This document shows, piece by piece, positions 1-64,000 of a stretch of DNA of 64,000 nt. The stretch lies in NCBI GenBank assembly GCA_019694435.1, contig JAIBBZ010000017.1, forward strand, positions 41,565 through 105,564, in the 5' to 3' direction. This DNA comes from Pirellulales bacterium. GTDB lineage: Bacteria; Planctomycetota; Planctomycetia; Pirellulales; JAEUIK01. The translations under genes and the position numbers were made by a program. The notes under the pieces were generated by a model. It searched no databases. It was not told the DNA's origin and saw only the letters and a program-made list of their open reading frames with translations. Every line of letters begins with the position of its first letter. Within the stretch, counting starts at the first letter, position 1.

Positions 1-1
1 C

Positions 2-523
2 GCCCTCGGCCGCGGCCTTTTCGACCTCGTCGAGAACTTTTCCCAGGGGCAAAGGCAGCCACCCGGCCCGTGCCCGGCAAACCTGCAAGGCCACTTCCCC
101 CGGCTGTGTCAGATAAAGCCGAACTTCGAGCGAGAGCACCGTATCGACGCTGCCGTCGCGATACCGGCAGGCGATCGTGGCGTGGTCGTTGTCGATCGCG
201 ATCCGCGGCTGGCCAAAGGCCTTGGGCAACAGCCTTGGATGGTTCTTGCGCACGTCGTACGCCAGCCAGCCGTTGATCTGCTCGGCCGTAAACACGGCTT
301 GCCAGGCGCCGCGCTGATGCGCTGCGCTCGTCACCGCGGCGACTTGGCGCAACAGGTCATCGCTGGCCTGTTTGGCGCGCGATTCGTCGATCAGGAGCGA
401 GGCGGCGTAAAACTCGGGCTGTTGCCGAAGCGCCCAGAACCCGCCTGCAAGGGCGCCGCCGAACAGCGCGGCGCCGAATACCGACGCCAAGGCAGCCAAC
501 AGCAGCGTGCGGCGGGACATCAT
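2..523 (-). CDS. Membrane-anchored hypothetical protein, 3'-truncated by window edge
   Basis: Not in the ORF track. Manual translation from ATG at 523 gives MMSRRTLLLAALASVFGAALFGGALAGGFWALRQQPEFY...WQAVFTAEQINGWLA...ARAGWLPLPLGKVL, open to the window start. It has an N-terminal hydrophobic anchor and resembles a conserved planctomycete hypothetical. Confidence 0.7.
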   Translation of the reverse strand, partial: MMSRRTLLLAALASVFGAALFGGALAGGFWALRQQPEFYAASLLIDESRAKQASDDLLRQVAAVTSAAHQRGAWQAVFTAEQINGWLAYDVRKNHPRLLPKAFGQPRIAIDNDHATIACRYRDGSVDTVLSLEVRLYLTQPGEVALQVCRARAGWLPLPLGKVLDEVEKAAAEG

Positions 524-690
524 GCGAAAAGCGGCGCAAGTGCCGTAGGAGAATTCACCCCCGAGCGGGCGAATCGTAGGCCTGCCCTAGCGGCGGGGTC
601 AATTCCAACCGTGGTGCGCCCGTAAGCGCGAATTGGACGATCGCCACGGTGGCATTGCATGCGTCCGCGTGCGATGGAAGCATCGCCGGT

Positions 691-2427
691 TTACGAGCTG
701 CTGCCTGCGGCGGCCTGGGGAGCCGCGGCCGTGGCAGCCGCCGCGGCTTGCGCGGCCGCTTCTGCCGCGACTCTGGCCGCTTGCGCGTCGGCAGCGGCCT
801 TGGTGGCGGCGGCTTGCTTGTCGGTCAGCGCCTGTTGCGCGGCTGTCAAGGCGGTGGCCGCCTCTTCCGCTCGCTTGGCAGCGCTCACGGCTTCGGCGGC
901 GGCCGTAGCGGCCGTGGCAGCGGCGGCGGTCACCTGGGACTGCACACCGGCAATCTCGCCGGCGATCTGGTCGGCGGCCGCCTGGGCGGCCGCTGCGCGT
1001 TGGGCCGCGGCCTCGGCGACCATCGCCAGCGTGGGCGGATTCGCCGCGAGCGTGGCCAGCATCTGCCCTTCTGCCGCCTGCAGGACGCGAATCTCTCCGG
1101 TCCAATCGCCCACCACGATCCGGGCATCGTCGTGCGTAAACACGGCCTCCAAGGCGACGTCGGGCAAGGCGTCGAAGGCGCGCTGCAAGGCCCCGTTGCC
1201 GTCCCAAACCTTGGGGGTGCGATCACGACCGACCGTAACGAGTCGACCGTCATGCGCATATTCCACGGCCGAGGTGCCGCCGCCGTGAGCGTCCCATTGC
1301 TTGACGGCGGTGCCGTTTTCCATCTCCCACAGAAAGACCTTGCCGTCTTCGCCCGCGCTGGCCAGCAGGTTGCCATCGGCCCGCCAACTGACGTCGTTCA
1401 CGGCGCCCGCGTGACCGCGCAGATTCTGATATTCGCGTCCGGTGTCGGCCTCCCAGACGAACAGGCCGCCGCTGCGATCGGCCGAAGCCAAGAGCACGCC
1501 GTCGGGGCTGAACTCGACGGCATACAACCAGTCGGTGTGCTTGCGCGATTCGTAGACGACCGAACCGTCGGCCGTGGAGAACACGCGCAGCACGCGCCCC
1601 GGCCCGCCCAACGCGATCAGCGAGTGATCCTCGTTGATATCGGCGGCCAACACGACGTCCAATTCGTCACCGACCTCGAACACGCGCTGACCGGTCTTCA
1701 CATCGAACACAACGACCTTGCCCGAGTGCCCGCCACGACCGCCGCCGGCCAGCAACAGCGAGCCGTTCCGCGAGAACTTGAGCACGTAGGGGATGCCTTC
1801 CGGAAACGGCAATACGCCCAGTTGCTCAAACGTCTCGCTGTGATAGAAGACGATTTGCTTCTGCCCGGCCACGGCCACGAGCGGTGCCCAAGGGCTGGCA
1901 GCCAGGGCTGTAATGGCCGCTGCGCGCGGCGAATAGACCACCGGCTGCCGCGACAAACCTTCAGGCAGGATGGCCGGACCATCGGGCCGCGTCGAGCCGC
2001 CGCCGCCTTTCAGATCGAACTTGGGCTTCTTCTTGATCTTGGCGGTCGAGCCGGCGTTTTCGAGCGCCCCGCCAGCGATCCACGCCTTAATAATTTCCAG
2101 CTTGGCGTCGGCCAGCTTGTCTTGTTTCGGCGGCATCTCGGGCGTGTCTTGATGCGCCACAAGGAGCCACAGTCGCGAGGCGTCCGGGTCGCCCGGCTCG
2201 ACCACCGCGCCGCTGGCGCCGCCCTGCATCATGCGCGAGAAGTTGTCCAAAGCCAGGTCACTCTTGGCCATGTCCATGTTGTGGCAGCTGAAACAGTGCT
2301 CGCGAAAGATCGGCTTCACATGCTCTTCGAAGTTGATCTTCGCCGGTTCATCGGCGCAGACCGACGGCGTGAAACCGGCCATCGTCATGCCGAGCGCTAC
2401 CAGCCACGCTTGCAGTTTGCCTGTCAC
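691..2427 (-). CDS. Planctomycete cytochrome c domain + WD40-repeat protein with Ala-rich C-terminal coiled coil
   Basis: Signal peptide, CFSCH heme motif with later MPP, WD40 repeats (LASADRSGGLFVWE, LASAGEDGKVFLWE), Ala/Gln-rich tail. Confidence 0.9.
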   Translation of the reverse strand: MTGKLQAWLVALGMTMAGFTPSVCADEPAKINFEEHVKPIFREHCFSCHNMDMAKSDLALDNFSRMMQGGASGAVVEPGDPDASRLWLLVAHQDTPEMPPKQDKLADAKLEIIKAWIAGGALENAGSTAKIKKKPKFDLKGGGGSTRPDGPAILPEGLSRQPVVYSPRAAAITALAASPWAPLVAVAGQKQIVFYHSETFEQLGVLPFPEGIPYVLKFSRNGSLLLAGGGRGGHSGKVVVFDVKTGQRVFEVGDELDVVLAADINEDHSLIALGGPGRVLRVFSTADGSVVYESRKHTDWLYAVEFSPDGVLLASADRSGGLFVWEADTGREYQNLRGHAGAVNDVSWRADGNLLASAGEDGKVFLWEMENGTAVKQWDAHGGGTSAVEYAHDGRLVTVGRDRTPKVWDGNGALQRAFDALPDVALEAVFTHDDARIVVGDWTGEIRVLQAAEGQMLATLAANPPTLAMVAEAAAQRAAAAQAAADQIAGEIAGVQSQVTAAAATAATAAAEAVSAAKRAEEAATALTAAQQALTDKQAAATKAAADAQAARVAAEAAAQAAAAATAAAPQAAAGSSS

Positions 2428-2458
2428 AGTATGTCGCTGCCTTCGTGATCGCGTTGTC

Positions 2459-4891
2459 TTAATGGTTGAACAAAAACTCGCGCGAATTGAGCATGGCCCA
2501 GAATACGTCCTCCAAGCCGGCCATCGGATCGCCGGCCTGGGCCACGATCTCGTTCAGCTTGGTTACTTCTTCGGGCGTCGCCTGCCGGCTCACGCTGCGG
2601 ACGTACAACTCCTGGATCACCTGTTCGGGCGTGCGGCCCGCGTCGAGCAGTTGCTTGAGCAAGCCGCCGCCGCGAATCTTGCCTTGGATCGTGTCGCCGT
2701 TGAGCATGTGCAGGGCCTGCGACAAGGTCGGCTCGGTCCGCACTTCGCAGGTGCACACGCTGGCTCGGCTCGAGCGGCCGAAAGTGGTCAAGAAATAGGT
2801 GCTCGTCGTACCGTCGGCGATCTGTGTGGCTCGGGCACCCAGTGGCAGCCCCTGGAACTTGTCCTTGGTTCCGGTGACCTGGCTGATGCAATCCAGCAGG
2901 TTCTCCGACTTGATCCGCCGGATCCGCGAATGGGCGAAATTCAACTCGTCGCCGGCGTTGCTCTCGTTGCGCTGGGTCGAACGTTGATAGGTCTGCGAGT
3001 TGCAGATGTCGCGCACGAGCTGCTTGAAGTCGTAGTTGTACTCGGTGAATTTGTGTCCCAGCTCGGCGAATAGCTCCGGGTTGCTGGGCGGATTGCTGAC
3101 GCGGATATCGTCGATCGGCTCGACGATGCCGACCCCGAAGAAGTGCTGCCACACGCGGTTGGCAATGCTGGTGGCGAAATAGGGGTTCTCAGGCGACGCC
3201 AGCCATTGCGCCAGCACCACGCGGCGGTCCTTGCCGGCCACGTCAGGCGTCGGTCCGCCGAGGAACTTGGGCGCCATCACGCGTCCGCCCACCAGATGTG
3301 TGACTTCGCCGCCGCCGGCGTTGAAGACGATCGTCTCGCGATAGTCTTCTCCCGTCTTGCGGCCGATCTGAGCGAAGAACGCCGCGAAGCTGTAGTAATC
3401 GTCCATCGTCCAACGATCGAACGGATGGTTGTGGCACTGGGCACACTGCGTGCGAATGCCCATGAACACCTGCGCCACGTTTTCGGCCAGCTTCAGCGTG
3501 TTTCGCTCGATCTGATAGAAGTTCGTCGCCGGGCTGGTAAAGGTGCCGCCCGTGGCGCTGAGCATGTCCTGCACCATCTTGTTCAGCGGCACGTTCGACG
3601 AAATCTGTTCGGTGAGCCAGTTGTTGTAGAGAAACGCCGATTTGTAGCTGACCTCGTTCGTCGAGCGGATCATCAACAGCTCGGCCCACTTCAGTGCCCA
3701 GATCTCCGAAAACTCCTTGCGCTCCAGCAAGCGGTCGACCAGCAAGGCCCGCTTGTTGGACGCCGGGTCCGACATAAACGCCTGGTAATCTTCAGCCGAC
3801 GGCAGCCGGCCGGTGATATCGAGCGTCGCCCGGCGCAGGAACACCTCGTCGGTGCAGATCTCGCTGGGCAGAATCCGGAGCTTGCGCAGCTTGGCGTTGA
3901 CCAGCTCGTCGATGTAGTTCACCGGCGTTTCGGTCGGCGGCGTGTATTGCAATCCCTTCGGCAGGACCAGCACCTGGCTGCCGACGGTGTGCGTCGCAAA
4001 CCGGGCCATGACGAAGGCCTCGCCCCGTGCAGCCGCGGTGATCTTGCCGTTCGGGTCGATCGCAGCCGAGTTGTCGTTGTTCGACAGGAACAAGGCCAGG
4101 CTCGTGACGTCGCGGTCCGTGCCATCGGCGTATTTGGCCCGTACGATCATCTGCTGCGTGGCGCCTTCGCCTTCGAGGACCGCCTGGCGCGGAAACAGTT
4201 CGACCGAGACGACGGCCGGAACCTCGCCGGGGTCATTGGCCGCACCACCGGCGAGCCAGCGTTCGAGCGTCTGGTACATTTCCGAACCAACCTCGAACCG
4301 TTTACCGCCCGTGTGCGGAACGGTGCCGACGGATTTCTCCAACAACAGGCTCTCCTGTGGCACCGCGAGGTTGATCCGGCGGAAGCCGATCTCCCGAGTC
4401 AAACGGTGGTGATCGCCCGCCGGATCGAAGCCGAACAGCGACAGGTTGAAACCGTCCTTACCGCGGGCCGCGCCGTGGCAGCTTCCCGTGTTGCAGCCGG
4501 CCCGCATGAAGACAGGCATCACATCGAGGCGAAAGCTGATCGGCCGGTCGGCCGTGGCGCCGACGACTGCGACGGGGATCTCATGCGCCATACCGGCGAA
4601 TTCGACCTTGAGCGACGTTTGCCCGTCGGCCACCGGGTACAGCGTGCGGCCATCGAGCCGTGCAAATTCGGGCTGCGCCAGCGCGAATTGCGCTTCAGCC
4701 GTCACGTCTTGTGTGACGCCGTCGGCGCGGGTTGCTTGCACGATCAACTGCTGACGATCGAGCTGGGTGTGGAGCGCGACGTCCGGCGGAAAGACCTCGA
4801 GCTTCGTCCACGGCTGATCCTGGGCATGCGTCGTCGCCACCAGGGCGAAGACGCTGACGCATGCGCACGCGATGAATTTGATTCGGGCCAC
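2459..4891 (-). CDS. DUF1549/DUF1553 (PSCyt2/PSD1) protein with Ig-like Big_2 domains
   Basis: Signal peptide and motifs GCNTGSCHG, FLRRATLDITGRLPS, CAQCHNHPFDRW, NRVWQHFFGVGIVEP, EPTLSQALH, SREFLFNH. SD AAGGAA precedes the GTG start. Confidence 0.92.
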   Translation of the reverse strand: MARIKFIACACVSVFALVATTHAQDQPWTKLEVFPPDVALHTQLDRQQLIVQATRADGVTQDVTAEAQFALAQPEFARLDGRTLYPVADGQTSLKVEFAGMAHEIPVAVVGATADRPISFRLDVMPVFMRAGCNTGSCHGAARGKDGFNLSLFGFDPAGDHHRLTREIGFRRINLAVPQESLLLEKSVGTVPHTGGKRFEVGSEMYQTLERWLAGGAANDPGEVPAVVSVELFPRQAVLEGEGATQQMIVRAKYADGTDRDVTSLALFLSNNDNSAAIDPNGKITAAARGEAFVMARFATHTVGSQVLVLPKGLQYTPPTETPVNYIDELVNAKLRKLRILPSEICTDEVFLRRATLDITGRLPSAEDYQAFMSDPASNKRALLVDRLLERKEFSEIWALKWAELLMIRSTNEVSYKSAFLYNNWLTEQISSNVPLNKMVQDMLSATGGTFTSPATNFYQIERNTLKLAENVAQVFMGIRTQCAQCHNHPFDRWTMDDYYSFAAFFAQIGRKTGEDYRETIVFNAGGGEVTHLVGGRVMAPKFLGGPTPDVAGKDRRVVLAQWLASPENPYFATSIANRVWQHFFGVGIVEPIDDIRVSNPPSNPELFAELGHKFTEYNYDFKQLVRDICNSQTYQRSTQRNESNAGDELNFAHSRIRRIKSENLLDCISQVTGTKDKFQGLPLGARATQIADGTTSTYFLTTFGRSSRASVCTCEVRTEPTLSQALHMLNGDTIQGKIRGGGLLKQLLDAGRTPEQVIQELYVRSVSRQATPEEVTKLNEIVAQAGDPMAGLEDVFWAMLNSREFLFNH

Positions 4892-4935
4892 GTTCGTGTT
4901 CCTTTACGCCGGCCAGCGGCGGGGTTGCAGCAGGT

Positions 4936-7428
4936 TTATTGGGGTGCAGCAGGGGGGTCGGCCGGGGCGGGGGGCTCCGCCGGTGCCGGTTCTTCGGCGG
5001 CCTTTTTCTTGGCTTGTTCACGATCCAGCCGCAGCTTCTCGAGCCGCGTCAGACGCTTCTCCATCGGCATCGGCGCGGCCTCGGGCATCGGGGCTGCGGC
5101 CGGTTGCGGTGCGGCGTCGGCCTTCGGTGGCAGCGGTTCGTCAATCCGCAATTCGCCGGTGCCCAGCATGTGCGTGATGGGCTCGCCGTTGGCCATGATC
5201 ACCGCGCGGCAGAGCAACGTCTTGTGACGCCCCACCGGCGAGTTGGCGGTCGTCTTGACCTTGAAGATCGCTTCGGTCGAATCCTTGGTGATTTGAATCG
5301 GCTCGGCGGTGACTTCGTTGGGCAGACCGAGCAATTCGACCGTGGCCGCGCCCTCGAAATCCTTGTTCTTGGTCACCGCGATCACCACCTCGGTTTCCTG
5401 GCCTTTTTCGACGGCCGCGCCGTTGAAGGCGAAGCTCAGGTACGGTTCGGTGACAGTCAAGTCGGCCATTTGCGTCGACACCAGCACGGTGCCGTTGCCC
5501 ACGGTCGCCTCGCCCAACACGGGCAGCTTCCAGGTCCGCACCTCGGCGCCGCCGTTGGCGTTCAACGGGATCACCGCTTCGGTCTGGCCCTCGGGAATCG
5601 CGATGCCACCCGCGGCGCCGACGCCGGAAGGCGCGTAGAGCAGATACACAGAAATCGGCGCGGTAAAACCTTCGGCCCGCGTGGCGACGATTTTCAGATT
5701 CATGTTGCCGTCGCGCACCAACGGCACCTGTGGCTGCACGATTTCGAGTTTGAACGGCGCGGCTTCGGTGACCGCCGTGGCCAGGCGATAAGTCGGATGC
5801 TGCCACACGTGGATGTTGTTCTGACCGCGCACCAGCGAAGTCATCTGCACCAGGTGTCCCTCGACGCTCTGCAGGTTTGCGTCCGTGGGGCGGCCGACGA
5901 CGTCGACCAGACCACCGGCCATTGCTGCGTCATCTGCTGCGGTCAACAGCACGGGCACAATCGTCTGATTAGCCGGCATCGACGGGATTTCGGCCGACAC
6001 GCCGGCGGGCAGGCCTGCCAGCGAAATCGCCAGATCGCCGCCAAAGTCGGCGCGGGAGGCGCTCACCAGGAACGAGGTACGGTTCCCCTTCGGAATTTGC
6101 GCCACGATGTCGACGAATTGCTGCCGCTCCGGCAGTCCCATCGTCAACAGGGGCGTGACCGGGGTTACTTCGATGCGATAGGCGTAGTTGACGCCACCCT
6201 TGCCGAGGTGATCGTTCAACACCAGGACGTAGTCATCTTCTTCCGGCGCGGTGAACCGGACGTAGCTGTCGGGCCCGGCGCTGTCGTCGTTGCCGCCGAT
6301 CCCTGCGCCGCCGCTGCGATAAACGTTCAACACCGGGTCGAGCGGCGAACGCAATCCCCGAGCAAACACTCGCACATCGAAGGCCTGGCCGGCCGTCGCG
6401 TGGAACTTGAAGCAATCGACGTCGCCGGCCGCGCCGATCACGCCGCCGATGCCGATCGGCGCCGTCACGGGCGTGGCCTCGCCGAGGCCGTTGTTCGGTT
6501 CGGTTTCCAGCGCGTTGTCGAGATTGCCCAGGCGGAACACCAGCCCCGACGGCGAGACGCCGTTGCCGTCCTGAGTCGTGAGCGTGAAGTTGGGCAACAG
6601 CACGTCCGGCAGCTTTACGTTTTCGGTGCGCTCGCCAAGCACGTCGCCCAGCCAGCGCACTTCGAGCGTTTGCCCCGGCTTGCCCCCGGCCGGCAGCACG
6701 GCCGTCGGGCGCGGGTACGTGCCGATGTGTGCGCGATACATGCAGTTGCCGTCGCCGCCGTACGAGCTTTCGCGGATCTGCACGATGTAACGGCCGTCCT
6801 CGGGGACCACCAGCGACGCCACGCCGTCTTGCCAGACCAGCGCCGAATCGTCGGCGTTGCTCAGCTCGAACCGCTTGGTGTCCATGATGGCCACATAGGG
6901 ATCGAAGAACACATTCCCCAGGCGAATCCCTTCGATTTCGACCGACAGGCGCTGGCCCTTGGCGCAATCGACGGCGAAGTAATCGACGTCTTCGGACAAA
7001 ACGACGCCGTTGACGGTCACGTTGAGCGGAATCTGCTGCGGCGCTTCGTAATCGCTGTTGGGCTCAGTCTCTTGCAATTCGGGCATCGCGCCGATGCTGA
7101 ACGTGCGCAGATTGCTGATGCCGGAGGCCGTACGCAGCCGTACGCCGTGTTGACCAAGCCGGCAATCGGGGGCGATCGTCAACTTGGCCCGGACCACGCC
7201 GTCCTCGGCCTGCAGGCTGTCGACCTGGATCCCCGGCTCGTAGAGAACGATCTCTTGCGTGTCGGCCAGGCGCGCCCCGCCGAAGGCGATTTCGACTTGG
7301 GTGCCGCGCTGTGCGCCCCAGGGGCTGATCGAGCCCAGCGCCGGACTGGCCGCGAAAACGAAGGCAGCGCTGAACTGCAATGCAGCGGCGAGCGCCGCTG
7401 CCTGACAGGCCGTGCGAACGTGCATCAC
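4936..7428 (-). CDS. PPC (pre-peptidase C-terminal) domain secreted protein
   Basis: Signal peptide, ETEPN and DVDYF/DVDCF repeats, NDDS motifs, Pro/Ala-rich tail. Usual partner of DUF1501/DUF1549 genes. Confidence 0.85.
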   Translation of the reverse strand: MMHVRTACQAAALAAALQFSAAFVFAASPALGSISPWGAQRGTQVEIAFGGARLADTQEIVLYEPGIQVDSLQAEDGVVRAKLTIAPDCRLGQHGVRLRTASGISNLRTFSIGAMPELQETEPNSDYEAPQQIPLNVTVNGVVLSEDVDYFAVDCAKGQRLSVEIEGIRLGNVFFDPYVAIMDTKRFELSNADDSALVWQDGVASLVVPEDGRYIVQIRESSYGGDGNCMYRAHIGTYPRPTAVLPAGGKPGQTLEVRWLGDVLGERTENVKLPDVLLPNFTLTTQDGNGVSPSGLVFRLGNLDNALETEPNNGLGEATPVTAPIGIGGVIGAAGDVDCFKFHATAGQAFDVRVFARGLRSPLDPVLNVYRSGGAGIGGNDDSAGPDSYVRFTAPEEDDYVLVLNDHLGKGGVNYAYRIEVTPVTPLLTMGLPERQQFVDIVAQIPKGNRTSFLVSASRADFGGDLAISLAGLPAGVSAEIPSMPANQTIVPVLLTAADDAAMAGGLVDVVGRPTDANLQSVEGHLVQMTSLVRGQNNIHVWQHPTYRLATAVTEAAPFKLEIVQPQVPLVRDGNMNLKIVATRAEGFTAPISVYLLYAPSGVGAAGGIAIPEGQTEAVIPLNANGGAEVRTWKLPVLGEATVGNGTVLVSTQMADLTVTEPYLSFAFNGAAVEKGQETEVVIAVTKNKDFEGAATVELLGLPNEVTAEPIQITKDSTEAIFKVKTTANSPVGRHKTLLCRAVIMANGEPITHMLGTGELRIDEPLPPKADAAPQPAAAPMPEAAPMPMEKRLTRLEKLRLDREQAKKKAAEEPAPAEPPAPADPPAAPQ

Positions 7429-7651
7429 GATTCCCCACGGGCACTGCCGTTCGCGCTACCGATCGCCCCAGCGACGGTGCGGCGACTCGACCATGCCGTA
7501 TTGGGCCCGTGGCGCTCCTGCGCACATTGAGACCGGGCCAATTCGCCGAATCACGCGCGGCGCATCCAGCACCGGCGGCGCAGCGTTCAAGTGGGTAGGA
7601 CTCGCGGTTGGCGTCGCTGCGCGCCGGTGCCCGCGAGTTCAGGCGTGTGGG

Positions 7652-8983
7652 TCAGACGATCAGGTTCTTGCGGACCTTACCGCCGTCGACAATCTCGATC
7701 GGGCGATTGCCGGGAGCCATCAGCTCTTTGTCGGCAATGATGCCCATCTGGTAGTAAATCGTGGTGAACAGGTCGGCCGGCTCGATGGGGTCGTCCTCCG
7801 GTTCGCTGGCCGTCGAATTCGAGCTGCCGAAGATCGTGCCCGGTTTGACGCCGCCACCGGCGAGCACCACGCTGAATACCTTCGGCCAGTGATCGCGGCC
7901 GGCGGTGCCGTTGATCTTCGGCGTGCGGCCGAATTCGCTCGACACCATCACCAGCGTCTCGCTCAATAGACCGCTCCTGTCGAGATCGCGAATCAGGGTG
8001 GCAAACGCCTGATCGAAGGCCGGCATCTGGCCACGCATCCCCGACGCGATCGAGTTGTGCATGTCCCAGCCGCCGTAGGTCAGCGTGACAAGCCGCACGC
8101 CTGCGGCCACCAGCCGCCGCGCCATGAGCATCCGCTGGCCGGCTTCATGGCGACCGTATTCATCGCGAATCGCGGCAGGTTCGGCGTCGATATTAAACGC
8201 CTCGCGGGCCTGCGGCGAGCTGATCAGGCTGTAAGCCCGGTCGTAGAACGTGTTCATCGCGTCGACCGAATCGGCCTTTTCGCGCTTGGCGAAATAGTCG
8301 TTCACCGCCTCGAGTGCCGAACGGCGCCGGCCGAAGCGAGCATCGTCGACACCCTCGGGCAGGTTCAAATCGAGCACGCGGAAACCGTTCGAGGCGGGGT
8401 CCGAACCCAGGCTGAAGGGGGCAAACGACGAACTCAGATAGCCGGTGCCGGCAAACTCGTTGGGCTGATTCGGGATGCAAACATAAGGCGGCAGGTTGTT
8501 TCGCGGCCCATACTCGTGACTGATCACACTGCCGATGCTGGGAAACACCAGCGCCGGGCTCGGCCGATAGCCGGTAAACATGTTGTGCGTGCCGCGCTCG
8601 TGCGCCGCTTCGCCGTGGGTCATCGAGCGGATGACGCACAGCTTGTCGGCCAACTGGGCCGTGTTGGGCAGCGTGTCGCAAAACACCTGGCCGGGAATTG
8701 TCGTCTGGACCGTGCCCAACTCGCCGCGATATTCGACGGGCGCGTACGGCTTCGGATCGAACGTTTCCTGATGGGCGATACCACCGGGCAGAAAGATGTG
8801 GATTGCACTCTTGGCCTTTGCCTCGACAAAGTCGTAGGCCTTCTGGTCAGCCCGCGCGGCCTTGATGTGCAGCAAGTCGCCGAGGGTGAGTCCCAGACCG
8901 CCCAAGGCGCCCACCGTCAAAAATCCACGCCGGTCGAGCGCTCCGGGTCGAACGGCGCGTTGCAAGATCCTCTGTCCCATCAT
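7652..8983 (-). CDS. DUF1501 domain protein (Tat substrate)
   Basis: Twin-arginine motif DRRGFL, plus FLPGGIAHQETFDPKP, GGWDMH, SEFGRTPKIN, GRDHWP. SD GGAGA upstream of ATG 8983. Confidence 0.93.
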   Translation of the reverse strand: MMGQRILQRAVRPGALDRRGFLTVGALGGLGLTLGDLLHIKAARADQKAYDFVEAKAKSAIHIFLPGGIAHQETFDPKPYAPVEYRGELGTVQTTIPGQVFCDTLPNTAQLADKLCVIRSMTHGEAAHERGTHNMFTGYRPSPALVFPSIGSVISHEYGPRNNLPPYVCIPNQPNEFAGTGYLSSSFAPFSLGSDPASNGFRVLDLNLPEGVDDARFGRRRSALEAVNDYFAKREKADSVDAMNTFYDRAYSLISSPQAREAFNIDAEPAAIRDEYGRHEAGQRMLMARRLVAAGVRLVTLTYGGWDMHNSIASGMRGQMPAFDQAFATLIRDLDRSGLLSETLVMVSSEFGRTPKINGTAGRDHWPKVFSVVLAGGGVKPGTIFGSSNSTASEPEDDPIEPADLFTTIYYQMGIIADKELMAPGNRPIEIVDGGKVRKNLIV

Positions 8984-9103
8984 CGTTGATTCTCCATCCA
9001 ATTGATGGCATTCACGGCATGAAACAATTTAGCCATTCGCAAACTCGCGTGGGGGCGCGCGTCAGCGCAGCCGCGCATGTGCCTGGTTGAGTGAACTCTG
9101 CAA

Positions 9104-9136
9104 AATCGATGCGCAAGTCCGGTTGCTGCATCGATT
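9104..9136 (-). promoter_or_regulatory. Stem-loop in 5' leader of the DUF1501 operon with GGA in the loop (candidate CsrA site)
   Basis: Minus strand reads AATCGATGC-A-GCAA-CCGGAC-TTGC-GCATCGATT: 13-bp stem with one bulge and a 6-nt loop containing GGA. Confidence 0.45.
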
Positions 9137-9234
9137 CGGGTAGGTGTGGCGGACCGGATGGCGTGGTTGCTCGAAGCTTAGTCCTGGCCGATGGTCCGCG
9201 TCGGCCGGGCGCTTGCCACGATGCAACGCCACTG

Positions 9235-9263
9235 AGACTACTCGACCGGGTGGGCGCTGTCAA
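9235..9263 (-). promoter_or_regulatory. sigma70-type promoter of the DUF1501 operon
   Basis: Minus strand TTGACA-17 nt-TAGTCT. Confidence 0.7.
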
Positions 9264-9409
9264 AGGTTTGCGATCCGTCGAACGTCCAAAGTTCAATGTC
9301 GCAAACAAGTTTCGCAGACAAGATTGGTCGAGCGCCCCGTTTCGCACGCAGGACCCCCAGAGGTGCCAACGGACTGCGAGATGGGCACCAACGCTTTGGC
9401 CCCCCGGGA

Positions 9410-9455
9410 GGGAAAAGGAACAGCCGGCACGGGAGCTGATTTCCCGGGCCGGCTG
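9410..9455 (-). terminator. Probable intrinsic terminator after csrA
   Basis: Minus strand CAGCCGGCCCGGGAA-ATCAG-CTCCCGTGCCGGCTG followed by TTCCTTTTCC, about 55 nt after the csrA stop. Confidence 0.55.
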
Positions 9456-9509
9456 GAAGATTTTCGGATTTTCGCGGATCGCGAGCGCCGCGCCAGGCAG
9501 ACGGACCGA

Positions 9510-9710
9510 TTACGAGCGGGCGGGCAGATTCGCAGCCACCGACATTGCCTGGGCCGACTCGACGTCGTCGAGCTCGGCGCGAAGCACGAGCATGTCGGCC
9601 GGAGCCTCGATGCCCAATCGCACCTTGTCGCCCGCAACACGGACAACGGTGACCACGATCGAGTCGCCCAATTTGATCCGTTCGCTCTGCCTCCGCGAGA
9701 GTACCAACAT
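9510..9710 (-). CDS. csrA: Carbon storage regulator CsrA
   Basis: MLVLSRRQSERIKLGDSIVVTVVRVAGDKVRLGIEAPADMLVLRAEL is the canonical CsrA/RsmA signature. Strong SD GGAGGTG. Confidence 0.93.
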   Translation of the reverse strand: MLVLSRRQSERIKLGDSIVVTVVRVAGDKVRLGIEAPADMLVLRAELDDVESAQAMSVAANLPARS

Positions 9711-9718
9711 CGCATTCA

Positions 9719-9773
9719 CCTCCGTGTTGAATGATAGTATATATATGTACACTTAGCCCAGGGGCGTCGTCAA
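9719..9773 (-). promoter_or_regulatory. csrA upstream region: AT-rich promoter-like segment and SD matching the CsrA consensus
   Basis: Minus strand TTGACG...GTACATATATATACT...CACGGAGGTG. The -35/-10 spacing is imperfect. Confidence 0.4.
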
Positions 9774-9934
9774 CCTCACTGTCGACGAGCATCCCGGCGT
9801 ACTGGGCGATGCAATCCAACCGCTGGCCGATGAGCGATCCGGCTGCTTGCGCGGCGACGCATCGGCTTGTCGCCACCGCGCGTGTTTTGGTTTTGTGCAC
9901 ACCTCGCAGAGCACGAGCCGTCGCTCTGGGAGTT

Positions 9935-10231
9935 TCATGCCGCGGCCGCAGCGAGCTGCGGCGCGCCTCGAAGCACCGTCTTCTGAAACCGTTCTCCGGT
10001 CGAGCCGTAGAACAGAATCGTGTTGCGATCGGTTTCCCAGATCGCGGAGAACTTCACCTGACGCGGTCCATGCAGGCAGAAATACATGCCACAGGGCCGG
10101 CCTCCGCGAACCAAAATGCGTTCGCTCAGGTGGAAGGCACCGAGTTCAAGTTGATCGTGTTGGCTAAGCGTTTCGACGACGTACGTTCTGAGTTGTTCCA
10201 GGTTGTGCAGTTCGGGAGAACTGGTCAGCAT
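9935..10231 (-). CDS. Small conserved hypothetical protein
   Basis: MLTSSPELHNLEQLRTYV...GRPCGMYFCLHGPRQVKFSAIWETDRNTILFYGSTGERF. Protein-like composition, resembles a planctomycete-specific family. Confidence 0.75.
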   Translation of the reverse strand: MLTSSPELHNLEQLRTYVVETLSQHDQLELGAFHLSERILVRGGRPCGMYFCLHGPRQVKFSAIWETDRNTILFYGSTGERFQKTVLRGAPQLAAAAA

Positions 10232-10540
10232 GAGGGTGGCTGCTCCTTCGCACATGCTCAAAGGATGCAATTCCAGTTGACCTCGATGGGTCGGCGGGGG
10301 TGGGGTGGGTGCCGCCAGAGATAGCTATCGGCAGAATGGGAAAGCTACTTGGCTTGGCGAATCCAAGAGGGCTGCGAAAAATTTGACGCGCAAGATTCGT
10401 GTTAGTGCGCGGTACTGCTTGGTGCAGTTGGTCTTACGGGTGCTTGCAGCCGCTGATGCGCGCGGTCCGACGCGAGGCCGCTTGTAGCGAAGGCGCCCTG
10501 CGGTAGCGAATGCGCTGCTTCCGTGCGCGCCGCGGATGCG

Positions 10541-11581
10541 TCACTTCGGTGTCTTGGCGTATTCCTCGTACGCCTCGGCGACATGCCCCTGCTCGACTTC
10601 GCCCAGGTGGAACAAGAACCGATAGCGCAACGTGATCGACTCGCCCGGCGGCAGCGTGTAGGAGCCATCCGCGGCTGCGTCGCCGGTGAAGTCGCGAATG
10701 CCGAACGGGTTGGCCGCGAACAGGCCATAGGTCCGCACGTGCCAGTACGTGGGGAAACGGAAGCTCGACGGGTGATTGAGAATCGCGACGCCGACATGTT
10801 GTCCGTCGACGGTGCCCTGGTAGTCGACCCATTCGGCAGGTTTGCCCCAGGCCTCGCCGTCGGCCTGGCCACGGCTGTTGACCAGGCGACGAGCGAGCGG
10901 GTCGGTGAACGTCGCTTCGTCGCCATGCTCGCGGCGAAACTTCTTCTCGTCCAGGAATCGACCGTCGACGTCCATCACCGTGGGGACGCGCAGCCCCAGG
11001 GTGCCTTCTTTCGTGTCGCCAAACACGACCGCGGCGTCGCCGGCGCGGAGCGTGATGTCGAAATCGATGCTGCGCCAATCATCACCGGCACGAAACTCGA
11101 GCACACGCTGATCTTCGAGGTGCTTTTTGCCCTCGGCATCGACCCAGTCGTTGACGGTTTCGACGACCACGGCGCCGTCGGCCAGCTCGACGCGTTTGAA
11201 CTCGCGATGCACGGTTTGCCCCTTGCCGCGCCCCTCGGCCCAGAAGTCGACGCCGTCGACGCTGCCGTGCGTGAACCACAGCGAGCGGTGATGGCCGTGA
11301 TCGAACTTCTCGCCTTTGACTTTTTCCATGGGGAACGACCTGGTCATCTTCTGCCCCCGCGGACCGAAAATCGGCCAGACGATCGGCTTCGACCCGCTCT
11401 TGGTCAGGTATTCCGCAAAGGGCTGGCCGTCGACCTGGATCACGACCCGGTCGTTGGCCTGCTCGAAGGTCAATTCGGCGGCCACGATCGGTCCGGCGCC
11501 GACGGCAAGGCATGCCAGCGTCACGAGGCCCACGGCCACAACGCGGCACGGCGCAGGAAGCGTGAGTACGGTCCGATTCAT
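10541..11581 (-). CDS. DUF6807 / 'PmoA'-named family secreted beta-sandwich protein
   Basis: Signal peptide, KPIVWP, DHGHHRSLWF, FGDTKEG, WHVRTYGLFAANPFG. Start ATG 11581 after AGGGAA. Confidence 0.8.
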   Translation of the reverse strand: MNRTVLTLPAPCRVVAVGLVTLACLAVGAGPIVAAELTFEQANDRVVIQVDGQPFAEYLTKSGSKPIVWPIFGPRGQKMTRSFPMEKVKGEKFDHGHHRSLWFTHGSVDGVDFWAEGRGKGQTVHREFKRVELADGAVVVETVNDWVDAEGKKHLEDQRVLEFRAGDDWRSIDFDITLRAGDAAVVFGDTKEGTLGLRVPTVMDVDGRFLDEKKFRREHGDEATFTDPLARRLVNSRGQADGEAWGKPAEWVDYQGTVDGQHVGVAILNHPSSFRFPTYWHVRTYGLFAANPFGIRDFTGDAAADGSYTLPPGESITLRYRFLFHLGEVEQGHVAEAYEEYAKTPK

Positions 11582-11701
11582 ATTCCCTGTTCCCTCTGCA
11601 AAGATTCGCGCTCGATACGGCGCCTGGCCGCCGCGCGGGATCGATCCTAATCCAACCGGCCGCGCGACGCCACACACCCGGCGCCGGGCGGGCCGCACGT
11701 G

Positions 11702-12364
11702 CTAACGCCCGATCGCCAGGTCGGGCAGGGCCTTTTTCAGGTGCCGCAGCGTGAGCCAGCCGACGCGCGTGTCGCGAACGCCCAGCCAGTTGAGACGCGG
11801 CAGTTCTGCTAGTTGCCGAACGGCGCCACCGACGTCGGTGCCGTCGAGGGCAACTTGTTGCAGGCTGACAAAATGCAACAGCACTTCCAGGCCCTCGTCG
11901 GTGACCAAGGTTCCGGACAGATCGAGCCGCCTCAGCGCCGAAAGCGAAGCAAGATGCTCCTGAGCCAGGGTCTCCAACTCGGCATCTCCCACGGGCAGCG
12001 CCGATAGATCGATCCCGACGATGCGCTCGTGCAACTGCGCGAAATCCTCACCGATTTCGTGGATCAACCAGTCGATCTGTTCGAGCTCGACGTGGCCGCC
12101 CCAGCGCGCGACGTCGGCCAGGCAGGCCTCGTGCACGATGAACCGCTCGACGGCCGAACCAATCCAACGCCGCCGACTTTCGAAAAACTGTGCATATTCC
12201 AGCGCCCGCTGGTAATGCTCTTCCAGCGCGATGAATTGTTCGCGCGTGCCTCCGCGGTCCGGATGCACCGCTTTGACCTTGTGCAAAAAGGCCTGCTTAA
12301 CGTCATCGGGCGTGCAAGGCGGCAACAAGCCCAAGGCGGCCAGAAACTCCGGACGCTGGTCCAT
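11702..12364 (-). CDS. J-domain (DnaJ-like) + leucine-rich-repeat protein
   Basis: LGL...DVKQAF...VHPDRGG (HPD motif). C-terminal LRRs: LRRLDLSGTLVTDEGL, LNWLGVRDTRV. Confidence 0.8.
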   Translation of the reverse strand: MDQRPEFLAALGLLPPCTPDDVKQAFLHKVKAVHPDRGGTREQFIALEEHYQRALEYAQFFESRRRWIGSAVERFIVHEACLADVARWGGHVELEQIDWLIHEIGEDFAQLHERIVGIDLSALPVGDAELETLAQEHLASLSALRRLDLSGTLVTDEGLEVLLHFVSLQQVALDGTDVGGAVRQLAELPRLNWLGVRDTRVGWLTLRHLKKALPDLAIGR

Positions 12365-12469
12365 GCGGCAATCGTCCCCGTGGCTGAATGGCCCCCCGGC
12401 GACAGCGCCGGCCCCCACGCGGACATTGTTGGCCCCAGGGCCCGCGGAGTCAAAACGGTGCGTAGCACC

Positions 12470-13276
12470 TTAACGATTTGCCACCTGGCGCTGAATGCTC
12501 GCCTGGTATTCGGGGAAGCCAACGCGGCGCAGCGTCGCCAATTGCCGGCGCAGACCTTGCACGCGCTGAGCGTCGTCATCGAGGCGCTGGGTGGAGAACT
12601 CATGCTCGCTGCGCAGCCGGACGGTGCGCGCCTGTTTGCCGGTGCCCGCCGTGTACCGCAGCTCGATCGACTGGGCCACCACGCGATGCGCCGCCAGCGA
12701 TCGATCGAGCGCCAGCCGCCCGAACGGCGGCAGCCCACCCGGATGTAGCATGGCGTTCACTCGGGCGAGGAAGCTCGTGTATTCGACATAAGCCGCGGCT
12801 GTCACGCCTGCCGGTGCCGGGGTTACCTGTGCCTGGTACGACAGCCAGCGGTGCTCGAGCGAAAGTCGCCCCGCTTCCGCGTCGAATCGCTCTTCGAAGC
12901 GTGGGTCGGCCAAGAATCGCAACACCGGCTCGGATTGCTGGCCGCACCATGTGCGGAGACCCTGTTCGAACGCGGCGACTTCCGCGGCACTCAGCTCGAC
13001 TTGGACGCCGCCGGCGGGGTTGAGCAGTGTGCAGCGTTTGCCGGCCTGGTCGTAAACCGTCGCCAGATCCTCGCCAACTAGCTGGTCGAAGATTTGCGTG
13101 CCTTCAGCCAGGGTGACGGAGTGGCTGATCGGCTTCCGTTCGTCGCCTCGATAGACGCGATTCTCGGCCCGCCACGATTGTGCCTGCGCGGATGGCCCCG
13201 GCAGGATCGAACTGACAGCAGCCAGCACTGTGACCAGGGCGATTGCCGCCGGGGTACGTGGCGAAACCGTGGCCAT
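12470..13276 (-). CDS. Secreted hypothetical protein
   Basis: Signal peptide ending AQAQ, globular composition, motif LPPFGRLAL. No recognised family. Confidence 0.7.
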   Translation of the reverse strand: MATVSPRTPAAIALVTVLAAVSSILPGPSAQAQSWRAENRVYRGDERKPISHSVTLAEGTQIFDQLVGEDLATVYDQAGKRCTLLNPAGGVQVELSAAEVAAFEQGLRTWCGQQSEPVLRFLADPRFEERFDAEAGRLSLEHRWLSYQAQVTPAPAGVTAAAYVEYTSFLARVNAMLHPGGLPPFGRLALDRSLAAHRVVAQSIELRYTAGTGKQARTVRLRSEHEFSTQRLDDDAQRVQGLRRQLATLRRVGFPEYQASIQRQVANR

Positions 13277-13406
13277 GACATGCGCCTCCGTGCGCGCAGG
13301 AATGCGATGGTGCCCGATTGCGCGGCAGGATACCGCTCGGCTCCCGGCGGCGTAAACGCCAATGCGGCCGACGGTCAGCCCGATGCGCGGTGCTGGCACG
13401 CGCGGC

Positions 13407-14726
13407 TTAGGCCTTGTGGATCCGCTCGCGGTGCTGCGTGACGTTCTTCGTCGCGTTGCGCGTATCGATCACCAACTTCGCGTGCTTGACGATGAAGTCG
13501 TAATCGTAGGCCGAGTGATCCGTGGCGATGAGCACCAGGTCCTGGGCAGCCAGATACTCCGGCGTGAGGTCCTGGCTGTCCATCGCCGGCAGGTTGTGGG
13601 CCCGCATCTTGGGTAGCTTCGGCACATGCGGGTCGTTATAGGTCAATGCGGCCCCGCGCGCCAGCAGGCCTTCCATCAGCACAAACGACGGGCTTTCGCG
13701 AGGGTCGTCGACGTCTTTCTTGTAGGCGACGCCCAAGAGCGCCACCTTGCTTCCCTTCAGCGGTTTGGCGTGCGCGTTGAGCACCTCCATGCACTGTTCC
13801 ACGACGTATTCGGGCATCGACGAATTGATCTCGCCGGCCAGCTCGATGAACTTCGTGTTCTGCCCGTATTTGCGCGCCACCCAGGTGAGATAGAACGGGT
13901 CGATCGGGATGCAGTGCCCGCCGAGCCCCGGCCCGGGATAAAACGCCTGGAAGCCGAAGGGCTTAGTCTTGGCGGCGTCGATCACTTCCCAGACGTCGAT
14001 CCCCATCCGCGTGAACAACACCTTCAGCTCGTTGACCAAGGCGATGTTGATCGCGCGGTAGGTGTTTTCCAGGATCTTGCAGGCCTCGGCCACTTCACAG
14101 TTGCCGACCGGTACGGTGCGGACGACCGCCGCGCCGTACATCAGCTCGGCCAAACGGGCGCTCGTGGCGTCGATGCCGCCGACGACTTTCGGAATGTTGC
14201 TCGCGGCGAACTGGGGGTTGCCCGGGTCTTCGCGTTCGGGGCTATAGGCCAGGTGGAAATCCTTGCCGGCCTTCAGACCGCTCTTTTCCAGGATGGGCAG
14301 CACCACGTCGCGCGTCGTGCCGGGATACGTCGTGCTCTCCAGGACGATCAGCTGCCCGGGCCGTAAGGCCTTGGCGATCTGCTCGGCGGTGCCCTCGACA
14401 TAGCTCAAATCGGGATCGCGCGTCTCGGACAGCGGCGTCGGCACGCAGATCAGCACCGCGTCGGCTTCTCCCAGCCGCGACATGTCTGCCGTCGGCGTGA
14501 ATTTCTCGCTGCGAATGCAGTCGGCGATCCACTCCGACTTGATGTGCGCGATGTAGCTCTTCCCCTGCAGCAGCGCGTCGACTTTCTTCTGATCGACGTC
14601 GTAACCGAGGGTGCGGAACCCAGCGTTGGTAAAGGCCTGTATCAGTGGCAGACCCACGTAGCCAAGGCCCACGACGCCGATTTTGGCGCGCTTCTCGCGA
14701 AGCGCCTGTTCAAGTGCTTGAGACAT
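13407..14726 (-). CDS. Nucleotide-sugar (UDP-GlcNAc-type) 6-dehydrogenase, WbpA-like
   Basis: GLGYVGLP, ICVPTPL, LESTTYPGTT, SPEREDPGN, GPGLGGHCIPIDP, YKKDVDDPRESP. Confidence 0.92.
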   Translation of the reverse strand: MSQALEQALREKRAKIGVVGLGYVGLPLIQAFTNAGFRTLGYDVDQKKVDALLQGKSYIAHIKSEWIADCIRSEKFTPTADMSRLGEADAVLICVPTPLSETRDPDLSYVEGTAEQIAKALRPGQLIVLESTTYPGTTRDVVLPILEKSGLKAGKDFHLAYSPEREDPGNPQFAASNIPKVVGGIDATSARLAELMYGAAVVRTVPVGNCEVAEACKILENTYRAINIALVNELKVLFTRMGIDVWEVIDAAKTKPFGFQAFYPGPGLGGHCIPIDPFYLTWVARKYGQNTKFIELAGEINSSMPEYVVEQCMEVLNAHAKPLKGSKVALLGVAYKKDVDDPRESPSFVLMEGLLARGAALTYNDPHVPKLPKMRAHNLPAMDSQDLTPEYLAAQDLVLIATDHSAYDYDFIVKHAKLVIDTRNATKNVTQHRERIHKA

Positions 14727-14814
14727 AGGATTGCGCGGTGCGGGTGCGGAGAAAGGTTCGCCCGGGGCTGGAAACGCTTCGACGAGCCGGGCTCAGGTGC
14801 CAGGAAAACAGCCT

Positions 14815-14820
14815 AGTATA
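14815..14820 (-). promoter_or_regulatory. Possible -10 box upstream of the dehydrogenase
   Basis: TATACT on the minus strand in a GC-rich intergenic region. The -35 element is weak. Confidence 0.3.
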
Positions 14821-14912
14821 ACGGCGGCCACGGCGGAATTCATGACTGACGGCGGAAGATCCGCCGCTGCGGGCCGCTACACTGCCGCCGCGGCAGAGTC
14901 GCCGCCGGGGGA

Positions 14913-15860
14913 CTATTTCTTCCCTCCGACCAGCTCGCGGTAGTAGCTGATCGACCGCCGCAGGCCTTCCTCAAAGCCGACCTGGGGCTCGTAGCCGAGG
15001 TACTTGCGCGCCAGCGTGATGTCGGCCAGGCTCTCGCGCACATCGCCGGCCCGGGCCGGTTCGTGCAGCGGCTGGACCTTCGTGCCTAATAGCTCGTTGA
15101 GCGCGCCAATCAGCTCCAACAGGTTCGTCGTGCGGCCATTGGCCACATTGATCGTCATGCCAGAGACGTTCGGAGCGTCGGCCGCCAGGAGATTGCCGTG
15201 AACGACGTTCGCCACGAAGGTGAAGTCGCGCGACTGTTGTCCGTCGCCGTAAATCACTGGCTGACGGCCGGCTAACAGCGCGGTAATGAACCGTGGAATC
15301 ACGGCCGAATATTGGCTGTCGGGATCTTGCCGCGGGCCGAACACGTTGAAGTAGCGCAGGCTCACCGTTTCGATGCCATAGGTGGCCGAGGCCGCCTGCA
15401 AATACAACTCGCCGGCCAGCTTCGCGGCACCATACGGCGAGATCGGCCGGGGCAGATCGCTTTCGCGCTTCGAGCTGGTCGGCTGATCGCCGTAGGCGCT
15501 GCTCGACGCTGCATAAACGATCCGGCGCACGCCCGCCTTGCGGGCCTCGTCGATCAGCGACAACGTGCCGGTCACGCAGGCTGCGTTGGTGTCGAGAGGG
15601 CGTTCGACGCTGCGCGGCACGCTCGCCAAGGCCGCCTCGTGGAAGATGCAATCGATGCCGGCCACGGCGCCGCGCACGGCGGCCGGATCGGTCAGCGTGC
15701 CTTCGACCAGCTCGATCTTGTTGCCCAGGTGGGCCAGGTTGCGGCGATGACCGGTGCTGAAGTCGTCGAACACCCGCACGCGGTCGCCACGCTCGACCAG
15801 GGCCGTTGCGATGTGTGAGCCGATGAAACCTGCACCGCCGGTGACGAGAAAAGTCCGCAT
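14913..15860 (-). CDS. NAD-dependent nucleotide-sugar epimerase (WbpP/GalE-like extended SDR)
   Basis: TGGAGFIGS, ASSSAYG, YGAAK, LRYFNVFGPRQDP, YSAVIP. Confidence 0.92.
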   Translation of the reverse strand: MRTFLVTGGAGFIGSHIATALVERGDRVRVFDDFSTGHRRNLAHLGNKIELVEGTLTDPAAVRGAVAGIDCIFHEAALASVPRSVERPLDTNAACVTGTLSLIDEARKAGVRRIVYAASSSAYGDQPTSSKRESDLPRPISPYGAAKLAGELYLQAASATYGIETVSLRYFNVFGPRQDPDSQYSAVIPRFITALLAGRQPVIYGDGQQSRDFTFVANVVHGNLLAADAPNVSGMTINVANGRTTNLLELIGALNELLGTKVQPLHEPARAGDVRESLADITLARKYLGYEPQVGFEEGLRRSISYYRELVGGKK

Positions 15861-16147
15861 GATTGCCGCGAGCTCACCTGGAACGACGACCCCTGAACAG
15901 CACGGTGCACGGCGTCACGAAAGCGTGGTTCAACGCACGAGCACCCAGAAAAGTTAGCCCGCAATGTAGTCCTCGCTCCCCCGAGCGGCAAGCAACGGCG
16001 CGCACCGGATGCCAGCATGGCGGCCGCAAAACCGATACGATCGCCACGCACGGCGGGGTGCACGCGCTGCCGGGTGTTGCTGCACCGCGCCAGGTACGTT
16101 GGGCTGCGCCACGGGGCACGGCCGCTGCGCCGGTCGCCAGTGCCGCG

Positions 16148-16348
16148 TTAGAACAGCGTGTAGATGAACGGGGCCGCGCCGCTGCCGGCAAACATGGCCA
16201 GAACGCCGACCAGGCCCACCACGAGCAGGATCGGCAGCAGCCACCACTTCTTGTTGTGCTTCAAGAAGTCGATGAACTCGGCAGCCAAGCTGGGCTGCGC
16301 CTCGTCGGCCATCTGTTCGAACTTCTTGCCTGGATCTTGAGGGCTCAT
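16148..16348 (-). CDS. DUF5989 / SxtK-like small single-pass membrane protein
   Basis: 66 aa: ...FLKHNKKWWLLPILLVVGLVGVLAMFAGSGAAPFIYTLF. Follows SxtJ-like and carbamoyltransferase genes. Confidence 0.85.
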   Translation of the reverse strand: MSPQDPGKKFEQMADEAQPSLAAEFIDFLKHNKKWWLLPILLVVGLVGVLAMFAGSGAAPFIYTLF

Positions 16349-16403
16349 GTTTGCTGCCGTGGAAACGAGGATCGTCGGGTGTGCCCTGGTCAGGGCTGTG
16401 AGT

Positions 16404-16814
16404 CTAGAACTGGCGCAGATACCGCTCTGGACCGCGATTGGGATTGTACGGTTCCCAATAGCTGGCTGCCGAGCGGTCGAGCTTGCGCCGCAAGGCATCT
16501 CGCCCGATCAGGCGGAACACCAGGGCCACAGGGGTGAAAATGCCAAAATAGATCAAGCCCAGGGCGAGGTGGGAGACCACGAAGCCAATCGGCCAGGTCA
16601 CCAGGCTTAGCCCCAGGAAGGGGTATTTCACCCACTGCGGATTGATCAGCGCCAGCCCGCGCAGCGCGATCGCCGCGACCCAGAAGACGATGGCCGTGGT
16701 TTCATGGCCGCGATACAGCGACCAGGGCGCAGCCACCAGGCCCAAGAGGAACATGCCGAACTCGGCAAATTCCCTGAGCGTCTTGTCCGAGGGGTTCCAG
16801 TTGAGTTGATGCAT
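16404..16814 (-). CDS. SxtJ family membrane protein
   Basis: LREF, hydrophobic helices, IYFGIFTPVALVFRLIGRDAL, SYW...YLRQF C-terminus. Confidence 0.85.
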   Translation of the reverse strand: MHQLNWNPSDKTLREFAEFGMFLLGLVAAPWSLYRGHETTAIVFWVAAIALRGLALINPQWVKYPFLGLSLVTWPIGFVVSHLALGLIYFGIFTPVALVFRLIGRDALRRKLDRSAASYWEPYNPNRGPERYLRQF

Positions 16815-16852
16815 GGCGGTTCGATTGCAGGTGCGGCGGGCAGACCCCGGCG

Positions 16853-18691
16853 CTAGTCCAGTTGGAATTGGGCCAGGTAGGCCTCGGCCTCGGCCTCGCT
16901 CAGCGGGCGCTGATCGTCCTTCTTCAATACGAAATTCTCGAGCACGAGCACGTCCATGTTGCTGCCCAGGAAGCAGCGATAGGCGTCCTCGGGCGTGCAG
17001 ACGATCGGCTCGCCTCGCACGTTGAAGCTGGTGTTGATCAGCACGGGGCTGCCGGTCTGCTGTTCGAACGCGCGGAGCAGCTTGTAATACCGTCCGTGCC
17101 GGTCAAGGTCGACCGTCTGGACGCGGGCCGAGTAATCGACGTGCGTCACGGCCGGCACCACGCTACGGGGCACCTTGAGCTTTTCGATACCTTCGAGACC
17201 GTCGGCCCGGCCGTTCACTTGCAGCCTTTTTCCGTCGCGCACCGGGGCCACGAGCAGCATGTAAGGGCTGTCCTCGAACGGCCGCATTTCGAAGTATTCG
17301 TCCACCTTTTCCTGCAACACGGCCGGGGCGAACGGGCGGAACGATTCGCGGAACTTGATCTTCAAGTTCATCGTCGACTGCATGGCCTCGCTGCGCGCAT
17401 CGCCCAGGATGCTGCGGGCGCCGAGCGCACGGGGACCGAACTCCATCCGGCCGGACAGCCAGCCGACGACCTTTTCGCTCGCCAGCAGCCGGGCGACTTC
17501 GTCGCAGAGCTTGTCTTCGTCCTCAATGTACGTGTAGGGCGCGTCGACCTTGCGGAGGAAGCGTTCGATTTGCGTGCGCGTGAATTGCGGGCCCAGCAGC
17601 GAGCCCTGTTGGGCATCGCGTGGCGAGGCTTGCCGTGGGTTGTCGAGGAGCTGGTAGTGGATGAACTCGGCCACGCCCAGGGCCCCGCCGGCGTCGCCCG
17701 CGGCCGGTTGAATCCAGATGTTCTCAAACGGCCCGTCGCGAAGAATGCGGCCGTTTCCCACGCAATTGAGCGCCACGCCGCCGGCGAGCACGAGGTTCCG
17801 GCAGCCGGTCGTCGTCTGCACGTGCCGGGCCGCACGCAGCATGATTTCTTCGGTCACGGCCTGGACCGACGCGGCGAGATCCATTTCGCGTTGCGTGACG
17901 CGCGATTCCGGCTCGCGCGGGGGACCGCCGAACAAGCGATGAAACTTGTCCGAGGTCATCGTCAGTCCCTGACAGTAGTTGAAATACGACATGTCCATCC
18001 GGAACGACCCGTCGAGCTTCAAGTCGATCAGGTGTTCGAGGATCAACGGCGCGAATCTCGGCGTCCCGTAGGGTGCCAGGCCCATCACCTTGTATTCACC
18101 GCTGTTGACCTTGAAGCCGGTGTAATAGGTGAAGGCCGAGTACAGCAGGCCGAGCGAGTGGGGAAAACTGAGTTGATGCGTGAGCTCGATGCGATTGCCG
18201 CGGCCCACGCCGAAACTGGCCGTCGCCCATTCGCCCACGCCGTCGAGCGTGAGGATGGCGGCCTCGTCGAAGGGCGAGGGGAAGAACGCGCTGGCCGCAT
18301 GTGACTCGTGGTGCTCGACGAATACGAATCGCTTCTTGTACTCTCCCTTGAGCCCTTCGGACATCGTCCGGGGCATGAACAGTTTCTCGCGAATCCACAG
18401 CGGCAGGGCCTTGCAGAACGAGCGGAAACCGGCCGGGGCGTACGCCAGGTAGGTCTCCAACAACCGCTCGAACTTCAACAGCGGCTTGTCGTAAAACCCA
18501 ACCCAGTCGAGTTCCGAAGCCTTGAGCCCTGCCTCGGCGAGACAGTATTCGATGGCATGCGTGGGGAAGCCGTAGTCGTGCTTCTTGCGGGTGAACCGCT
18601 CTTCCTGCGCGGCAGCTACGATCCGCCCGTCGACGACCAGGGCCGCCGCCGAATCGTGATAAAACGCCGAAATCCCGAGAATCGCCGCCAT
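16853..18691 (-). CDS. O-carbamoyltransferase (NodU/CmcH/TobZ/SxtI family)
   Basis: FYHDSAA, QEERFTRKKH, EHHESHAASAF, DGVGE, EYKVMGLAPYG, MEFGPRALGARS, KFRESFRPFAP, NTSFNVRGEP. Confidence 0.95.
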   Translation of the reverse strand: MAAILGISAFYHDSAAALVVDGRIVAAAQEERFTRKKHDYGFPTHAIEYCLAEAGLKASELDWVGFYDKPLLKFERLLETYLAYAPAGFRSFCKALPLWIREKLFMPRTMSEGLKGEYKKRFVFVEHHESHAASAFFPSPFDEAAILTLDGVGEWATASFGVGRGNRIELTHQLSFPHSLGLLYSAFTYYTGFKVNSGEYKVMGLAPYGTPRFAPLILEHLIDLKLDGSFRMDMSYFNYCQGLTMTSDKFHRLFGGPPREPESRVTQREMDLAASVQAVTEEIMLRAARHVQTTTGCRNLVLAGGVALNCVGNGRILRDGPFENIWIQPAAGDAGGALGVAEFIHYQLLDNPRQASPRDAQQGSLLGPQFTRTQIERFLRKVDAPYTYIEDEDKLCDEVARLLASEKVVGWLSGRMEFGPRALGARSILGDARSEAMQSTMNLKIKFRESFRPFAPAVLQEKVDEYFEMRPFEDSPYMLLVAPVRDGKRLQVNGRADGLEGIEKLKVPRSVVPAVTHVDYSARVQTVDLDRHGRYYKLLRAFEQQTGSPVLINTSFNVRGEPIVCTPEDAYRCFLGSNMDVLVLENFVLKKDDQRPLSEAEAEAYLAQFQLD

Positions 18692-19342
18692 GATCGCCGG
18701 TGCAGGAGTGACTGGAGAGGGCCGCCCCCTGAAGGAGGCCGTCGCCGAAATGGGGGGCGCGTAGCCGACGGTTGAGGAGCGAGGTCTACGGCGCCGATCG
18801 GTGCCCCGTGGCTAATTTGCTAGCTTCAAGGCCAGGGCGAACCTTGTCAAGCAATGCGCACCAGGGGAAAGCTGCGGATTGCCAGCAGCTTGCGCGAATG
18901 TTTCGAATGTCCGGTTCGTAGCGATCGCGGCGCAAACGGTCGTGCGCGCGGCGTTAGCGATTGGTTTGCCTGTGCCGCGCTCCGACGCCGATTTGTTCGC
19001 GGCGACAGGCTCCGGCCCCGGCGGCGCACGGTCGGAGGCCAAGTAAGATAGCGGTTTTGGTCAGAACAGGTATCGGGCCAGTGGACTCGCGGCGCTTCTG
19101 CCCTCTGGACAGGCGCGTCAGGGACGCCAAAATGGCCGGTTTCCGTTCCATCCGTCGGTCGTTCTCCGGATCGCGTCGTCTCGCTGGATTCGGGGTACCG
19201 CTTCGAGCAGGCTGCTCGCCGGAGTCATTCCGGATTCGGTGCCGACGGTTGACGCCGTTGCCCGCGACGGCTGCGTGAGTCCTGGTTTTGGCAGCGCACG
19301 CTGCAAACGTTTTTTTCCGGGTTTCGTTTGGGGGAGCCTGTT

Positions 19343-21097
19343 GTGGGTGAATACATCCTGGGTTTGCATGCCGGTCACAATGCCAGCGCCAGCATCGGCG
19401 ACAAGTCGGGGCTGATCTACGCGATCCAGGAGGAACGCCTCTGCGGCGAGAAGAACTATTGGGGGTTCCCCAAACACGCCATTCAGGCCTGTCTCGACTA
19501 TGTCGGCGCCACCAAGCGTGACGTGCTGGGTATGGCCTACGGCGGCAACCAGGCGCTGTGCCGGTATCACAGCCGCGACGACGTCATCTACTCCTACCGC
19601 CGCCAGGAATCGATGCTGGGCCGCGTCCGGCAAAGGGTCGCCATGCCGATCTGGACCGCGTTGCGTACCGATTTCGGCCAGGGCAAACTCCGCGAGCACC
19701 TCACCGAAGTCGGCTTCGGCGACGTGCCGCTGCAGTATCACAACCACCACCTCACGCACGGCGCGACCGCCTACTACGGTTTGCGGACCTCGCCCGACAA
19801 GCAATACCTCGTGCTGACGTGCGACGGGGCCGGCGACCAGCAGTGCGCCACGGTCCGCGTGATGGGCGGCGGCAAGCATGAGTTGATCGCCGCCACGCAC
19901 TGGGGCGAATCGCTCGGGGCGATTTACTCGTGGGTCACGTTCGGCATGGGGTTCATCCCCCTTGAGCACGAATACAAGCTGATGGGCATGGCTCCCTACG
20001 CCTCGGAGCACGGCACCGAGGAAGTGGCCAAGATCTTCCGCAAATACCTGGGCATTTCGCCCGACGGGCTGAGCTTCGAACGCAAGGCCCGGTGGCGGAT
20101 GAACGACGTCTACTACTCGGCGCTCGAACCGGATCTGCGCGGCGTGCGTTTCGACTACATCTGCGCCGGCCTGCAGAAGTTCACCGAAGAGATGCTCACC
20201 CAGTGGACCGCCAACGCGGTCAAGGCCACCGGCGTTCAGGACGTGCTCGTCGGCGGCGGCGTGTTCATGAACGTCAAGGCGAACAAGAAAATCGCCGAGC
20301 TGCCCGAGGTCAAATCGTTCCAGGGCTTCCCTTCGTGCGGCGACGAGACCTTGTCGATCGGCGCCTATTACCTCGAAGCGGCCCAGCGGTTCGGCGATGA
20401 AGCCGTACCGCCGATCAAGCACTACTACCTGGGCGACGAGCCCAAGGTCGAGGAAACCCGCGCCGCGCTGCAAAAGTCGGGCTTCTATTTCGAGCAGCCC
20501 GCCAACATGGCCGAGACCGTCGCCGAATTGCTCGTCGCCGGGCATCCCGTGGCCCGTTGTGCGGGGCGGATGGAGTTCGGCGCCCGGGCCTTGGGAAATC
20601 GTTCGATTCTCGGCGATCCGAAGAATCAGGACCTGGTGCGCGTGATCAACCGGATGGTCAAGAAACGCGACTTCTGGATGCCGTTCGCCCCGATGGTCAT
20701 CGAAGAGCGCCAACACGAGTACTTGCACAACGAAAAGAATCTGCCCAGCCCGTACATGATGATGACCTTCGACACCCGGGAGAATTTCCGCGACCTGATC
20801 GCGGCGGTGCACAACGCCGATCTGACCTGCCGGGCACAGTTGTTGCGGCGCGACCAGAATCCGGAGATGTACGACATTTGCAAGGCATTCGAACGCCGCA
20901 CCGGGCGCGCGGTGATTCTCAACACGTCGTTCAACCTGCACGGGTATCCGATCTGCCGTACCGCCGAGGACGCCCTGTTCGTCTTGCAGAATTCGGGGCT
21001 GGAATACCTCCAGGTGGGCGAGTTCCTGGTCCACAAAAACGGTCCGAACAGCAACGGCCAAAATGCCCGGGCGGCCGCCGGCGCGACGACCACCTGA
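19343..21097 (+). CDS. Second, divergent O-carbamoyltransferase (NodU/CmcH family)
   Basis: GHNASA, QEERL, HHLTH, DGAGD, EYKLMGMAPY, GGVFMNVKAN, MEFGARALGNRS, KRDFWMPFAP, NTSFNLHG. Start codon uncertain (19328 or 19343). Confidence 0.93.
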   Translation: MGEYILGLHAGHNASASIGDKSGLIYAIQEERLCGEKNYWGFPKHAIQACLDYVGATKRDVLGMAYGGNQALCRYHSRDDVIYSYRRQESMLGRVRQRVAMPIWTALRTDFGQGKLREHLTEVGFGDVPLQYHNHHLTHGATAYYGLRTSPDKQYLVLTCDGAGDQQCATVRVMGGGKHELIAATHWGESLGAIYSWVTFGMGFIPLEHEYKLMGMAPYASEHGTEEVAKIFRKYLGISPDGLSFERKARWRMNDVYYSALEPDLRGVRFDYICAGLQKFTEEMLTQWTANAVKATGVQDVLVGGGVFMNVKANKKIAELPEVKSFQGFPSCGDETLSIGAYYLEAAQRFGDEAVPPIKHYYLGDEPKVEETRAALQKSGFYFEQPANMAETVAELLVAGHPVARCAGRMEFGARALGNRSILGDPKNQDLVRVINRMVKKRDFWMPFAPMVIEERQHEYLHNEKNLPSPYMMMTFDTRENFRDLIAAVHNADLTCRAQLLRRDQNPEMYDICKAFERRTGRAVILNTSFNLHGYPICRTAEDALFVLQNSGLEYLQVGEFLVHKNGPNSNGQNARAAAGATTT

Positions 21098-21303
21098 TCT
21101 ACCCCGCCGGGCGCTCACTCGCCAGGGGCCTGCGTACGCACGGCATCTCTCTCGGCCCCGGCACCGTGGGCCGAAGCGACCGGGCCGCCATATCGCCCGC
21201 CGCGGCGCGCCGTCGTACACTAAGGCGAACCTCCGGCATGGCCTGGAACGCTGCCGGACGGGTCGCAGGGGAATGAGGCACGAAGCGGGCTCGGAGTCGG
21301 GAA

Positions 21304-21897
21304 ATGCAAACACAGCGCAACTATCGCGTGTCGATCGTCGAATGTCCGGACGGCTGGGAACCCAATTCGCTGGACGATTCGCCCGGCGGACTGCGCTGTA
21401 TCGAGGACATTGGCAGTCACGACGCGATTGAAGAAGCACTCGAACAGGTAATTGCCTTCAATCGCGGCGAGATTGACGACGGCCCCAAACGCTGGGCCGT
21501 GGTCTTCGAGCCGCCAGTTCGCGGCCGGTCGCACTATCGCGTGTGCACGCCGCTTACGTACCGACTCGTGCACATCCACTGGCCCGAGGGCTGGCAGCCC
21601 GAGTCGCCGCTCGACGTGCCGACCTGCTCTTGGCGAGATCAATCCGACACCAGCGGCGAATACGGCTTCGACGAGGCCATCGAGGCGGCGCGATCGCTGA
21701 ACGAGGCCCACCTGTTGGAACCCTCGTTCGAGCGTTGGACGATGGTCGTGGCCATCGAATGCGAGCCGCTGCACACCTCGATTTACTGTGATCATCTCGG
21801 CACCGAGACCAGCACTACCGTGCGCCGCCTGCACGTCGTGCGGCCCAACACCGGTTCGCGCGACAAGCTGTTTACGACGGTTCGCAGCTCGCACTAG
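21304..21897 (+). CDS. Hypothetical protein with two tandem copies of an unknown domain
   Basis: PDGWEPNSLDDSP...EEALEQVIAFN...RWAVV versus PEGWQPESPLDVP...DEAIEAARSLN...RWTMVV. Confidence 0.75.
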   Translation: MQTQRNYRVSIVECPDGWEPNSLDDSPGGLRCIEDIGSHDAIEEALEQVIAFNRGEIDDGPKRWAVVFEPPVRGRSHYRVCTPLTYRLVHIHWPEGWQPESPLDVPTCSWRDQSDTSGEYGFDEAIEAARSLNEAHLLEPSFERWTMVVAIECEPLHTSIYCDHLGTETSTTVRRLHVVRPNTGSRDKLFTTVRSSH

Positions 21898-23063
21898 GGC
21901 GACGGTGTTTCCGGCGCTGCGAGCCGCGCGCCGAGGTCTCGAGCGATCCGCTCGGCGACGACCGCGTTGCCCGGTTCGGAGAAGTGGCAAGAGTCGAGAT
22001 AGACGGCATCCCGCACGTCATCAAACATGGCCGTTAAGTCGGCGAATCGCGCAGTGGCGCGTAAGGCGTCGTTCGCCGCGAGCTGCCCGCGGACGTGCCC
22101 CAGCAGTTCCTTGAGCACCGGCCACGCCGAGGCCGCGGCCTGTTCTTCGCCCACGAGTTGACGCTTGTCGAACGCGGTGGGCTGCCAGTAGTACAGCGCC
22201 TCGAATCCTGCGCGGTGACGCGCTGCTTCGACCCAGGCTATGTTCGCGGCGTATATCCGGGCGACGTCTGCCCCGAGTTCGGCAAGCTTGGGCCGGCCGT
22301 CGCCGTCGAAGTGGCTGCGCGCGTCCTGTTCGGCCCCTAGGCGGCGGAGCAACCCACGCACCAGCCAAACCGTGGCCGAATCGAGCGCCTCTAGTTTCAG
22401 GGCCTCGGTCAGCCCGGCGTTGAGCTCCCGGCGGCGGTTGGCTTCGTTCTGCGGAATCCCAGCACGCGACTCCTGGACCGCCGACATGAGGTCGTTGTAG
22501 CCGTTAAGGAACACGACCGCGTCGGGCCTGCGTCCGGTGCGCAGCTCCATCTCCAAGGCCAGCGCGTCCTGCGTGCTGACGTAGCCGATCTGGCCGAAAT
22601 TGGTCACCACGGCCGGCCGGCCTTGGGCTGCCAAAGCAGCCGCCAGATTGGCAGGAATCGTATGGTCGTCGCGGGCCCCCCATCCCCAGACGGTCGAGCC
22701 GCCAAACATCCAGACGCGCAGCGCCTGCGGGTTGTCCTCGGCGGCTGGTTTCGTCCGCCGCAGGCCATCGGGACCGATGTGAATGTACCGGCCGTCGAGT
22801 GGCGCCGACCGCCAGTAGACGTAGGGCTCCCAAGAGATGCCCACGTCTCCCAGAAGTTCGTCCACGTAGTCCGGCGCCCAGTCGGCTCCGCGAAATCCGG
22901 AGCTGGCCGCGATGGCCGCGCGATCGCGGTCGCGCTTGACGTGCAGGACCACGCGCGCGGCTCCCTCGACGAGCAGCAGCCAGATCAACACCACGCCGAG
23001 CACCAGCCAGGCCGTGCGCAGCGCGGCCCCCAGCCTGCCTAGCGAAACCAACCACGCGCGCAT
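21894..23063 (-). CDS. Membrane-anchored SGNH/GDSL-family esterase/acyltransferase
   Basis: N-terminal TM helix, block I FGGST, block II NFGQIGY, block III NGYND, block V DSCH. Confidence 0.85.
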   Translation of the reverse strand: MRAWLVSLGRLGAALRTAWLVLGVVLIWLLLVEGAARVVLHVKRDRDRAAIAASSGFRGADWAPDYVDELLGDVGISWEPYVYWRSAPLDGRYIHIGPDGLRRTKPAAEDNPQALRVWMFGGSTVWGWGARDDHTIPANLAAALAAQGRPAVVTNFGQIGYVSTQDALALEMELRTGRRPDAVVFLNGYNDLMSAVQESRAGIPQNEANRRRELNAGLTEALKLEALDSATVWLVRGLLRRLGAEQDARSHFDGDGRPKLAELGADVARIYAANIAWVEAARHRAGFEALYYWQPTAFDKRQLVGEEQAAASAWPVLKELLGHVRGQLAANDALRATARFADLTAMFDDVRDAVYLDSCHFSEPGNAVVAERIARDLGARLAAPETPSP

Positions 23064-23148
23064 GCGACAGTCCTCGGCGCTCGCCGGAGCAACGATTCCG
23101 GCCAAGCGCCGGATTATGCGTCAAACGTCCGCCAGCGGCAAACCGCGA

Positions 23149-24294
23149 TCACAGGCCGAGCAGGCTGGCAATCAGCGTACGCTGAATTTCGTTGGTGCCC
23201 GAGTAGATCCGGCTGGCCAGCGCGTCACGCAGCTCGCGCTCGATCTGAAATTCGGTCATGTAGCCAGCGGCGCCGTGCAATTGCAGAGCGTCGAGACAGG
23301 TTTGCACCCACGACTCGCTCAGGTAGAGCTTTGCCATCGAGGCTTCCATCAAGGCACTCTTGCCGAGGCTCCGCAGCCAGGCGCCGTGGTAGAGCAGTTG
23401 CCGGGCCGTTTCGAGCCGCAGCTTCATATCGACCACCTTATTGGCGACCGATTGGAACTTGCCGATTGATTGACCGAACTGCTTGCGCTGCCGGGCGTGC
23501 TGCACGCAGGTTTCCAGCAACCGCTGCATCGAACCCACGGCGCTGGCCAGAATGCACCCGCGTTCCCAGGACATCGAGTGGGTGAACAAGCTTGTGCCGG
23601 CGCCCTCCCGGCCCAGGCGGTTTTGCTCGGGCACCTCGCAGTTCTCGAAAAACAGCTCGGCCATGGGCGACGTGCGCAGCCCCATCTTGTCGAGTTTGCG
23701 CCCCACGGTCATACCCGGAGTGTGCTTGTCGACCAGGAACGCCGTGATGCCCCGGGCGCCCTGGGCGCGATCGACCGTGGCGAACACCACGAGCAAGTCG
23801 GCCACGGGCCCGTTGGTGACCCAGATCTTGCTGCCGTTGAGTACGTAGCGATCGCCTTGCCGGGTGGCGCTGGTGCGTAGCGCGTATGAATCGGAGCCGG
23901 TGTCCGGCTCGCTCATCGCGTTGCCCCCGATGAGTTCGCCGCTGCAGAGTCCCGGCAGATAGCGTTGTTTCTGTTCCTCGGTGCCGAAGGCCACGAGCGG
24001 CATCGCAGCCGTCCACAGATGGGCGTTGAGCGAGAACACCAGGCCGTTGTCGGCGCAGGCATAACCGAGCCGTTCGAGCGCGCCGACCGTCGTGACCGCG
24101 TCCAGCCCAAGTCCGCCGTAGTCCTCGGGCACCGGCAGCCCTTGGATGCCGAACTTGCCGCATTCGCGCCAGCCGGCCAGGTCGAATTCCGCGGCCCGAT
24201 CGCGTTCGATCAACTCCTGCCCGAGTGACTTGCGGGCAAAACGCTCGATCGAGTCGAACAGCGTTTTTTGTTCGCTGGTCCAGCCGAATTCCAC
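23149..24294 (-). CDS. Acyl-CoA dehydrogenase family, L-prolyl-[PCP] dehydrogenase-like (PltE/RedW/PigA/AnaB type)
   Basis: GYACADNGLVFS, NAMSEPDTGSD, SMSWERGC, RKQFGQSIG, and IYSGT (Ser where general ACADs have Glu in YEGT). GTG start overlaps the upstream TAG. Confidence 0.85.
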   Translation of the reverse strand: MEFGWTSEQKTLFDSIERFARKSLGQELIERDRAAEFDLAGWRECGKFGIQGLPVPEDYGGLGLDAVTTVGALERLGYACADNGLVFSLNAHLWTAAMPLVAFGTEEQKQRYLPGLCSGELIGGNAMSEPDTGSDSYALRTSATRQGDRYVLNGSKIWVTNGPVADLLVVFATVDRAQGARGITAFLVDKHTPGMTVGRKLDKMGLRTSPMAELFFENCEVPEQNRLGREGAGTSLFTHSMSWERGCILASAVGSMQRLLETCVQHARQRKQFGQSIGKFQSVANKVVDMKLRLETARQLLYHGAWLRSLGKSALMEASMAKLYLSESWVQTCLDALQLHGAAGYMTEFQIERELRDALASRIYSGTNEIQRTLIASLLGL

Positions 24295-25895
24295 TAGGGC
24301 AACTCCTTCAGGCGCTGATAGTCGACCTTGTCGGTCGAAGTCGTCGGCAGGTCCGGGAGAAAGGCAAACAAGTCGGGCACCATGTAGAGCGGCAGCCGTT
24401 CGGAGCAGAATCGCTTGAGCGCGATGACTGACGCCTTTTCCCCTTCGTTCAGGCTGACGAAGGCCTTGACCCGGAGGCCTTCTTCCTCGTCGTGGACGGC
24501 GATCACCGCCGCCTGGCGGATGCCTGCGTGCTGATAGAGACACGCCTCGATCTCGCCCAGCTCGACCCGGTAGCCGCGTTTCTTCACCATGCGATCGCGC
24601 CGACCCCGGTAGAGATAGTCGCCCGCGGCATCGGTCGTCACCAGGTCGCCGGTGCGATACCACTTTTCGCCCGCGGCGTCGGTGAAATAGGCGTTGCGGG
24701 TCTGTTCCTCGAGTCCCCAGTAGCCGCGCGTCACGCTGGCTCCGGCCATGCACAGTTCGCCTGCCTCGCCGGGGGGCACATCGAGGCCTCGTTCGTCGAC
24801 GACGCGCGATCGCAGGTGCGAGCAGGTCTTGCCGATGGGAAAAGGCTCGCTGCGCTCGGGATCGATCGGCAACGGCACCTCGTAAAACGTGCAGACGTTT
24901 GTCTCGGTGGGGCCGTAGAGATTGAAGTATCGTCGGCCCGGCCACTGGGCGACCAGCTCGCGCAGGTGCTTGATCGGGAACACCTCACCGGCAAAGTGCA
25001 CGATCCGCAGGGCCGCGAAGTCGTGCGCTCCGAGCGACCCGTAACGGGCCAGCATCGTCAGGATCGATGGCGTCGAATACCACACGCTGATGCGGCGCTC
25101 TGCGATCAAGGGGGCCAGCTTGCCGGGCTCCTTGCCCGTTTCGTGGCTGATCAGCACGAGCGTAGCCCCGTGCTTGATGGGCACGTAGATGTCCAGAATC
25201 GACAAGTCAAAATGGAATGGCGCGTGCGAACTGAAACGGTCGTCCTCGTGCGGGTCGAGCGCCTCGCTGCACCAGTCGACGAACGACACGGCATTGCGCT
25301 GCGAAAGGATGACCCCCTTGGGCCGGCCCGTCGAGCCCGAGGTGTAGAGCAGATAGGCCAGGTCTTCGGGCTCGCCGATGACCGTTTCGGCCGCTGCGAA
25401 GGGCGCGGCCGTATGGGCCTCGGCCAGGGCCGCCTCGAGCGACGTACCATCGCCGGCACCGGGCAGCACCAAGAGTGGCGGGACGGCACCATATTGCGCG
25501 AGCTCGCTGCGCAACGCCTCGGCGAATCGCGCCTCGACGACCACGGCCTTAACGCTGCAGTTGCCGAACACAAACGCGGCCCGGCTCGTCGGGGCATGCG
25601 GATCGGCCGGCACATAGGCGGCGCCACACTTGAGTACTCCAAAGAGGGCAGCAACCGTGTCGATCGACTTGGTCACGTAGATGCCGACGCGATCGTTGCG
25701 GCCCAGGCCTTGTTGCCGCAGCCAATCGCGCAACCGGTCGGACAACACGGAGAGCAGCTCGTAAGTCACGGACCCGCCGCTGGCAGGATCCTCCACCGCG
25801 ACATGGTGCGGCCGGCGGGCGGCCGAGGCGTCGAGAAACTGGGCGAGCGCCGTGACCCGGGCGGTCGCCGGCGGCGTCAAGGTGGCCTGCGTCAT
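24294..25895 (-). CDS. Stand-alone amino-acid adenylation enzyme, L-proline-[PCP] ligase-like (PltF/RedM/PigI/AnaC type)
   Basis: YTSGSTGRPKG, FDLS, NLYGPTE, YRTGD, GYRVELGEIE, DKVD. Manually read specificity code DLLYHALVCK. Confidence 0.88.
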   Translation of the reverse strand: MTQATLTPPATARVTALAQFLDASAARRPHHVAVEDPASGGSVTYELLSVLSDRLRDWLRQQGLGRNDRVGIYVTKSIDTVAALFGVLKCGAAYVPADPHAPTSRAAFVFGNCSVKAVVVEARFAEALRSELAQYGAVPPLLVLPGAGDGTSLEAALAEAHTAAPFAAAETVIGEPEDLAYLLYTSGSTGRPKGVILSQRNAVSFVDWCSEALDPHEDDRFSSHAPFHFDLSILDIYVPIKHGATLVLISHETGKEPGKLAPLIAERRISVWYSTPSILTMLARYGSLGAHDFAALRIVHFAGEVFPIKHLRELVAQWPGRRYFNLYGPTETNVCTFYEVPLPIDPERSEPFPIGKTCSHLRSRVVDERGLDVPPGEAGELCMAGASVTRGYWGLEEQTRNAYFTDAAGEKWYRTGDLVTTDAAGDYLYRGRRDRMVKKRGYRVELGEIEACLYQHAGIRQAAVIAVHDEEEGLRVKAFVSLNEGEKASVIALKRFCSERLPLYMVPDLFAFLPDLPTTSTDKVDYQRLKELP

Positions 25896-25902
25896 GGGTC
25901 GT

Positions 25903-26163
25903 TCAACCAGCTTGTTTTTCACCGACCAGGCGCACGATGTCGGCGATCGTATTCAGGTACTCGACGTCGGCCTCGTGTGCGGCGATGCCGATGTTGAAAC
26001 GCTCTTCGAGAAACGTGACCAGCTTCAGAATGCCCACCGAGTCGAGGATGCCGGTCGTAATCAATTCGGTGTCCGCAGTCAGTTCGTCGGGGTTTTCTCC
26101 GGGGAGAAAGTTGTCCAAGATGAATTGCTTGACGGCCACGGCGGCCGTGGGATCGAGGGTCAT
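25903..26163 (-). CDS. Acyl/peptidyl carrier protein (type II PCP, PltL/RedO/DltC-like)
   Basis: 86 aa, acidic, GILDSVG phosphopantetheine motif. Confidence 0.9.
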   Translation of the reverse strand: MTLDPTAAVAVKQFILDNFLPGENPDELTADTELITTGILDSVGILKLVTFLEERFNIGIAAHEADVEYLNTIADIVRLVGEKQAG

Positions 26164-26179
26164 GGATGCTCCCGGGGCC

Positions 26180-28759
26180 TTAAGGAATTGCAGAAACGGT
26201 CGGCGCGGCGACGAGCGGCCGCAGTTTTTCATAGAGCCGGTCGGCGATCAGTTCATGCCCCCGCGGCCCGGGATGCGAGTCCCAGGTTTCGACCCACAGC
26301 TCGTTCCAGTCGCGAACGCCGTGATAGGCGCGCGTCAGGTCCCAAACGGTGAAGCCGGTTGCTTCGGCCGCGGCAATCAACTCGGGCAGTTGTTCGAGCT
26401 CCCAGGAACGGTCGTCGAGCCGCGGCAGGAAGGCATAGATCGGCCGAATGCCTGCCGCGCGGCACTGCTCAATCGTCTGGCCATACACCCAGCCGACCAG
26501 TTCCTGGGAACGGCCTTGCAATTGATGCTCGACGACGCGGGCACCATCGCCGGACCGCAATTGATACTCTTCGACGATCTGCCGCACGAAAAGGTCGGGG
26601 AGCGGCAATTCGCGGGCCAGGCAGCGCGCGATGTCGCGCAACACCCATTCCTGGTCGTTCACGCCGAAGAAGATCGCCACATCGGGCTTGAACGCGAGCA
26701 CCTTGTTCTTCAGGCAGTGCAGCCGTGCGTAGGGGCCATAGCTAGGCACCGCGAAATTCATCAGTTCGCAGGCTGGCCGCTGGGGCGTGCCGAATTCGGC
26801 GTTCAGCCGCGCTTCGACGAGCTGCTCGAACACGTGTTGATCGCTCACATGGTGACCTGCCGTGTTCGAATCGCCGAGAATCGCGATGCGCAGCACCCCT
26901 GGCGTCCGCTCGAGGGGATACTCTTGATCCCGCATTCCGTGGCGGTTGTTCGACTGACGAAAGTGGCCCTGGGTGTGGCTGAGCCGGGGAATGTATTCCC
27001 AATTGGGAAACTTGTTGTCCGGGCGATCGTATTCGAACGTCGCGGCGTTCCAGTCTTGCGGGCGCGCCGCATAGAGCTCGGCCAGTTCGGCGTTGTTACG
27101 ATCCTGATCGATCAAATCCTCGTAATAGCCGCGCTCGAGCTTGGCCACGTCTTGCGCATTCAGGGTTTGCCGGGTGAGCCGGTCGAGCGCGTTGGCCACT
27201 TGCGGATAGTCGGCAAACAACAGCGGATTGCGGCCCACGATGAACAGCGCCGCGGACAAGGCGCCCGTCACGAGTGCCGATCGCCAGAATTCTGCGTCAG
27301 CCGCTTCGTTACGGCGCTGCCGCGGGGCATCGGTCCGCTCGCTCGAGGAATGACCCCACAGCACGGCGGCGACGCCAAACAGGGCGAGCCCCCCGAAGAT
27401 CAGCACGGCGTCGATCGGCGACATCACGGCGAACTTCGACAAGAGCGAGGTCCACTCGTGCCAAGACGGCGTGTTCCACAGCGACCACAGCAGGCAGATG
27501 AACGTGAACATCGCGATCGTCCGCAGGGCAAAGGCGAACTCGTCACGCCAGGTGCGGCTGCCCTTGGTGAGTTTGCGCTTGCGAGTCGCGCGGGCCTCGT
27601 AGGCCACGTTCAGCACGACGCCGACACCGAGGATCGTCCAGAAGGCGATGTCCTGCCAGGTAACCAGAAAATGGCCGCTGAGCCAGAAGAACTGATACGA
27701 GTGCAAACACCAGGTGGCGAAGAACGCCAACGCGGTGGCCGCCAACAGGCCGAACAACTCGCCCCGTCGCTTGAGCCGGAAGTAGATCGGGTAGAAGAAC
27801 AGCTTCTGGATGAAGTCCTTCCAGTAGATGTTGATCCTGCGCCAGAAGTCAGTGAAGCTCGAGGCGAGCAAGTAGCGGTGGTGCGTCTCGGAGAGGTTGA
27901 AACCGAAGAGGTGCAGCAAGCCCACGATCAGGTGAAAATTGCCCGAAACCCGCAGGTAAAGCAGGAAATTGGCCAGGATATATTGTGCCGCGTCGCGGGC
28001 GTTCGCCACGTGGTGCGTATCGATCACCAGGTTCTGGTACACGAAGCGGTAGAGAATCAACTGGATCACGCCGCGCACGATCCAGTCGACGCCCTTTTGG
28101 TAGATCTCGAACGCGTCGCGATTGTAGCGCGTGCGGAGAAACGTCTTGTAATCGACGATGGGGAACAGCGTGAAGCATGCGTTGGGGGCCATGAAGAAGT
28201 AGGCCAGCGTGGACCAGAGCTCGCCTTTGGCCGCGCCGGTCTGCAGATCGTAGACGTAGATCAGCAGCCGGAACATGAACAGCCCGGCGAGAATCGGCAG
28301 AATCGCGTGTAATTCCGGCAACGTGCCGTAGGCACGCAGCCAGCCGAGCCCGATGCCCAGCGCTACCAGCAGGGCCACGCGCATCCACAATCGAAAAGGC
28401 AAATGGACGACGCCGATCAGCAATGCTCCCAGCCCGATCACGTACAGCCCGTTGATCCCCATCAGCACGACGATCAACGCCAGCGAAAACACACCGAAGA
28501 AGGGCAGTCGCATCCGCGTTGGCAGCAGGTGATGAATGACGAAGCCGGCGCAGATCAATGCGAACTGGTAACGAAAGGCGCGCTTGTCGATCTGCCACAC
28601 CGAAAGCACCAGGGCCACAAGCGCCAATTGCATGCAAAGGGCCAGCAGCCGCGCGGTGGCCACGGCCAACGCCCGCAGCCGCTGGAGGCGTTCGTCCGGG
28701 TGGGTGATTTGAGCTTGTTCGAAAGGGTGGGCTGCGGATTGGGTGAGTGAGGTCGCCAT
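26180..28759 (-). CDS. MBOAT O-acyltransferase (AlgI/DltB-like) fused to a C-terminal SGNH domain
   Basis: Many TM helices, GFNL...YLLASSFTDFWRRINIYW, TWCLHSYQ. C-terminal GDS, NFAVPSYG, GVND, DSHPGPRGH. Confidence 0.85.
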   Translation of the reverse strand: MATSLTQSAAHPFEQAQITHPDERLQRLRALAVATARLLALCMQLALVALVLSVWQIDKRAFRYQFALICAGFVIHHLLPTRMRLPFFGVFSLALIVVLMGINGLYVIGLGALLIGVVHLPFRLWMRVALLVALGIGLGWLRAYGTLPELHAILPILAGLFMFRLLIYVYDLQTGAAKGELWSTLAYFFMAPNACFTLFPIVDYKTFLRTRYNRDAFEIYQKGVDWIVRGVIQLILYRFVYQNLVIDTHHVANARDAAQYILANFLLYLRVSGNFHLIVGLLHLFGFNLSETHHRYLLASSFTDFWRRINIYWKDFIQKLFFYPIYFRLKRRGELFGLLAATALAFFATWCLHSYQFFWLSGHFLVTWQDIAFWTILGVGVVLNVAYEARATRKRKLTKGSRTWRDEFAFALRTIAMFTFICLLWSLWNTPSWHEWTSLLSKFAVMSPIDAVLIFGGLALFGVAAVLWGHSSSERTDAPRQRRNEAADAEFWRSALVTGALSAALFIVGRNPLLFADYPQVANALDRLTRQTLNAQDVAKLERGYYEDLIDQDRNNAELAELYAARPQDWNAATFEYDRPDNKFPNWEYIPRLSHTQGHFRQSNNRHGMRDQEYPLERTPGVLRIAILGDSNTAGHHVSDQHVFEQLVEARLNAEFGTPQRPACELMNFAVPSYGPYARLHCLKNKVLAFKPDVAIFFGVNDQEWVLRDIARCLARELPLPDLFVRQIVEEYQLRSGDGARVVEHQLQGRSQELVGWVYGQTIEQCRAAGIRPIYAFLPRLDDRSWELEQLPELIAAAEATGFTVWDLTRAYHGVRDWNELWVETWDSHPGPRGHELIADRLYEKLRPLVAAPTVSAIP

Positions 28760-29103
28760 GGCGGGCTGCCCCTGATGAAACGAAAGTGCGCGCGGTATTT
28801 CCCTGTATGTCGAACCGCCTCTCTGTTCCGGCAGATCAGGCTGAGTTGGCAGATCGGGCGTTGATCGCAAATCAGGCCATGGCCGAGGGCCAACGGAAGA
28901 TGCGCCGCGTCATGCAGCGGGTCGATCGGCGCCGCCAGACACCGAGCCACCAGGCCAGCCACACGCACCCCTGACGGCAACGTTCGTTGCGCTGCCTGCC
29001 CGCAGACATCGGGAATACCCTGACGCCAATTCGGGTGGTCCCGACGCTTATTCGGGTGGGAAAGCCCCGTCAGTTCGAAGGGTAAAAGATCTGGCCGCCA
29101 ATT

Positions 29104-29132
29104 ACCCTAAATGTGCCCTTGGCGAATGTCAA
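29104..29132 (-). promoter_or_regulatory. sigma70-type promoter for the MBOAT-PCP-A-dehydrogenase operon
   Basis: Minus strand TTGACA-17 nt-TAGGGT inside an AT-rich intergenic island. Confidence 0.6.
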
Positions 29133-29284
29133 CTAATTTTGTGCTCAATCGCAGCTAAGTATTTATCTTGTCGTGGCTTGCGATATGGCAGTCAACACCC
29201 GCCACTAGGAATAGCCGGATCCGGGGCACCGATCCGCCATAGAAAAAAATGCCGCCACTGGCACGCTACGCGCCAGTCGATTGG

Positions 29285-29941
29285 CTAGCGGATAATTCGC
29301 AGCAGAGTCTGCAGAATCAAACGAACGTCGAACGCCAGCGAGGCCTGCGGAATGTACTCCCGGGCCAACCGAATCTTGTCCGGCAAGACGCGTTCGACAT
29401 ATTCACGCTCCGGATCGGCGGCCGCTGCCAGGATCTCCGATTCGTCGCGGTATTTGACGCTGGCCAGGTCGGTAATTCCCGGCCGCACCAGCAGCACGTC
29501 GGCGTAATCCTGGCGGAACATCTCGACGTACTTGGGCACCTCCGGACGCGGCCCCACGAGACTCATGTCGCCCGCGACGACATTGATCAACTGCGGCAAC
29601 TCGTCGACTTTCGTCTTGCGCAGCCAATGACCAACACGGGTGATTCGGGGATCGCGGCCCGCGGTGATCTGCGCGCCGAGCTTGGGCGCATCGACCACCA
29701 TGGAACGGAACTTGTAAATGCGAAAGGGCCGGAAGCCGCGCCCTACGCGCTGCTGCCGAAAAAATACCGGCCCTGGCGAGTCGAGCTTGACCGCCAGCGC
29801 AGCAGCCAAGAGCACCGGCGACACCAGTAGCAGCCCCGTGCCAGCCGCGGCGACGTCGAAGGCGCGCTTAAGTGCGGCCGTCGTCAGCGATGGCGGCGCG
29901 AGCGTTGGTTGTGCTGGCGAAACGTTGACGTCCGCGGTCAC
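29285..29941 (-). CDS. Initiating sugar phosphotransferase (Bac_transf / PglC-like PGT)
   Basis: KRAFD, FRQQRVG, YKFRSM, DPRITRVGHWLRKTKVDELPQLINV, MSLVGPRPE, RPGIT. Confidence 0.93.
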   Translation of the reverse strand: MTADVNVSPAQPTLAPPSLTTAALKRAFDVAAAGTGLLLVSPVLLAAALAVKLDSPGPVFFRQQRVGRGFRPFRIYKFRSMVVDAPKLGAQITAGRDPRITRVGHWLRKTKVDELPQLINVVAGDMSLVGPRPEVPKYVEMFRQDYADVLLVRPGITDLASVKYRDESEILAAAADPEREYVERVLPDKIRLAREYIPQASLAFDVRLILQTLLRIIR

Positions 29942-29946
29942 GCGAG

Positions 29947-30603
29947 TCAGCCCTGCAAGACCTTCGAGTAGAACACGGTCACATCATCGCGATCGGGTTC
30001 GAGGTACGGATGCCAGCCGCATTTGGCATACAGCGCGCGCGCAGCTTGATTGCGCGGAAACACCGACAACCGCACCGATCGCATCTGGCGGCGGGCCGCT
30101 TCGGCTTCGAAGGCGCCGACCAGCAACTGGCCCAGGTTGCGCCGCTGCGCCGCGGGGGAAACGCCGATGCCGACCAGCGACATCGTGGGCTGCGGCAGCG
30201 GCGGCTCGGGATTGCCGGCCGATTTCTGGCCGGCCAGCAGCTTCACGCGGCTCCAGGCCGTGCGGCGTATCTTGCCGTTGAAGACGATCCAAGGCCGGGT
30301 CATGGCCACACCCAACGCCAATACGAACAAATCGCGATTCATCTGCCGGCTGTAGCCGACCGGCGCCCCCATGACGTAGCCATGCGGTGTGCTCCCGTCG
30401 AGCGTCGCCACGAGCGTAATTCCGTCGGGAAAACGGAGGAACCATTCGACCATGGCGCGCACATAGCGCGGGCCCATCATGGCGCTCATTTGCCCCTGGA
30501 AAGCCTGAACGTGCATGGCGACGACCTGCGGAATCATGTCCTGGGTCATCGGCACGATTTTGCCGGCTGGGGCCGGGGCGGCGGAATCCGGGGTAACACT
30601 CAT
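29947..30603 (-). CDS. GNAT family N-acyltransferase
   Basis: IGVSPAAQRRNLGQLL (motif A) and NQAARALYAKCGW. Confidence 0.85.
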   Translation of the reverse strand: MSVTPDSAAPAPAGKIVPMTQDMIPQVVAMHVQAFQGQMSAMMGPRYVRAMVEWFLRFPDGITLVATLDGSTPHGYVMGAPVGYSRQMNRDLFVLALGVAMTRPWIVFNGKIRRTAWSRVKLLAGQKSAGNPEPPLPQPTMSLVGIGVSPAAQRRNLGQLLVGAFEAEAARRQMRSVRLSVFPRNQAARALYAKCGWHPYLEPDRDDVTVFYSKVLQG

Positions 30604-31814
30604 CGGCCGACTGCCTGCGCGGCGCGGGGCTCGGCACTGGCGACGAGCGCCTCGAGCTCGCTGACGATTTCCTCGGCAAAGCTTTCCAAAGTCCGGTGAT
30701 GCGAACGCCGGACGCCCTCGTCAATCAACCGTGTGCGCAGGGCATGGTCGTCGAGCATCCGGCCGATCGCCTCGGCCAGCGCGACATCGTCCCCCGGGGG
30801 CACGAGCAAGCCATCTTCGCTGTCGGTAACCGAAGTCGGGATGCCCCCGACGCGTGTGGCGACCACAGGGCAGCCAAAGGCCCGTGCCTCGACCAGCGTA
30901 CGGGGCGTTCCTTCCGACAAGCTCGGCAACACGCAGACGTCGTGTTCGCGATAGAGCTCGAACAGCGGCGGACCGAAATCGATCATCCCGGCCAGCTCGA
31001 TGTCGCCCACGTAGGGGCTCGCGGCGATCGAATCGCGAATGTCCTGCTCGGCGCGGGTGATGCGGTCGCTGCCGCCGACGATGGTGAGCTTCAGCGGCCG
31101 CTGGCTGCGCAGGCGATGAAACGCTCCGAGCAGCGTGTGCACGCCCTTTTCCGGCCGCAAGTAGCCGACGAACAACAGGCGCGGCGGATCGTGCAGCTGG
31201 TGATCGGTTCGCGGCTGCATCTCGCGCTCGTACAGGCACGATGAGACGACGATCCGGCCGTCGCGGCAGCCGAGCTTGTCCCAAAGCTCCTTACCGTTCG
31301 AGGCCACGCGGGTGTGCGGCTCGCGGACCAGTTTGCGAAACACGGCGATCGAATGCCGCGCGTAGTAGTTGGCCAGCCAGTTCCAGATGCCGCGGTAGTC
31401 GTTCGAGGCCTTGAGCACTTCTTCCGGGTCGCCGGCCAGATGCAGCAGCTTCGGCTTGCCCAGCTTGAGCAGGGCCCGGGGCACCTGGAACGGCAGCCGC
31501 ACGAACAGCACGTCGACTTCGGAGGCGAACTTGCGCAAGGTACGAACGGTTTCGTAAAAGTGCACCTGCGATTCGCGCGTGCTGCGCAGCGGCGGCAGGC
31601 AGGTCACTTCGTCCTCGCGAAACTGCATCTCGTGGCTCATCTTGTCGTGCCGCGGCAGAATCGGCACGCAGAGCCGCGCGCTTTCCACCTGTCCGCGCAC
31701 GGCATCGACCAGCCGCGCGTTGCCGTGATTCATCATCACGCGGCGGTTTGGCCCCCAGCAGGCGTTCGTGCCCAGGAGCAGGCCGAGCTTTTTTCCAGGT
31801 AGTCGCTGACCCAT
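30600..31814 (-). CDS. Glycosyltransferase family 4
   Basis: LLFVGYLRPEKG, PSLSEGTPRTLVEA (EX7E), VGGIP. Confidence 0.92.
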   Translation of the reverse strand: MGQRLPGKKLGLLLGTNACWGPNRRVMMNHGNARLVDAVRGQVESARLCVPILPRHDKMSHEMQFREDEVTCLPPLRSTRESQVHFYETVRTLRKFASEVDVLFVRLPFQVPRALLKLGKPKLLHLAGDPEEVLKASNDYRGIWNWLANYYARHSIAVFRKLVREPHTRVASNGKELWDKLGCRDGRIVVSSCLYEREMQPRTDHQLHDPPRLLFVGYLRPEKGVHTLLGAFHRLRSQRPLKLTIVGGSDRITRAEQDIRDSIAASPYVGDIELAGMIDFGPPLFELYREHDVCVLPSLSEGTPRTLVEARAFGCPVVATRVGGIPTSVTDSEDGLLVPPGDDVALAEAIGRMLDDHALRTRLIDEGVRRSHHRTLESFAEEIVSELEALVASAEPRAAQAVGR

Positions 31815-31844
31815 GGCTTCGTGGGAAAAGGCTAAGCGGCTGGG

Positions 31845-33113
31845 TTATGCGCCGCGGCGAAACGCCCGCAACGTATCGCGCACGACACGGACCACGTGCT
31901 CGACCTCGTCGGGCCGCATCTCGGGGAACAACGGCAAACTGATCAACCGCTGCCAGGCCGCGGTGGCCTGCGGCAACTGCTCGGGCAGCCAGCCGAAGGT
32001 CTGCTCGTAGTAGGTGTGCAGATGCAGTGGCCGCCAGTGGACGCTTGTCGCAACGCCGCGCGTGCGCAGTTCTTCCATCATCTCGTGGCGATTGATCCGC
32101 AAGCGTTCCAGCCGGAGCCGGATCGGAAACAAGTGCCAGGCATGGATTCGGTTGGCCACCACCGGAGGCAGCTCCAGCTCTTCGACGTCGGCCAGCGCGT
32201 CGATCATCTGCAGCGCCAGCTCTTCGCGGCGCACGCGCATCGACTCGGCCCGGTGGAGCTGTTGAATGCCCAGGGCCGCGGCGACGTCGGTCAGGTTGTA
32301 TTTGAAGCCCGGGGCGACGATGCGGTAGTCCCAAGTGCCGCCGCCCGAGTAGCGTCCCCAGGCGTCTTTCGACAGGCCGTGCAGCGACATGATGCGCATC
32401 CGCTCGGCCAGCTCGTCGTCGTCGGTGACGGCCATCCCGCCTTCGCCGGTGGTGATTGTCTTGTTGGCATAGAACGAATAGCACGCCACGTGCGACGTGT
32501 TTTCGCCGCACCACCGCCACGGGGCGTCCGGGCCGTTCCGCCAGGCGGCCGGGAACGCGTGGGCCGCGTCTTCGACGACCCAGATGTTCTGCTCGCGGGC
32601 GAAGGCTTCCATTTGCGGCAGATCGAGCATCAGGCCGCCGACGTGTACCGGCATGAAGCCGACGATCGGCAGGTCGCGATCGAGCGCCGCGGGCAGTTCG
32701 CCGCGCCGCAATTGCTCGACCTTGCGCCGTGCATCGGCGAAATCGACATTGCCGGTCACCGGATCGCAATCGACCAATACGGGGACCGCGCCCAGGTAGC
32801 GTACGACCTCGGCCGTCGCGGCGAAGGTCATCGTGGGCACCAGCACACCCTGCCCGGCCTGCAGGTGCAGCGCCTCGACCGCCAGATGCAGGGCCGCCGT
32901 GCAGGAGTTGAGCGCAATGGCATGCCGGCCACGCACCATTTCGGCAAACATCGTCTCGAATTGCTTGGTCCGCGGACCCGTGGTCAGCCAGCCCGAACGC
33001 AGGCAGGCGACGACTTCTTCGACTTCGGCCTCGGTGATCGAGGGCCGGAAGAACGGCACCTTCAAGGCCGGCGCCGGTTCCGCAGATCGAGACGTTTCAG
33101 TGGACACGGGCAT
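31845..33113 (-). CDS. DegT/DnrJ/EryC1/StrS sugar aminotransferase
   Basis: SGWLTTGP, NSCTAALH, EDAAHA, SFYANKTITTGEGG, GFKYNL. Confidence 0.93.
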   Translation of the reverse strand: MPVSTETSRSAEPAPALKVPFFRPSITEAEVEEVVACLRSGWLTTGPRTKQFETMFAEMVRGRHAIALNSCTAALHLAVEALHLQAGQGVLVPTMTFAATAEVVRYLGAVPVLVDCDPVTGNVDFADARRKVEQLRRGELPAALDRDLPIVGFMPVHVGGLMLDLPQMEAFAREQNIWVVEDAAHAFPAAWRNGPDAPWRWCGENTSHVACYSFYANKTITTGEGGMAVTDDDELAERMRIMSLHGLSKDAWGRYSGGGTWDYRIVAPGFKYNLTDVAAALGIQQLHRAESMRVRREELALQMIDALADVEELELPPVVANRIHAWHLFPIRLRLERLRINRHEMMEELRTRGVATSVHWRPLHLHTYYEQTFGWLPEQLPQATAAWQRLISLPLFPEMRPDEVEHVVRVVRDTLRAFRRGA

Positions 33114-34215
33114 AGAACTCCGCGATGGATTGAGCGATGCGCGGGCCGGCCTTGCCGTCCCACAACTCCGGGCAGCGACCTTGCTTATAAGTGCCTGCAA
33201 TGACTTGTTTTACCAGGATTTCCAGCCGGTCGACGTCGTGCCCCAAGAGCGTGCTGGTGCCTTCGGTCACCGTCACGGGGCGATCGGTCGTATCCCGCAT
33301 CGTCAGGCAAGGTATTCCCAAGGCGGTGGTTTCCTCCTGGAGGCCACCCGAGTCGGTCACCACCAGCGCGGCCTGCGACGACAGACTGAGGAACTCGCGA
33401 TAGCCCAGTGGCTCGGTCAACACGAGCCCTTGGCTGGCCAGCAGATCGGAAAGCAAGCCTGCAGCCTCGATCCGAGCCCGCGTGCGCGGGTGCACGGGAA
33501 ATGCGATGGGTAACTCCTTGGCAATCCGAGCCAGCGCCCCGCACAAGCGGCCGAGATGGGCAGGATCATCGACATTCGACGGGCGGTGCAGGGTAACCAG
33601 CCCATATTGTCGCGGTGTTAGGCCCAGCCGTTGCGGCTCGCCCAGCCGCCGGGCCGCCTCGACCTGGGCCAGCAGCACATCGATCATGACGTTGCCCACG
33701 AGGCGAATGGCCGTTTCGGGGCGACCTTCGCGCCGCAGGTTTTCGACCCCGGCAGGTTCGCTCGCCAGGAGCAAATCGCTCAGCACGTCGGTCACCACAC
33801 GGTTGATTTCTTCCGGCATCCGGCGATCGAAGCTGCGCAGACCGGCCTCGACGTGAATCACCGGAATCCCCAGCTTCGACGAGGCCAGGGCACAGGCGAT
33901 GGTCGAGTTCACGTCGCCAACGACCAAGGTGGCCCAGGGTCGCGGCTGCACTTCGGTCAGCCACGCCTCGTAACGCTCGAGGATCCTGGCCGTTTGCTGT
34001 CCGTGCGTACCGGAGCCGACCTTGAGCGACACGTCGGGCTGGGGCAGCCCCAGCTCGGTGAAGAACAAGTCGCTCATCTGCTTGTCGTAATGCTGGCCCG
34101 TGTGGACGAGCACGGGGCGCATCTCGGGCATCACGGCGCGCAAGCCAGCGAGCACCGGTCCGATCTTCACAAAGTTCGGCCGGGCACCGACAACACAGGC
34201 AATCGAGTCGGTCAT
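33097..34215 (-). CDS. wecB: UDP-N-acetylglucosamine 2-epimerase (non-hydrolysing)
   Basis: GARPNFVK, HTGQHYD, HVEAGLRS, MPEEINR, TDSGGLQEE. Confidence 0.9.
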   Translation of the reverse strand: MTDSIACVVGARPNFVKIGPVLAGLRAVMPEMRPVLVHTGQHYDKQMSDLFFTELGLPQPDVSLKVGSGTHGQQTARILERYEAWLTEVQPRPWATLVVGDVNSTIACALASSKLGIPVIHVEAGLRSFDRRMPEEINRVVTDVLSDLLLASEPAGVENLRREGRPETAIRLVGNVMIDVLLAQVEAARRLGEPQRLGLTPRQYGLVTLHRPSNVDDPAHLGRLCGALARIAKELPIAFPVHPRTRARIEAAGLLSDLLASQGLVLTEPLGYREFLSLSSQAALVVTDSGGLQEETTALGIPCLTMRDTTDRPVTVTEGTSTLLGHDVDRLEILVKQVIAGTYKQGRCPELWDGKAGPRIAQSIAEFYARVH

Positions 34216-34907
34216 CGCGCTGCGGGCTGCATGTAGCCGATCAGGTGACTGTTCAAGAATTGCAAGGATTCAACCAGCGTGGCCAGGAGTACAGAATATC
34301 CGGCCAGCCAGCGGGCGACGGGAGGTGCCAGCGTAGCACGGCGGAACCGCGACTTGCAGCCGGGAAACAGCTCCTTGATAGCCTGCCGGCCCAGGCCGAC
34401 GACCTGGGAGTTGCCCGGGTTGTAGCGGAAGTCGTACCAGACAATGGTTCCTTGCGGCCGCAGCACGCGCAGCATCTCGGCGGCGACGCGGCGGCGCAGT
34501 TCGGGGTCGAGTATCGACGTGAATACCGTGCTCTGGAACACGATGTCGAAAGTACCGTTGGGCCAGGGCATGGCCGCGGCATCGCCGATGCGGATATCGG
34601 CGCCACCGAAGCGTCGGGCGGCGGCCCCGCCACGAATCGCGTCGAGTTCGATCCCCGACAGGTTTTCCCGCGTGGCGCCCAGGCACTCGAACGAGACGAA
34701 CCATTGACCGCGGCCACAGCCGACTTCGAGGATCCGCTTATCTTCCAAGGGCACGCACCCGGCGGCATTCACGGCCCACTGGAGGGCCCGCTCTTGACCG
34801 TGACGGACGAACAAGTTGCCCGCCTTGTGCAGCGAATAGAAGTCGCCCAAGTCGCGCTCGCGCCGCTCGAACTCATCCAGAATACGCTGGCGTTCGTCGA
34901 GCGTCAT
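34212..34907 (-). CDS. Class I SAM-dependent methyltransferase
   Basis: ILEVGCGRG, FDIV, RVLRPQG. Confidence 0.88.
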   Translation of the reverse strand: MTLDERQRILDEFERRERDLGDFYSLHKAGNLFVRHGQERALQWAVNAAGCVPLEDKRILEVGCGRGQWFVSFECLGATRENLSGIELDAIRGGAAARRFGGADIRIGDAAAMPWPNGTFDIVFQSTVFTSILDPELRRRVAAEMLRVLRPQGTIVWYDFRYNPGNSQVVGLGRQAIKELFPGCKSRFRRATLAPPVARWLAGYSVLLATLVESLQFLNSHLIGYMQPAAR

Positions 34908-36130
34908 TGGGCGCGCTGTTCCAGCAGGTTGCGCAAAAACCGATCGAACCGCTGGGCAATCTGGCGGCGGTCGTACGTCGTGGCGGCCGCCTCGCGGCCA
35001 TGGGTGCCGAGCTGTTCGCGAAGCTGCGCGTCTTCGGCCAGGCGGCGATACGCGGCGACCGCCGCGGCCGTGTTCTCGGGCTCGACCGTCAGGCCTGCGC
35101 CGGCCGCTTCGACGCGGCGGGCCGATTCGCCTTCGGCAATCAGCAAGATGGGCAGCGAAGAAGCCATCGCCTCGTAGATCTTGCTTGGCACGGCCCCGGG
35201 AATGCGCATGCCCAAGCAGATCACGGCAGCATCGGCGGTGGCCAGCAGCGGCGGAATGCGATCGTAGGGCAAGGCCGGCAGCAGGCGCACGCGCGGATTC
35301 GGACGGTTCTTTAAGCGCGACTGCAAGCCGTCGCGGGCAGGGCCATCGCCAACGAGCACAAATCTGCCGGGCACGTCGGCCGGCAAGGCATCGGCCAGAT
35401 TGAGGATCTGGTGCAGCCCCTGTGCCCAGCCCATCAGGCCCGCGTAGACAAACACTGGGCCCGGTTCGGGTCCCAGCAGCTCGCGCGAGGCCGCGTCAGA
35501 CTTGTCACGCCCGAAACGGGCCAGATCGACGCCGTTGGTGATTACGGCGGTCGGCTTCTCGGGCGCATGTTTGAGCACCTCGCCGATAATCTCCTCGGAC
35601 TGGCCCGTCACACCATCGGCCCGACGATAGAGCGCGTCCTCGAGGCGCTCGGCCATGCGAATCGCCAGGCCGCGTTTCATCATCCCAATCCGCACGGCCG
35701 TCTCGGGATACAGATCGCTGACGTTGAACACAAACTTTGCGCCCCAGCGCCAGCAGAGCCAACGGGCCGTGTACCCAATGAACAAAGGGGGGGATTCGGC
35801 CAGCAGCACGTCGGGCTTCGTGACCAGGCTCGGACCCATCCACGCGGCGGACGCGACGAAGGAAAAATACGACATCAGCCGGGCCAAGAAACCGCGCCGG
35901 GCCGGGAACAACGGCACCCGTGCCGTACGGATGCGGCCGACCATTTCGACCTTCGTCTGCCAAGCCGAGTAGCCGGGGAAGATCTTGCCCGTCGGGTAAT
36001 TGGGCAGCGCTGTCAGGGCCTCGACCTCCCAGCCGAGGTCGATCAGCCGCTCGCCCAACTCCGACAGTCGGGCCTGCGGGGCACCCATCTCGGGCGGGAA
36101 ATACTGGGTCAGCAGGCAAAGGCGCGGCAC
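34904..36130 (-). CDS. Glycosyltransferase family 4 (WbuB-like)
   Basis: TQYFPPEMGA, PNYPTG, YAGLMGWAQGL, PSKIYEAMA. Confidence 0.92.
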   Translation of the reverse strand: MPRLCLLTQYFPPEMGAPQARLSELGERLIDLGWEVEALTALPNYPTGKIFPGYSAWQTKVEMVGRIRTARVPLFPARRGFLARLMSYFSFVASAAWMGPSLVTKPDVLLAESPPLFIGYTARWLCWRWGAKFVFNVSDLYPETAVRIGMMKRGLAIRMAERLEDALYRRADGVTGQSEEIIGEVLKHAPEKPTAVITNGVDLARFGRDKSDAASRELLGPEPGPVFVYAGLMGWAQGLHQILNLADALPADVPGRFVLVGDGPARDGLQSRLKNRPNPRVRLLPALPYDRIPPLLATADAAVICLGMRIPGAVPSKIYEAMASSLPILLIAEGESARRVEAAGAGLTVEPENTAAAVAAYRRLAEDAQLREQLGTHGREAAATTYDRRQIAQRFDRFLRNLLEQRAQ

Positions 36131-36131
36131 G

Positions 36132-37538
36132 TCAAACCAGTGCGGGGTTGGACGACAATTTGCTGATCACGGCGCGAAGTTTACCCGCGGACGTGCGTTC
36201 CAGGCGATCGACGATCTCAATATCGACTTCTACCTCGCCCATGCGCTGGCAGATGGCTGCGCGGATGGCGGCAGCGTCCGCCTCCGCATAACCGGGGGCC
36301 GGAACAACCCGCACAACCAGACGCGTGAGCCGTTCCTGCACAATCTGAGCCTCGCGAACCCGCAAGGCCGCCTTGAAGACCGGATCGAGCCGGCCGACTT
36401 TGCGCCCGTCGGGTGAGAGGAGCACATCATCGCTGCGCCCCTCGATCGACGCCAGCAGGGGCAAGGTCCGGCCGCAGGGACACCGTTCGTCCCGAGGGCC
36501 TAGGACTCCCCGGTCGCCCTGGCGGTAGCGAATGAGCACGTGATCGGGGTTCAGCAGGCTGGTTACCACCAGATCCCCCGCCTGGCCGGGCTCGACGAGC
36601 CGGTCGTGCTCGTCGACCGCTTCGGTGATTCCCACGTCGGGCGACAGATGCATCCGGCGCTCGCGACATTCGAATGCCGCCACGGTCAGCTCGGCGGGGG
36701 CATACATGTCGCGGGCCGGGCAACCGAAGGCCCGTTCGATGTGTTCACGTTGATGAGCGTAGAGCGGCTCGGCGTTCGAGATCGCCACGCGCAGACGCAC
36801 GTCGCTGCGGCCACGCTCGAGCGCATGCACCGCCAACGCGTCCAGCGACGATGCGTAACCAAACAGGTAGACGATCTGCCGCCGGAGCAGCTCGTCGAGA
36901 TAGGCGTCGAGGAAATCGCCGCGCAGGTGGTAGGACGACATGTAGAGCTGACGCGCGGGGGCATTCCAGACCCAAAAGGGTGGCCGCGTACGAGCCTGCG
37001 GAACGATCAATTGGCCCCCGAGCATGGCCCAGGGGTCGCCCAAGCGGACGTCGTTCCAATGGCGAATGCGGCGCTCGAAGCAGGCATACCAGGATTGATG
37101 CGTCTCGGGCGACCACCACAGGCGCAAGGGGGTTCCGGTCGTGCCGCTCGTCGCTTCCTCGTACATGTTTTCCGGCGTGCAATCGTCGGCCAGGAAATCG
37201 CGCGGCGCCGCGCGGACGGTTTCCTTTTCGAGGATCGGCAGCCGAGACAAATCGTCGGCCGTGCGGACCTCGTTGATCGGAAACCGGCCCGCTGCATGCT
37301 CGCGGCGATAGTAAGGCACCAGCGTGACGGCGCGGAGCAACAGCGCCTGCAGCCGCGCGGTCTGCCAATTGGCCCACTGCGCGGGCGACCACGTCTCGCG
37401 TTCGGCAAATCTCGGCAGCTCGCGGCGGTAGACCTCGCCGTAGCGCAGCCGCATGAGCCGCGCTCCGTGGCGGCTGGCGACAAACGATTGCAGCCCCGCA
37501 GGCAAGTGATGATAGAGCTTCAAAAGCGTCGGATTCAC
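36132..37538 (-). CDS. Phenylacetate-CoA ligase family (CapK-like) adenylate-forming enzyme
   Basis: LPILEK, TSGTTGTP, IRYRQGD, IEGRSDD, SAGKLR. GTG start overlaps the upstream TGA. Confidence 0.88.
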   Translation of the reverse strand: MNPTLLKLYHHLPAGLQSFVASRHGARLMRLRYGEVYRRELPRFAERETWSPAQWANWQTARLQALLLRAVTLVPYYRREHAAGRFPINEVRTADDLSRLPILEKETVRAAPRDFLADDCTPENMYEEATSGTTGTPLRLWWSPETHQSWYACFERRIRHWNDVRLGDPWAMLGGQLIVPQARTRPPFWVWNAPARQLYMSSYHLRGDFLDAYLDELLRRQIVYLFGYASSLDALAVHALERGRSDVRLRVAISNAEPLYAHQREHIERAFGCPARDMYAPAELTVAAFECRERRMHLSPDVGITEAVDEHDRLVEPGQAGDLVVTSLLNPDHVLIRYRQGDRGVLGPRDERCPCGRTLPLLASIEGRSDDVLLSPDGRKVGRLDPVFKAALRVREAQIVQERLTRLVVRVVPAPGYAEADAAAIRAAICQRMGEVEVDIEIVDRLERTSAGKLRAVISKLSSNPALV

Positions 37539-39082
37539 GCCGGCTGCCTTGTCCGCGATCGCTGCAGGAAATCGACCCATCCGAGCGGCTCGGCAAATTG
37601 CCAAGGGTCGGCCTGGCGCAACTGCTCGAGCGAGCCAGCCCACGAAGGGACGTTGCTCACCAGTCGCATCACGTCGGCGGGGACCGGCGCCAGCGGCAAC
37701 GGGTGCGGCCGCAACGCCGCGGCCAGCATGGGCACTTGGCGATGGTCGAAGCCGACCAACTCGGTCGCGGCCACATCGACCAGCGCCGCGCAGCTCCCGG
37801 CCAGGATGACGCCGCATGGCCGCGGGTCGGCAAAGACGGGGCCCAGGCCTTCGCCGGCGACGATGCCGTCGATCACCGTGAACCGGCGCTTGGTTGGTCG
37901 GTCGTGCAGGCGCCCGGCCGCATCGGCGTAGGTCAGCGCGCGGTTGATATCGAGCACCATCCGCCACAAGGTGTCGTTGCCGTGCCAGCCACCGCCGCGG
38001 ATCGTTTCATGGCTACGGCCCAGCAACAGCCGCCCGAGCCGCTTGGCCAGCCGATAAACCTGAGGGGCCGTGCGCGGAAAGCGGAGCGATGCTTGTTCGA
38101 ACCCGCGCACGACGCGCGCCTCGAATCGCTGCCGCCACGACGATTCGGCGAACTGATCGCCTCCCGTTAGCGGCGTACCCTGGGTGCGATGGGGCAGCCA
38201 GTTCCGGCCGCAGTTGAGCCCGACCACTCCCTTGAGCGCCAGCGTCATGCCGACCTTGTGATGCGTCTTGAGCTTGGGCACGTCGATGATCACGTCGGCC
38301 TGCATCGCCGTGCCGCTGATCTGGTATTCCTGGCATTCGCCGCGATGGTGGCGGTTGACTTCGGCCGTGTCGTAGTCGGCGCCGTAATAGCGGCCTTCGC
38401 CGGCGAACCCGAACAGTTCGCTCTGACGGCCGAGATTGACCACGGTGCTGCCCCGCGGATCGCCCGGCAGTGTCCGGCGCTCGACGACGACATCGTCGCG
38501 AGTCACAAACAACACGCTGCGCAAGTCGCACAACTCGACGGCGCACAGCCCGGGCGCGGCGGCATGCAAGCGGCAGACTTCGGCGATGCCCGTCTTCCGG
38601 CAGATCGCGTCGAAGTCGGAGTTGAGCATCGGGCCGTCGGCCAGCCAGATCGTCCCCTGACCGCCCAAGGCGCGCTGCACATAGTCGAGCACCGGCCGCA
38701 GCACGGCGCCGTGGGTGATGATCTGTTCCCACGAGTCGTTCAACTCGTGCTTGTGGCTGACCCAGTTCGGCTTGATCAGCACGCGCTGTCCCGGGCGAAC
38801 TAGATCGCCCAAAGGGTTCCACTCGGGTGTGCCTTGATGGGCCGCATCGAGGCCAACGAGCGCGAAAGCCTCGCGCACGGCGGCGTAGACGGCGTTGTCC
38901 GGATCGAGCTGGGCCGTCAGTCCGGTGCCGCTCAGCTCGGCGTAGGCAGCCGGCGGATGAAACGGGGCGCGGGGATATTCAGGCCGTGCGGCGCGGACCA
39001 GTGCGACACGGCTGGCACCGGCGTCGCCGCCCGCGATCCCGGCCGGGTGCGAAGTCGCTGTGTCCACCGAGGCGCTCATCAT
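37535..39082 (-). CDS. DUF362 domain protein
   Basis: VLIKPNWV, ADGP, VPKLKTHHKVGMTLALKG, LPH, IDGIVAGEGLGP. Confidence 0.85.
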   Translation of the reverse strand: MMSASVDTATSHPAGIAGGDAGASRVALVRAARPEYPRAPFHPPAAYAELSGTGLTAQLDPDNAVYAAVREAFALVGLDAAHQGTPEWNPLGDLVRPGQRVLIKPNWVSHKHELNDSWEQIITHGAVLRPVLDYVQRALGGQGTIWLADGPMLNSDFDAICRKTGIAEVCRLHAAAPGLCAVELCDLRSVLFVTRDDVVVERRTLPGDPRGSTVVNLGRQSELFGFAGEGRYYGADYDTAEVNRHHRGECQEYQISGTAMQADVIIDVPKLKTHHKVGMTLALKGVVGLNCGRNWLPHRTQGTPLTGGDQFAESSWRQRFEARVVRGFEQASLRFPRTAPQVYRLAKRLGRLLLGRSHETIRGGGWHGNDTLWRMVLDINRALTYADAAGRLHDRPTKRRFTVIDGIVAGEGLGPVFADPRPCGVILAGSCAALVDVAATELVGFDHRQVPMLAAALRPHPLPLAPVPADVMRLVSNVPSWAGSLEQLRQADPWQFAEPLGWVDFLQRSRTRQPA

Positions 39083-39088
39083 GGCTTT

Positions 39089-40306
39089 CTAGACGCACGG
39101 CTCCAGGGCCGGTTCGAGTCGCTCGCGGCCCAGGCAGGCGGCGGCCTCCTCGGCAATCGCGGCCGCAAATGCCTCGACCGTCGTGCGGCGCGCGCGCTCG
39201 ATGCCCGCCTGCCGCAAGCGTTCGCGCAGCGGACGGTCCTGGGCGAGCCGGGCCAGGGCGGCGTACAGGGCTGCCGCATCGTCCGGCGGCACTAGCAGGC
39301 CGTCGACCTCGTCTTCGACCGACGTCGGAATGCCGCCCACGCGACTGGCCACTACAGTGCAGCCAAACGCCCGGGCCTCGACCAGCACGCGCGGCGTACC
39401 CTCGCTGCGACTGGGCACCGCCAACACGTCGGCATCGGCGAAACAGGCGAACAGCTCGGGACCAAACTCGCGATGGCCGAGGAATCCGACCGTGGCCCGG
39501 CCTTGCAGTCGCGCCAAGGAACGCTGCAGGTCTTCGGTCATACCGCGGTCTTCCATGTTTTGTGAACCGACGAAGAACAACTCCGCAGTGGGCACTTCGT
39601 CGAGCAGTTTTTCGAAGGCCGCGAACAGCGTGTCGATGCCTTTTTCGTGCCGCAGGTAGCCGACGAACAACACCCGGAACGGTGCGTCGGCCGGCCGGCT
39701 GCGCGGCACGCTCATCACCTCGCGGGCCGAGAGCGTCGATGAGACGACCGCACGCCCCCGCGGCGAACCATAATGTGCAAACAGATCCGCGCCGTTCGTG
39801 ACGACCCGGGCCAAGGGCCAGTGAATCAATCGCCGCTGCAGGCGATCGGTCTGCTTGGAGACGAACGACGCCAGCAGGTGCATGGGGCCCCGATACCAGG
39901 GCGAAGTGCTGGCAATGGCGTGGACGTCGGCACACACGTGATACAGCCGCGGACGCGCAGGGAACAACAGCCCCAGCGTGGCGGCGAACGGCAATTGCAC
40001 GATGACCACGTCGCTGACGCGTTCGACGAGCCGGATCGCCTGCCAGCAGCCCGGCGCCTTGTAGAAGCCGCGCGCGACGCTGGGCAACCAAGGCAGCGGT
40101 ACGAAATCAAAACTCTGGTCGGCGCAGCGATGGTCGTGCCAGCGCTGCCGCCCCGGCGCGAGGCTCATCGCGACCGTGAGCCGGCGGGCGTCCTGCTGCC
40201 AGATGTCCAACAGCCTCCCTACGCCCGCTTCGGTCCAAAACCCGTCGACCACCGAGGCCGAACGCGCACTCACAAAGCCGACGTTCAGCCCGGCGAGCGC
40301 GGTCAC
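39089..40306 (-). CDS. Glycosyltransferase family 4
   Basis: VLFVGYLRHEKG, PSRSEGTPRVLVEA. Clear paralogue of 30600-31814. Confidence 0.92.
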   Translation of the reverse strand: MTALAGLNVGFVSARSASVVDGFWTEAGVGRLLDIWQQDARRLTVAMSLAPGRQRWHDHRCADQSFDFVPLPWLPSVARGFYKAPGCWQAIRLVERVSDVVIVQLPFAATLGLLFPARPRLYHVCADVHAIASTSPWYRGPMHLLASFVSKQTDRLQRRLIHWPLARVVTNGADLFAHYGSPRGRAVVSSTLSAREVMSVPRSRPADAPFRVLFVGYLRHEKGIDTLFAAFEKLLDEVPTAELFFVGSQNMEDRGMTEDLQRSLARLQGRATVGFLGHREFGPELFACFADADVLAVPSRSEGTPRVLVEARAFGCTVVASRVGGIPTSVEDEVDGLLVPPDDAAALYAALARLAQDRPLRERLRQAGIERARRTTVEAFAAAIAEEAAACLGRERLEPALEPCV

Positions 40307-41655
40307 CGAGTCCTCCGCGGCAGGGCACGCATCCCAGGCACGGGCCGCATGCCGGGGCGTGGCTGGCGACCGGCCGTCCGGCTGCGCTGTTCGTCCGCCG
40401 GCTTCCAGACCCCCTCGACCACGCACCAGCCGATGCAAATGCCGATGCCCATGCAGAACACGGGGCTATAGAGGATTTCGCGCGAGAAGAACCCGCGGAT
40501 GCCCCACATCAGGATCATCATCTTCATGATGTAGTGGGCACTGGCCGCGCGCTCGTTGCCGAAAAAGTCGCTGGGCACCCCCGAGGGGCGCTTCCACAGC
40601 AGGTAGGCCGAAAGGAACAGCGTGAACATGGCCGGATAGCCGCTGCCGCCCGTGACGTGTGCAAATACGTTGTGCGAGTCGATCGTACCGTCCATGCCGA
40701 ACACCCGGTGGGCCAGCATGAAGAACAGCTCTTGCGGCGAGACGCCCAGGAGCGGATGTTCCAAGCCGATCTGCAGCGAAGCCATCAGCAACTGAATACG
40801 TTTGCCGTCGGTCGTCTTGCCTTCGGTCGTGGCTTCCATATGGTGCTGCACGACGTCGAACATGCCGAGCTGTTCCATTACCAGGAACACCAGGCCCGCG
40901 GCCAGAACGAAATAGAGCATCGTCTGGATCTTCTTGCCGCGACCGAGGAACAACATCGGCGGTACGACGGCCAGTCCCAGCCAGCCGGAGCGGTTGGCCG
41001 AGGCCAGCACCGAGATCGAGATGATGACGAACGCCGTTCCGCAGAAGATGCGCAGCGATTTGCTCACCGTCTTGTCGAGCGTCATATAGCCGCCCAACAA
41101 CAGCGGCGGCAAGTTGTACAGCGACCAGGAGTTTTCGTTGCTGGTCTCGAGCGGGTCGACGCCGATGTAGCTGGCGCTGGGTGCCGCGAGACCTTTGAGC
41201 GCCATGATCACCAGCGCCACGGTGAGCCCGACGACTCCGGCCCGAAAATCGCTCCGCGACGTTACGGCCAAGGCGGCGGTGATCATGGTCCCGGCGCCGG
41301 CCAGCAGTTTGACCGGTTCCTGGTAGTAGGGAATCGTGCTGCTGAACACCGAGAGGATGTACAAGGTGGAAAAGATGGCCGTCGTCGTCAGCACCGACAG
41401 GGGAAACCGCCCCAGCCGGGTGAAAAACAGATAGATAAACAACGGCAGCATCGCGATCAGGTACGGATGCGCGTTGAGCGCCGGGATGGGAATCCGCAGC
41501 TTTTCCCAGGCACTCATCGAGATCATCACCGCGAACACGAACATCCATTTTCCGGTTAGCGAGACGCGCTCCTTTTGCTCGGGCCGCGCGAAGGGCGCTG
41601 CCCCGGGCAGGGGGAAACCGGGTCGCGGGACGGCAAAGTTTCCAGGGGCGCGCAT
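40303..41655 (-). CDS. O-antigen ligase / Wzy polymerase family membrane protein
   Basis: About 11-12 TM segments, SANRSG, HPLLGV and DSHN Wzy_C motifs. Confidence 0.82.
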   Translation of the reverse strand: MRAPGNFAVPRPGFPLPGAAPFARPEQKERVSLTGKWMFVFAVMISMSAWEKLRIPIPALNAHPYLIAMLPLFIYLFFTRLGRFPLSVLTTTAIFSTLYILSVFSSTIPYYQEPVKLLAGAGTMITAALAVTSRSDFRAGVVGLTVALVIMALKGLAAPSASYIGVDPLETSNENSWSLYNLPPLLLGGYMTLDKTVSKSLRIFCGTAFVIISISVLASANRSGWLGLAVVPPMLFLGRGKKIQTMLYFVLAAGLVFLVMEQLGMFDVVQHHMEATTEGKTTDGKRIQLLMASLQIGLEHPLLGVSPQELFFMLAHRVFGMDGTIDSHNVFAHVTGGSGYPAMFTLFLSAYLLWKRPSGVPSDFFGNERAASAHYIMKMMILMWGIRGFFSREILYSPVFCMGIGICIGWCVVEGVWKPADEQRSRTAGRQPRPGMRPVPGMRALPRRTR

Positions 41656-41762
41656 TGCTAGGCGGCACTCCGAACGGAGCAACGAGGTCGGGCTGGGGCG
41701 TCGGCAACGCCTCGCACAATTCTACGACATTTTTCGGATTTCGTTGCCAATTGCACCGCGGC

Positions 41763-42995
41763 TTACCCCGTCGACGCAGCCTTGCGCGACGCCCCCAACG
41801 GGCGGTCCATCGCCGTTTCGTAGGCCTCGAGCATGCCCGCGGCGCAACTTTCGAGCGAATACGTGGTTTCGGCCCGCCGCCGGCCGGCCGCCCCCAGGGC
41901 TTTCCGCAGGGCCGGGTCCCGGGCCAAACGCTCGATGTGGGTGGCCAGCGCGGCCGCATTGTCCGGTGGTGCCAGCAACCCGGTCGTCTCGTGGAGGACA
42001 ATTTCCCCCACCCCCCCTCCCTGAACTCCGACAACCGGCAGGCTCGCGGCCATCGCCTCGACGACCACCCGGCCGAACGACTCGTCGTCGGCCTGGTGGA
42101 CCAGAATGTCGATCTCGGACATGATCCGCGCCGGATCGCCGACGAAGCCCGGCCAGGCGAATTGATCGCGAATACCGGCGGCGGCGATCTGATCGTGGAG
42201 GGCGTCGACGTATTCGTCGCCGCGCACCGTGCCGCCCCGCGACGGGTCGTGGCCGTAGATGCGGAACTCCAGCGGCAGCGACCGATCGACCAGTGCCGCG
42301 GCGGCGACGAACAGGCCATGCTTCTTCCAGCGGCTGGTCGGGCTGCCGACCATGGCGACCACGATCGGCCGCCGCCGCGGGTCGAACGGCCGCGGCGTAA
42401 ATCGCGACAGGTCGATGCCATTGGGCACGACCGTGAGCAAATCGGGCGGCACCGACGCGCGGGCCAGTTCGGCCGTGGTGTTCGAATTGGCCACCATCAA
42501 CGAGCAGTGGGTTCGCAGGTAGTCGGCCAGCGCCGCACCCTCGAGCGGCAGCCGAAACGGACGGCCAGGCCCGATCAGCTCGCGCAGATGCCAGACATGG
42601 GGCAGCCCCAACCGTCGGGCTGCCAGCCCGCCCTCGGGATTGCAGATCGTGTTGGTGTGGATCAGCTCGACCTGCCAGTCGCGCGCGGCCTGCGCGACCG
42701 CGGCCGTGCTCTTGCCTTTGAAGCCCGTGACCCAGAGTTGCCGCAGCTCGAGCAGCGGCCTCTTCCAGAGCTTCGCGCGGATCTTGCGGTTCCACCAATA
42801 CAGCGGCGTGAATACCACGCGGCCGTCGGCGGCGGCGCGCAATTGCTCGCGTTCGAGCTGCGTGCCGGCCGTGTGGCAAACGGCGCACGGTTCGATCCCG
42901 TAGCCGCGCATGGCCTCCATCAGGCCGATGGTGCTCAACGCAGCACCGCCGCTGGCGCTATTCAGAACGTGAAGCACGCGCCGAGGCCGGGTCAT
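41763..42995 (-). CDS. Glycosyltransferase family 4
   Basis: HVWHLRE, VPNGID, ESFGRVVVEAMA. Confidence 0.92.
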   Translation of the reverse strand: MTRPRRVLHVLNSASGGAALSTIGLMEAMRGYGIEPCAVCHTAGTQLEREQLRAAADGRVVFTPLYWWNRKIRAKLWKRPLLELRQLWVTGFKGKSTAAVAQAARDWQVELIHTNTICNPEGGLAARRLGLPHVWHLRELIGPGRPFRLPLEGAALADYLRTHCSLMVANSNTTAELARASVPPDLLTVVPNGIDLSRFTPRPFDPRRRPIVVAMVGSPTSRWKKHGLFVAAAALVDRSLPLEFRIYGHDPSRGGTVRGDEYVDALHDQIAAAGIRDQFAWPGFVGDPARIMSEIDILVHQADDESFGRVVVEAMAASLPVVGVQGGGVGEIVLHETTGLLAPPDNAAALATHIERLARDPALRKALGAAGRRRAETTYSLESCAAGMLEAYETAMDRPLGASRKAASTG

Positions 42996-43714
42996 CCGCG
43001 GTAGTTGGCCTCGAAATAGGCGAGATCTTCCGGAGTACCGAGGACCCACACCTCGCGGGCCACGTCGAGGCGAATTTCGGCCCCCTGCGCGATCAGACGG
43101 TTGTAGACCGGCGCGACGTAGAACTCGTTGTTCACGCGGTCGTTGGCGGCGATCATCGCTTCGGCCTGGGCAACAAAGTCGTGGCCGCGCGCAAAGTGAT
43201 ACAGGCCCGTGCAGGCCCAGGGGGAGATGCGGCGCTTTTCGCTCGTTTCGACCACGCGGCCGGTTTCATCGGTGCGGGCAAAGCTCCATTTGTCGCCGGG
43301 GGCTTCGAATACGCCCAGCAGCCCCGCCACGCTTGGCGACAGGCCGGGCAGTGTCTCTTCGAGCGACGTGCGGCAATAGGTGTCGGCGTTGTAGATCAAC
43401 AGCGGCTCGTCCGTATTGATCAGCTCTCGCGCCACGAGCACCGTGCAGGCCTGGCCCTCGGTTACATGATCGAGGCCGATGATCACCGGGTCGAGATCGC
43501 CGTAGCGCTCCTGGATGTCGTCGCGCAGCGCCCGGCCCTCGAGGTGCTCGCGCAGGCAGATGAACACGACGCGTTCGACCAGCGACAGCGGCAAACTGTC
43601 CATGGCCCAGGCGTACATCGGCTTGCCGCGCACGGGGATCAAGGGCTTGGGCGTGGCGATGCCCACGTCCGCAAAGCGGCTCCCACGGCCGGCCATGGGC
43701 ATTACGGCGATCAT
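42992..43714 (-). CDS. Sugar-phosphate nucleotidyltransferase-like protein (BcbE-like)
   Basis: PMAGRGSRF, PKPLI, TEGQACT, EKRRIS, NNEFYVAPVYN, LGTPEDL. Confidence 0.82.
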   Translation of the reverse strand: MIAVMPMAGRGSRFADVGIATPKPLIPVRGKPMYAWAMDSLPLSLVERVVFICLREHLEGRALRDDIQERYGDLDPVIIGLDHVTEGQACTVLVARELINTDEPLLIYNADTYCRTSLEETLPGLSPSVAGLLGVFEAPGDKWSFARTDETGRVVETSEKRRISPWACTGLYHFARGHDFVAQAEAMIAANDRVNNEFYVAPVYNRLIAQGAEIRLDVAREVWVLGTPEDLAYFEANYRG

Positions 43715-44118
43715 GCCTCGGTGGTCTCCGCCAGTCCGGGATGTGCGGCGTGGCGCTTTTCGGCGCTGACCGGAAAACTCGAGCCGTCGCCGGCGAGCTT
43801 GTCCCAGCCCTCGAATCGCCAGGCGTTGTCGTCCAAGTAGACGTCGGCGTGCGGCTTGCCGAAGTGAATCTCGTCGAAGGGAATGCCGTGCTGCGCCAAC
43901 CAGTTGAGCGTGACCTGGCCTTGGCGTGCCACGACCATGCCGACGTTGCCGTTACAAGTCTTCATGTGCCGGGCCGTGAACAGGATCAGGTAATGTCCCG
44001 CGGCCTTCAGCGCGCGAAGCTTCTCGACGGCACCCGTCACGGGCTGCAGGTCGGCATATTGCTGGCCCGGATCGCGCAAGCGGCAGACGACTCCATCGAG
44101 ATCAATGCAGATGCGCAC
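43711..44118 (-). CDS. HAD-family capsule biosynthesis phosphatase (EcbF/BcbF-like)
   Basis: DLDGV, FTARHM, FGKPHADVYLDD. Confidence 0.85.
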   Translation of the reverse strand: MRICIDLDGVVCRLRDPGQQYADLQPVTGAVEKLRALKAAGHYLILFTARHMKTCNGNVGMVVARQGQVTLNWLAQHGIPFDEIHFGKPHADVYLDDNAWRFEGWDKLAGDGSSFPVSAEKRHAAHPGLAETTEA

Positions 44119-45880
44119 CGGTAGCCTTTCGTGTTGCGGTTTCGGACGCGACGCGCTCGGCCGGGCGCGCCGGAGCAATGTTTCCGGCGAACGCCTCGTC
44201 GAACAATTCCAGGGCCCGAGTATACATGGCCAACTGCCGCCGCGGCTTGTCGTAATGCAGGGCGGGCATGCTGGCGAACAGCAGCCCAGTCAGCACCAGG
44301 ATTTCGTGGCGGTTGAACGTAGGGAAGAACACCTTGGCGAAGCGTTCCTGGATGTGGGTGTGCTGCGGCCGGGCGCAAATCTCCAGCCGGACTTCGTCGC
44401 CCGCGACCGAGACGCGGAACAAATCGTTTACGATGAAGTCGTACAGCCCATAAACCGAGTGGTACAGCTTGGCGATGTCGTAGCGCGAATCGCCGTAGAT
44501 TCCCGAAGCGCCGAAGCTGCCGCGCGGATCGACGAGCTTGCAAATTCGCGACCGCAGATCGTAGAGGATGTTCGAAAAGCACAGGTCGCCGTGAGTCACG
44601 TTGCCCACGGCGTTGGCCTCGAGCGCGCCGACCGCCGCGTCGAGTCGGTCCCACAACTGCGGCAGGTTTGCCAAGGGACGGCCGTTGACGACGACCGGGC
44701 CCGTGGACCGCACCAAGGCCAGCAATTCCGGCGGCCCCTGCATGGTTTCCAGCCGCCGGCGCGTCTTACCGATGCACATCTCACGCAGGGCACCCGCGGC
44801 CAGCGGCCGGCTGCTGCGCATAAACCCTTGGGTGACGATTTCGCGCAGATGGACGAAGATCTGCTCCCAGATACCGGGATCGACGTTCTCGAACACGAAG
44901 ACTTCGGAGAGCGACGGATAGCCGTAGTATTCCATCTTCAGCCACGGCTCGCTCCACTCCGTGGAAAACTCGATCACGCGCGGAAACAGCACGGCCAACT
45001 CCGGCGGCAGTAGCCGCAGGAAATTGATTTCGTCGATGAATTTCTCGACGTGCCGGCTGCGCTTGGTGATGGTGCCCAGTACCGGGTCGATCGACAGTTC
45101 GTTGAAATCGCGCTTTTGCAGCAGCGAACGGTGGCTCGTCGCCTGCCGGTCGGGATTGCCGCAATCGAGCCAGTCGGCCGCGCGATAGGCCCGCAGCGGC
45201 GATTGCTTGGCCAGCGGCGCGAGAATGTCGGCCATCGCGGCCGGTCGGCGCTGCAATTCGGCTGCGGCCACGGCGTCGCGCGCCGCTGCGCGCAGCCGGT
45301 CCGCAGCCGGAAAGAAGTACACGCCGATCAACGCGTCGAGCGGGCCCGGCAGGTCCGGCTCCTTGTCGTGCAAAGCCGTCACGTAGCCCTGGCGGTCGGT
45401 CTCGGCCGTGCACCAGCGATACGACTCCTCGACCTCGCTGGTCAGCACGAAGGGTTCTTCGCGGGCGAGCGCTGCAGGGTCGCTGAACTGAAAGTGCGTG
45501 TCGCCGAGCACGACCAGGGCCGCGCGCGTCGCGGCCTGTTCGGCCAATTCCTGGACGGTCAGCCCGAGGCCACCGTCGCGCGAAGGGACCAGGAAGCGAA
45601 TCTCGCAGTCCTGCCCGAACGTGTATTCGACGAAGTCTTCGATAAACATGCCGCGCCGCGCCACGGCGATGATGAACCGCCGCAGTCCGAGCGAGCGCAG
45701 GTAGCTGAGCGTCCAGTGAATCACCGGACGGCCCGCCACGGGCACCATCGCCGGACAGGCGATGTTCGACAACGCCATGACGCCCTCGGGCACGCGGCCG
45801 GCCGCCGGAATCAGGACGGTGATTTCGGACAAATCGCCCGCGGCGGCGCCGGCTTCGAGATGGGGGTCGCTCAGGTGCAT
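44102..45880 (-). CDS. Nucleotidyltransferase-like + APH/choline-kinase-like fusion protein
   Basis: N-terminal LIPAAG, VVLGDT, WLDCG. C-terminal MEYY, HGDLCFSNIL, LVDPRG, YDIAKL. Confidence 0.8.
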   Translation of the reverse strand: MHLSDPHLEAGAAAGDLSEITVLIPAAGRVPEGVMALSNIACPAMVPVAGRPVIHWTLSYLRSLGLRRFIIAVARRGMFIEDFVEYTFGQDCEIRFLVPSRDGGLGLTVQELAEQAATRAALVVLGDTHFQFSDPAALAREEPFVLTSEVEESYRWCTAETDRQGYVTALHDKEPDLPGPLDALIGVYFFPAADRLRAAARDAVAAAELQRRPAAMADILAPLAKQSPLRAYRAADWLDCGNPDRQATSHRSLLQKRDFNELSIDPVLGTITKRSRHVEKFIDEINFLRLLPPELAVLFPRVIEFSTEWSEPWLKMEYYGYPSLSEVFVFENVDPGIWEQIFVHLREIVTQGFMRSSRPLAAGALREMCIGKTRRRLETMQGPPELLALVRSTGPVVVNGRPLANLPQLWDRLDAAVGALEANAVGNVTHGDLCFSNILYDLRSRICKLVDPRGSFGASGIYGDSRYDIAKLYHSVYGLYDFIVNDLFRVSVAGDEVRLEICARPQHTHIQERFAKVFFPTFNRHEILVLTGLLFASMPALHYDKPRRQLAMYTRALELFDEAFAGNIAPARPAERVASETATRKATGAHLH

Positions 45881-45884
45881 GGTT

Positions 45885-47453
45885 CTAGTTTAAGGCCCGC
45901 TCGGCCAATTGCATGATCTCCGCCGCACAACGCTCGGCGCTATGCCCGTCGATCGCCAGAAAGACGTCGCGCAGATAGGCGTCGGCCCGTTGCTTCGCAG
46001 CCGTGGGGGAGACGCCCGTACCGGTCAGCGCCACGACGGCGTCGCGCAGCTCGGATGTACTGGTTGCATGGGTTGTGGCGCCTTGCTGGATGAAGTCGAC
46101 AGCCTTCAGTTCGTGGGCCAGGTCGAACGTCACCACGGGCACGTCGAACAGCATCGCCTCGACCGCCACGGTCGAAGCGCCCGTAATCAGCAGGTTACAG
46201 CCTTGCAGCCAGGAGAAGATGTCGACGGGGTACCCCTCGGCACCATAGCCGACGACGTGCAAGCGTGCTCCCGCCACGCTGGGGGCGATCCGCTCGTAAT
46301 AGGCCATCTGGTCCTTGCGGTGCAGCTTGGCAACGAACTGGACTTCTGGCAGCTCCTGGCTGAGCCTGAAAAAGGCTTCGATCTGACGATGGTGATGATC
46401 GTGGGAGACCGAGTTGCCCGGACCCGACGTGGCGATCAGCACGTATGGCCGATCGGCGCGCAGGCCCAATTGATGAACGATCCGGGGATCGATCGCGCCA
46501 GATTGCTTGGGATGGTGGTCGAGATAGGGTGCGCCCACGACGCGGATCGATTCGGCCGCTGTCCCGAGCCGCACGAGCTCGCGGCGGGCGCTATCGCCGT
46601 AAACCAGGTACCGGTCAGTTACGTGGCGCCCCTGGAGCGCGCTGCCCGAAACGGTGCCGTGCATCAGCGCCACGGTTGGCAGCCCCCGGGCGCGTGCCAT
46701 CTGGCAACTGCTGCGCCCCTCGACCGTGATATCGTTACCGACGACCAGGACCTGGGCCCCGAGCTGTTCGACGCACTCGCGTGTGTGTGCCGCCGTTTCC
46801 TGGACATGGACCAGGTTCTTGGCCACGAGCAGTTGAATCACGCGGCACAGCCCTGCGGCATGTTCGAGCCGGGGCAATTGTTTGAGATCGATGACGTCGC
46901 TCGGCAGCGAGCGCAGCCGTCGTCCTGTACGCTGGCCTTCGCGGCGTGCGTCGAGCAGGACCTGGGGCCAGATGGCCGGCAAATAAACGCACTCACGCCC
47001 GGCCTGGCGCACCAGGTGCAGCACCTTGGGATTCGAAGCGACGAAGGCGGCGCGGCCGCCGGCCGCGGCAATCGCGGCGGCAACCGGGAGATGTGTCTGC
47101 ACGTGCGTCGGCTCGCGCGGCCAGAACAAGATCGGCACCCGGGCTGCCGGTGCCGACAAGCTCCAGACGCGGCGATCCTCGCGCCACGCCCGGCGCCGGC
47201 GGCCCCAGAGCCGCGCTTGCTCCACGAGGCCGGCAAGCCAACCGGCAGAGGCCGGCGGCAGGGCCGCGGCGCGCGTGTGTTTGAGCACGGCGAAGAAACA
47301 CTCGGCCAGCACGCAATCGAGCACGTCGAGGGGCGGCTGCACGATCAGTGGACGCCAATCGCTGGTGCGCAATTGCGCAAACGCCGCGTCGAGCCAGTCG
47401 AGCAGCCGCTCGCCGGTCGCCGGCGCGGCCTCGGGTGTGGGGGGATCGGCCAT
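45885..47453 (-). CDS. GT-B-fold protein, candidate nonulosonate (sialyl-like) transferase
   Basis: LMHG, YLVYG, VGAPYLD, KLHRKD, STVAVEAMLFDVPV, DGHSAER are shared by CDP-Gro/CMP-sugar transferase-like proteins. Lies next to neu genes. Confidence 0.55.
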   Translation of the reverse strand: MADPPTPEAAPATGERLLDWLDAAFAQLRTSDWRPLIVQPPLDVLDCVLAECFFAVLKHTRAAALPPASAGWLAGLVEQARLWGRRRRAWREDRRVWSLSAPAARVPILFWPREPTHVQTHLPVAAAIAAAGGRAAFVASNPKVLHLVRQAGRECVYLPAIWPQVLLDARREGQRTGRRLRSLPSDVIDLKQLPRLEHAAGLCRVIQLLVAKNLVHVQETAAHTRECVEQLGAQVLVVGNDITVEGRSSCQMARARGLPTVALMHGTVSGSALQGRHVTDRYLVYGDSARRELVRLGTAAESIRVVGAPYLDHHPKQSGAIDPRIVHQLGLRADRPYVLIATSGPGNSVSHDHHHRQIEAFFRLSQELPEVQFVAKLHRKDQMAYYERIAPSVAGARLHVVGYGAEGYPVDIFSWLQGCNLLITGASTVAVEAMLFDVPVVTFDLAHELKAVDFIQQGATTHATSTSELRDAVVALTGTGVSPTAAKQRADAYLRDVFLAIDGHSAERCAAEIMQLAERALN

Positions 47454-47467
47454 GCCGGGCGAGGCCT

Positions 47468-48121
47468 TCACGCGTGAAGCTCGTGGGCTACGGACGGTTG
47501 CGGGGGAGCGACGGTCTGGCGATTCGCCCGACGCAAGCGGACCCGGCGCCGGTTCACCAGGTCGTGGTCGCGAGGCATGCCCAAATAGCTGCCGGCGGCT
47601 TTCAAGTGCTCGTAGGCCTCGCGATTGCGCTCGCGGATGACTTTCGCCGGGGCGCCGCCCACGATCGCCAGCGGCGGCACGTCGCGGGTGACGATCGATC
47701 CGGCCGCGACGACTGCCCCCTCGCCAATCGTCACGCCGGGCACGATCAGCACGCGATCGCCCAGCCAAACGCAGTCGCCGATCACGACGTCCTTGGCCAC
47801 GTGCCCCTTGTCGTAGGGCAAGGTCAAGGGGACTTCGAAATTGTGGTTGTCAGTGATGATCGTGACGTGTTCGCCCATGTGGACGTGCGAGCCGATGAAC
47901 AGCCGGCCGGTGCCCTTCGAGACAAAGCCGGGATTCATCGACACGTCGTTGGCCAAATAGGTGACCTCGGGGTTGCCGAACTTGATCGGACCGCGAATGG
48001 TGACGGGCGACCCCAGGCCGGCGACTTGCTCGAGCTGGGCGACGACTTGCTCGCGCGTGTACCAGTCGACCGCCGGCTGGACGACGAGCTTGCGAATCAG
48101 GCGGAACAACAACTGCGACAT
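47468..48121 (-). CDS. Hexapeptide-repeat (LbH) O-acetyltransferase
   Basis: [51 protein letters not shown]. Confidence 0.9.
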
Positions 48122-48152
48122 GGGCGGATGGTTTCGCGTGCGCCGCGCGCGA

Positions 48153-49226
48153 TCAGCTACCGGCTTCGGCCGGCGGCTTTTGGAGCGCGGCCCATTGATA
48201 CGATTCATTGCCCGGCGGCGTCATCGCGCGGCGCACCAGTCCACCGGACAGCCGGTCGAGCAGGTCGCTGGCGTGATAAAAGCGTGGACTGTACAGTGCC
48301 ATGCGATGCCGGAACCGGCCCGGCGTGAACCGGCTGGTCAGCAGGTCGTGCAATTGGATGTCGATACCGCCGCAATGCGCGTGGGCAATCTGCTTCAGGC
48401 CGACGCGCTCGGCCAGCCGGGCCAGTCCGGCCTTGGTAAACAGGCTCACATGGCCAAAGCTGCTGACGTGCGTGTGCAAGTTGCCGAACAGCCGAAAACT
48501 GGCCGAATCGACGTTCGGCGTGTCGAGATAGACGATGCCGCCGGGACGCAGCAGCCGCCGCGCCTCGGTAAGCAATTCGGCCGGGTCGGTGATGTGCTCG
48601 ATCAACTGCAGCATCGTGATCACGTCGAAGCGTCCCTCGCCCGAGACGTCCTGCAACCGGCCGGTGGTGACCTGGAGCCCCTGTTTGCGGGCGACCTCGG
48701 CCGTGTCGGCGCCCAGCTCGACGCCTTCGACGTCGAACCGCTGTCGGGCAGTCAGCAAGAAGGCCCCCGTGGCGCAACCGACGTCGAGCAGTGTGGGCCG
48801 ACGGTCGGTGGGAAAGCGAAATACGCTGACCAGGTGATCGAAGTCGTGCTGGTTGGCGGGCTCGACCGAGACGTTGTCGGTCGTCCGCTGCTCGGTCCAG
48901 TGGAAGGCGTACGCCGGATCGTTATAGAGCCGCCCCAGAGTCCCCTCGGTAGGCACGGGGTCCATGTAGACGGTGCCCGTTTCGGGACAGGTCGCGAACT
49001 GGAAGCCGAGCGGGTTGGAGAAGCGGTCGGGGTGTTCGTGGACCACGCCACAGGCGGGGCACCGATTGGGCGCGAAGAGCGATGGATCCTGTTGCGCTTC
49101 GGCGAGAATTCGGCGTTCGGCAGCGGCGCGTAGACGGTGATATTCGCGCTTGTGGACGAGCTCGCGCTTGCCGCCGCCGCGGACGAGGTAATAGCCGCTG
49201 CGTAAAAGTTCTTTGACTGCAGACAT
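48153..49226 (-). CDS. Class I SAM-dependent methyltransferase with N-terminal Cys/Zn motif
   Basis: CPACG...[23 protein letters not shown]. Confidence 0.88.
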
Positions 49227-49241
49227 GGACAACAGCAAGGG

Positions 49242-50864
49242 TTACTCGGGAATCGTCGTCGACACGGGTTCTGCCGCACCTGCAGACGCTGCGGCGTTTT
49301 CGGACGCGGCCTCGGTCCGCTCTGCGCTCGACCCAGCCTCCGGCTCTCTGGTCGACTCAGCCTCCGGCTCTGCGTTCGGTTTTTGCTTTTTACCGCGGCC
49401 GGCGCGCTGTTTCGTGAGCTTGTCGAACAAGATCCTTACGCGATGCCGTTCGTGCTCTGATCGCAGCAGGATCAAGGCGACGATCGCCGGGTAGGCGAGC
49501 GACAGAACCAGCGCCAAGGCACTGCGCTCGATCAAGCCCAAGCCGCTCGACAGCCAGGCATTGAACAGGATGAGCGCGGACGACACCAGCAGCAGCGAGC
49601 CGATCACGGGCCAGTCGTACTTGATGGGGAACTGCCGCTGGGAGAGCAGGTAGATGATCGTGGCCATCACCAGCCAGCTCAGCGCCGAGGCGCAGGCCGC
49701 GCCCGCGCCTAAGAATGACGGCACCAGCACGAGCGAGCCGACCATGACCGTCGCCAGGCCTGACAGGGTTACGAGCGGCATCGCTCGCGTGTTGTCTCCC
49801 AATTCGATCCCGGTGCCCAACATGAAATACATGCCTTCGCACAAGGGAATGATCGCGGTGATCGGTACGAGCGCCGCGGCCGTGTGATAGCTGGGCGCGG
49901 TCATCAGCACCAGCAACAGCGGCCCCCACAGCGAGACACCCAGCCACAAATAGGTGGAGCCCGCCAGGTAGTACGTGACGATGCCGCGAAACGTCCCCAT
50001 CGGGTCGGCGTCGTCGGCGTGAATCTGGAATTTGAAGGGCACCCAGGCCTTTTGTACGGAGTTGACGATGAAGGCGAAGGGCAGCGAGAACTTGAGCGCC
50101 ATGCCGTAGAGCCCGGTCTCGCGGGCGCCGAGCCATTGATTCACGACGATCTGGCCAAACACGCCCAGCAGCACGCCCATCAGGTGATGGAATACGAAGG
50201 GCAGTCCGTAGGAGAACATCGCGCCCCAGGTGGCGCGGCTCATCGTCAACCCGAATCGCGACCGGGTGGCGACGAACGTCGCCACGGTCGAGGCGATCGA
50301 CCCGACGAGCGTGCCATACACCGAGCCGGCAACGCCCAGGTGCATGACGGTCACGAAGAACACCGTCGGCAGGATGGTGCTGAGCACCTTGAAGATGCTG
50401 ATTTGGGCCACGGTCTTCACGTGGCGATCGGCCCGGAGCGTGACCAGGCCGATGTTCTGCACGCTGTGCAACATGGCCGAGAGGATCGTCAGCCAGACCA
50501 GGCCGATGAGCTGCGGATCGTGCAACAGGTGTTGCGCCAGCAACGGCGACGCGAGGAAGCAAATCGCCCCGAACGCGGCCGTCGAGCCGACCACGCTGAC
50601 CAGGCCCGTGCTGAGCACGTCCCGCCGGGCGGACTCGTCCTTGCTGACGTTGAACCGGCGAAAGATGGCATTTGACATGCCGATATTCGCCACGGGCACG
50701 TACAGGCCCATGAAGATATTGAGCATGTCGAGGATGCCGTAATCGGCGGGCCCCAGGTACCGCGTCAGCAGCGGCACCAGCAGGAAATTGATCAATTGGC
50801 TCAGCGCCGTCGCGACGCCGAAGACCAAGGAATCGCCGAGGAGGCTTAAGAGCTTACGAAACAT
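49242..50864 (-). CDS. wzx: Wzx-type oligosaccharide flippase
   Basis: PLLTRYLGPADYG, 12-14 TM segments, GLYGMA, YGLP. Confidence 0.88.
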   Translation of the reverse strand: MFRKLLSLLGDSLVFGVATALSQLINFLLVPLLTRYLGPADYGILDMLNIFMGLYVPVANIGMSNAIFRRFNVSKDESARRDVLSTGLVSVVGSTAAFGAICFLASPLLAQHLLHDPQLIGLVWLTILSAMLHSVQNIGLVTLRADRHVKTVAQISIFKVLSTILPTVFFVTVMHLGVAGSVYGTLVGSIASTVATFVATRSRFGLTMSRATWGAMFSYGLPFVFHHLMGVLLGVFGQIVVNQWLGARETGLYGMALKFSLPFAFIVNSVQKAWVPFKFQIHADDADPMGTFRGIVTYYLAGSTYLWLGVSLWGPLLLVLMTAPSYHTAAALVPITAIIPLCEGMYFMLGTGIELGDNTRAMPLVTLSGLATVMVGSLVLVPSFLGAGAACASALSWLVMATIIYLLSQRQFPIKYDWPVIGSLLLVSSALILFNAWLSSGLGLIERSALALVLSLAYPAIVALILLRSEHERHRVRILFDKLTKQRAGRGKKQKPNAEPEAESTREPEAGSSAERTEAASENAAASAGAAEPVSTTIPE

Positions 50865-50870
50865 GAACGC

Positions 50871-51617
50871 TCAAAAGTGGACCTTGTTCGGCGCGGCCAG
50901 ATTGGGGTGCCGCTCGACCAGGAACTCGGCAAACTGCAAGTCGATCTCGTCGTTAATGTCGACCGAATACTCGCGGGGCATCACCACGGCGCGGCAGTCG
51001 TCGCCCAAGACCTTGCCCCGGTTGATCACGTCGCGTCGCGTCGCGTAAACCGAGCCGTTCCGCGCGTACAGTGGGGGCAACTGGTGCTGCGCCATCCGCC
51101 CTCTTTCGTCCTCGAAATACGGTACCAGTTGATCGCCGCGCAGGGTCTTCAGCTTGTAGGGATGAATCGACTGTTCGATCTTGGCGACCGTGACGCACGA
51201 TTCGGCACCCGACGTTTCGAGCAACTCGATCGTGGCGTCGATATCGGACGGCCGCGTCAGCGGCGAACTGGGCTGCACGATGGCCACGGCGTCGAAACGC
51301 GGCTCGCCGGCGCCTTCGAGCGCGCCGAGCGCGTGGTGCACAAATTCAATCGCCATCGACGTGTCGCGGGAGATCTCTTCGGGGCGTTGCAGGGCATATT
51401 CGTCGCCGTAGCTGCGCGCCAAGGCGAGAATCTCCGGGTGCTCCGAAGAGACGACGACGCGCGTGAGCCGTTCGGCGGCCAAGGCCGTCTCCAGCGCGCG
51501 GGCGACGAGCGTCTTGCCGCCTAACATGCAGAGGTTCTTCCGCGGCAGACGTTTCGAACCACCGCGAGCGGGGATGATGCCCAGGACCCGAAATCCGTGG
51601 GGCGATTGAGATTTCAT
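50871..51617 (-). CDS. neuA: CMP-nonulosonic acid synthetase (acylneuraminate cytidylyltransferase)
   Basis: IIPARGGSKRLPRKN, QPSSPL, NGSVY, SVDINDEID. Confidence 0.88.
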   Translation of the reverse strand: MKSQSPHGFRVLGIIPARGGSKRLPRKNLCMLGGKTLVARALETALAAERLTRVVVSSEHPEILALARSYGDEYALQRPEEISRDTSMAIEFVHHALGALEGAGEPRFDAVAIVQPSSPLTRPSDIDATIELLETSGAESCVTVAKIEQSIHPYKLKTLRGDQLVPYFEDERGRMAQHQLPPLYARNGSVYATRRDVINRGKVLGDDCRAVVMPREYSVDINDEIDLQFAEFLVERHPNLAAPNKVHF

Positions 51618-51748
51618 GTTGCTTTGACTGACTTCTACCTTAACGCTTGCGTCTCCCCTTAGCTTCACACCAGACGCACGTCGGCCCTGTTGACGTCAGC
51701 TCCTCTGTTCCTGTTCCAAGATGCCAGACACAAATTGTTCCGTGACGT

Positions 51749-52777
51749 TCAAAAATCACCCCGCCCAACGTTCGCCGAACTTTCCTGGGCTCCGTTCGTC
51801 GTGACCGTCGTTTCGCGGCCGGTGTACTCGGGCTTCCAGGCTTGCAGCACGCGCAAGGCCAGAAAGACCTCGGTCTTTTCGAAGGATTCCTCGGTGTTGC
51901 CGCCAATGTGCGGCACAACCAGCAGGTTGTCGTGTTCGCGAGCATACCGGACGACGGGATGCTGAGCGTTAATATCCGGTTCGCCGTCGAGTACGTCGAG
52001 TGCCGCGCCCGCAAGGTGGCCCGATGCGAGCACCTCGATCAGGGCCCGGTCGTCGATTACGCCCCCCCGCGAAGTGTTGATCAGCACCGCCCCGGGCCGC
52101 ATGATTTCCAACTGCCGGCGGCCGATCAGGTGCCGCGTCGAATCGTCGTATTTCACGTGAATGCTGACGATGTCGCTCCGTTCGAGCAGTTCGTCGATCG
52201 TCGAGGTGCGCACGGCCAGATCGCTGGGGAAATCGGGGCGCGGATCGTAGCCCAGCACCTCCATGCCAAAGGCACGGAAGTACCCGGCGACGATGGTGCC
52301 GAGCCGTCCCATGCCGACGATGCCCGCCGTCTTGCCGAACAGCTCGCGGCCGCGGAACAAATCGCGGTTCCAGAGGCCCTCGTTCACGCTGGCCGCTGCC
52401 TGGGGGATGTGGCGCAACAGGGCCAGTGCCAGACCCAAGGTCAGCTCGGCCGTGGCGCGCACGCGCTTCAGAAACTCGAACTCGCCGCGCAGGCTGACCA
52501 CCCGGAGGCCGCGCTGTTGGCAGGCCTGCAAGTCGATATGGTCGAGCCCCGTCACCGGGGTCACCAGCATCCGGCAACGCAGCTGGCCCGAGAGCAACGC
52601 ACGATCGATGCGGTGGGCCAACCGGAACCAGAAGATGTCGTAGTCGCGCAGCGCGTCGGCCAACTCGCCATGATGGCAATGGCGCAGCTCGACGTCGCCC
52701 ACCTGGCGGAGGATTTCCACCGCCTTGGGGCTGAAGTCGTCCGGCTCGGCGATCAGGATGCGGACCGTGTCGTTCAC
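51749..52777 (-). CDS. D-isomer-specific 2-hydroxyacid dehydrogenase (SerA-like, no ACT domain)
   Basis: TGLDHID, ATAE, GIVGMGRLG, INTSRG, AALDV, PHIGG. Confidence 0.9.
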   Translation of the reverse strand: MNDTVRILIAEPDDFSPKAVEILRQVGDVELRHCHHGELADALRDYDIFWFRLAHRIDRALLSGQLRCRMLVTPVTGLDHIDLQACQQRGLRVVSLRGEFEFLKRVRATAELTLGLALALLRHIPQAAASVNEGLWNRDLFRGRELFGKTAGIVGMGRLGTIVAGYFRAFGMEVLGYDPRPDFPSDLAVRTSTIDELLERSDIVSIHVKYDDSTRHLIGRRQLEIMRPGAVLINTSRGGVIDDRALIEVLASGHLAGAALDVLDGEPDINAQHPVVRYAREHDNLLVVPHIGGNTEESFEKTEVFLALRVLQAWKPEYTGRETTVTTNGAQESSANVGRGDF

Positions 52778-52795
52778 GAGCGGCTGACGCGCGGG

Positions 52796-53968
52796 TTAGA
52801 GATCTTCGTGGACAAACGCGAGACGCTTCTGGACGTAGGGCTTGAGCGCGGCCACCGCGTCGGCCACCCGTTGCGAGACGTGCCCGTCTCCATACAGCGT
52901 ACTTGGTGCATAACGTCCATGCTTGAACTGCTTTTCAATGGCCGCGCGGATCGCATCGACCTCGACCGACACGCGGACGGCATGGACGTCCGTTTCGCGG
53001 CCGTTTTGCCGGTTGCCGACCAGCACGACGGGCGTACCGAAATAACCGGCGTCGCGGACAAAGCTGCTGGAATTGCCGATTGCGCAGGCCGTATTGGCCA
53101 GCACTTTCAGATAGTCTTCCGGCGTCAGGTTGGTGAGCGTACGCATCCACGGCCGGTCGATCGTATTACGGTACACGCGGATCATCTTGCTGATGTGGTC
53201 GCTGCCGGCGTCGATGTTCGGCCACAGCACCAGCGACTGCACGCGGACGGCGTCGAGCGCCTTGAGCAGGTTTTGCATCTGGTCGCTTTCCGCGCCGAAC
53301 TCGGTCGTCGTCGGGTGAAAGATGACCAGGAAAAAGGGCTTGGTGACGTCGATTTCGACGCCGTTGCCGCGGCTGTTGACGACCGCCGACGGGAGCGTGC
53401 GATCGAGCGAACGCGCTATGTCGCTCGACGGGCAGCCAACCGTGAGCACCGTGTCGGGTCGTTCGCCCATCCGCATGATGTACTCGGCCGAACGTTTGGT
53501 TGAAGGCACGTGAAACTGGGCGAACTTCGTGATCGCGTGCCGGGCACTTTCGTCGATCGAGCCGCTGACCTCGCCGCCTTGCAGGTGGATCAACGGGATA
53601 TTCATGTAGGCCGCTGCGATGGCCGCCGAGAGCGCCTCGTAGCGGTCGCCGATCAACAGTACCACGTCTGGCTTCAAGCGGTGCAGCTCGCTGGAGAACT
53701 CGACCACGCCGAAGCCGACGCTCTTGGCCATCGTGGCCGGCGTCGAGCCTTCGAGCTCCGTGTAGATCTCGCCGCTGATCGCGAAACCGTCTTTGCGCAC
53801 GACGCGCACCGGCTGGTCGAAGCGCTCGAGCACCATCGTGCCGGCCGCCAGCACCTGCAGCTCCAGCGCGGGGTGTTCCTGGATGGCGCGCATCACCGGC
53901 TTCAGACGCCCATAGTTGGCGCGGTCGACCAGCACCACGCAGACGGTTCGTTTGCCGTTGTTACTCAA
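52796..53968 (-). CDS. neuC: Hydrolysing UDP-GlcNAc 2-epimerase (NeuC/LegG type)
   Basis: RANYG, GDRYE, GGEVSGSIDE, RHAITK, PNIDAG, GNSSS, GNRQNGRE. SD GGAGG. Confidence 0.88.
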   Translation of the reverse strand: MSNNGKRTVCVVLVDRANYGRLKPVMRAIQEHPALELQVLAAGTMVLERFDQPVRVVRKDGFAISGEIYTELEGSTPATMAKSVGFGVVEFSSELHRLKPDVVLLIGDRYEALSAAIAAAYMNIPLIHLQGGEVSGSIDESARHAITKFAQFHVPSTKRSAEYIMRMGERPDTVLTVGCPSSDIARSLDRTLPSAVVNSRGNGVEIDVTKPFFLVIFHPTTTEFGAESDQMQNLLKALDAVRVQSLVLWPNIDAGSDHISKMIRVYRNTIDRPWMRTLTNLTPEDYLKVLANTACAIGNSSSFVRDAGYFGTPVVLVGNRQNGRETDVHAVRVSVEVDAIRAAIEKQFKHGRYAPSTLYGDGHVSQRVADAVAALKPYVQKRLAFVHEDL

Positions 53969-55034
53969 AATCTTCCTCCGCCAACAGAGTATCCGCCGCT
54001 ACGGCCCGTTTCAGCCTGCGGCCCAAAACTTCCGGCAGGCGGGCCGCAGCGATTCCCGTCCCCGGTTTCTTGAGTGCCAGGTCGGTTTCAGCCAGGACGC
54101 GCCCCGCCGGCAGGTCCGTGGCCGCGACCACGCTCTTGCCGAACAGCTTGCGCAATTCCGCCATGTCGCCCGCGGCCGTTTCTTTGTCCACGGGATGCGC
54201 CAACGCCGACTCGATGAACCGCACGCCCTCGACCAACTGGGCCAGCTCGGCCGTCGTGACCGAGGCCTTCACGTCCGGGCCGAAGCATTCTTTGGAAAAG
54301 ACGACGTGCATTTCCAGCAGATTGGCCCCCAGGGTCGCCGCCGCGAGCGAGGGAAAGATCGTTCCGGAGTGATCCGAGAGGCCAACCGGCACGCCGTAAC
54401 GCTCGCGTAACTCGGCCAGCACGTTGAGCCCTACTCTTTCGGGTGGGCAGGGGTACGCCGTGGTGCATTGAAAAATGCCCACCGCCGCCCCCGCCGCGAC
54501 GATCGTCTCGACGGCCTGGTCGACGTCGGACCACGGCGACATGCCGCTCGATAGCAGCACGGGACGCCCGGTCGAGGCCATCCGTCGCAGCATGGGCAGG
54601 TTGTTGACTTCGCCGGAACCGACCTTCCAGGCCGGAACTTTCAGTGCGTCGAGCAAATCGACGGCCTGCATCGAAAACGGCGTCGACAGAAACACCAGGC
54701 CTGCCTGTGCGGCATGGTCGGCCAGGCCGCGCCATGCGTCGGGCGTGAATTCCATCCGCCGCCAGTAGTCGAAGCGGGTAGCATCTTGCGGCGAGAACTT
54801 CACGCGAAACTGTTCGCCGGGCGTCGATTCGGCCGCGGCGATATGCGTTTGAAACTTGACCGCGTTGGCGCCCGATCGCGCGATCGCATCGATGTAGGCG
54901 TGCGCGGCGCCGAGGCTGCCGTCGTGGGCCTGGGCCACCTCGGCGATGACGAAGCACGGGTGGCCGGGACCCACGGCGTGCTGGCCGATTTGGAAGGAGG
55001 CTGGCCGCAAGGGCTTTCCGTTTGGGGCGGGCAA
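53961..55034 (-). CDS. neuB: N-acetylneuraminate/nonulosonate synthase
   Basis: IAEVAQAHDG, VKFQTH, STPFS, KVGSGE, CTTAYP, GLSDHS, C-terminal SAF/AFP-like domain (KKPGTG). Start uncertain. Confidence 0.9.
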   Translation of the reverse strand: MPAPNGKPLRPASFQIGQHAVGPGHPCFVIAEVAQAHDGSLGAAHAYIDAIARSGANAVKFQTHIAAAESTPGEQFRVKFSPQDATRFDYWRRMEFTPDAWRGLADHAAQAGLVFLSTPFSMQAVDLLDALKVPAWKVGSGEVNNLPMLRRMASTGRPVLLSSGMSPWSDVDQAVETIVAAGAAVGIFQCTTAYPCPPERVGLNVLAELRERYGVPVGLSDHSGTIFPSLAAATLGANLLEMHVVFSKECFGPDVKASVTTAELAQLVEGVRFIESALAHPVDKETAAGDMAELRKLFGKSVVAATDLPAGRVLAETDLALKKPGTGIAAARLPEVLGRRLKRAVAADTLLAEEDFE

Positions 55035-55045
55035 GTCGTGCCGCG

Positions 55046-57088
55046 TCAGGTGACCGAGGAGGTGGTCGTTGGTTCCGCGGCTTCTTCCGCCTCGCGGGAA
55101 TCCGCGGCGGCACTCGTTTCCGGCAAGTCCGAGTCGGACTGGTCCGCGTCAGGTTTCGGCGACAGATGCCGGCCGTTGCCGTTGGCCGTGGCGACCGACG
55201 TGTGCGGAGTCGGCTTGCTCGCCGCTTCGCCGGCTTTCGCTTCGCCGCCCAGCCGATACTCGGGCACCAACTCCTTGAACTTCAGCTTGATCGCCTCGGC
55301 GGGAGCATGGGCCAGGGCGGTCAGCTCGACGATACCGCGGCGCACCTCCGCCAGTGCGTAGGGCCGGTGATATGCAGCGAACACCTTGGGGTGCGGCGTG
55401 GTCAGCATCTGCTCGTCGTCGAAATACAGCTCTTCGTAGAGCTTCTCGCCGGGCCGCAAGCCGGTGAAATGAATCTCGATGTCGTCGGTGCTGAAGCCGG
55501 ACAGTTGGATCAGGTCTTGGGCCAAGTCGACGATCCGCACCGGCTCGCCCATGTCGAGGACGAAGATCTCGCCCCCTTGGCCCATGGCGGCCGATTGCAG
55601 CACCAACTGCGAGGCCTCAGGAATGGTCATGAAGAAGCGTTCGATCTCCGGGTGCGTGACCGTGATGGGCCCGCCGCGGCGAATCTGTTCCTGGAAGATC
55701 GGCACGACGCTGCCGTTGGAGCCCAGCACGTTGCCGAATCGCACGACGACGTACTTGGTTTGGGCCTCTTCGGCAAAGGCGTGCACGAACCGCTCGGCGA
55801 GCTGCTTCGAAACACCCATCACGCTCGTGGGATTGACCGCCTTGTCGGTCGAGATCATCACGAACCGGTCGACGCCGTACTCGTTGGCCAGTTCGGCCAG
55901 CAGCTTGGTGCCGAGAATGTTGTTCTTCACCGCCTCGCCGGGGTTGTGCTCCATCATGGGCACGTGCTTGTGCGCCGCGGCATGAAAGATCACGTGTGGC
56001 CGATGCTCTTCGAGCACGGCCCGAACCCGGCGCTCGTCGGTGATGTCGGCGATGCACGGGCAGAGCCGGGCCTGGGGGATGGTCCGGTGCAGCTCCTGCT
56101 CGATCAGAAACAGCGCGTTTTCCGCCTGTTCGACCAGCACGAGCGTCCGCGGGTTGAAGCGCAGGACCTGGCGGCAGATTTCCGACCCGATGCTACCGCC
56201 GGCGCCGGTCACCAGCACCACGCGATCTTCGAGCAAGTGCCCGATGGCTTCGCTATTGAGCTGCACCGGCTCGCGACGCAGCAAGTCGTTGATCTGCACG
56301 TCGCGGACCTGCAACCGGTAATCGCCGGTCAGCAGCTCGTCGACGCCGGGTAGCACCTTGACGTTCAGATTCGCCGTCTGGCAGCGATCCATCAACTGAC
56401 GCAATTGTTTGCCCGAGAGATGGCCCGAGACGACCAACACGTCTTCGACGTCGTAGGCGATGCCGAACCGGGCCGCATCTTCCGGACGGCCGAGCACGGG
56501 GATGCCGGCCAGGATCGAGCCGTGGCGCGACGCGTCCTGATCGAGGAACCCGACGATTTGATACTTGAGCTGCGGATCGACCTGGAGCTGCCGGGCCAGC
56601 GACTCGCCCGAGTGGTTCGCGCCGACGATCAGGGCCGCACGGTAGTCCTTGCGGTTGAACAGCGGCAAGACCTCTTCACGCGACATCCGCCACAGGGCGC
56701 GCAAGCCGCCCAGGGCCACGATCGTCATGGCCCAGTCGACGGCCAAGGTCGTCCGCGGGATGCGCGTCTCGGTGACCATGAAGTAGTCGACGGCCGCCAG
56801 GACCAGCGTCGACAACGTGGCTGCGCGCAGCAGCAGTCCCAAGTCGGAAAAGGCCACATAGCGCCAGGAAACGTGGCAATGGCCCAAGGCGTAGAACACC
56901 GTGAGCTTGATCACCAGCACGGCCGGCAGCGTAATCCAGAACACCGTCTGAAAGCGTTCGGGCAAGGTGAAGTCCGAACGCACGCAGACGGCAAACCAGT
57001 AGCAGAATCCGAAGACCACCGCGTGGACGAACAGCGCAAAGAACGACCGCTTCGTCAACCGGCGCGAAGGCTGTTTGTTGACCATCAT
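55046..57088 (-). CDS. Membrane-bound UDP-GlcNAc 4,6-dehydratase (PglF/CapD/WbpM type)
   Basis: Four N-terminal TMs, TGAGGSIGSE, HAAAHKHVP, STDKAVNPTSVMG, RFGNVLGS, GLRPGEKLYEEL. Confidence 0.93.
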   Translation of the reverse strand: MMVNKQPSRRLTKRSFFALFVHAVVFGFCYWFAVCVRSDFTLPERFQTVFWITLPAVLVIKLTVFYALGHCHVSWRYVAFSDLGLLLRAATLSTLVLAAVDYFMVTETRIPRTTLAVDWAMTIVALGGLRALWRMSREEVLPLFNRKDYRAALIVGANHSGESLARQLQVDPQLKYQIVGFLDQDASRHGSILAGIPVLGRPEDAARFGIAYDVEDVLVVSGHLSGKQLRQLMDRCQTANLNVKVLPGVDELLTGDYRLQVRDVQINDLLRREPVQLNSEAIGHLLEDRVVLVTGAGGSIGSEICRQVLRFNPRTLVLVEQAENALFLIEQELHRTIPQARLCPCIADITDERRVRAVLEEHRPHVIFHAAAHKHVPMMEHNPGEAVKNNILGTKLLAELANEYGVDRFVMISTDKAVNPTSVMGVSKQLAERFVHAFAEEAQTKYVVVRFGNVLGSNGSVVPIFQEQIRRGGPITVTHPEIERFFMTIPEASQLVLQSAAMGQGGEIFVLDMGEPVRIVDLAQDLIQLSGFSTDDIEIHFTGLRPGEKLYEELYFDDEQMLTTPHPKVFAAYHRPYALAEVRRGIVELTALAHAPAEAIKLKFKELVPEYRLGGEAKAGEAASKPTPHTSVATANGNGRHLSPKPDADQSDSDLPETSAAADSREAEEAAEPTTTSSVT

Positions 57089-57385
57089 CTTGTCCGCATG
57101 CATCCTTTCGCAGTGAGGTCCAGCCGAACGGCCGAACCCAACCGAGCCGCGTTGCAATCCTGCGTTGCGGACGGCGCCACGCACCGCCTGAAGCGGTCGC
57201 CTGCTGCGACATTCAGCCGGTGTCTCGAAAGCCCCCACCGAGCCCTGGCCGGGGCAGGAAATGACGCTGATAACATTCGAAGAGAGGAATCTGCACCCCC
57301 GCGGCAGCATAATTCCCCGAAGCGGTCCAGGCAAGTAACCGCTGGGTGCAGCATCACGGCGTTTGGGCAGCAGATAGATGGCATA

Positions 57386-57964
57386 TTAGCGGTCGATTCG
57401 CTCAACGGCGAAATCATCCAGTTCGACCGACGCGCCCTGCTGGAGAAATCGCACGGCCACGAGCAACCGCTTCTGGCCGCGGCGCTCGACAACCTCTCCC
57501 TCCAGACCTGCTAGCGGTCCAGATTTGACCCGCACCGCCATTCCGGGTTGAACCAGAGCCTCGGGCGTGGGTGCCAGCCCGCCGGCGATCAGCCGATGGA
57601 TGCGGCTCAAGTCGGCCACCAGCTCTGCCGCGCAGGGCACTTCGAGGCACCGCGATACGCACTGGGTGGTCAGCGCTCGGTGCCGTTCGTCGTTGTCGCC
57701 GCGGAGAAAGACGTAACCGGAAAACAGGGGCAGATAGCTGGTGCGAACGCGGCCTTGCGGGGAGCGCTGGCGCCGCGGCACGAGCGGGCCATAGTGGGCC
57801 AACTCCAGCGCCCGCAGCCGCCGCAGCAGGTCTTTCTCGCGCCGCGGCAGCGTGTACAGCGCCCACCATTGCGCCGACTGATTCGCATGCCCCGCCGGAT
57901 CGCTCGCGCAGGCCTCGAACAAGTCGGCCGGGTAGACATCGGGTTCAGCGGGCAGAATCGGCAT
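57386..57964 (-). CDS. NusG paralogue antiterminator (RfaH/UpxY-like)
   Basis: WWALYTLPRREK, PLFSGYVF, KOW motif GMAVRVKSGPLAGLEG. First gene of the glycan operon. Confidence 0.9.
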   Translation of the reverse strand: MPILPAEPDVYPADLFEACASDPAGHANQSAQWWALYTLPRREKDLLRRLRALELAHYGPLVPRRQRSPQGRVRTSYLPLFSGYVFLRGDNDERHRALTTQCVSRCLEVPCAAELVADLSRIHRLIAGGLAPTPEALVQPGMAVRVKSGPLAGLEGEVVERRGQKRLLVAVRFLQQGASVELDDFAVERIDR

Positions 57965-58525
57965 CTTGCATGGTGCCATGGGCCAGAGGTGCACGGCGCG
58001 CACTCCGTTCCCGTGGGTGACCATCGTCCCCTGAGTTTTGACCTGGAACACGCTTGATTTGCACGGGCGTTGGCATCCTTACCTCGAGTTTCGGGGCATC
58101 CGAATCCTGAATGCCCCGCGTCAGGACGGGTGCAAGAGAAATGCCGAGGGGGCAAGGTCCCCCCACTGACCCTCCGCTTCGTTACCGGCAGACTATTCGA
58201 TCGCGCACAATCCGCACGTCCGTTACCTCCCGCGCGCCGTTCTCCCGGAGCCTGTCGCCCAGAAGCAACGCCAAGGTGGCAAAAAACCACGCCCGAATAC
58301 TCGGATTCGCGGGGCGGCTGACCATTCCCTGGGAATCAATCCCGGTCGAGAAGGGTTCGAAGACCGTCGCATTCCCCTGGCGACGGAGCGGCCGGAAATT
58401 GCTGGGCAGGCGACGCGCGGAAGCGAGCGAACCTGCGCTCCTTTCGCCGCATCACCGGCGTGCCGCAGCAGACTCGATCCCGGCACCCCGCGTCCTCCTC
58501 CGGATGATTTTGCGCGAGTGCCTTG

Positions 58526-58553
58526 AGTATATCCTTGACCCCTCGAACATCAA
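58526..58553 (-). promoter_or_regulatory. Probable promoter of the nusG-paralogue / glycan operon
   Basis: Minus strand TTGATG-16 nt-TATACT, about 560 nt upstream of the start codon. Confidence 0.45.
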
Positions 58554-58683
58554 GCAATCTCGGCGACGAAAATTCTTGATTCGACAGGGTTTACGCCAAT
58601 CTGGCCCAAATAATTTGCCTATCCCGGGCAGCCGGCCTGAAGGGGGGCCGCGGCCGTGGCCGATCCACTGTCGGCCGGGCAGT

Positions 58684-60873
58684 TCAGCTCTTGCCGCGAT
58701 GCCAGAACTGCCGCCCCCGGATTGACCGAACACCCTGGCCGCCGAAACGCATTTCGAGCCGTACCTCGGGGTCCGGGGCGGCCTCGACCGACAGCCGGTG
58801 CGAGCCTTTGGCCAGGTGCACGGGCAGGATTTGCAAGTTGCCGAAGTGCGCGCTCTTCCCGTCGAACAACAGCTTGTCGTCTACGCGCAATTTGAGCCGC
58901 CCGTCGTGGCGAATGTGGAACTGGTAGACCTCGGCCGCGGTCACGTCGAAATAGCCGGAAAGGATGAACGGCTTGTCGACGCTTCCGCCAGCCTTCAGGA
59001 ACCAGTCCTTGTTCGTCAGATCGGTCACGACGCGCGGTCTTGCCCCCCCGGCCTGAAACTCCAGGCCCTCGACGTGGCCGGATAGGGTTTCGCCCTTCAA
59101 GGGGGCCGGCGGTTCGACGACAAAGTCGATCGGCTGCGAGATCACGTGCTGGCGTGGTCCGCCCTTGCCGAGAGCGATGGCCCGGAGCCGCACGGGCCCC
59201 AGCCCAAGCTTTTGCGGTTCGATTTCGAGTTGCCCCTGTGCGCCTTTGATCGTGCCGAGCAGCCGCGAGTTGGAATAGACGGCAATGCCCAACGCGTCGG
59301 CGGCCGTTGCCGACACGACGAGCGGCTGCTCCCATTGGGGCTTGTCGGACGAGACTTTGAATTCGACGTTGCGTCCGTTGTTCTCGAACCACACGGGCAG
59401 TACGACGCGCCCCTGCGTGGCGATCGGCGAGGCATCGACGGCGACCACGCGGATTTCGTGAAAGCCGTCGATCAGGCTTGCCGTGTTGAGCGTGAAGCTT
59501 TCGCCGGCGGCGCAGATCGTGTGCCGCACGCCGTCGACGAACAGCTCGAAGCGATCGACCTCGGTATCGCCGGACGATTCGGCCGAAGGGGTGATGGTCA
59601 GGGTTCCCTTGACCCGCTGGCCGGCGGCAACGCCTTGTACGAACACCTTCGGAATCTTGGCCCAGGGCTGGCACAGCAGGTCGCCGACGATCAGCAGCTG
59701 GTATGGACCGCTGACCGATTGATAAAACGCTTCGGCCAGGCTGCAGCCACGCGTGTAATGCACCTGGATGAACGCCGTGGGAAACTTTTCCGCGATGGCG
59801 AACGGCTCGGTGACTGTGCCGCTCGCGCCGGCGGCCCCGTAGCGCAGCCAATCGCTCAGAGGCGACTGGCTGGCGCCTTCGCTCAGGTCGCCGCCGAAGC
59901 TGGTGAAATGCTCGCAGATCGCACCGGGACCGATCGAGCTGTTGGCCTTATTCCATTCCAGCAGTGCGGTGCCCACGACGGCGCCGCGGACGTCGTTTTT
60001 CGCGCGAGGTACTTTGCCGCGAAAGATCTCCGCCTCGATGCCCAGCTTCTTGATCTCGGCGACGGCGACTTCGAAATTGCCCTCGCGAACTTTCGAGCGG
60101 ATGTTGTCGTTGGCCTGGCTGTCGGGGTTCTGGCAGAGGTAGATCGTGCCCTGCGGTGAAGTGCCGTCGGCCAGCGCTGCCGATTCCAGCATCCGCAGCG
60201 CCTCGTTGACCGAGTTGCCGCGGCCGCAGGTCACGGCCAACATCGTCGAGAGCACGTAGTGCCGGCCGCCGGCCTCGAGCAGTTCGCCCCGGTCGCTCCA
60301 GCCGTACCAGTTGCGAAACCCCTGGCTTTCCGGGGCGTCGGCGCCTTTTTTGGTGCTGCGATAATAGCCGTTGGCGCTCAGCCCGACGTAGTTCAAGTCG
60401 CGCGTGAGCACCATGTCCCAGAGGTACGTCAGCCCATTGAGCGAGGCGACCGGCGTGAATTGCTGAGGCAGCTTTTTCCCGGCCAGGTCTTCGCTGATGT
60501 CGATCGCGAAGGGAAAATCGGCCGAATAGACGATCGCGTCGATCTGCGTGCCCAGCCCGCGGGCACGGATCGCCTTGATCAACGGGTCGAGGATCTTCGT
60601 GCGGAAATTCTCGATCGAAGTCGACTCGACGCCGAGTTCCCAATCGAGATAGACGACGTGGCTCGACGGGATTTGCCGGAGCCGCATGTAGTGGTTGGCC
60701 ACCGTAAGCGAGGCCCAACTGCGGGAGTTCACGACCAGGATGACGTTTTCCGGTCCGAGACCCGCGCGCGCGGTGTCAGGCCACAGGGCGACCAGGAACG
60801 ACAGGGCCAACGCCGCGGCGCAGGCTCGGCGGCGGCCGGCGTCGTTGCCGCAGATGGCACGTGCGTCGGCCAT
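58684..60873 (-). CDS. TIGR03790-like secreted protein with C-terminal Ig-like/PA14-like domains
   Basis: Signal peptide, VVNS..S..VANHY...RQIP, FTSFGG, GASGTVTEPF, SLAEAFYQS, IVGDLLCQPW. True start is ATG 60873, not the longer ORF-track start. Confidence 0.75.
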   Translation of the reverse strand: MADARAICGNDAGRRRACAAALALSFLVALWPDTARAGLGPENVILVVNSRSWASLTVANHYMRLRQIPSSHVVYLDWELGVESTSIENFRTKILDPLIKAIRARGLGTQIDAIVYSADFPFAIDISEDLAGKKLPQQFTPVASLNGLTYLWDMVLTRDLNYVGLSANGYYRSTKKGADAPESQGFRNWYGWSDRGELLEAGGRHYVLSTMLAVTCGRGNSVNEALRMLESAALADGTSPQGTIYLCQNPDSQANDNIRSKVREGNFEVAVAEIKKLGIEAEIFRGKVPRAKNDVRGAVVGTALLEWNKANSSIGPGAICEHFTSFGGDLSEGASQSPLSDWLRYGAAGASGTVTEPFAIAEKFPTAFIQVHYTRGCSLAEAFYQSVSGPYQLLIVGDLLCQPWAKIPKVFVQGVAAGQRVKGTLTITPSAESSGDTEVDRFELFVDGVRHTICAAGESFTLNTASLIDGFHEIRVVAVDASPIATQGRVVLPVWFENNGRNVEFKVSSDKPQWEQPLVVSATAADALGIAVYSNSRLLGTIKGAQGQLEIEPQKLGLGPVRLRAIALGKGGPRQHVISQPIDFVVEPPAPLKGETLSGHVEGLEFQAGGARPRVVTDLTNKDWFLKAGGSVDKPFILSGYFDVTAAEVYQFHIRHDGRLKLRVDDKLLFDGKSAHFGNLQILPVHLAKGSHRLSVEAAPDPEVRLEMRFGGQGVRSIRGRQFWHRGKS

Positions 60874-60965
60874 GAAGAGTTGCACTCCCTGCGCTGGCTT
60901 GCGATTCCTGGCGGTTCGCCGAGCAGTCGCGTCCGCCGGCGCCGTAGAGCAGAGTTCCCGTGGGA

Positions 60966-61727
60966 TCAACCGGCCGGCGTTTCGGCGGCGGGCTCGCTCG
61001 TCTTGGCCGTTTCCGGCTTTGGCGCTGCGGGCGTCGTCGATCCCTCGGACGGCGCAGCCGCCGGCGCATCGCCAGGGAACAGCGCCAGGCTCACTTTCGG
61101 CACGACCGCCTTGATGAAGCGCACGCACGGATGTTGATCGTCGAGCGGCCGATCTTCGTCCGACGGCAGGATGCAGTACATCTTGTACAGCGCCGCGCCG
61201 GTGCCGTACTTCAAGCGGGGAAACAACGGGGCCTCCCAGCCGGTGCCGTGATTCCAGGCCCAGAAGATCCGCAACGTCTCCTTGGTCTCGCCTTGCTGTT
61301 TGCGGAAAACCGTGGTGTTGAACTGGGCTTTCTGGCCGTCGGATGTTTCGATCGTGATCGGCTCGACCTTGCCCAGCATTTGGAAGCCCGCGGCGACGTA
61401 ACAGTCGTCCGGCGTGTGAATCGCGACGTGGCGCGGCTTGCCGCAAACCAGGAAGCAACCGATCTTGTCGCCCGTTTTCACGTTGCGAAATTCGCGCGAC
61501 TGGTGGGCCGTGACGTGGGCCTGGGCCAACTGCTTTTGGTCGACCGGCTGGGTTTCGCCCTTCCAGTCGCCGATGAACTCCGGCACATTCGCGATCCGCG
61601 CCGAGGCCGACTTCAGCTCGGCATCGAGTTCGGCCTGGTTCCAGCGTTCGGACCAGTATCCTTGATAGTAGGTGGAGATCGCCAAGACGATCAGGACCGC
61701 CGCAATCGGCAATGCCAGGCGAATCAT
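60966..61727 (-). CDS. Exosortase-associated EpsI-family protein
   Basis: N-terminal anchor, PEFIGDWKG, HTPDDCYVAAG, RIFWAW, LYKMY. Confidence 0.8.
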   Translation of the reverse strand: MIRLALPIAAVLIVLAISTYYQGYWSERWNQAELDAELKSASARIANVPEFIGDWKGETQPVDQKQLAQAHVTAHQSREFRNVKTGDKIGCFLVCGKPRHVAIHTPDDCYVAAGFQMLGKVEPITIETSDGQKAQFNTTVFRKQQGETKETLRIFWAWNHGTGWEAPLFPRLKYGTGAALYKMYCILPSDEDRPLDDQHPCVRFIKAVVPKVSLALFPGDAPAAAPSEGSTTPAAPKPETAKTSEPAAETPAG

Positions 61728-61930
61728 GGCTCAAACCTCGCAAGAACTACCCAAGGGCGAAATATCTGCCGGCCGTGCGACACGCAGTCCGTGATCGGAC
61801 GATCCAGCACCAACCAGCCGGCGAAACGTCAGGGTACCACGGCGTTCGACAGGTCGTCGAGACGCCGTGGTACCGTGTTCAACTCTGAATCTCCAGCGAC
61901 AGCGTCGCGACAGCGCATACCCCCGACCGA

Positions 61931-64000
61931 TTAGGCCGGTGTCTTGGCCTTTCCGCGCGGCTTGGCGGCCGGTTTGGCCGGCTTGGCCTTGGCGACCTTG
62001 GCCGGTTTGCCCTCGCCAGTGCCCGGGCCGCCCGTGCCAGGCAGTTCCGGCATGCGACGCACAAGCGGCGTATCGACCCCGTTGACCACGGTGCCGAGCA
62101 CGGCAATGCCGACCGATTCCAGGCGCTCGCAGGCCTCGTAGACCTTGGGAGCACGGCTGGACGACCGCAACACCGACAGGACCACGCCGTCGGCATGTTG
62201 GCCGACCGTCAGCGTATCGGCCGTGCTGAGCACCGGAGCGGCGTCGATCACGACGTAATCGAACTCGCAGCGCATCCGGGCAAAGAGTTGCCGCAATTCG
62301 TTCTTGGCCAGGGCATGGATGCATTCGCGGCAAACCTTGCCAGCCGCGACGATCCAGAGCCCGGCGGCACGCGTCGGCCGAATGGCATCGTCCAGTTCGG
62401 TCTCACCGCGGAGCACTTCGCACAAGCCGGGTTCCAGCGGCATTTCGTACAGGCGATGCGCCGATGGGCTGCGCAGGTCGGCATCGACCAGCAGCGTGCG
62501 GCGCCCGGCGCGGGCCAGGCTGGCGGCCAACTGCGTGGCGACCGTGGTCTTGCCCTCGCGTGCCACGGCGCTGGTGACCAGGATCACGCGGAGCGAGTCG
62601 CCGCGTTCGCTGTGCAGCAGCGAGGTGCGAATCCCGTCGATCGATTCAGCGAGCATGCCGCGGACCGCCGCGCCCCGCGCCCCACGCGTCGACAGGTGCG
62701 GCAGGACGCCGATCACCTTCATGCCCAGGCCCTCGCCAACCTCGTTCACGTTGGCGATCCGGCGGGAGTTGAACTCGAGCAGCGCCACACCGACCAGCGA
62801 ACCCAGCATGCCCAGCACGCCGCAGATCAGCACGATGCCGTACTTGGTCATCAAATTGTTGCCCTGGATCGCCGCTGGATCGAGCAGGCGGACGCGTTCC
62901 GGCGAATCGAGCTCGATGCGCAACTGGTTCACTTCTGTGGCGATTTTGGCGGTGACCTCTTCGAGCTCTTTGAGCTCGGCCGATTTCGATTGCAACTCGG
63001 AGGACTGCTTGGTGAGATTGACCACCTGCGCTTGCATCCCCGCCAGACGGTCTTCCGCCTTGCGCAGGTGATCGCGGCGCAGCTTCAGTTCGACGTTGTA
63101 ATTGGCCAACTCGTTGCGTGTCTTGGTGACGTTTTCCTGCTTGACGAGCACGATCAGCTCTTGCCGGGCCTGGGCACGGCGCTGGGCCATGTCGTCCTGG
63201 AGCTGCGCGAGTTTGTCTTCCATTGCCTGCAACATGCGGTTTGCAGCCGAGGCATTGCCCCGGGCCGTGGCCCGGCGTGACTCAAAGGCCACGCGCAAAT
63301 CCATCAGGTTCTTTTGCAGGGCCTGATACTCGACGTTGTCCTTGAGGTACTCGTCGATCATGGCCTCGGTAACCAGCGGCTCTTCGCTCTGGGCCTGGTT
63401 CAGCTTGGCAGTCGACAAGCCAACCTGCATTTCCAGGTCGTTGACGTGGCGCTTGGCAATGATCACTTCTTCGTGCGTGGTCAGCAGGTCGCGGTCGAAG
63501 GCCTCGAGCTTGCGCTTGACCGACTCGTTGCTGATCGAGCCGGTGCTCGCCGCGAGCGTTTCGATCTTTTCCCGCATCGAGGTGATTTCGCCGCGGTTCT
63601 TACGCAAGATGTCATTGAGCTTGGTGTACCTGGCGTCTCGGACCAGCCGATCTTGGCCGACGACTTCTTTGAGATACGCCTTGACGACGCCGTCGACGAT
63701 TTCCTTCAATTCGCCCGGGTCCTGGCCCCAAAGCGACACGCTCAGCAACTGGCCGTCGCCCGGGAACGACGCCACGATGTTCTTCGCCAGGAAGGTTACC
63801 TGATCTGCCTCGGCCATGATCATCGGCGCCTTACCGACGTTTTCGTCGCGCAGAGCCACGTTCAGTACGAACGGGTTGGTCATCATCGTGGTCTGTGTGC
63901 GCTTGAACGTGACGAATTCTTCCGGTCCCACCCGTTCCGCAAAAATGTTGGCCGGCGGCATGATCTCGGCGCGCAACCAGCTCGTGGCCTGATACTTCGT
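61931..64000 (-). CDS. wzc: Wzc-like polysaccharide co-polymerase / BY-kinase (5'-truncated by window edge)
   Basis: Long periplasmic coiled coil, TM helix, Walker A SAVAREGKTT, A' VDADLR, B VIDAAP. The frame is open to position 64000. Confidence 0.88.
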   Translation of the reverse strand, partial: TKYQATSWLRAEIMPPANIFAERVGPEEFVTFKRTQTTMMTNPFVLNVALRDENVGKAPMIMAEADQVTFLAKNIVASFPGDGQLLSVSLWGQDPGELKEIVDGVVKAYLKEVVGQDRLVRDARYTKLNDILRKNRGEITSMREKIETLAASTGSISNESVKRKLEAFDRDLLTTHEEVIIAKRHVNDLEMQVGLSTAKLNQAQSEEPLVTEAMIDEYLKDNVEYQALQKNLMDLRVAFESRRATARGNASAANRMLQAMEDKLAQLQDDMAQRRAQARQELIVLVKQENVTKTRNELANYNVELKLRRDHLRKAEDRLAGMQAQVVNLTKQSSELQSKSAELKELEEVTAKIATEVNQLRIELDSPERVRLLDPAAIQGNNLMTKYGIVLICGVLGMLGSLVGVALLEFNSRRIANVNEVGEGLGMKVIGVLPHLSTRGARGAAVRGMLAESIDGIRTSLLHSERGDSLRVILVTSAVAREGKTTVATQLAASLARAGRRTLLVDADLRSPSAHRLYEMPLEPGLCEVLRGETELDDAIRPTRAAGLWIVAAGKVCRECIHALAKNELRQLFARMRCEFDYVVIDAAPVLSTADTLTVGQHADGVVLSVLRSSSRAPKVYEACERLESVGIAVLGTVVNGVDTPLVRRMPELPGTGGPGTGEGKPAKVAKAKPAKPAAKPRGKAKTPA

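Follow-up and report, generated by a model that had tools for sequence, protein, structure and literature searches.

The cytoplasmic carbamoyl donors carbamoyl phosphate and carbamoyl-AMP are labile, and the enzymes TobZ, NovN, GdmN and NodU carbamoylate small acceptors directly. A literature search found no route for carbamoylation outside the cytoplasm by way of a module of carbamoyltransferase (CT), SxtJ and peptide, and nothing on DUF5989 or on a tyrosine shuttle between a carbamoyltransferase and an SGNH protein. Relays that pass a group from tyrosine to serine do have precedent (PMC12148441, in the part available). Among the nearest in form is the DltX/DltB/DltD system of teichoic-acid D-alanylation, which, as far as the same partial text describes it, resembles the module described here: a membrane microprotein, a terminal FXYXXF, an invariant tyrosine and an SGNH partner. 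PatA/PatB, AlgI/AlgJ and the AT3-SGNH fusions (OatA) share the tyrosine-to-serine transfer logic.

Unlike the DltX system, the peptide loci lack an MBOAT or ACP, and the CT linked to the peptide is soluble, ATP-dependent and accompanied by SxtJ; when 78 peptides were searched at E up to 5, DltX was not among the 25 Pfam families listed out of 33, and no PDB sequence matched the peptide under E 1. Unlike PatA, AlgI and OatA, the tyrosine motif is borne by a free microprotein, by a soluble protein or by the C-terminus of an SGNH protein, not by the loading enzyme.

Two natural-product clusters offer likenesses of another kind. In the saxitoxin cluster sxtI, J, K and L are consecutive and SxtL is a GDSL protein; the row of CT, SxtJ, 54-aa protein (165 bp) and GDSL protein recalls the present one, SxtK being likened to the peptide by gene order and length only (PMC2679770, available sections). 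SxtJ and SxtK are of unknown function and SxtL is a proposed decarbamoylase in the available text of PMC2679770 and PMC3037375; according to the latter, sxtI of Lyngbya wollei is truncated, and an acyltransferase takes the place of sxtL, which is lacking. Unlike the sxt cluster, the module here ends a polysaccharide locus, and no other sxt genes were seen in the window. The crocagin cluster also brings a carbamoyltransferase (CgnI) together with an SGNH-fold protein (CgnD); CgnD slowly releases the core peptide and is described as a slow protease (PMC10070186, in part).

The locus and its components

The window is a 64,000-nucleotide stretch of a Pirellulales contig (JAIBBZ010000017.1); its relevant features are given in Table 1.

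Table 1. The CT-SxtJ-peptide module and neighbouring genes, by position in the window
Feature	Position	Strand	Remarks
DUF5989 (SxtK-like) microprotein, predicted single-pass, 66 aa	16148..16348	-	Proposed Tyr63 carbamoyl carrier; tail PFIYTLF
Codons of terminal hexapeptide FIYTLF (FXYXXF motif)	16151..16168	-	Motif as defined in PMC12148441 (available part)
SxtJ membrane protein, 136 aa	16404..16814	-	PF19588; ends YLRQF; putative membrane dock for CT
NodU/TobZ-family O-carbamoyltransferase of the clade travelling with SxtJ and DUF5989	16853..18691	-	GPRALG motif; no signal peptide
Second, divergent carbamoyltransferase	19328..21097	+	Between the trio and the SGNH protein
SGNH protein with N-terminal anchor	21894..23063	-	Candidate partner only; at end of neighbouring MBOAT/ACP gene run
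Separate acylation unit: MBOAT-SGNH fusion (26180..28759), ACP, AMP-binding enzyme, acyl-CoA dehydrogenase	23149..28759	-	

Translation of the peptide ORF agrees with what the preliminary description had read there: KHNKK, a single hydrophobic stretch, GSGAAP and a terminal FIYTLF. Pfam assigns it to DUF5989 (PF19451; E 8.9e-20, 70.9 bits against a cut-off of 27), putatively also the family of SxtK. The start at 16348 fits, because a length of 66 aa is shared by many of the closest homologues, which cover the whole query. The tail is not a chance ending: the peptide is the sole ORF of at least 25 aa in the window with a Y-x-x-F/W end, and of 1548 genes sampled from those called in the genome, one has such an end (Y-x-x-F). 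A promoter and terminator scan gave nothing informative.

The position claimed for the peptide, behind a carbamoyltransferase and an SxtJ protein, was likewise borne out by domain matches upstream. The CT carries Carbam_trans_N and Carbam_trans_C domains and matches the two-domain family of TobZ, NovN, GdmN and NodU (E 1e-124 to 1e-102); against the NodU equivalog NF041651 it scores 144.8 bits, far under the 1000-bit cut-off. In contrast to those enzymes, peptide-linked CTs form a clade of their own, with specific residues Y11, Y67, K69, K73 and F74. The second CT lies outside this clade (278 bits against at least 720) and, on sequence, is probably not part of the module; the preliminary description does not mention it. 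In SxtJ the conserved core comprises P95, D106 and YW119-120, with D106 and W120 most conserved, and the terminal YxRQF is conserved at 60-77% only. A second shuttle at YLRQF was considered and rejected, as Tyr132 is conserved at only 65%.

Conservation and linkage across genomes

The invariant tyrosine on which the idea of a shuttle turned holds up, with one exception, in the DUF5989 sequences compared. It is kept in 120/120 of the nearest homologues, in all 101 copies from 92 loci, and in 149 of 150 representatives of 50% clusters (at position -4 in 144); FxYxxF stands at the very end in 134 of these 150. The peptides carry on average 2.7 Lys and Arg before the helix and none in the last 13 residues; judged by this charge bias and by helix parity only, a single helix is predicted, with the N-terminus inside and the tail outside. 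Fusions of DUF5989 to kinase and other long proteins are few, some are probably frame artefacts, and they were left out; long open frames over several DUF5989 matches proved to be out-of-frame reads of the upstream gene.

The family is large (2416 clusters at 50% identity), and the module occurs in 72 of 151 sampled planctomycete genomes and on pSymB of Sinorhizobium meliloti 1021, near 484.4 kb, where the SGNH gene is oriented divergently from those for SxtJ, the peptide and the CT. A CT lies within 3.5 kb of the peptide at 66/92 planctomycete loci and at 71/80 named loci from many phyla, is present in 37/37 peptide-positive genomes as against 8/33 peptide-negative ones, and is farther away or absent for 31 of the 101 copies; the genomes sampled are not independent of one another.

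The linkage of SGNH genes, which the preliminary description also predicted, stands as an enrichment but not as a rule. At 26/54 and 27/65 peptide-linked loci (53/119) the CT has an SGNH gene no more than 2.5 kb away, as against 1/54 control CTs; of the 170 control neighbours 132 were checked with Pfam, and none of the 25 commonest families was an SGNH family. In six loci the SGNH gene is placed between core genes. About half of the CT-linked loci lack a nearby SGNH, however, and even where both flanks are full it is found in only 23/48; among 117 flanking proteins, the 110 scanned with Pfam included no MBOAT, no further SGNH and no common neighbour.

The linked SGNHs are diverse, and 61 of 63 have an N-terminal hydrophobic segment ahead of a large soluble domain. 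Block II could be matched in 60 of 75, with Gly in 37, Ser or Asn in 12 and other residues in 11; the other 15 show no match to the pattern. The Ser/Asn mark of PatB/OatA-type transferases is thus mostly missing, and, unlike PatB and OatA, these proteins mostly retain the Gly that the available part of PMC12148441 ties to hydrolases. The genome has 25 SGNHs, the one nearest the module included, which are mostly 22-38% identical to linked and unlinked SGNHs alike; none stands out as the partner.

At 11 loci, probably of one lineage, SGNH and peptide are fused. Both domains are present in 56/56 homologues of the fusion, and in all 56 the catalytic triad is intact and GDS, Asn157, DxH and PFIYTLF are invariant. 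The SGNH domain matches Pfam ALGX and GDSL_2, and the top Foldseek match of the model is CgnD (8a2n, E 1e-7). The model places four helices between SGNH and tail, the tail itself at low confidence (pLDDT about 60); tail and SGNH are predicted to share the outer side of the membrane, as the charges of the loops also suggest.

A membrane-free variant takes the form, at five loci, of a soluble protein ending in xxYxxF directly after the same type of CT (879-915 bits in the four full-length ones). Tyr at -4 and Phe at -1 are kept in 5/5, and a signal-less SGNH is present in 3/3 of the long loci. At one locus (G000:C52:426867-430808), made up of CT, carrier and SGNH, the carrier is 122 aa long. The soluble carrier has no Pfam or NCBIfam match, its model (pLDDT 66) no Foldseek match under E 1, and all Atlas matches were under 0.9; it was not found in 251 Acidobacteriota genomes, nor in plasmids. 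A weak match at another locus (L126) was dropped, as it lies inside a long unrelated ORF. Comparison of the soluble carrier's N-terminal half with the SxtJ core gave an hhalign probability of 19.7% at E 0.0012 (14.8% with five sequences); homology to SxtJ is only a lead, because the N-terminal anchor of the fusion scores alike (E 0.0024).

A proposed carbamoyl relay and its rivals

On balance the DUF5989 peptide seems likely to be a covalent carbamoyl carrier between CT and SGNH in a relay that dispenses with an MBOAT, because a near-invariant tyrosine tail, a single CT clade and a frequent, sometimes fused SGNH come together. SxtJ is predicted to hold the cytoplasmic CT at the membrane; the uncharged 13-residue tail would dip back through a cleft between SxtJ and peptide to reach the CT, which would carbamoylate the tyrosine of PFIYTLF; a membrane-anchored SGNH would take the carbamoyl group onto its own serine; and from there the group would pass to a hydroxyl of an extracytoplasmic acceptor, most likely a surface glycan, this direction and acceptor being conjectural. 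Of the relay as the preliminary description proposed it, the tyrosine, the predicted topology, the SGNH linkage, the fusions and the soluble variant speak in favour; the scarcity of the block II transferase mark speaks against.

Structure prediction lends the trio weak support. CT, SxtJ and peptide together score 0.42, as against 0.03 for the best of three controls (CT replaced); runs share at least 89% of contacts, with partner pLDDT of at least 66. Of solved complexes 116/157, and of mismatches 2/215, attain the mark used for such scores, but the range from the mark up to 0.60 holds only 18/157 solved complexes and both mismatches. The prediction yielded no contacts, and its score could reflect the cytoplasmic N-terminal helix of the peptide, not the tyrosine.

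The topology counts against the relay: no channel protein is present, the tail is predicted to lie outside, and the CT is cytoplasmic. A second account avoids this problem: SxtJ and peptide would anchor the CT to the cytoplasmic face and activate it there, the tail serving as a non-covalent dock; the CT would act directly on a lipid-linked sugar or small molecule, and the SGNH, as a hydrolase, would cleave the carbamoyl group off again afterwards. This agrees with Gly in block II of most matched SGNHs, with the absence of an SGNH from half of the loci, with the published proposal of SxtL as decarbamoylase, with the dependence of the complex score on the CT, and with a segment at residues 71-105 that is more hydrophobic in the peptide-linked CT clade. 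It leaves unaccounted the predicted location of the tail on the SGNH side, the fusion of peptide with SGNH, the joint loss of anchors in the soluble carrier and its SGNH, and the fact that Tyr is almost never swapped for Phe; we consider it unlikely, but far from negligible.

A relay confined to one side is also conceivable, with a re-entrant tail loaded and unloaded at the cytoplasmic face as the soluble variant would be. The variant indeed shows that one compartment can contain the CT, the tail and the SGNH, and a tail free of Lys and Arg suits re-entry; but the N-terminal segments of nearly all linked SGNHs, and the charges of the loops in the fusion, which predict an outside SGNH, make it improbable.

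If the carbamoyl relay operates across the membrane, it may constitute a third trans-membrane route beside MBOAT-SGNH and AT3-SGNH, from an ATP-driven soluble CT to a Tyr-tailed microprotein via the SxtJ/DUF5989 cleft and on to a periplasmic SGNH, the same relay running fully soluble elsewhere with an undescribed carrier family; this broader claim we regard as a little short of likely. Were it true, two families of unknown function would acquire functions, the tyrosine shuttle would extend to a loader without a membrane tunnel, and the functions ascribed to SxtJ, SxtK and SxtL would need to be reconsidered: SxtL, perhaps CgnD too, would be carbamoyl transferases instead of hydrolases. With the soluble variant, three soluble proteins suffice to put the key step to the test, and S. 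meliloti 1021 is a tractable host for the membrane-bound module.

The neighbouring MBOAT

Pfam detects only the SGNH part of the MBOAT-SGNH fusion; the MBOAT part was recognized by weak BLAST matches (E 5e-5 to 5e-4) and alignment to AlgI-like proteins. The preliminary description rightly noted an MBOAT without a terminal motif of its own, as the fusion lacks FXYXXF, but its alternative, that the peptide serves this MBOAT, is not borne out. The motif-less fusion 10 kb away with its ACP and AMP-binding enzyme, and a divergent DUF5989 copy beside a motif-less MBOAT, ACP and SGNH elsewhere (L040), might suggest that the fusion relies on the peptide as its DltX equivalent, which would carry an acyl group from ACP. 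This is very improbable: 0/66 and 1/71 CT-linked loci have an MBOAT within 3.5 kb, a genome without a DUF5989 match (G120) contains a full-length homologue of the fusion, GYYE just ahead of the SGNH domain in both these fusions (n=2) could be an internal shuttle, and in L275 another motif-less MBOAT is accompanied by an unrelated 55-aa peptide of its own. One DUF5989 copy precedes an MBOAT-SGNH pair (L096/L279).

The trio and its tail tyrosine

The tail and gene order claimed in the preliminary description are real: a 66-aa DUF5989 peptide ending PFIYTLF stands alongside a carbamoyltransferase (CT) and SxtJ (see table). DUF5989 has a single match in the whole source genome, and such an ending is rare: one ORF in the window ends Y-x-x-F/W, and one of 1548 sampled genes of the genome ends Y-x-x-F (as FIYFQF). 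According to PMC12148441, DltX and PatA share FXYXXF as their shuttle motif, with acyl-Tyr demonstrated for PatA. The trio ends a long minus-strand polysaccharide locus (window 13407-63976) holding NeuB, epimerases, a flippase, a Wzy-like protein, glycosyltransferases and a NusG-like gene; PSCyt domains are also encoded in the window.

Features of the trio and of related loci (L, fetched loci; P, proteins; G000:C52, a contig of the source genome)
Feature	Location	Remark
CT	window 16853-18691	minus strand
SxtJ	window 16404-16814	minus strand
DUF5989 peptide, 66 aa, ending PFIYTLF	window 16148-16348	minus strand
Second CT of window	window 19328-21097	outside peptide-linked CT clade
MBOAT-SGNH fusion	window 26180-28759; L272:1441-3939	with ACP, AMP-binding enzyme, acyl-CoA dehydrogenase
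SGNH-DUF5989 fusions	L033, L034, L035, L036, L037, L038, L040, L041, L042, L043, L044; P0137-P0192	
Soluble variant	G000:C52:426867-430808 (L123:4868-8809)	CT, 122-aa carrier, 188-aa protein, SGNH
Relatives of soluble variant	L127, L128, L275, L276	

The tyrosine is as invariant as a shuttle would have it. It lies at -4 in 120/120 nearest homologues. Of 2416 representatives at 50% identity, the top 150 were compared: 149 have the Tyr inside the motif, 144 of them at -4, and the sole one without it appears frameshifted. All 101 copies from 92 planctomycete loci keep it. The search profiles behind these three sets include the tail, which biases the sets towards it. The 80 named-genome loci were left out of this count because their search pattern contained the tail motif.

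Structure prediction gave weak support for a complex. CT, SxtJ and peptide together scored 0.42, against 0.03 for the best control (CT replaced), with contact agreement between runs of at least 89% and partner pLDDT of at least 66; in the benchmark, where 116/157 solved complexes and 2/215 mismatches attained the mark, scores of 0.60 or under held only 18 of those 157 and both mismatches. This hints that the three may form a complex; the prediction gave no contacts, and so does not fix the position of the Tyr.

Gene neighbourhood and the CT clade

DUF5989 was detected in 72/151 genomes of the phylum. All 99 other matches were surveyed, as the 92 planctomycete loci, with genes called by an in-house script. 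A CT lies within 3.5 kb of the peptide in 66 of them, and within the same distance these 66 have SxtJ in 56, SGNH in 31 and MBOAT in none. Named-genome loci span Nitrospira, rhizobia, Omnitrophota, Pelagibacteraceae, Acidobacteriota, Bdellovibrionales, Balneola and others; the best 80 of 401 show CT in 71, SxtJ in 69, SGNH in 35 and MBOAT in 2, each MBOAT carrying its own terminal motif. Gene order is variable (SGNH sits amid the core genes in six loci), and pSymB of S. meliloti 1021 has J-K-CT plus a divergently oriented SGNH.

Compared with control CTs, peptide-linked CTs are enriched in neighbouring SGNH genes. From 115 CT matches, 60 regions away from any peptide were taken, mostly those of higher score: 2 without a CT call, 4 with CTs of the peptide-linked type and 54 with other CTs. 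SGNH occurs within 2.5 kb of 1/54 control CTs versus 26/54 and 27/65 peptide-linked ones. The SGNH profile had been trained on linked genes, so control neighbours were checked independently with Pfam; in 132 of 170, SGNH was absent from the 25 commonest families, which leaves at most three SGNH among those checked.

CT was found in 37/37 peptide-positive and 8/33 peptide-negative genomes (n=70). A midpoint-rooted tree of 125 CTs has a clade of 64 (support 0.993), a partly circular result because 58 of its members, from peptide loci, were chosen by score; the others are two soluble-variant CTs and the four SxtJ-linked controls, whose genomes have the peptide elsewhere. A few divergent CTs also accompany the peptide (L112, L114, L119), and one peptide-bearing genome (G034) has no clade-type CT among four fetched of its five.

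Several loci depart from the usual arrangement. L102:9949-10566 encodes a natural SxtJ-DUF5989 fusion (205 aa). A protein that seems ferritin-like by eye, with an SxtJ-like tail, replaces SxtJ at L114:7380-8147, L119:7396-8181 and L121:6653-7342, adjoining divergent CTs and the peptide. In one lineage (P0127-P0129) a Ser/Thr kinase domain is fused N-terminal to the peptide. Additional CT-less peptide copies, some tandem (L032, L045, L047, L076, L078, L100, L120), adjoin a cytidylyltransferase-like gene and mostly also an outer-membrane efflux gene.

Fused and soluble forms

SGNH and peptide form a single chain in 11 loci, behind a CT and a short SxtJ (C-terminal half). Both domains are present in 56/56 fusion homologues (E 1e-40 or better), with GDS, Asn157, DxH and PFIYTLF invariant. 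The AlphaFold2 model (pLDDT 90.5, pTM 0.84) runs from an N-terminal helix through the SGNH domain and four more long helices to a low-confidence tail; with basic loops inside, helix parity would place the SGNH domain and the tail both at the outer face of the membrane. Free peptides have the same charge bias, and 61/63 linked SGNHs an N-terminal hydrophobic segment. Foldseek confirms the SGNH fold, the best match being CgnD of the crocagin cluster, which, like the peptide-linked loci, also holds a CT; PMC10070186 describes CgnD as a slow protease.

A third CT of the source genome, from the peptide-linked clade, is followed by a 122-aa protein without hydrophobic helix, ending LCYTMF; the locus also has an anchor-less SGNH, and its 188-aa protein matches DUF6875 weakly. 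The four relatives come from two metagenome contigs, 1/250 other planctomycete genomes (after removal of one false match) and 1/401 Pseudomonadota; 0/251 Acidobacteriota genomes had the carrier. All five carriers lie directly behind the CT and share Tyr at -4 and a terminal Phe (-1); one of them ends SPFIYVMF. SGNH is anchor-less in 3/3 loci of sufficient length. Loss of the anchor thus affects carrier and SGNH jointly, and the tail is retained. No other observation speaks so strongly for a tail that has to reach CT and SGNH alike, though it comes from five members of a single family.

Relay, anchor or MBOAT partner

The window CT belongs to the NodU/TobZ family, whose enzymes use ATP and carbamoyl phosphate to pass a carbamoyl group, via carbamoyl-AMP, to a hydroxyl acceptor. 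In the peptide-linked clade that hydroxyl would be the tail Tyr, and active-site serines are known to accept carbamoyl groups from aryl carbamates. SxtJ, with its conserved core (P95, D106, YW), would dock the CT and shape the cleft for the tail. A downhill Tyr-to-Ser order is described for acyl groups in PMC12148441.

The proposed relay from CT, SxtJ and peptide to SGNH keeps Tyr invariance, SGNH linkage, the fusions and the soluble variant on its side. Against it count the absence of a tunnel protein from the module, a nearby SGNH missing in half of the loci, block II Gly in 37/60 matched linked SGNHs, and the source genome, where no partner SGNH or acceptor could be assigned. The main rival gives SxtJ and the peptide an anchoring role and makes the SGNH a hydrolase, the function suggested for SxtL in PMC2679770 and PMC3037375; the L. 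wollei cluster, described in the latter as lacking sxtL and having a truncated sxtI, is compatible with both readings. We lean towards the trio as a tyrosine-shuttle variant, DltX-like in working, with a peptide that is not of the DltX family by sequence or by loader. The open-access literature yielded no mention of DUF5989 and nothing on a tyrosine shuttle of CT and SGNH; SxtJ and SxtK are listed as hypothetical in PMC2684587.

The other suggestion, that the peptide serves the window's MBOAT, finds no support: that MBOAT has an SGNH of its own in the same chain and sits beside ACP and an AMP-binding enzyme, and a genome with a full-length homologue (G120) has no DUF5989 match. These two sequences have in common a GYYE between last helix and SGNH domain, perhaps a tyrosine shuttle within the chain. 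At L040:2046-7142, genes for a motif-less MBOAT, an ACP and an AMP-binding enzyme are met by two converging ones, for an SGNH and a divergent DUF5989-like peptide. This is possibly a bridge between two uses of the tail; the family may thus serve MBOATs at its fringe, and nothing in the window points that way. A motif-less MBOAT can also have its own peptide, unrelated to DUF5989: in one Pseudomonadota genome, L275:7196-11738 is a Dlt-like run with ACP-sized and ligase-sized proteins, a motif-less DltB-like MBOAT, a 55-aa peptide ending FLYGRF and an anchored SGNH.

Follow-up and report, generated by a model that had tools for sequence, protein, structure and literature searches.

A proline-type carrier cassette linked to an MBOAT-SGNH fusion protein and its possible role in pyrrole acylation of bacterial surface glycans

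Introduction

In aminocoumarins, CloN2/CloN7 transfer pyrrole-2-carbonyl to noviose. This takes place in the cytoplasm, where KAS-III-like and hydrolase-fold transferases acylate a small antibiotic. The four-electron chemistry of the carrier-bound pyrrolyl triads is treated in passages of PMC10849742.

Acyl groups are attached to envelope polymers by other systems. The Dlt mechanism (DltA, DltC, DltB, DltX and DltD; teichoic acid D-alanylation) is described with a tyrosine shuttle in sections of PMC12148441. According to the same sections, the PatAB, AlgI/J/X and WssH systems, which O-acetylate peptidoglycan, alginate and cellulose, use acyl-CoA without a carrier and have a C-terminal FxYxxF motif. 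O-polysaccharides of Plesiomonas carry oxopyrrolidine-carboxylic acid substituents amide-linked to an amino sugar (passages of PMC3210612). In the literature searched, we found neither a link between this substituent and the cassette analysed here nor a description of pyrrole decoration of a surface glycan by such a cassette.

Results

Organization of the cassette

We analysed a window (the whole stretch of DNA, 64,000 nucleotides) of a planctomycete-type genome. As a previous sequence-only reading had reported, five ORFs lie together on the minus strand, encoding an MBOAT-SGNH fusion of 859 aa (26180..28759), a carrier (PCP) of 86 aa (25903..26163), an adenylation (A) domain enzyme of 532 aa (24294..25892), a dehydrogenase of 381 aa (23149..24294), and a stand-alone SGNH protein of 389 aa (21894..23063). 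The tight packing described for the first four genes was confirmed, with gaps of 16 bp and 10 bp and a 1-bp TAG/GTG overlap between the A and dehydrogenase genes, accompanied by an AAGGAG ribosome site; the fifth gene follows after 85 bp. The run had also been assigned its own promoter. The putative site, TTGACA-17-TAGGGT, is present on the minus strand at 29132-29104, 345 bp before the MBOAT start, and the relaxed pattern matched twice in the window against 0.14 times in shuffles (67 matches genome-wide), but the site was not called by the promoter scanner and its -10 box agrees at only 3/6 positions.

A priming sugar transferase gene (29249..29941, minus strand) is the last gene of the upstream glycan operon and is followed by a terminator-like hairpin (29264-29249), after which the cassette comes next. 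Glycan-type genes flank the cassette on both sides in this window. Genes for Wzy (40303-41682), Wzx (49242-50864) and a Wzc-type kinase (61931-63976) are all present on the minus strand, as are NeuA/B/C-like genes within 40303..63976, and an exosortase gene lies just past the window end. The description of the run as inside a Wzx/Wzy/Wzc locus thus holds for the gene content, but the three genes are 11-33 kb upstream. In agreement with the reported absence of PKS, condensation domain, KAS-III, halogenase and thioesterase genes, tblastn found no match on the cassette's contig (C31) to a ketosynthase, condensation or KAS-III query or to either of two halogenase queries, and no thioesterase family was found among 56 scanned ORFs, a subset of those in the window. 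PKS and C-domain genes are present on other contigs of the genome.

The stand-alone SGNH protein is membrane-anchored, with one hydrophobic segment (14-32) and GGS, GYND and DSCH motifs. Its gene has its own promoter-like site (23141-23113), and five homologues were found elsewhere, none beside a cassette. Because no orthologue occurs in the 80 genome loci compared, this protein should not be counted in the relay, to which it had been assigned; its gene adjoins the cassette but is not a conserved member.

MBOAT-SGNH fusion protein

The AF2 model of the fusion (pLDDT 86) comprises a DltB-fold MBOAT (~56-441), extra helices, a flexible GYY linker, and an SGNH domain (~620-850). DltB structures (6bug/8jem) were the best Foldseek matches, and comparison with 8jem_B gave a VIA Z of 19.5 (rmsd 4.6, 365 aligned). 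The MBOAT domain had no Pfam, NCBIfam or PDB-sequence match, and PF03062 (Pfam MBOAT) matched none of the 10 fusion-family members scanned at E 0.05. Its assignment is based on the fold and on a profile alignment, in which the core motifs align with those of Pfam-MBOAT proteins and the predicted catalytic histidine, His353 (27701..27703, minus strand), lines up with the WHG histidine of one such protein. Among 7995 candidates, 2771 were homologues of the fusion, and His353 was invariant in 120/120 homologues.

Both Tyr545 and Tyr546 of the GYYE motif (27122..27127, minus strand), candidate acyl-shuttle tyrosines, were also found in 120/120 homologues. They lie in a segment (540-564) with pLDDT below 50, and the YY pair stays on the SGNH gene in all four split forms, in which MBOAT and SGNH are separate genes; most members are fused. 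A motif search covering the fusion protein found no FxYxxF shuttle motif. It is likely that the GYY of the fusion replaces the DltX tyrosine shuttle. The SGNH part matched Pfam GDSL_2 at 627-837, and its catalytic set, Ser631, Asn668, Asp827 and His829 (26273..26869, minus strand), was conserved in 120/120 homologues each. This domain is presumably on the outer (extracytoplasmic) side. The fold, the profile alignment and the intact SGNH triad bear out the proposed fusion identity, even though the MBOAT is invisible to Pfam.

Carrier, adenylation enzyme and dehydrogenase

The carrier is a Pfam PP-binding protein with Ser42 in LDSV, and its best solved relatives (2my5, 6cxt_A and PltL) all rank above DltC. 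The pocket code of the A enzyme, DLLYHALVCK, had been read as close to the proline code of PltF; this was confirmed, as PltF has DLLYLALVC at the nine aligned positions and differs at one. Compared with the L-proline-carrier ligase 6o6e, 8/9 aligned positions are identical, in addition to a conserved Lys. The pocket region scored 158 bits to 6o6e, 83 to 7thn and 79 to the best DltA, and the enzyme scored 282 and 280 bits on the DltA models, below their cut-offs of 476 and 560. An alignment of 55 cassette A domains including the query showed DLLYLALVCK, identical to 6o6e over its first nine residues, in 37 of them; another 16 depart from this code at a single residue, and two are truncated at the final one. 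The enzyme is predicted from its sequence to be specific for L-proline, and proline loading is well supported.

The dehydrogenase has an acyl-CoA dehydrogenase fold with catalytic Glu244 in WER; the previously reported WER and IYSGT motifs were both confirmed. The tree placed all 52 cassette dehydrogenases in a starred prolyl-dehydrogenase clade together with a bona fide PigA and enzymes of other natural-product triads, and 12 generic enzymes stood apart. The query scored 460 on the PigA model (cut-off 500) and 444 on the RedW model (cut-off 650), on which true PigA scored 403. Carrier-bound oxidation is well supported by this phylogeny and by the retained Glu244. ETF genes directly follow the A gene in 3 loci. 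Halogenases with a WxWxIP motif were found inside or directly after five cassettes (L010, L035, L052, L129 and L130); they matched PltA-type structures at 412-415 bits and 5bva-type structures at 236 bits. Methyltransferases occur in some cassettes.

Conservation and glycan context

The four genes are linked at 56 of 80 genome loci, and this linkage spans 11 named phyla and several gene orders. The carrier adjoins the MBOAT in 68 of the 80 loci, and 16 of the 24 loci without the full set break off no more than 2 kb from the MBOAT. In a separate sample of 400 Planctomycetota genomes, eight carry the MBOAT and seven of these have the four genes together. Linkage of the triad to MBOAT elsewhere, on which the sequence-only reading had made its proposal depend, was thus found in both samples. 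A comparable dehydrogenase was found in 0/30 relatives. KAS-III-type triads without MBOAT are present at L097 and L103, and a PKS lies upstream of the cassette at L002.

In 21/67 loci, glycan-assembly genes were found at a distance of up to 6.5 kb, against a mean of 3.3 and a maximum of 10 in 500 random draws from one genome (this one), the loci not being independent. Proposed esterification to polysaccharide is favored by this enrichment, about six- to sevenfold, but it covers only about a third of the loci. Because the other 46 loci have no such gene in that range, many lying among housekeeping genes, a glycan acceptor is put forward here conditionally. In the separate sample, 4/7 triad loci had no glycan gene nearby, and the three that had one belong to one genus. 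In L064, L075, L134 and L136, Wzx is the immediate neighbour of the MBOAT or SGNH gene.

Discussion

From the genes, their folds or families, the intact catalytic residues and the conserved linkage, we infer the following steps. The A enzyme would adenylate L-proline and load it onto Ser42 of the carrier, the required PPTase being encoded at another site in the genome. The FAD dehydrogenase (Glu244) would take four electrons to give pyrrolyl-2-carbonyl-S-carrier, and in some cassettes the ring may then be halogenated or methylated. On the cytoplasmic side, the MBOAT would accept the thioester; using His353, it would then acylate Tyr545 or Tyr546, which would lie on a mobile linker on the outer side and take the role of DltX. 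The tyrosyl ester would acylate Ser631 of the SGNH domain, and this acyl-enzyme would pass the group on to an acceptor hydroxyl as an ester. In this genome, the most likely acceptor is the exosortase-linked Wzx/Wzy polysaccharide whose genes surround the cassette. We give an even chance to the proposal that the cassette makes pyrrole-2-carbonyl from proline on the carrier, passes it across the inner membrane and esterifies a cell-surface glycan. The broader proposal is tentative, its chance falling a little short of even: an undescribed pathway in at least eleven phyla, in which an antibiotic pyrrole module exports aromatic pyrrole-2-carbonyl, in some cases halogenated or methylated, to surface polysaccharides via the fused MBOAT-SGNH, with the internal GYY loop replacing DltX. 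If true, bacteria display natural-product-like, even organohalogen, groups covalently on the envelope.

A chance proximity of the proline triad to the MBOAT-SGNH, with no functional relationship, is hardly credible. MBOAT without an adjacent triad does occur, in 6/80 loci (one of which has a different A enzyme) and in 2/9 loci of the separate sample, but this reading is largely refuted by the linkage in 56/80 loci and 7/8 separate-sample carriers. Pairwise identities are also correlated across 48 loci (Spearman 0.71 and 0.69), although kinship alone raises these values. A shift in the specificity of the A enzyme in this genome, towards a proline analogue or a different amino acid, is very unlikely. 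Only 3/55 cassette A domains share its His at pocket position 299, where Asn and Phe also occur; however, the two solved proline ligases disagree at this position (Leu vs Ile), the rest of the pocket agrees at all nine positions, and Leu is present in L001, the closest relative at 70% identity. Two-electron oxidation only, with export of a pyrroline-carbonyl or related dehydroprolyl group onto the glycan, is quite unlikely. The best PDB match of the dehydrogenase is the prolyl-ACP dehydrogenase 4irn (486 bits, against 346 for 6cxt and 320 for 5zw0), which we take to be AnaB of the anatoxin pathway, and AnaB stops at pyrroline. Halogenases are also absent from this locus, and neither of the two halogenase-bearing cassettes in the tree falls in the query's 11-member clade. 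The 4irn match is not diagnostic, however, because the dehydrogenases of a cassette with a PltA-like halogenase (458 vs 329) and of a distant member also match 4irn first; PltE and RedW structures were absent among the comparators. Moreover, L035, which has two halogenases, shares the NAHxW motif of the query, and a cyclic imine ester would be expected to be unstable outside the cell. An aromatic end product is favored by the PltA- or Bmp2-like halogenases of five other cassettes, the choice between pyrrole and pyrroline being argued only from these.

The same chemistry and export might instead serve a widespread envelope acceptor, for example a lipid, lipid A/core, peptidoglycan or a protein at the surface; we regard this as unlikely. 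A generic acceptor would fit the 46 loci without glycan-assembly genes and the patchy cassette, which persists among housekeeping genes, and eukaryotic lipid and protein MBOATs are close behind DltB in fold score (Z 17.6 vs 19.5). Against it are the glycan-gene enrichment and the four loci in which Wzx adjoins the MBOAT or SGNH gene. In addition, the MBOAT-SGNH pairs named in passages of PMC12148441 and PMC9558356 all acylate envelope polymers, and acylating genes may sit apart from the glycan cluster, as do oafA/oafB (passages of PMC9558356). The fusion could also be an exporter-hydrolase or small-molecule tailoring enzyme, whose SGNH domain would free pyrrole-2-carboxylate into the periplasm or esterify a secreted metabolite. 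The SGNH fold neighbours are mostly esterases, with the natural-product protein CgnD as the best VIA match (Z 21.2), and the halogenases and methyltransferases of some cassettes, like the PKS upstream at L002, resemble natural-product tailoring. This is nevertheless distinctly improbable, as no scaffold gene is conserved beside the cassettes in the loci compared, the largest neighbour cluster beyond the four core genes is glycosyltransferases (13 loci), and a small acid would need no covalent relay across the membrane.

Surface esterification by pyrrole-2-carbonyl would most resemble several known systems in part. Like the Dlt pathway, the cassette has an A enzyme, an adjoining stand-alone carrier, a DltB-fold MBOAT with its His and an SGNH Ser-Asp-His, and a tyrosine shuttle is probably common to both. 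It differs in its proline-type pocket, in place of the D-alanine specificity of DltA, in a carrier closer to those of pyrrole pathways than to DltC, in the added dehydrogenase, in the usual fusion of MBOAT and SGNH, and in the invariant GYY without FxYxxF in the fusion. Its hosts are mostly diderms. The PatAB, AlgI/J/X and WssH systems share MBOAT and SGNH, with aligned MBOAT core motifs, and are often inside polysaccharide loci in Gram-negative bacteria, but the cassette family has a carrier, A enzyme and oxidase, and a zero Pfam MBOAT score. An ester of pyrrole-2-carbonyl on a sugar hydroxyl would be common to the cassette and CloN2/CloN7. The Plesiomonas O-polysaccharides are surface glycans that bear an acid with a five-membered N-ring, but this is a saturated, non-aromatic, amide-linked pyrrolidone. 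With the natural-product triads (PltF/L/E, PigI/G/A, RedM/O/W and Bmp4/1/3) and AnaC/D/B, the cassette shares the A pocket, carrier relatives, dehydrogenase clade and catalytic Glu, and, in five cassettes, a PltA- or Bmp2-type halogenase. In place of the PKS, condensation domain or KAS-III acyl acceptor, none of which is on its contig, the conserved partner of the cassette is a membrane acyltransferase.

Organization of the cassette and its surroundings

We re-read the sequence of the cassette, and the five minus-strand ORFs were present and spaced as described in the sequence-only reading, the TAG/GTG overlap included. The ORFs encode an MBOAT-SGNH fusion (28759-26180), a carrier (26163-25903), a stand-alone A enzyme (25892-24294), a dehydrogenase (24294-23149) and a stand-alone membrane-anchored SGNH protein (23063-21894). 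The TTGACA-17-TAGGGT sequence proposed as the promoter of this run is present at 29132-29104; a promoter scanner gave no call at this position. A relaxed form of the pattern was found twice in the window versus 0.14 times in shuffled sequences, and the sole other TTGACA-17-TAnnnT site within the window is located at 9235-9263 on the minus strand. The GC and GC3 values of the cassette genes were inside or close to the range of the other measured window genes, and domains characteristic of planctomycetes are present in the window. In four DNA runs from two studies, contigs matched pieces of the region without differences, none covering the full span.

Upstream of the cassette lies a long minus-strand glycan operon, the final gene of which precedes the cassette. 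It encodes a priming transferase, GT4s, an aminotransferase, Wzy, Wzx, NeuA/B/C-like proteins and a Wzc-type kinase, and an exosortase gene is located on this side beyond the window end. The operon also contains genes for a PaaK/F390-like AMP-dependent ligase and a DUF362 protein (36132-39082, minus strand). Carbamoyltransferase, epimerase and UDP-sugar dehydrogenase genes follow the cassette. One carbamoyltransferase gene, accompanied by SxtJ and DUF5989 genes (16148-18691, minus strand), and a second, divergent one (19328-21097, plus strand) are likely for a further type of glycan modification, and three other cassettes (L015, L025 and L052) have close homologues of the former nearby. An ORF of 197 aa (21304-21897, plus strand), unmatched in Pfam and NCBIfam, converges on the gene for the stand-alone SGNH protein and overlaps it by 4 bp.

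The stand-alone SGNH protein has one membrane anchor and the catalytic motifs, and its gene is preceded by a promoter-like site of its own. It had been proposed as a member of the acyl relay. We rejected it as a core component because its matches in the best 80 loci were all weak (44 bits at most) and its five homologues elsewhere had no cassette gene close by. This protein may take part in modifying the same glycan in another way.

Conservation and distribution of the cassette

The genome scan returned 605 confirmed stretches among at least 617, and the best 80 were taken for locus analysis. Among these best 80 of at least 605 loci, the carrier was found in 68, the A enzyme in 62, the dehydrogenase in 59 and all three, the complete triad, in 56, which represent 11 named phyla. 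Sixteen of the 24 loci without a full triad end within 2 kb downstream, two run up to a contig edge with one of the three genes missing, and six are apparent true exceptions (L006, L031, L050, L058, L066 and L075). In L006 (9998-12745), a shortened MBOAT-SGNH gene runs into an ISAzo13-type transposase gene, with no triad nearby. In L075 (8249-20482), a member of the same MBOAT-SGNH family lies between Wzy and Wzx, and its carrier and A enzyme (DYYPSTMRCK) both differ from those of the cassette and are accompanied by a PLP decarboxylase; therefore, acyl groups of other kinds may be exported by the MBOAT-SGNH family.

Of 400 phylum genomes sampled separately, eight had the MBOAT, and in seven of these the triad adjoined it. 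The distribution is patchy, as none of 30 relatives' genomes had a dehydrogenase above 276 bits. Pairwise identities over 48 loci covaried between the MBOAT and the A enzyme (0.71) and between the MBOAT and the dehydrogenase (0.69), values to which kinship contributes. The cassette is real, conserved and uncharacterised, and a probable variant of carrier-dependent MBOAT-SGNH envelope acylation.

Predicted proline loading and oxidation

The pocket region of the A enzyme scored 158 bits to the proline ligase 6o6e versus 83 to 7thn and 79 to the best DltA. We take 6o6e and 7thn to be PltF and PigI, names supported by their partner chains, which are named PltL and PigG. The query code, DLLYHALVCK, was compared with the nine pocket residues of the PltF type taken from the 6o6e alignment (DLLYLALVC). 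Among 55 aligned cassette A domains including the query, DLLYLALVCK was found in 37 and DLFYLALVCK in four; position 299 was Asn in five, Phe in four and His in three, with a further two cut. The best NCBIfam model for the carrier was an ornithine-lipid ACP (106 bits; cut-off, 130). We dropped an ornithine-lipid role because OlsH works without an ACP according to the part of PMC12493201 consulted, which does not mention MBOAT, and because no OlsH/OlsI-like genes are annotated near the cassette. The genome contains three PPTase-family genes.

The dehydrogenase matched the structures 4irn (486 bits), 6cxt (346 bits) and 5zw0 (320 bits), and scored 460 and 444 against the PigA and RedW models, both below the cut-offs. 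In a FastTree-only phylogeny of 74 proteins, which took in matches with 330 or more aligned residues and has an unresolved backbone, all 52 cassette enzymes joined ten natural-product-type enzymes, one of them a true PigA, and were split from 12 generic dehydrogenases (starred 100). It is very likely that proline is loaded and oxidised by the cassette enzymes.

The oxidation could stop at pyrroline or proceed to pyrrole. The best match, 4irn, is presumably AnaB, whose oxidation would halt at pyrroline. Flavin halogenases with the WxWxIP motif were found in five cassettes (two each in L010 and L035, and in L052, L129 and L130), a count that leaves out a fragment at the L131 edge. The L035 halogenase scored 236 bits to 5bva, which we assume to be Bmp2, and that of L052 scored 412-415 bits to PltA, 5buk and ChlB4. 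The substrate of PltA is a pyrrolyl-S-carrier protein, judging from a reference title in PMC10849742. As 4irn was also the first match of the L052 dehydrogenase, which belongs to a halogenase-bearing cassette, the 4irn match is no signal of pyrroline. In favour of pyrroline, the 11-member dehydrogenase clade of the query holds neither halogenase cassette included in the tree. The part of PMC10849742 consulted identifies 6cxt as Bmp3, speaks of pyrrole formation for AnaB and describes four-electron oxidation to pyrrole by RedW, PltE and Bmp3 using a glutamate equivalent to Glu244, which the query dehydrogenase retains. We consider that the cassette product is probably pyrrole rather than pyrroline.

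Several cassettes carry additional genes. In L129 (7041-15000) and L130 (8654-16501), the cassette also has a gene of the O-methyltransferase family and one for a PltA-like halogenase, which suggests a methylated halopyrrole. In L010 (13659-17075) and L035 (8068-12562), the MBOAT and the carrier are separated by a gene of the Na/H-exchanger family and two 5bva-like halogenase genes; both loci are from Verrucomicrobiota and have many genes for glycosyltransferases and sulfation. In three Verrucomicrobiota loci, L077 (14751-18655), L079 (14499-18331) and L036 (13879-16314), genes for ETF beta, ETF alpha and a CCG-domain Fe-S oxidoreductase follow the A gene, preceding the dehydrogenase in L077 and L079; ETF is a plausible electron sink in these loci. 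A B12-binding gene after the L002 dehydrogenase was rejected as a pyrrole methylase, as it matches a methylmalonyl-CoA mutase C-terminal domain, and an FAD protein beside the L058 MBOAT, which lacks the WxWxIP motif, was not counted as a halogenase.

The MBOAT-SGNH fusion and its tyrosine motif

Pfam detected only the C-terminal GDSL/SGNH domain of the fusion. The Pfam MBOAT model gave no match in all ten family members scanned, and the MBOAT domain was undetected by Pfam, NCBIfam and PDB sequence search but was detected by fold search. With an AlphaFold2 model built from a 60-sequence alignment (pLDDT 86), DltB was the first Foldseek match. VIA matched the MBOAT part (residues 59-438) to 8jem_B (Z 19.5, rmsd 4.6, 365 aligned) and the SGNH part to CgnD (Z 21.2). 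Profile alignments to two Pfam-MBOAT proteins were weak (probability 53 and 39); WRRINIYW fell on the FWxRWH motif and, in the second, His353 fell on the WHG histidine. His353, Gly544-Tyr545-Tyr546 (GYY), Ser631, Asn668, Asp827 and His829 were invariant among the 120 homologues listed. Export of the product by the MBOAT is highly probable.

In known pathways, a histidine catalyses acyl transfer to the shuttle tyrosine of an FxYxxF motif, from which the acyl group moves on to the SGNH serine (PMC12148441, in the part consulted). FxYxxF is absent from the query fusion sequence, and GYY is a candidate acyl shuttle. GYY sits in a low-confidence stretch of the model (540-564), which is probably mobile. 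Four natural split forms exist, in which the MBOAT gene stops after its core; there, the SGNH gene carries the YY motif close to its start, preceded by a short hydrophobic stretch. The split cassettes L134 (7221-15083), L135 and L136 belong to one planctomycete genus, and GYY goes with the SGNH gene. The gene order in this genus, scanned in L134 and L136, is dehydrogenase, MBOAT, carrier, A enzyme and SGNH, followed by Wzx and a sulfotransferase.

The acceptor

We surveyed 502 ORFs within 6.5 kb of cassettes, and 410 cluster representatives were Pfam-scanned. Forty-one Pfam-confirmed glycan-assembly queries were tested against 500 matched draws from the query genome, after excluding each query's own locus and near-copies. 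Among the 67 loci flanked by 3 kb or more, 21 had a glycan-assembly match (mean 3.3, maximum 10 in the draws), as did 16 of the 41 flanked by 9 kb or more (2.2 in matched draws), an enrichment with one genome as control, queries drawn from the tested loci and kin loci that are non-independent. No glycan-assembly gene was nearby in 46 of the 67 loci. In L064, L075, L134 and L136, Wzx is the immediate neighbour of the MBOAT or SGNH gene, and the Microvirga VF16 cassette sits among glycosyltransferases. A surface glycan is our best guess for the acceptor and is rather likely.

Cultured Microvirga strains have the dehydrogenase clade of the query, two of them, Microvirga zambiensis WSM3693 and Microvirga sp. 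VF16, within glycan loci that contain glycosyltransferases, which makes the prediction directly testable. Further carriers that are cultured and non-pathogenic are M. aerophila DSM 21344 and Aromatoleum anaerobium LuFRes1. On plasmid NZ_CP049039.1 (L099, 6721-15152), carrier, dehydrogenase, methyltransferase and A enzyme genes are neighbours of YjbH, YjbF and a gene for polysaccharide export; the 15 kb covered gave no MBOAT match.

Comparison with known systems

Taken as a whole, the proposed chain, from proline to a surface glycan carrying a pyrrole ester, is about as likely right as wrong. It predicts a pyrrole or halopyrrole ester as glycan substituent, and also that the architecture is fused and the tyrosine shuttle non-canonical. 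In the literature searched, we found neither a published description of the cassette nor, among the matches listed, pyrrole-2-carboxylic acid as a glycan substituent; a saturated oxopyrrolidine amide is the only comparable substituent in the part of a glycan review consulted (PMC3210612). Among the 'pyrrole antibiotic' triads found by genome mining, many may serve envelope modification, a role missed because Pfam is blind to the cassette MBOAT.

The same genome has a second carrier-dependent MBOAT locus (L105, 3453-11786; contig C19, about 189-198 kb). It encodes an SGNH/AlgX-like protein, a stand-alone A enzyme (pocket DVSFLALICK), a carrier, an SGNH-like protein and a Pfam-positive AlgI-type MBOAT, and no dehydrogenase was seen in it.

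The cassette shares the triad with the pyrrole systems but has no PKS, NRPS or KAS-III acceptor on its contig, and it is not a member of the AlgI/PatA systems. Among MBOAT-SGNH pathways, Dlt uses a carrier protein whereas the others use acyl-CoA (PMC12148441, in the part consulted). The cassette would work like Dlt but falls outside it in substrate pocket and shuttle motif. If our reading is true, it would represent a second carrier-dependent MBOAT-SGNH class beside Dlt, in which the acyl group is made and oxidised on the carrier.
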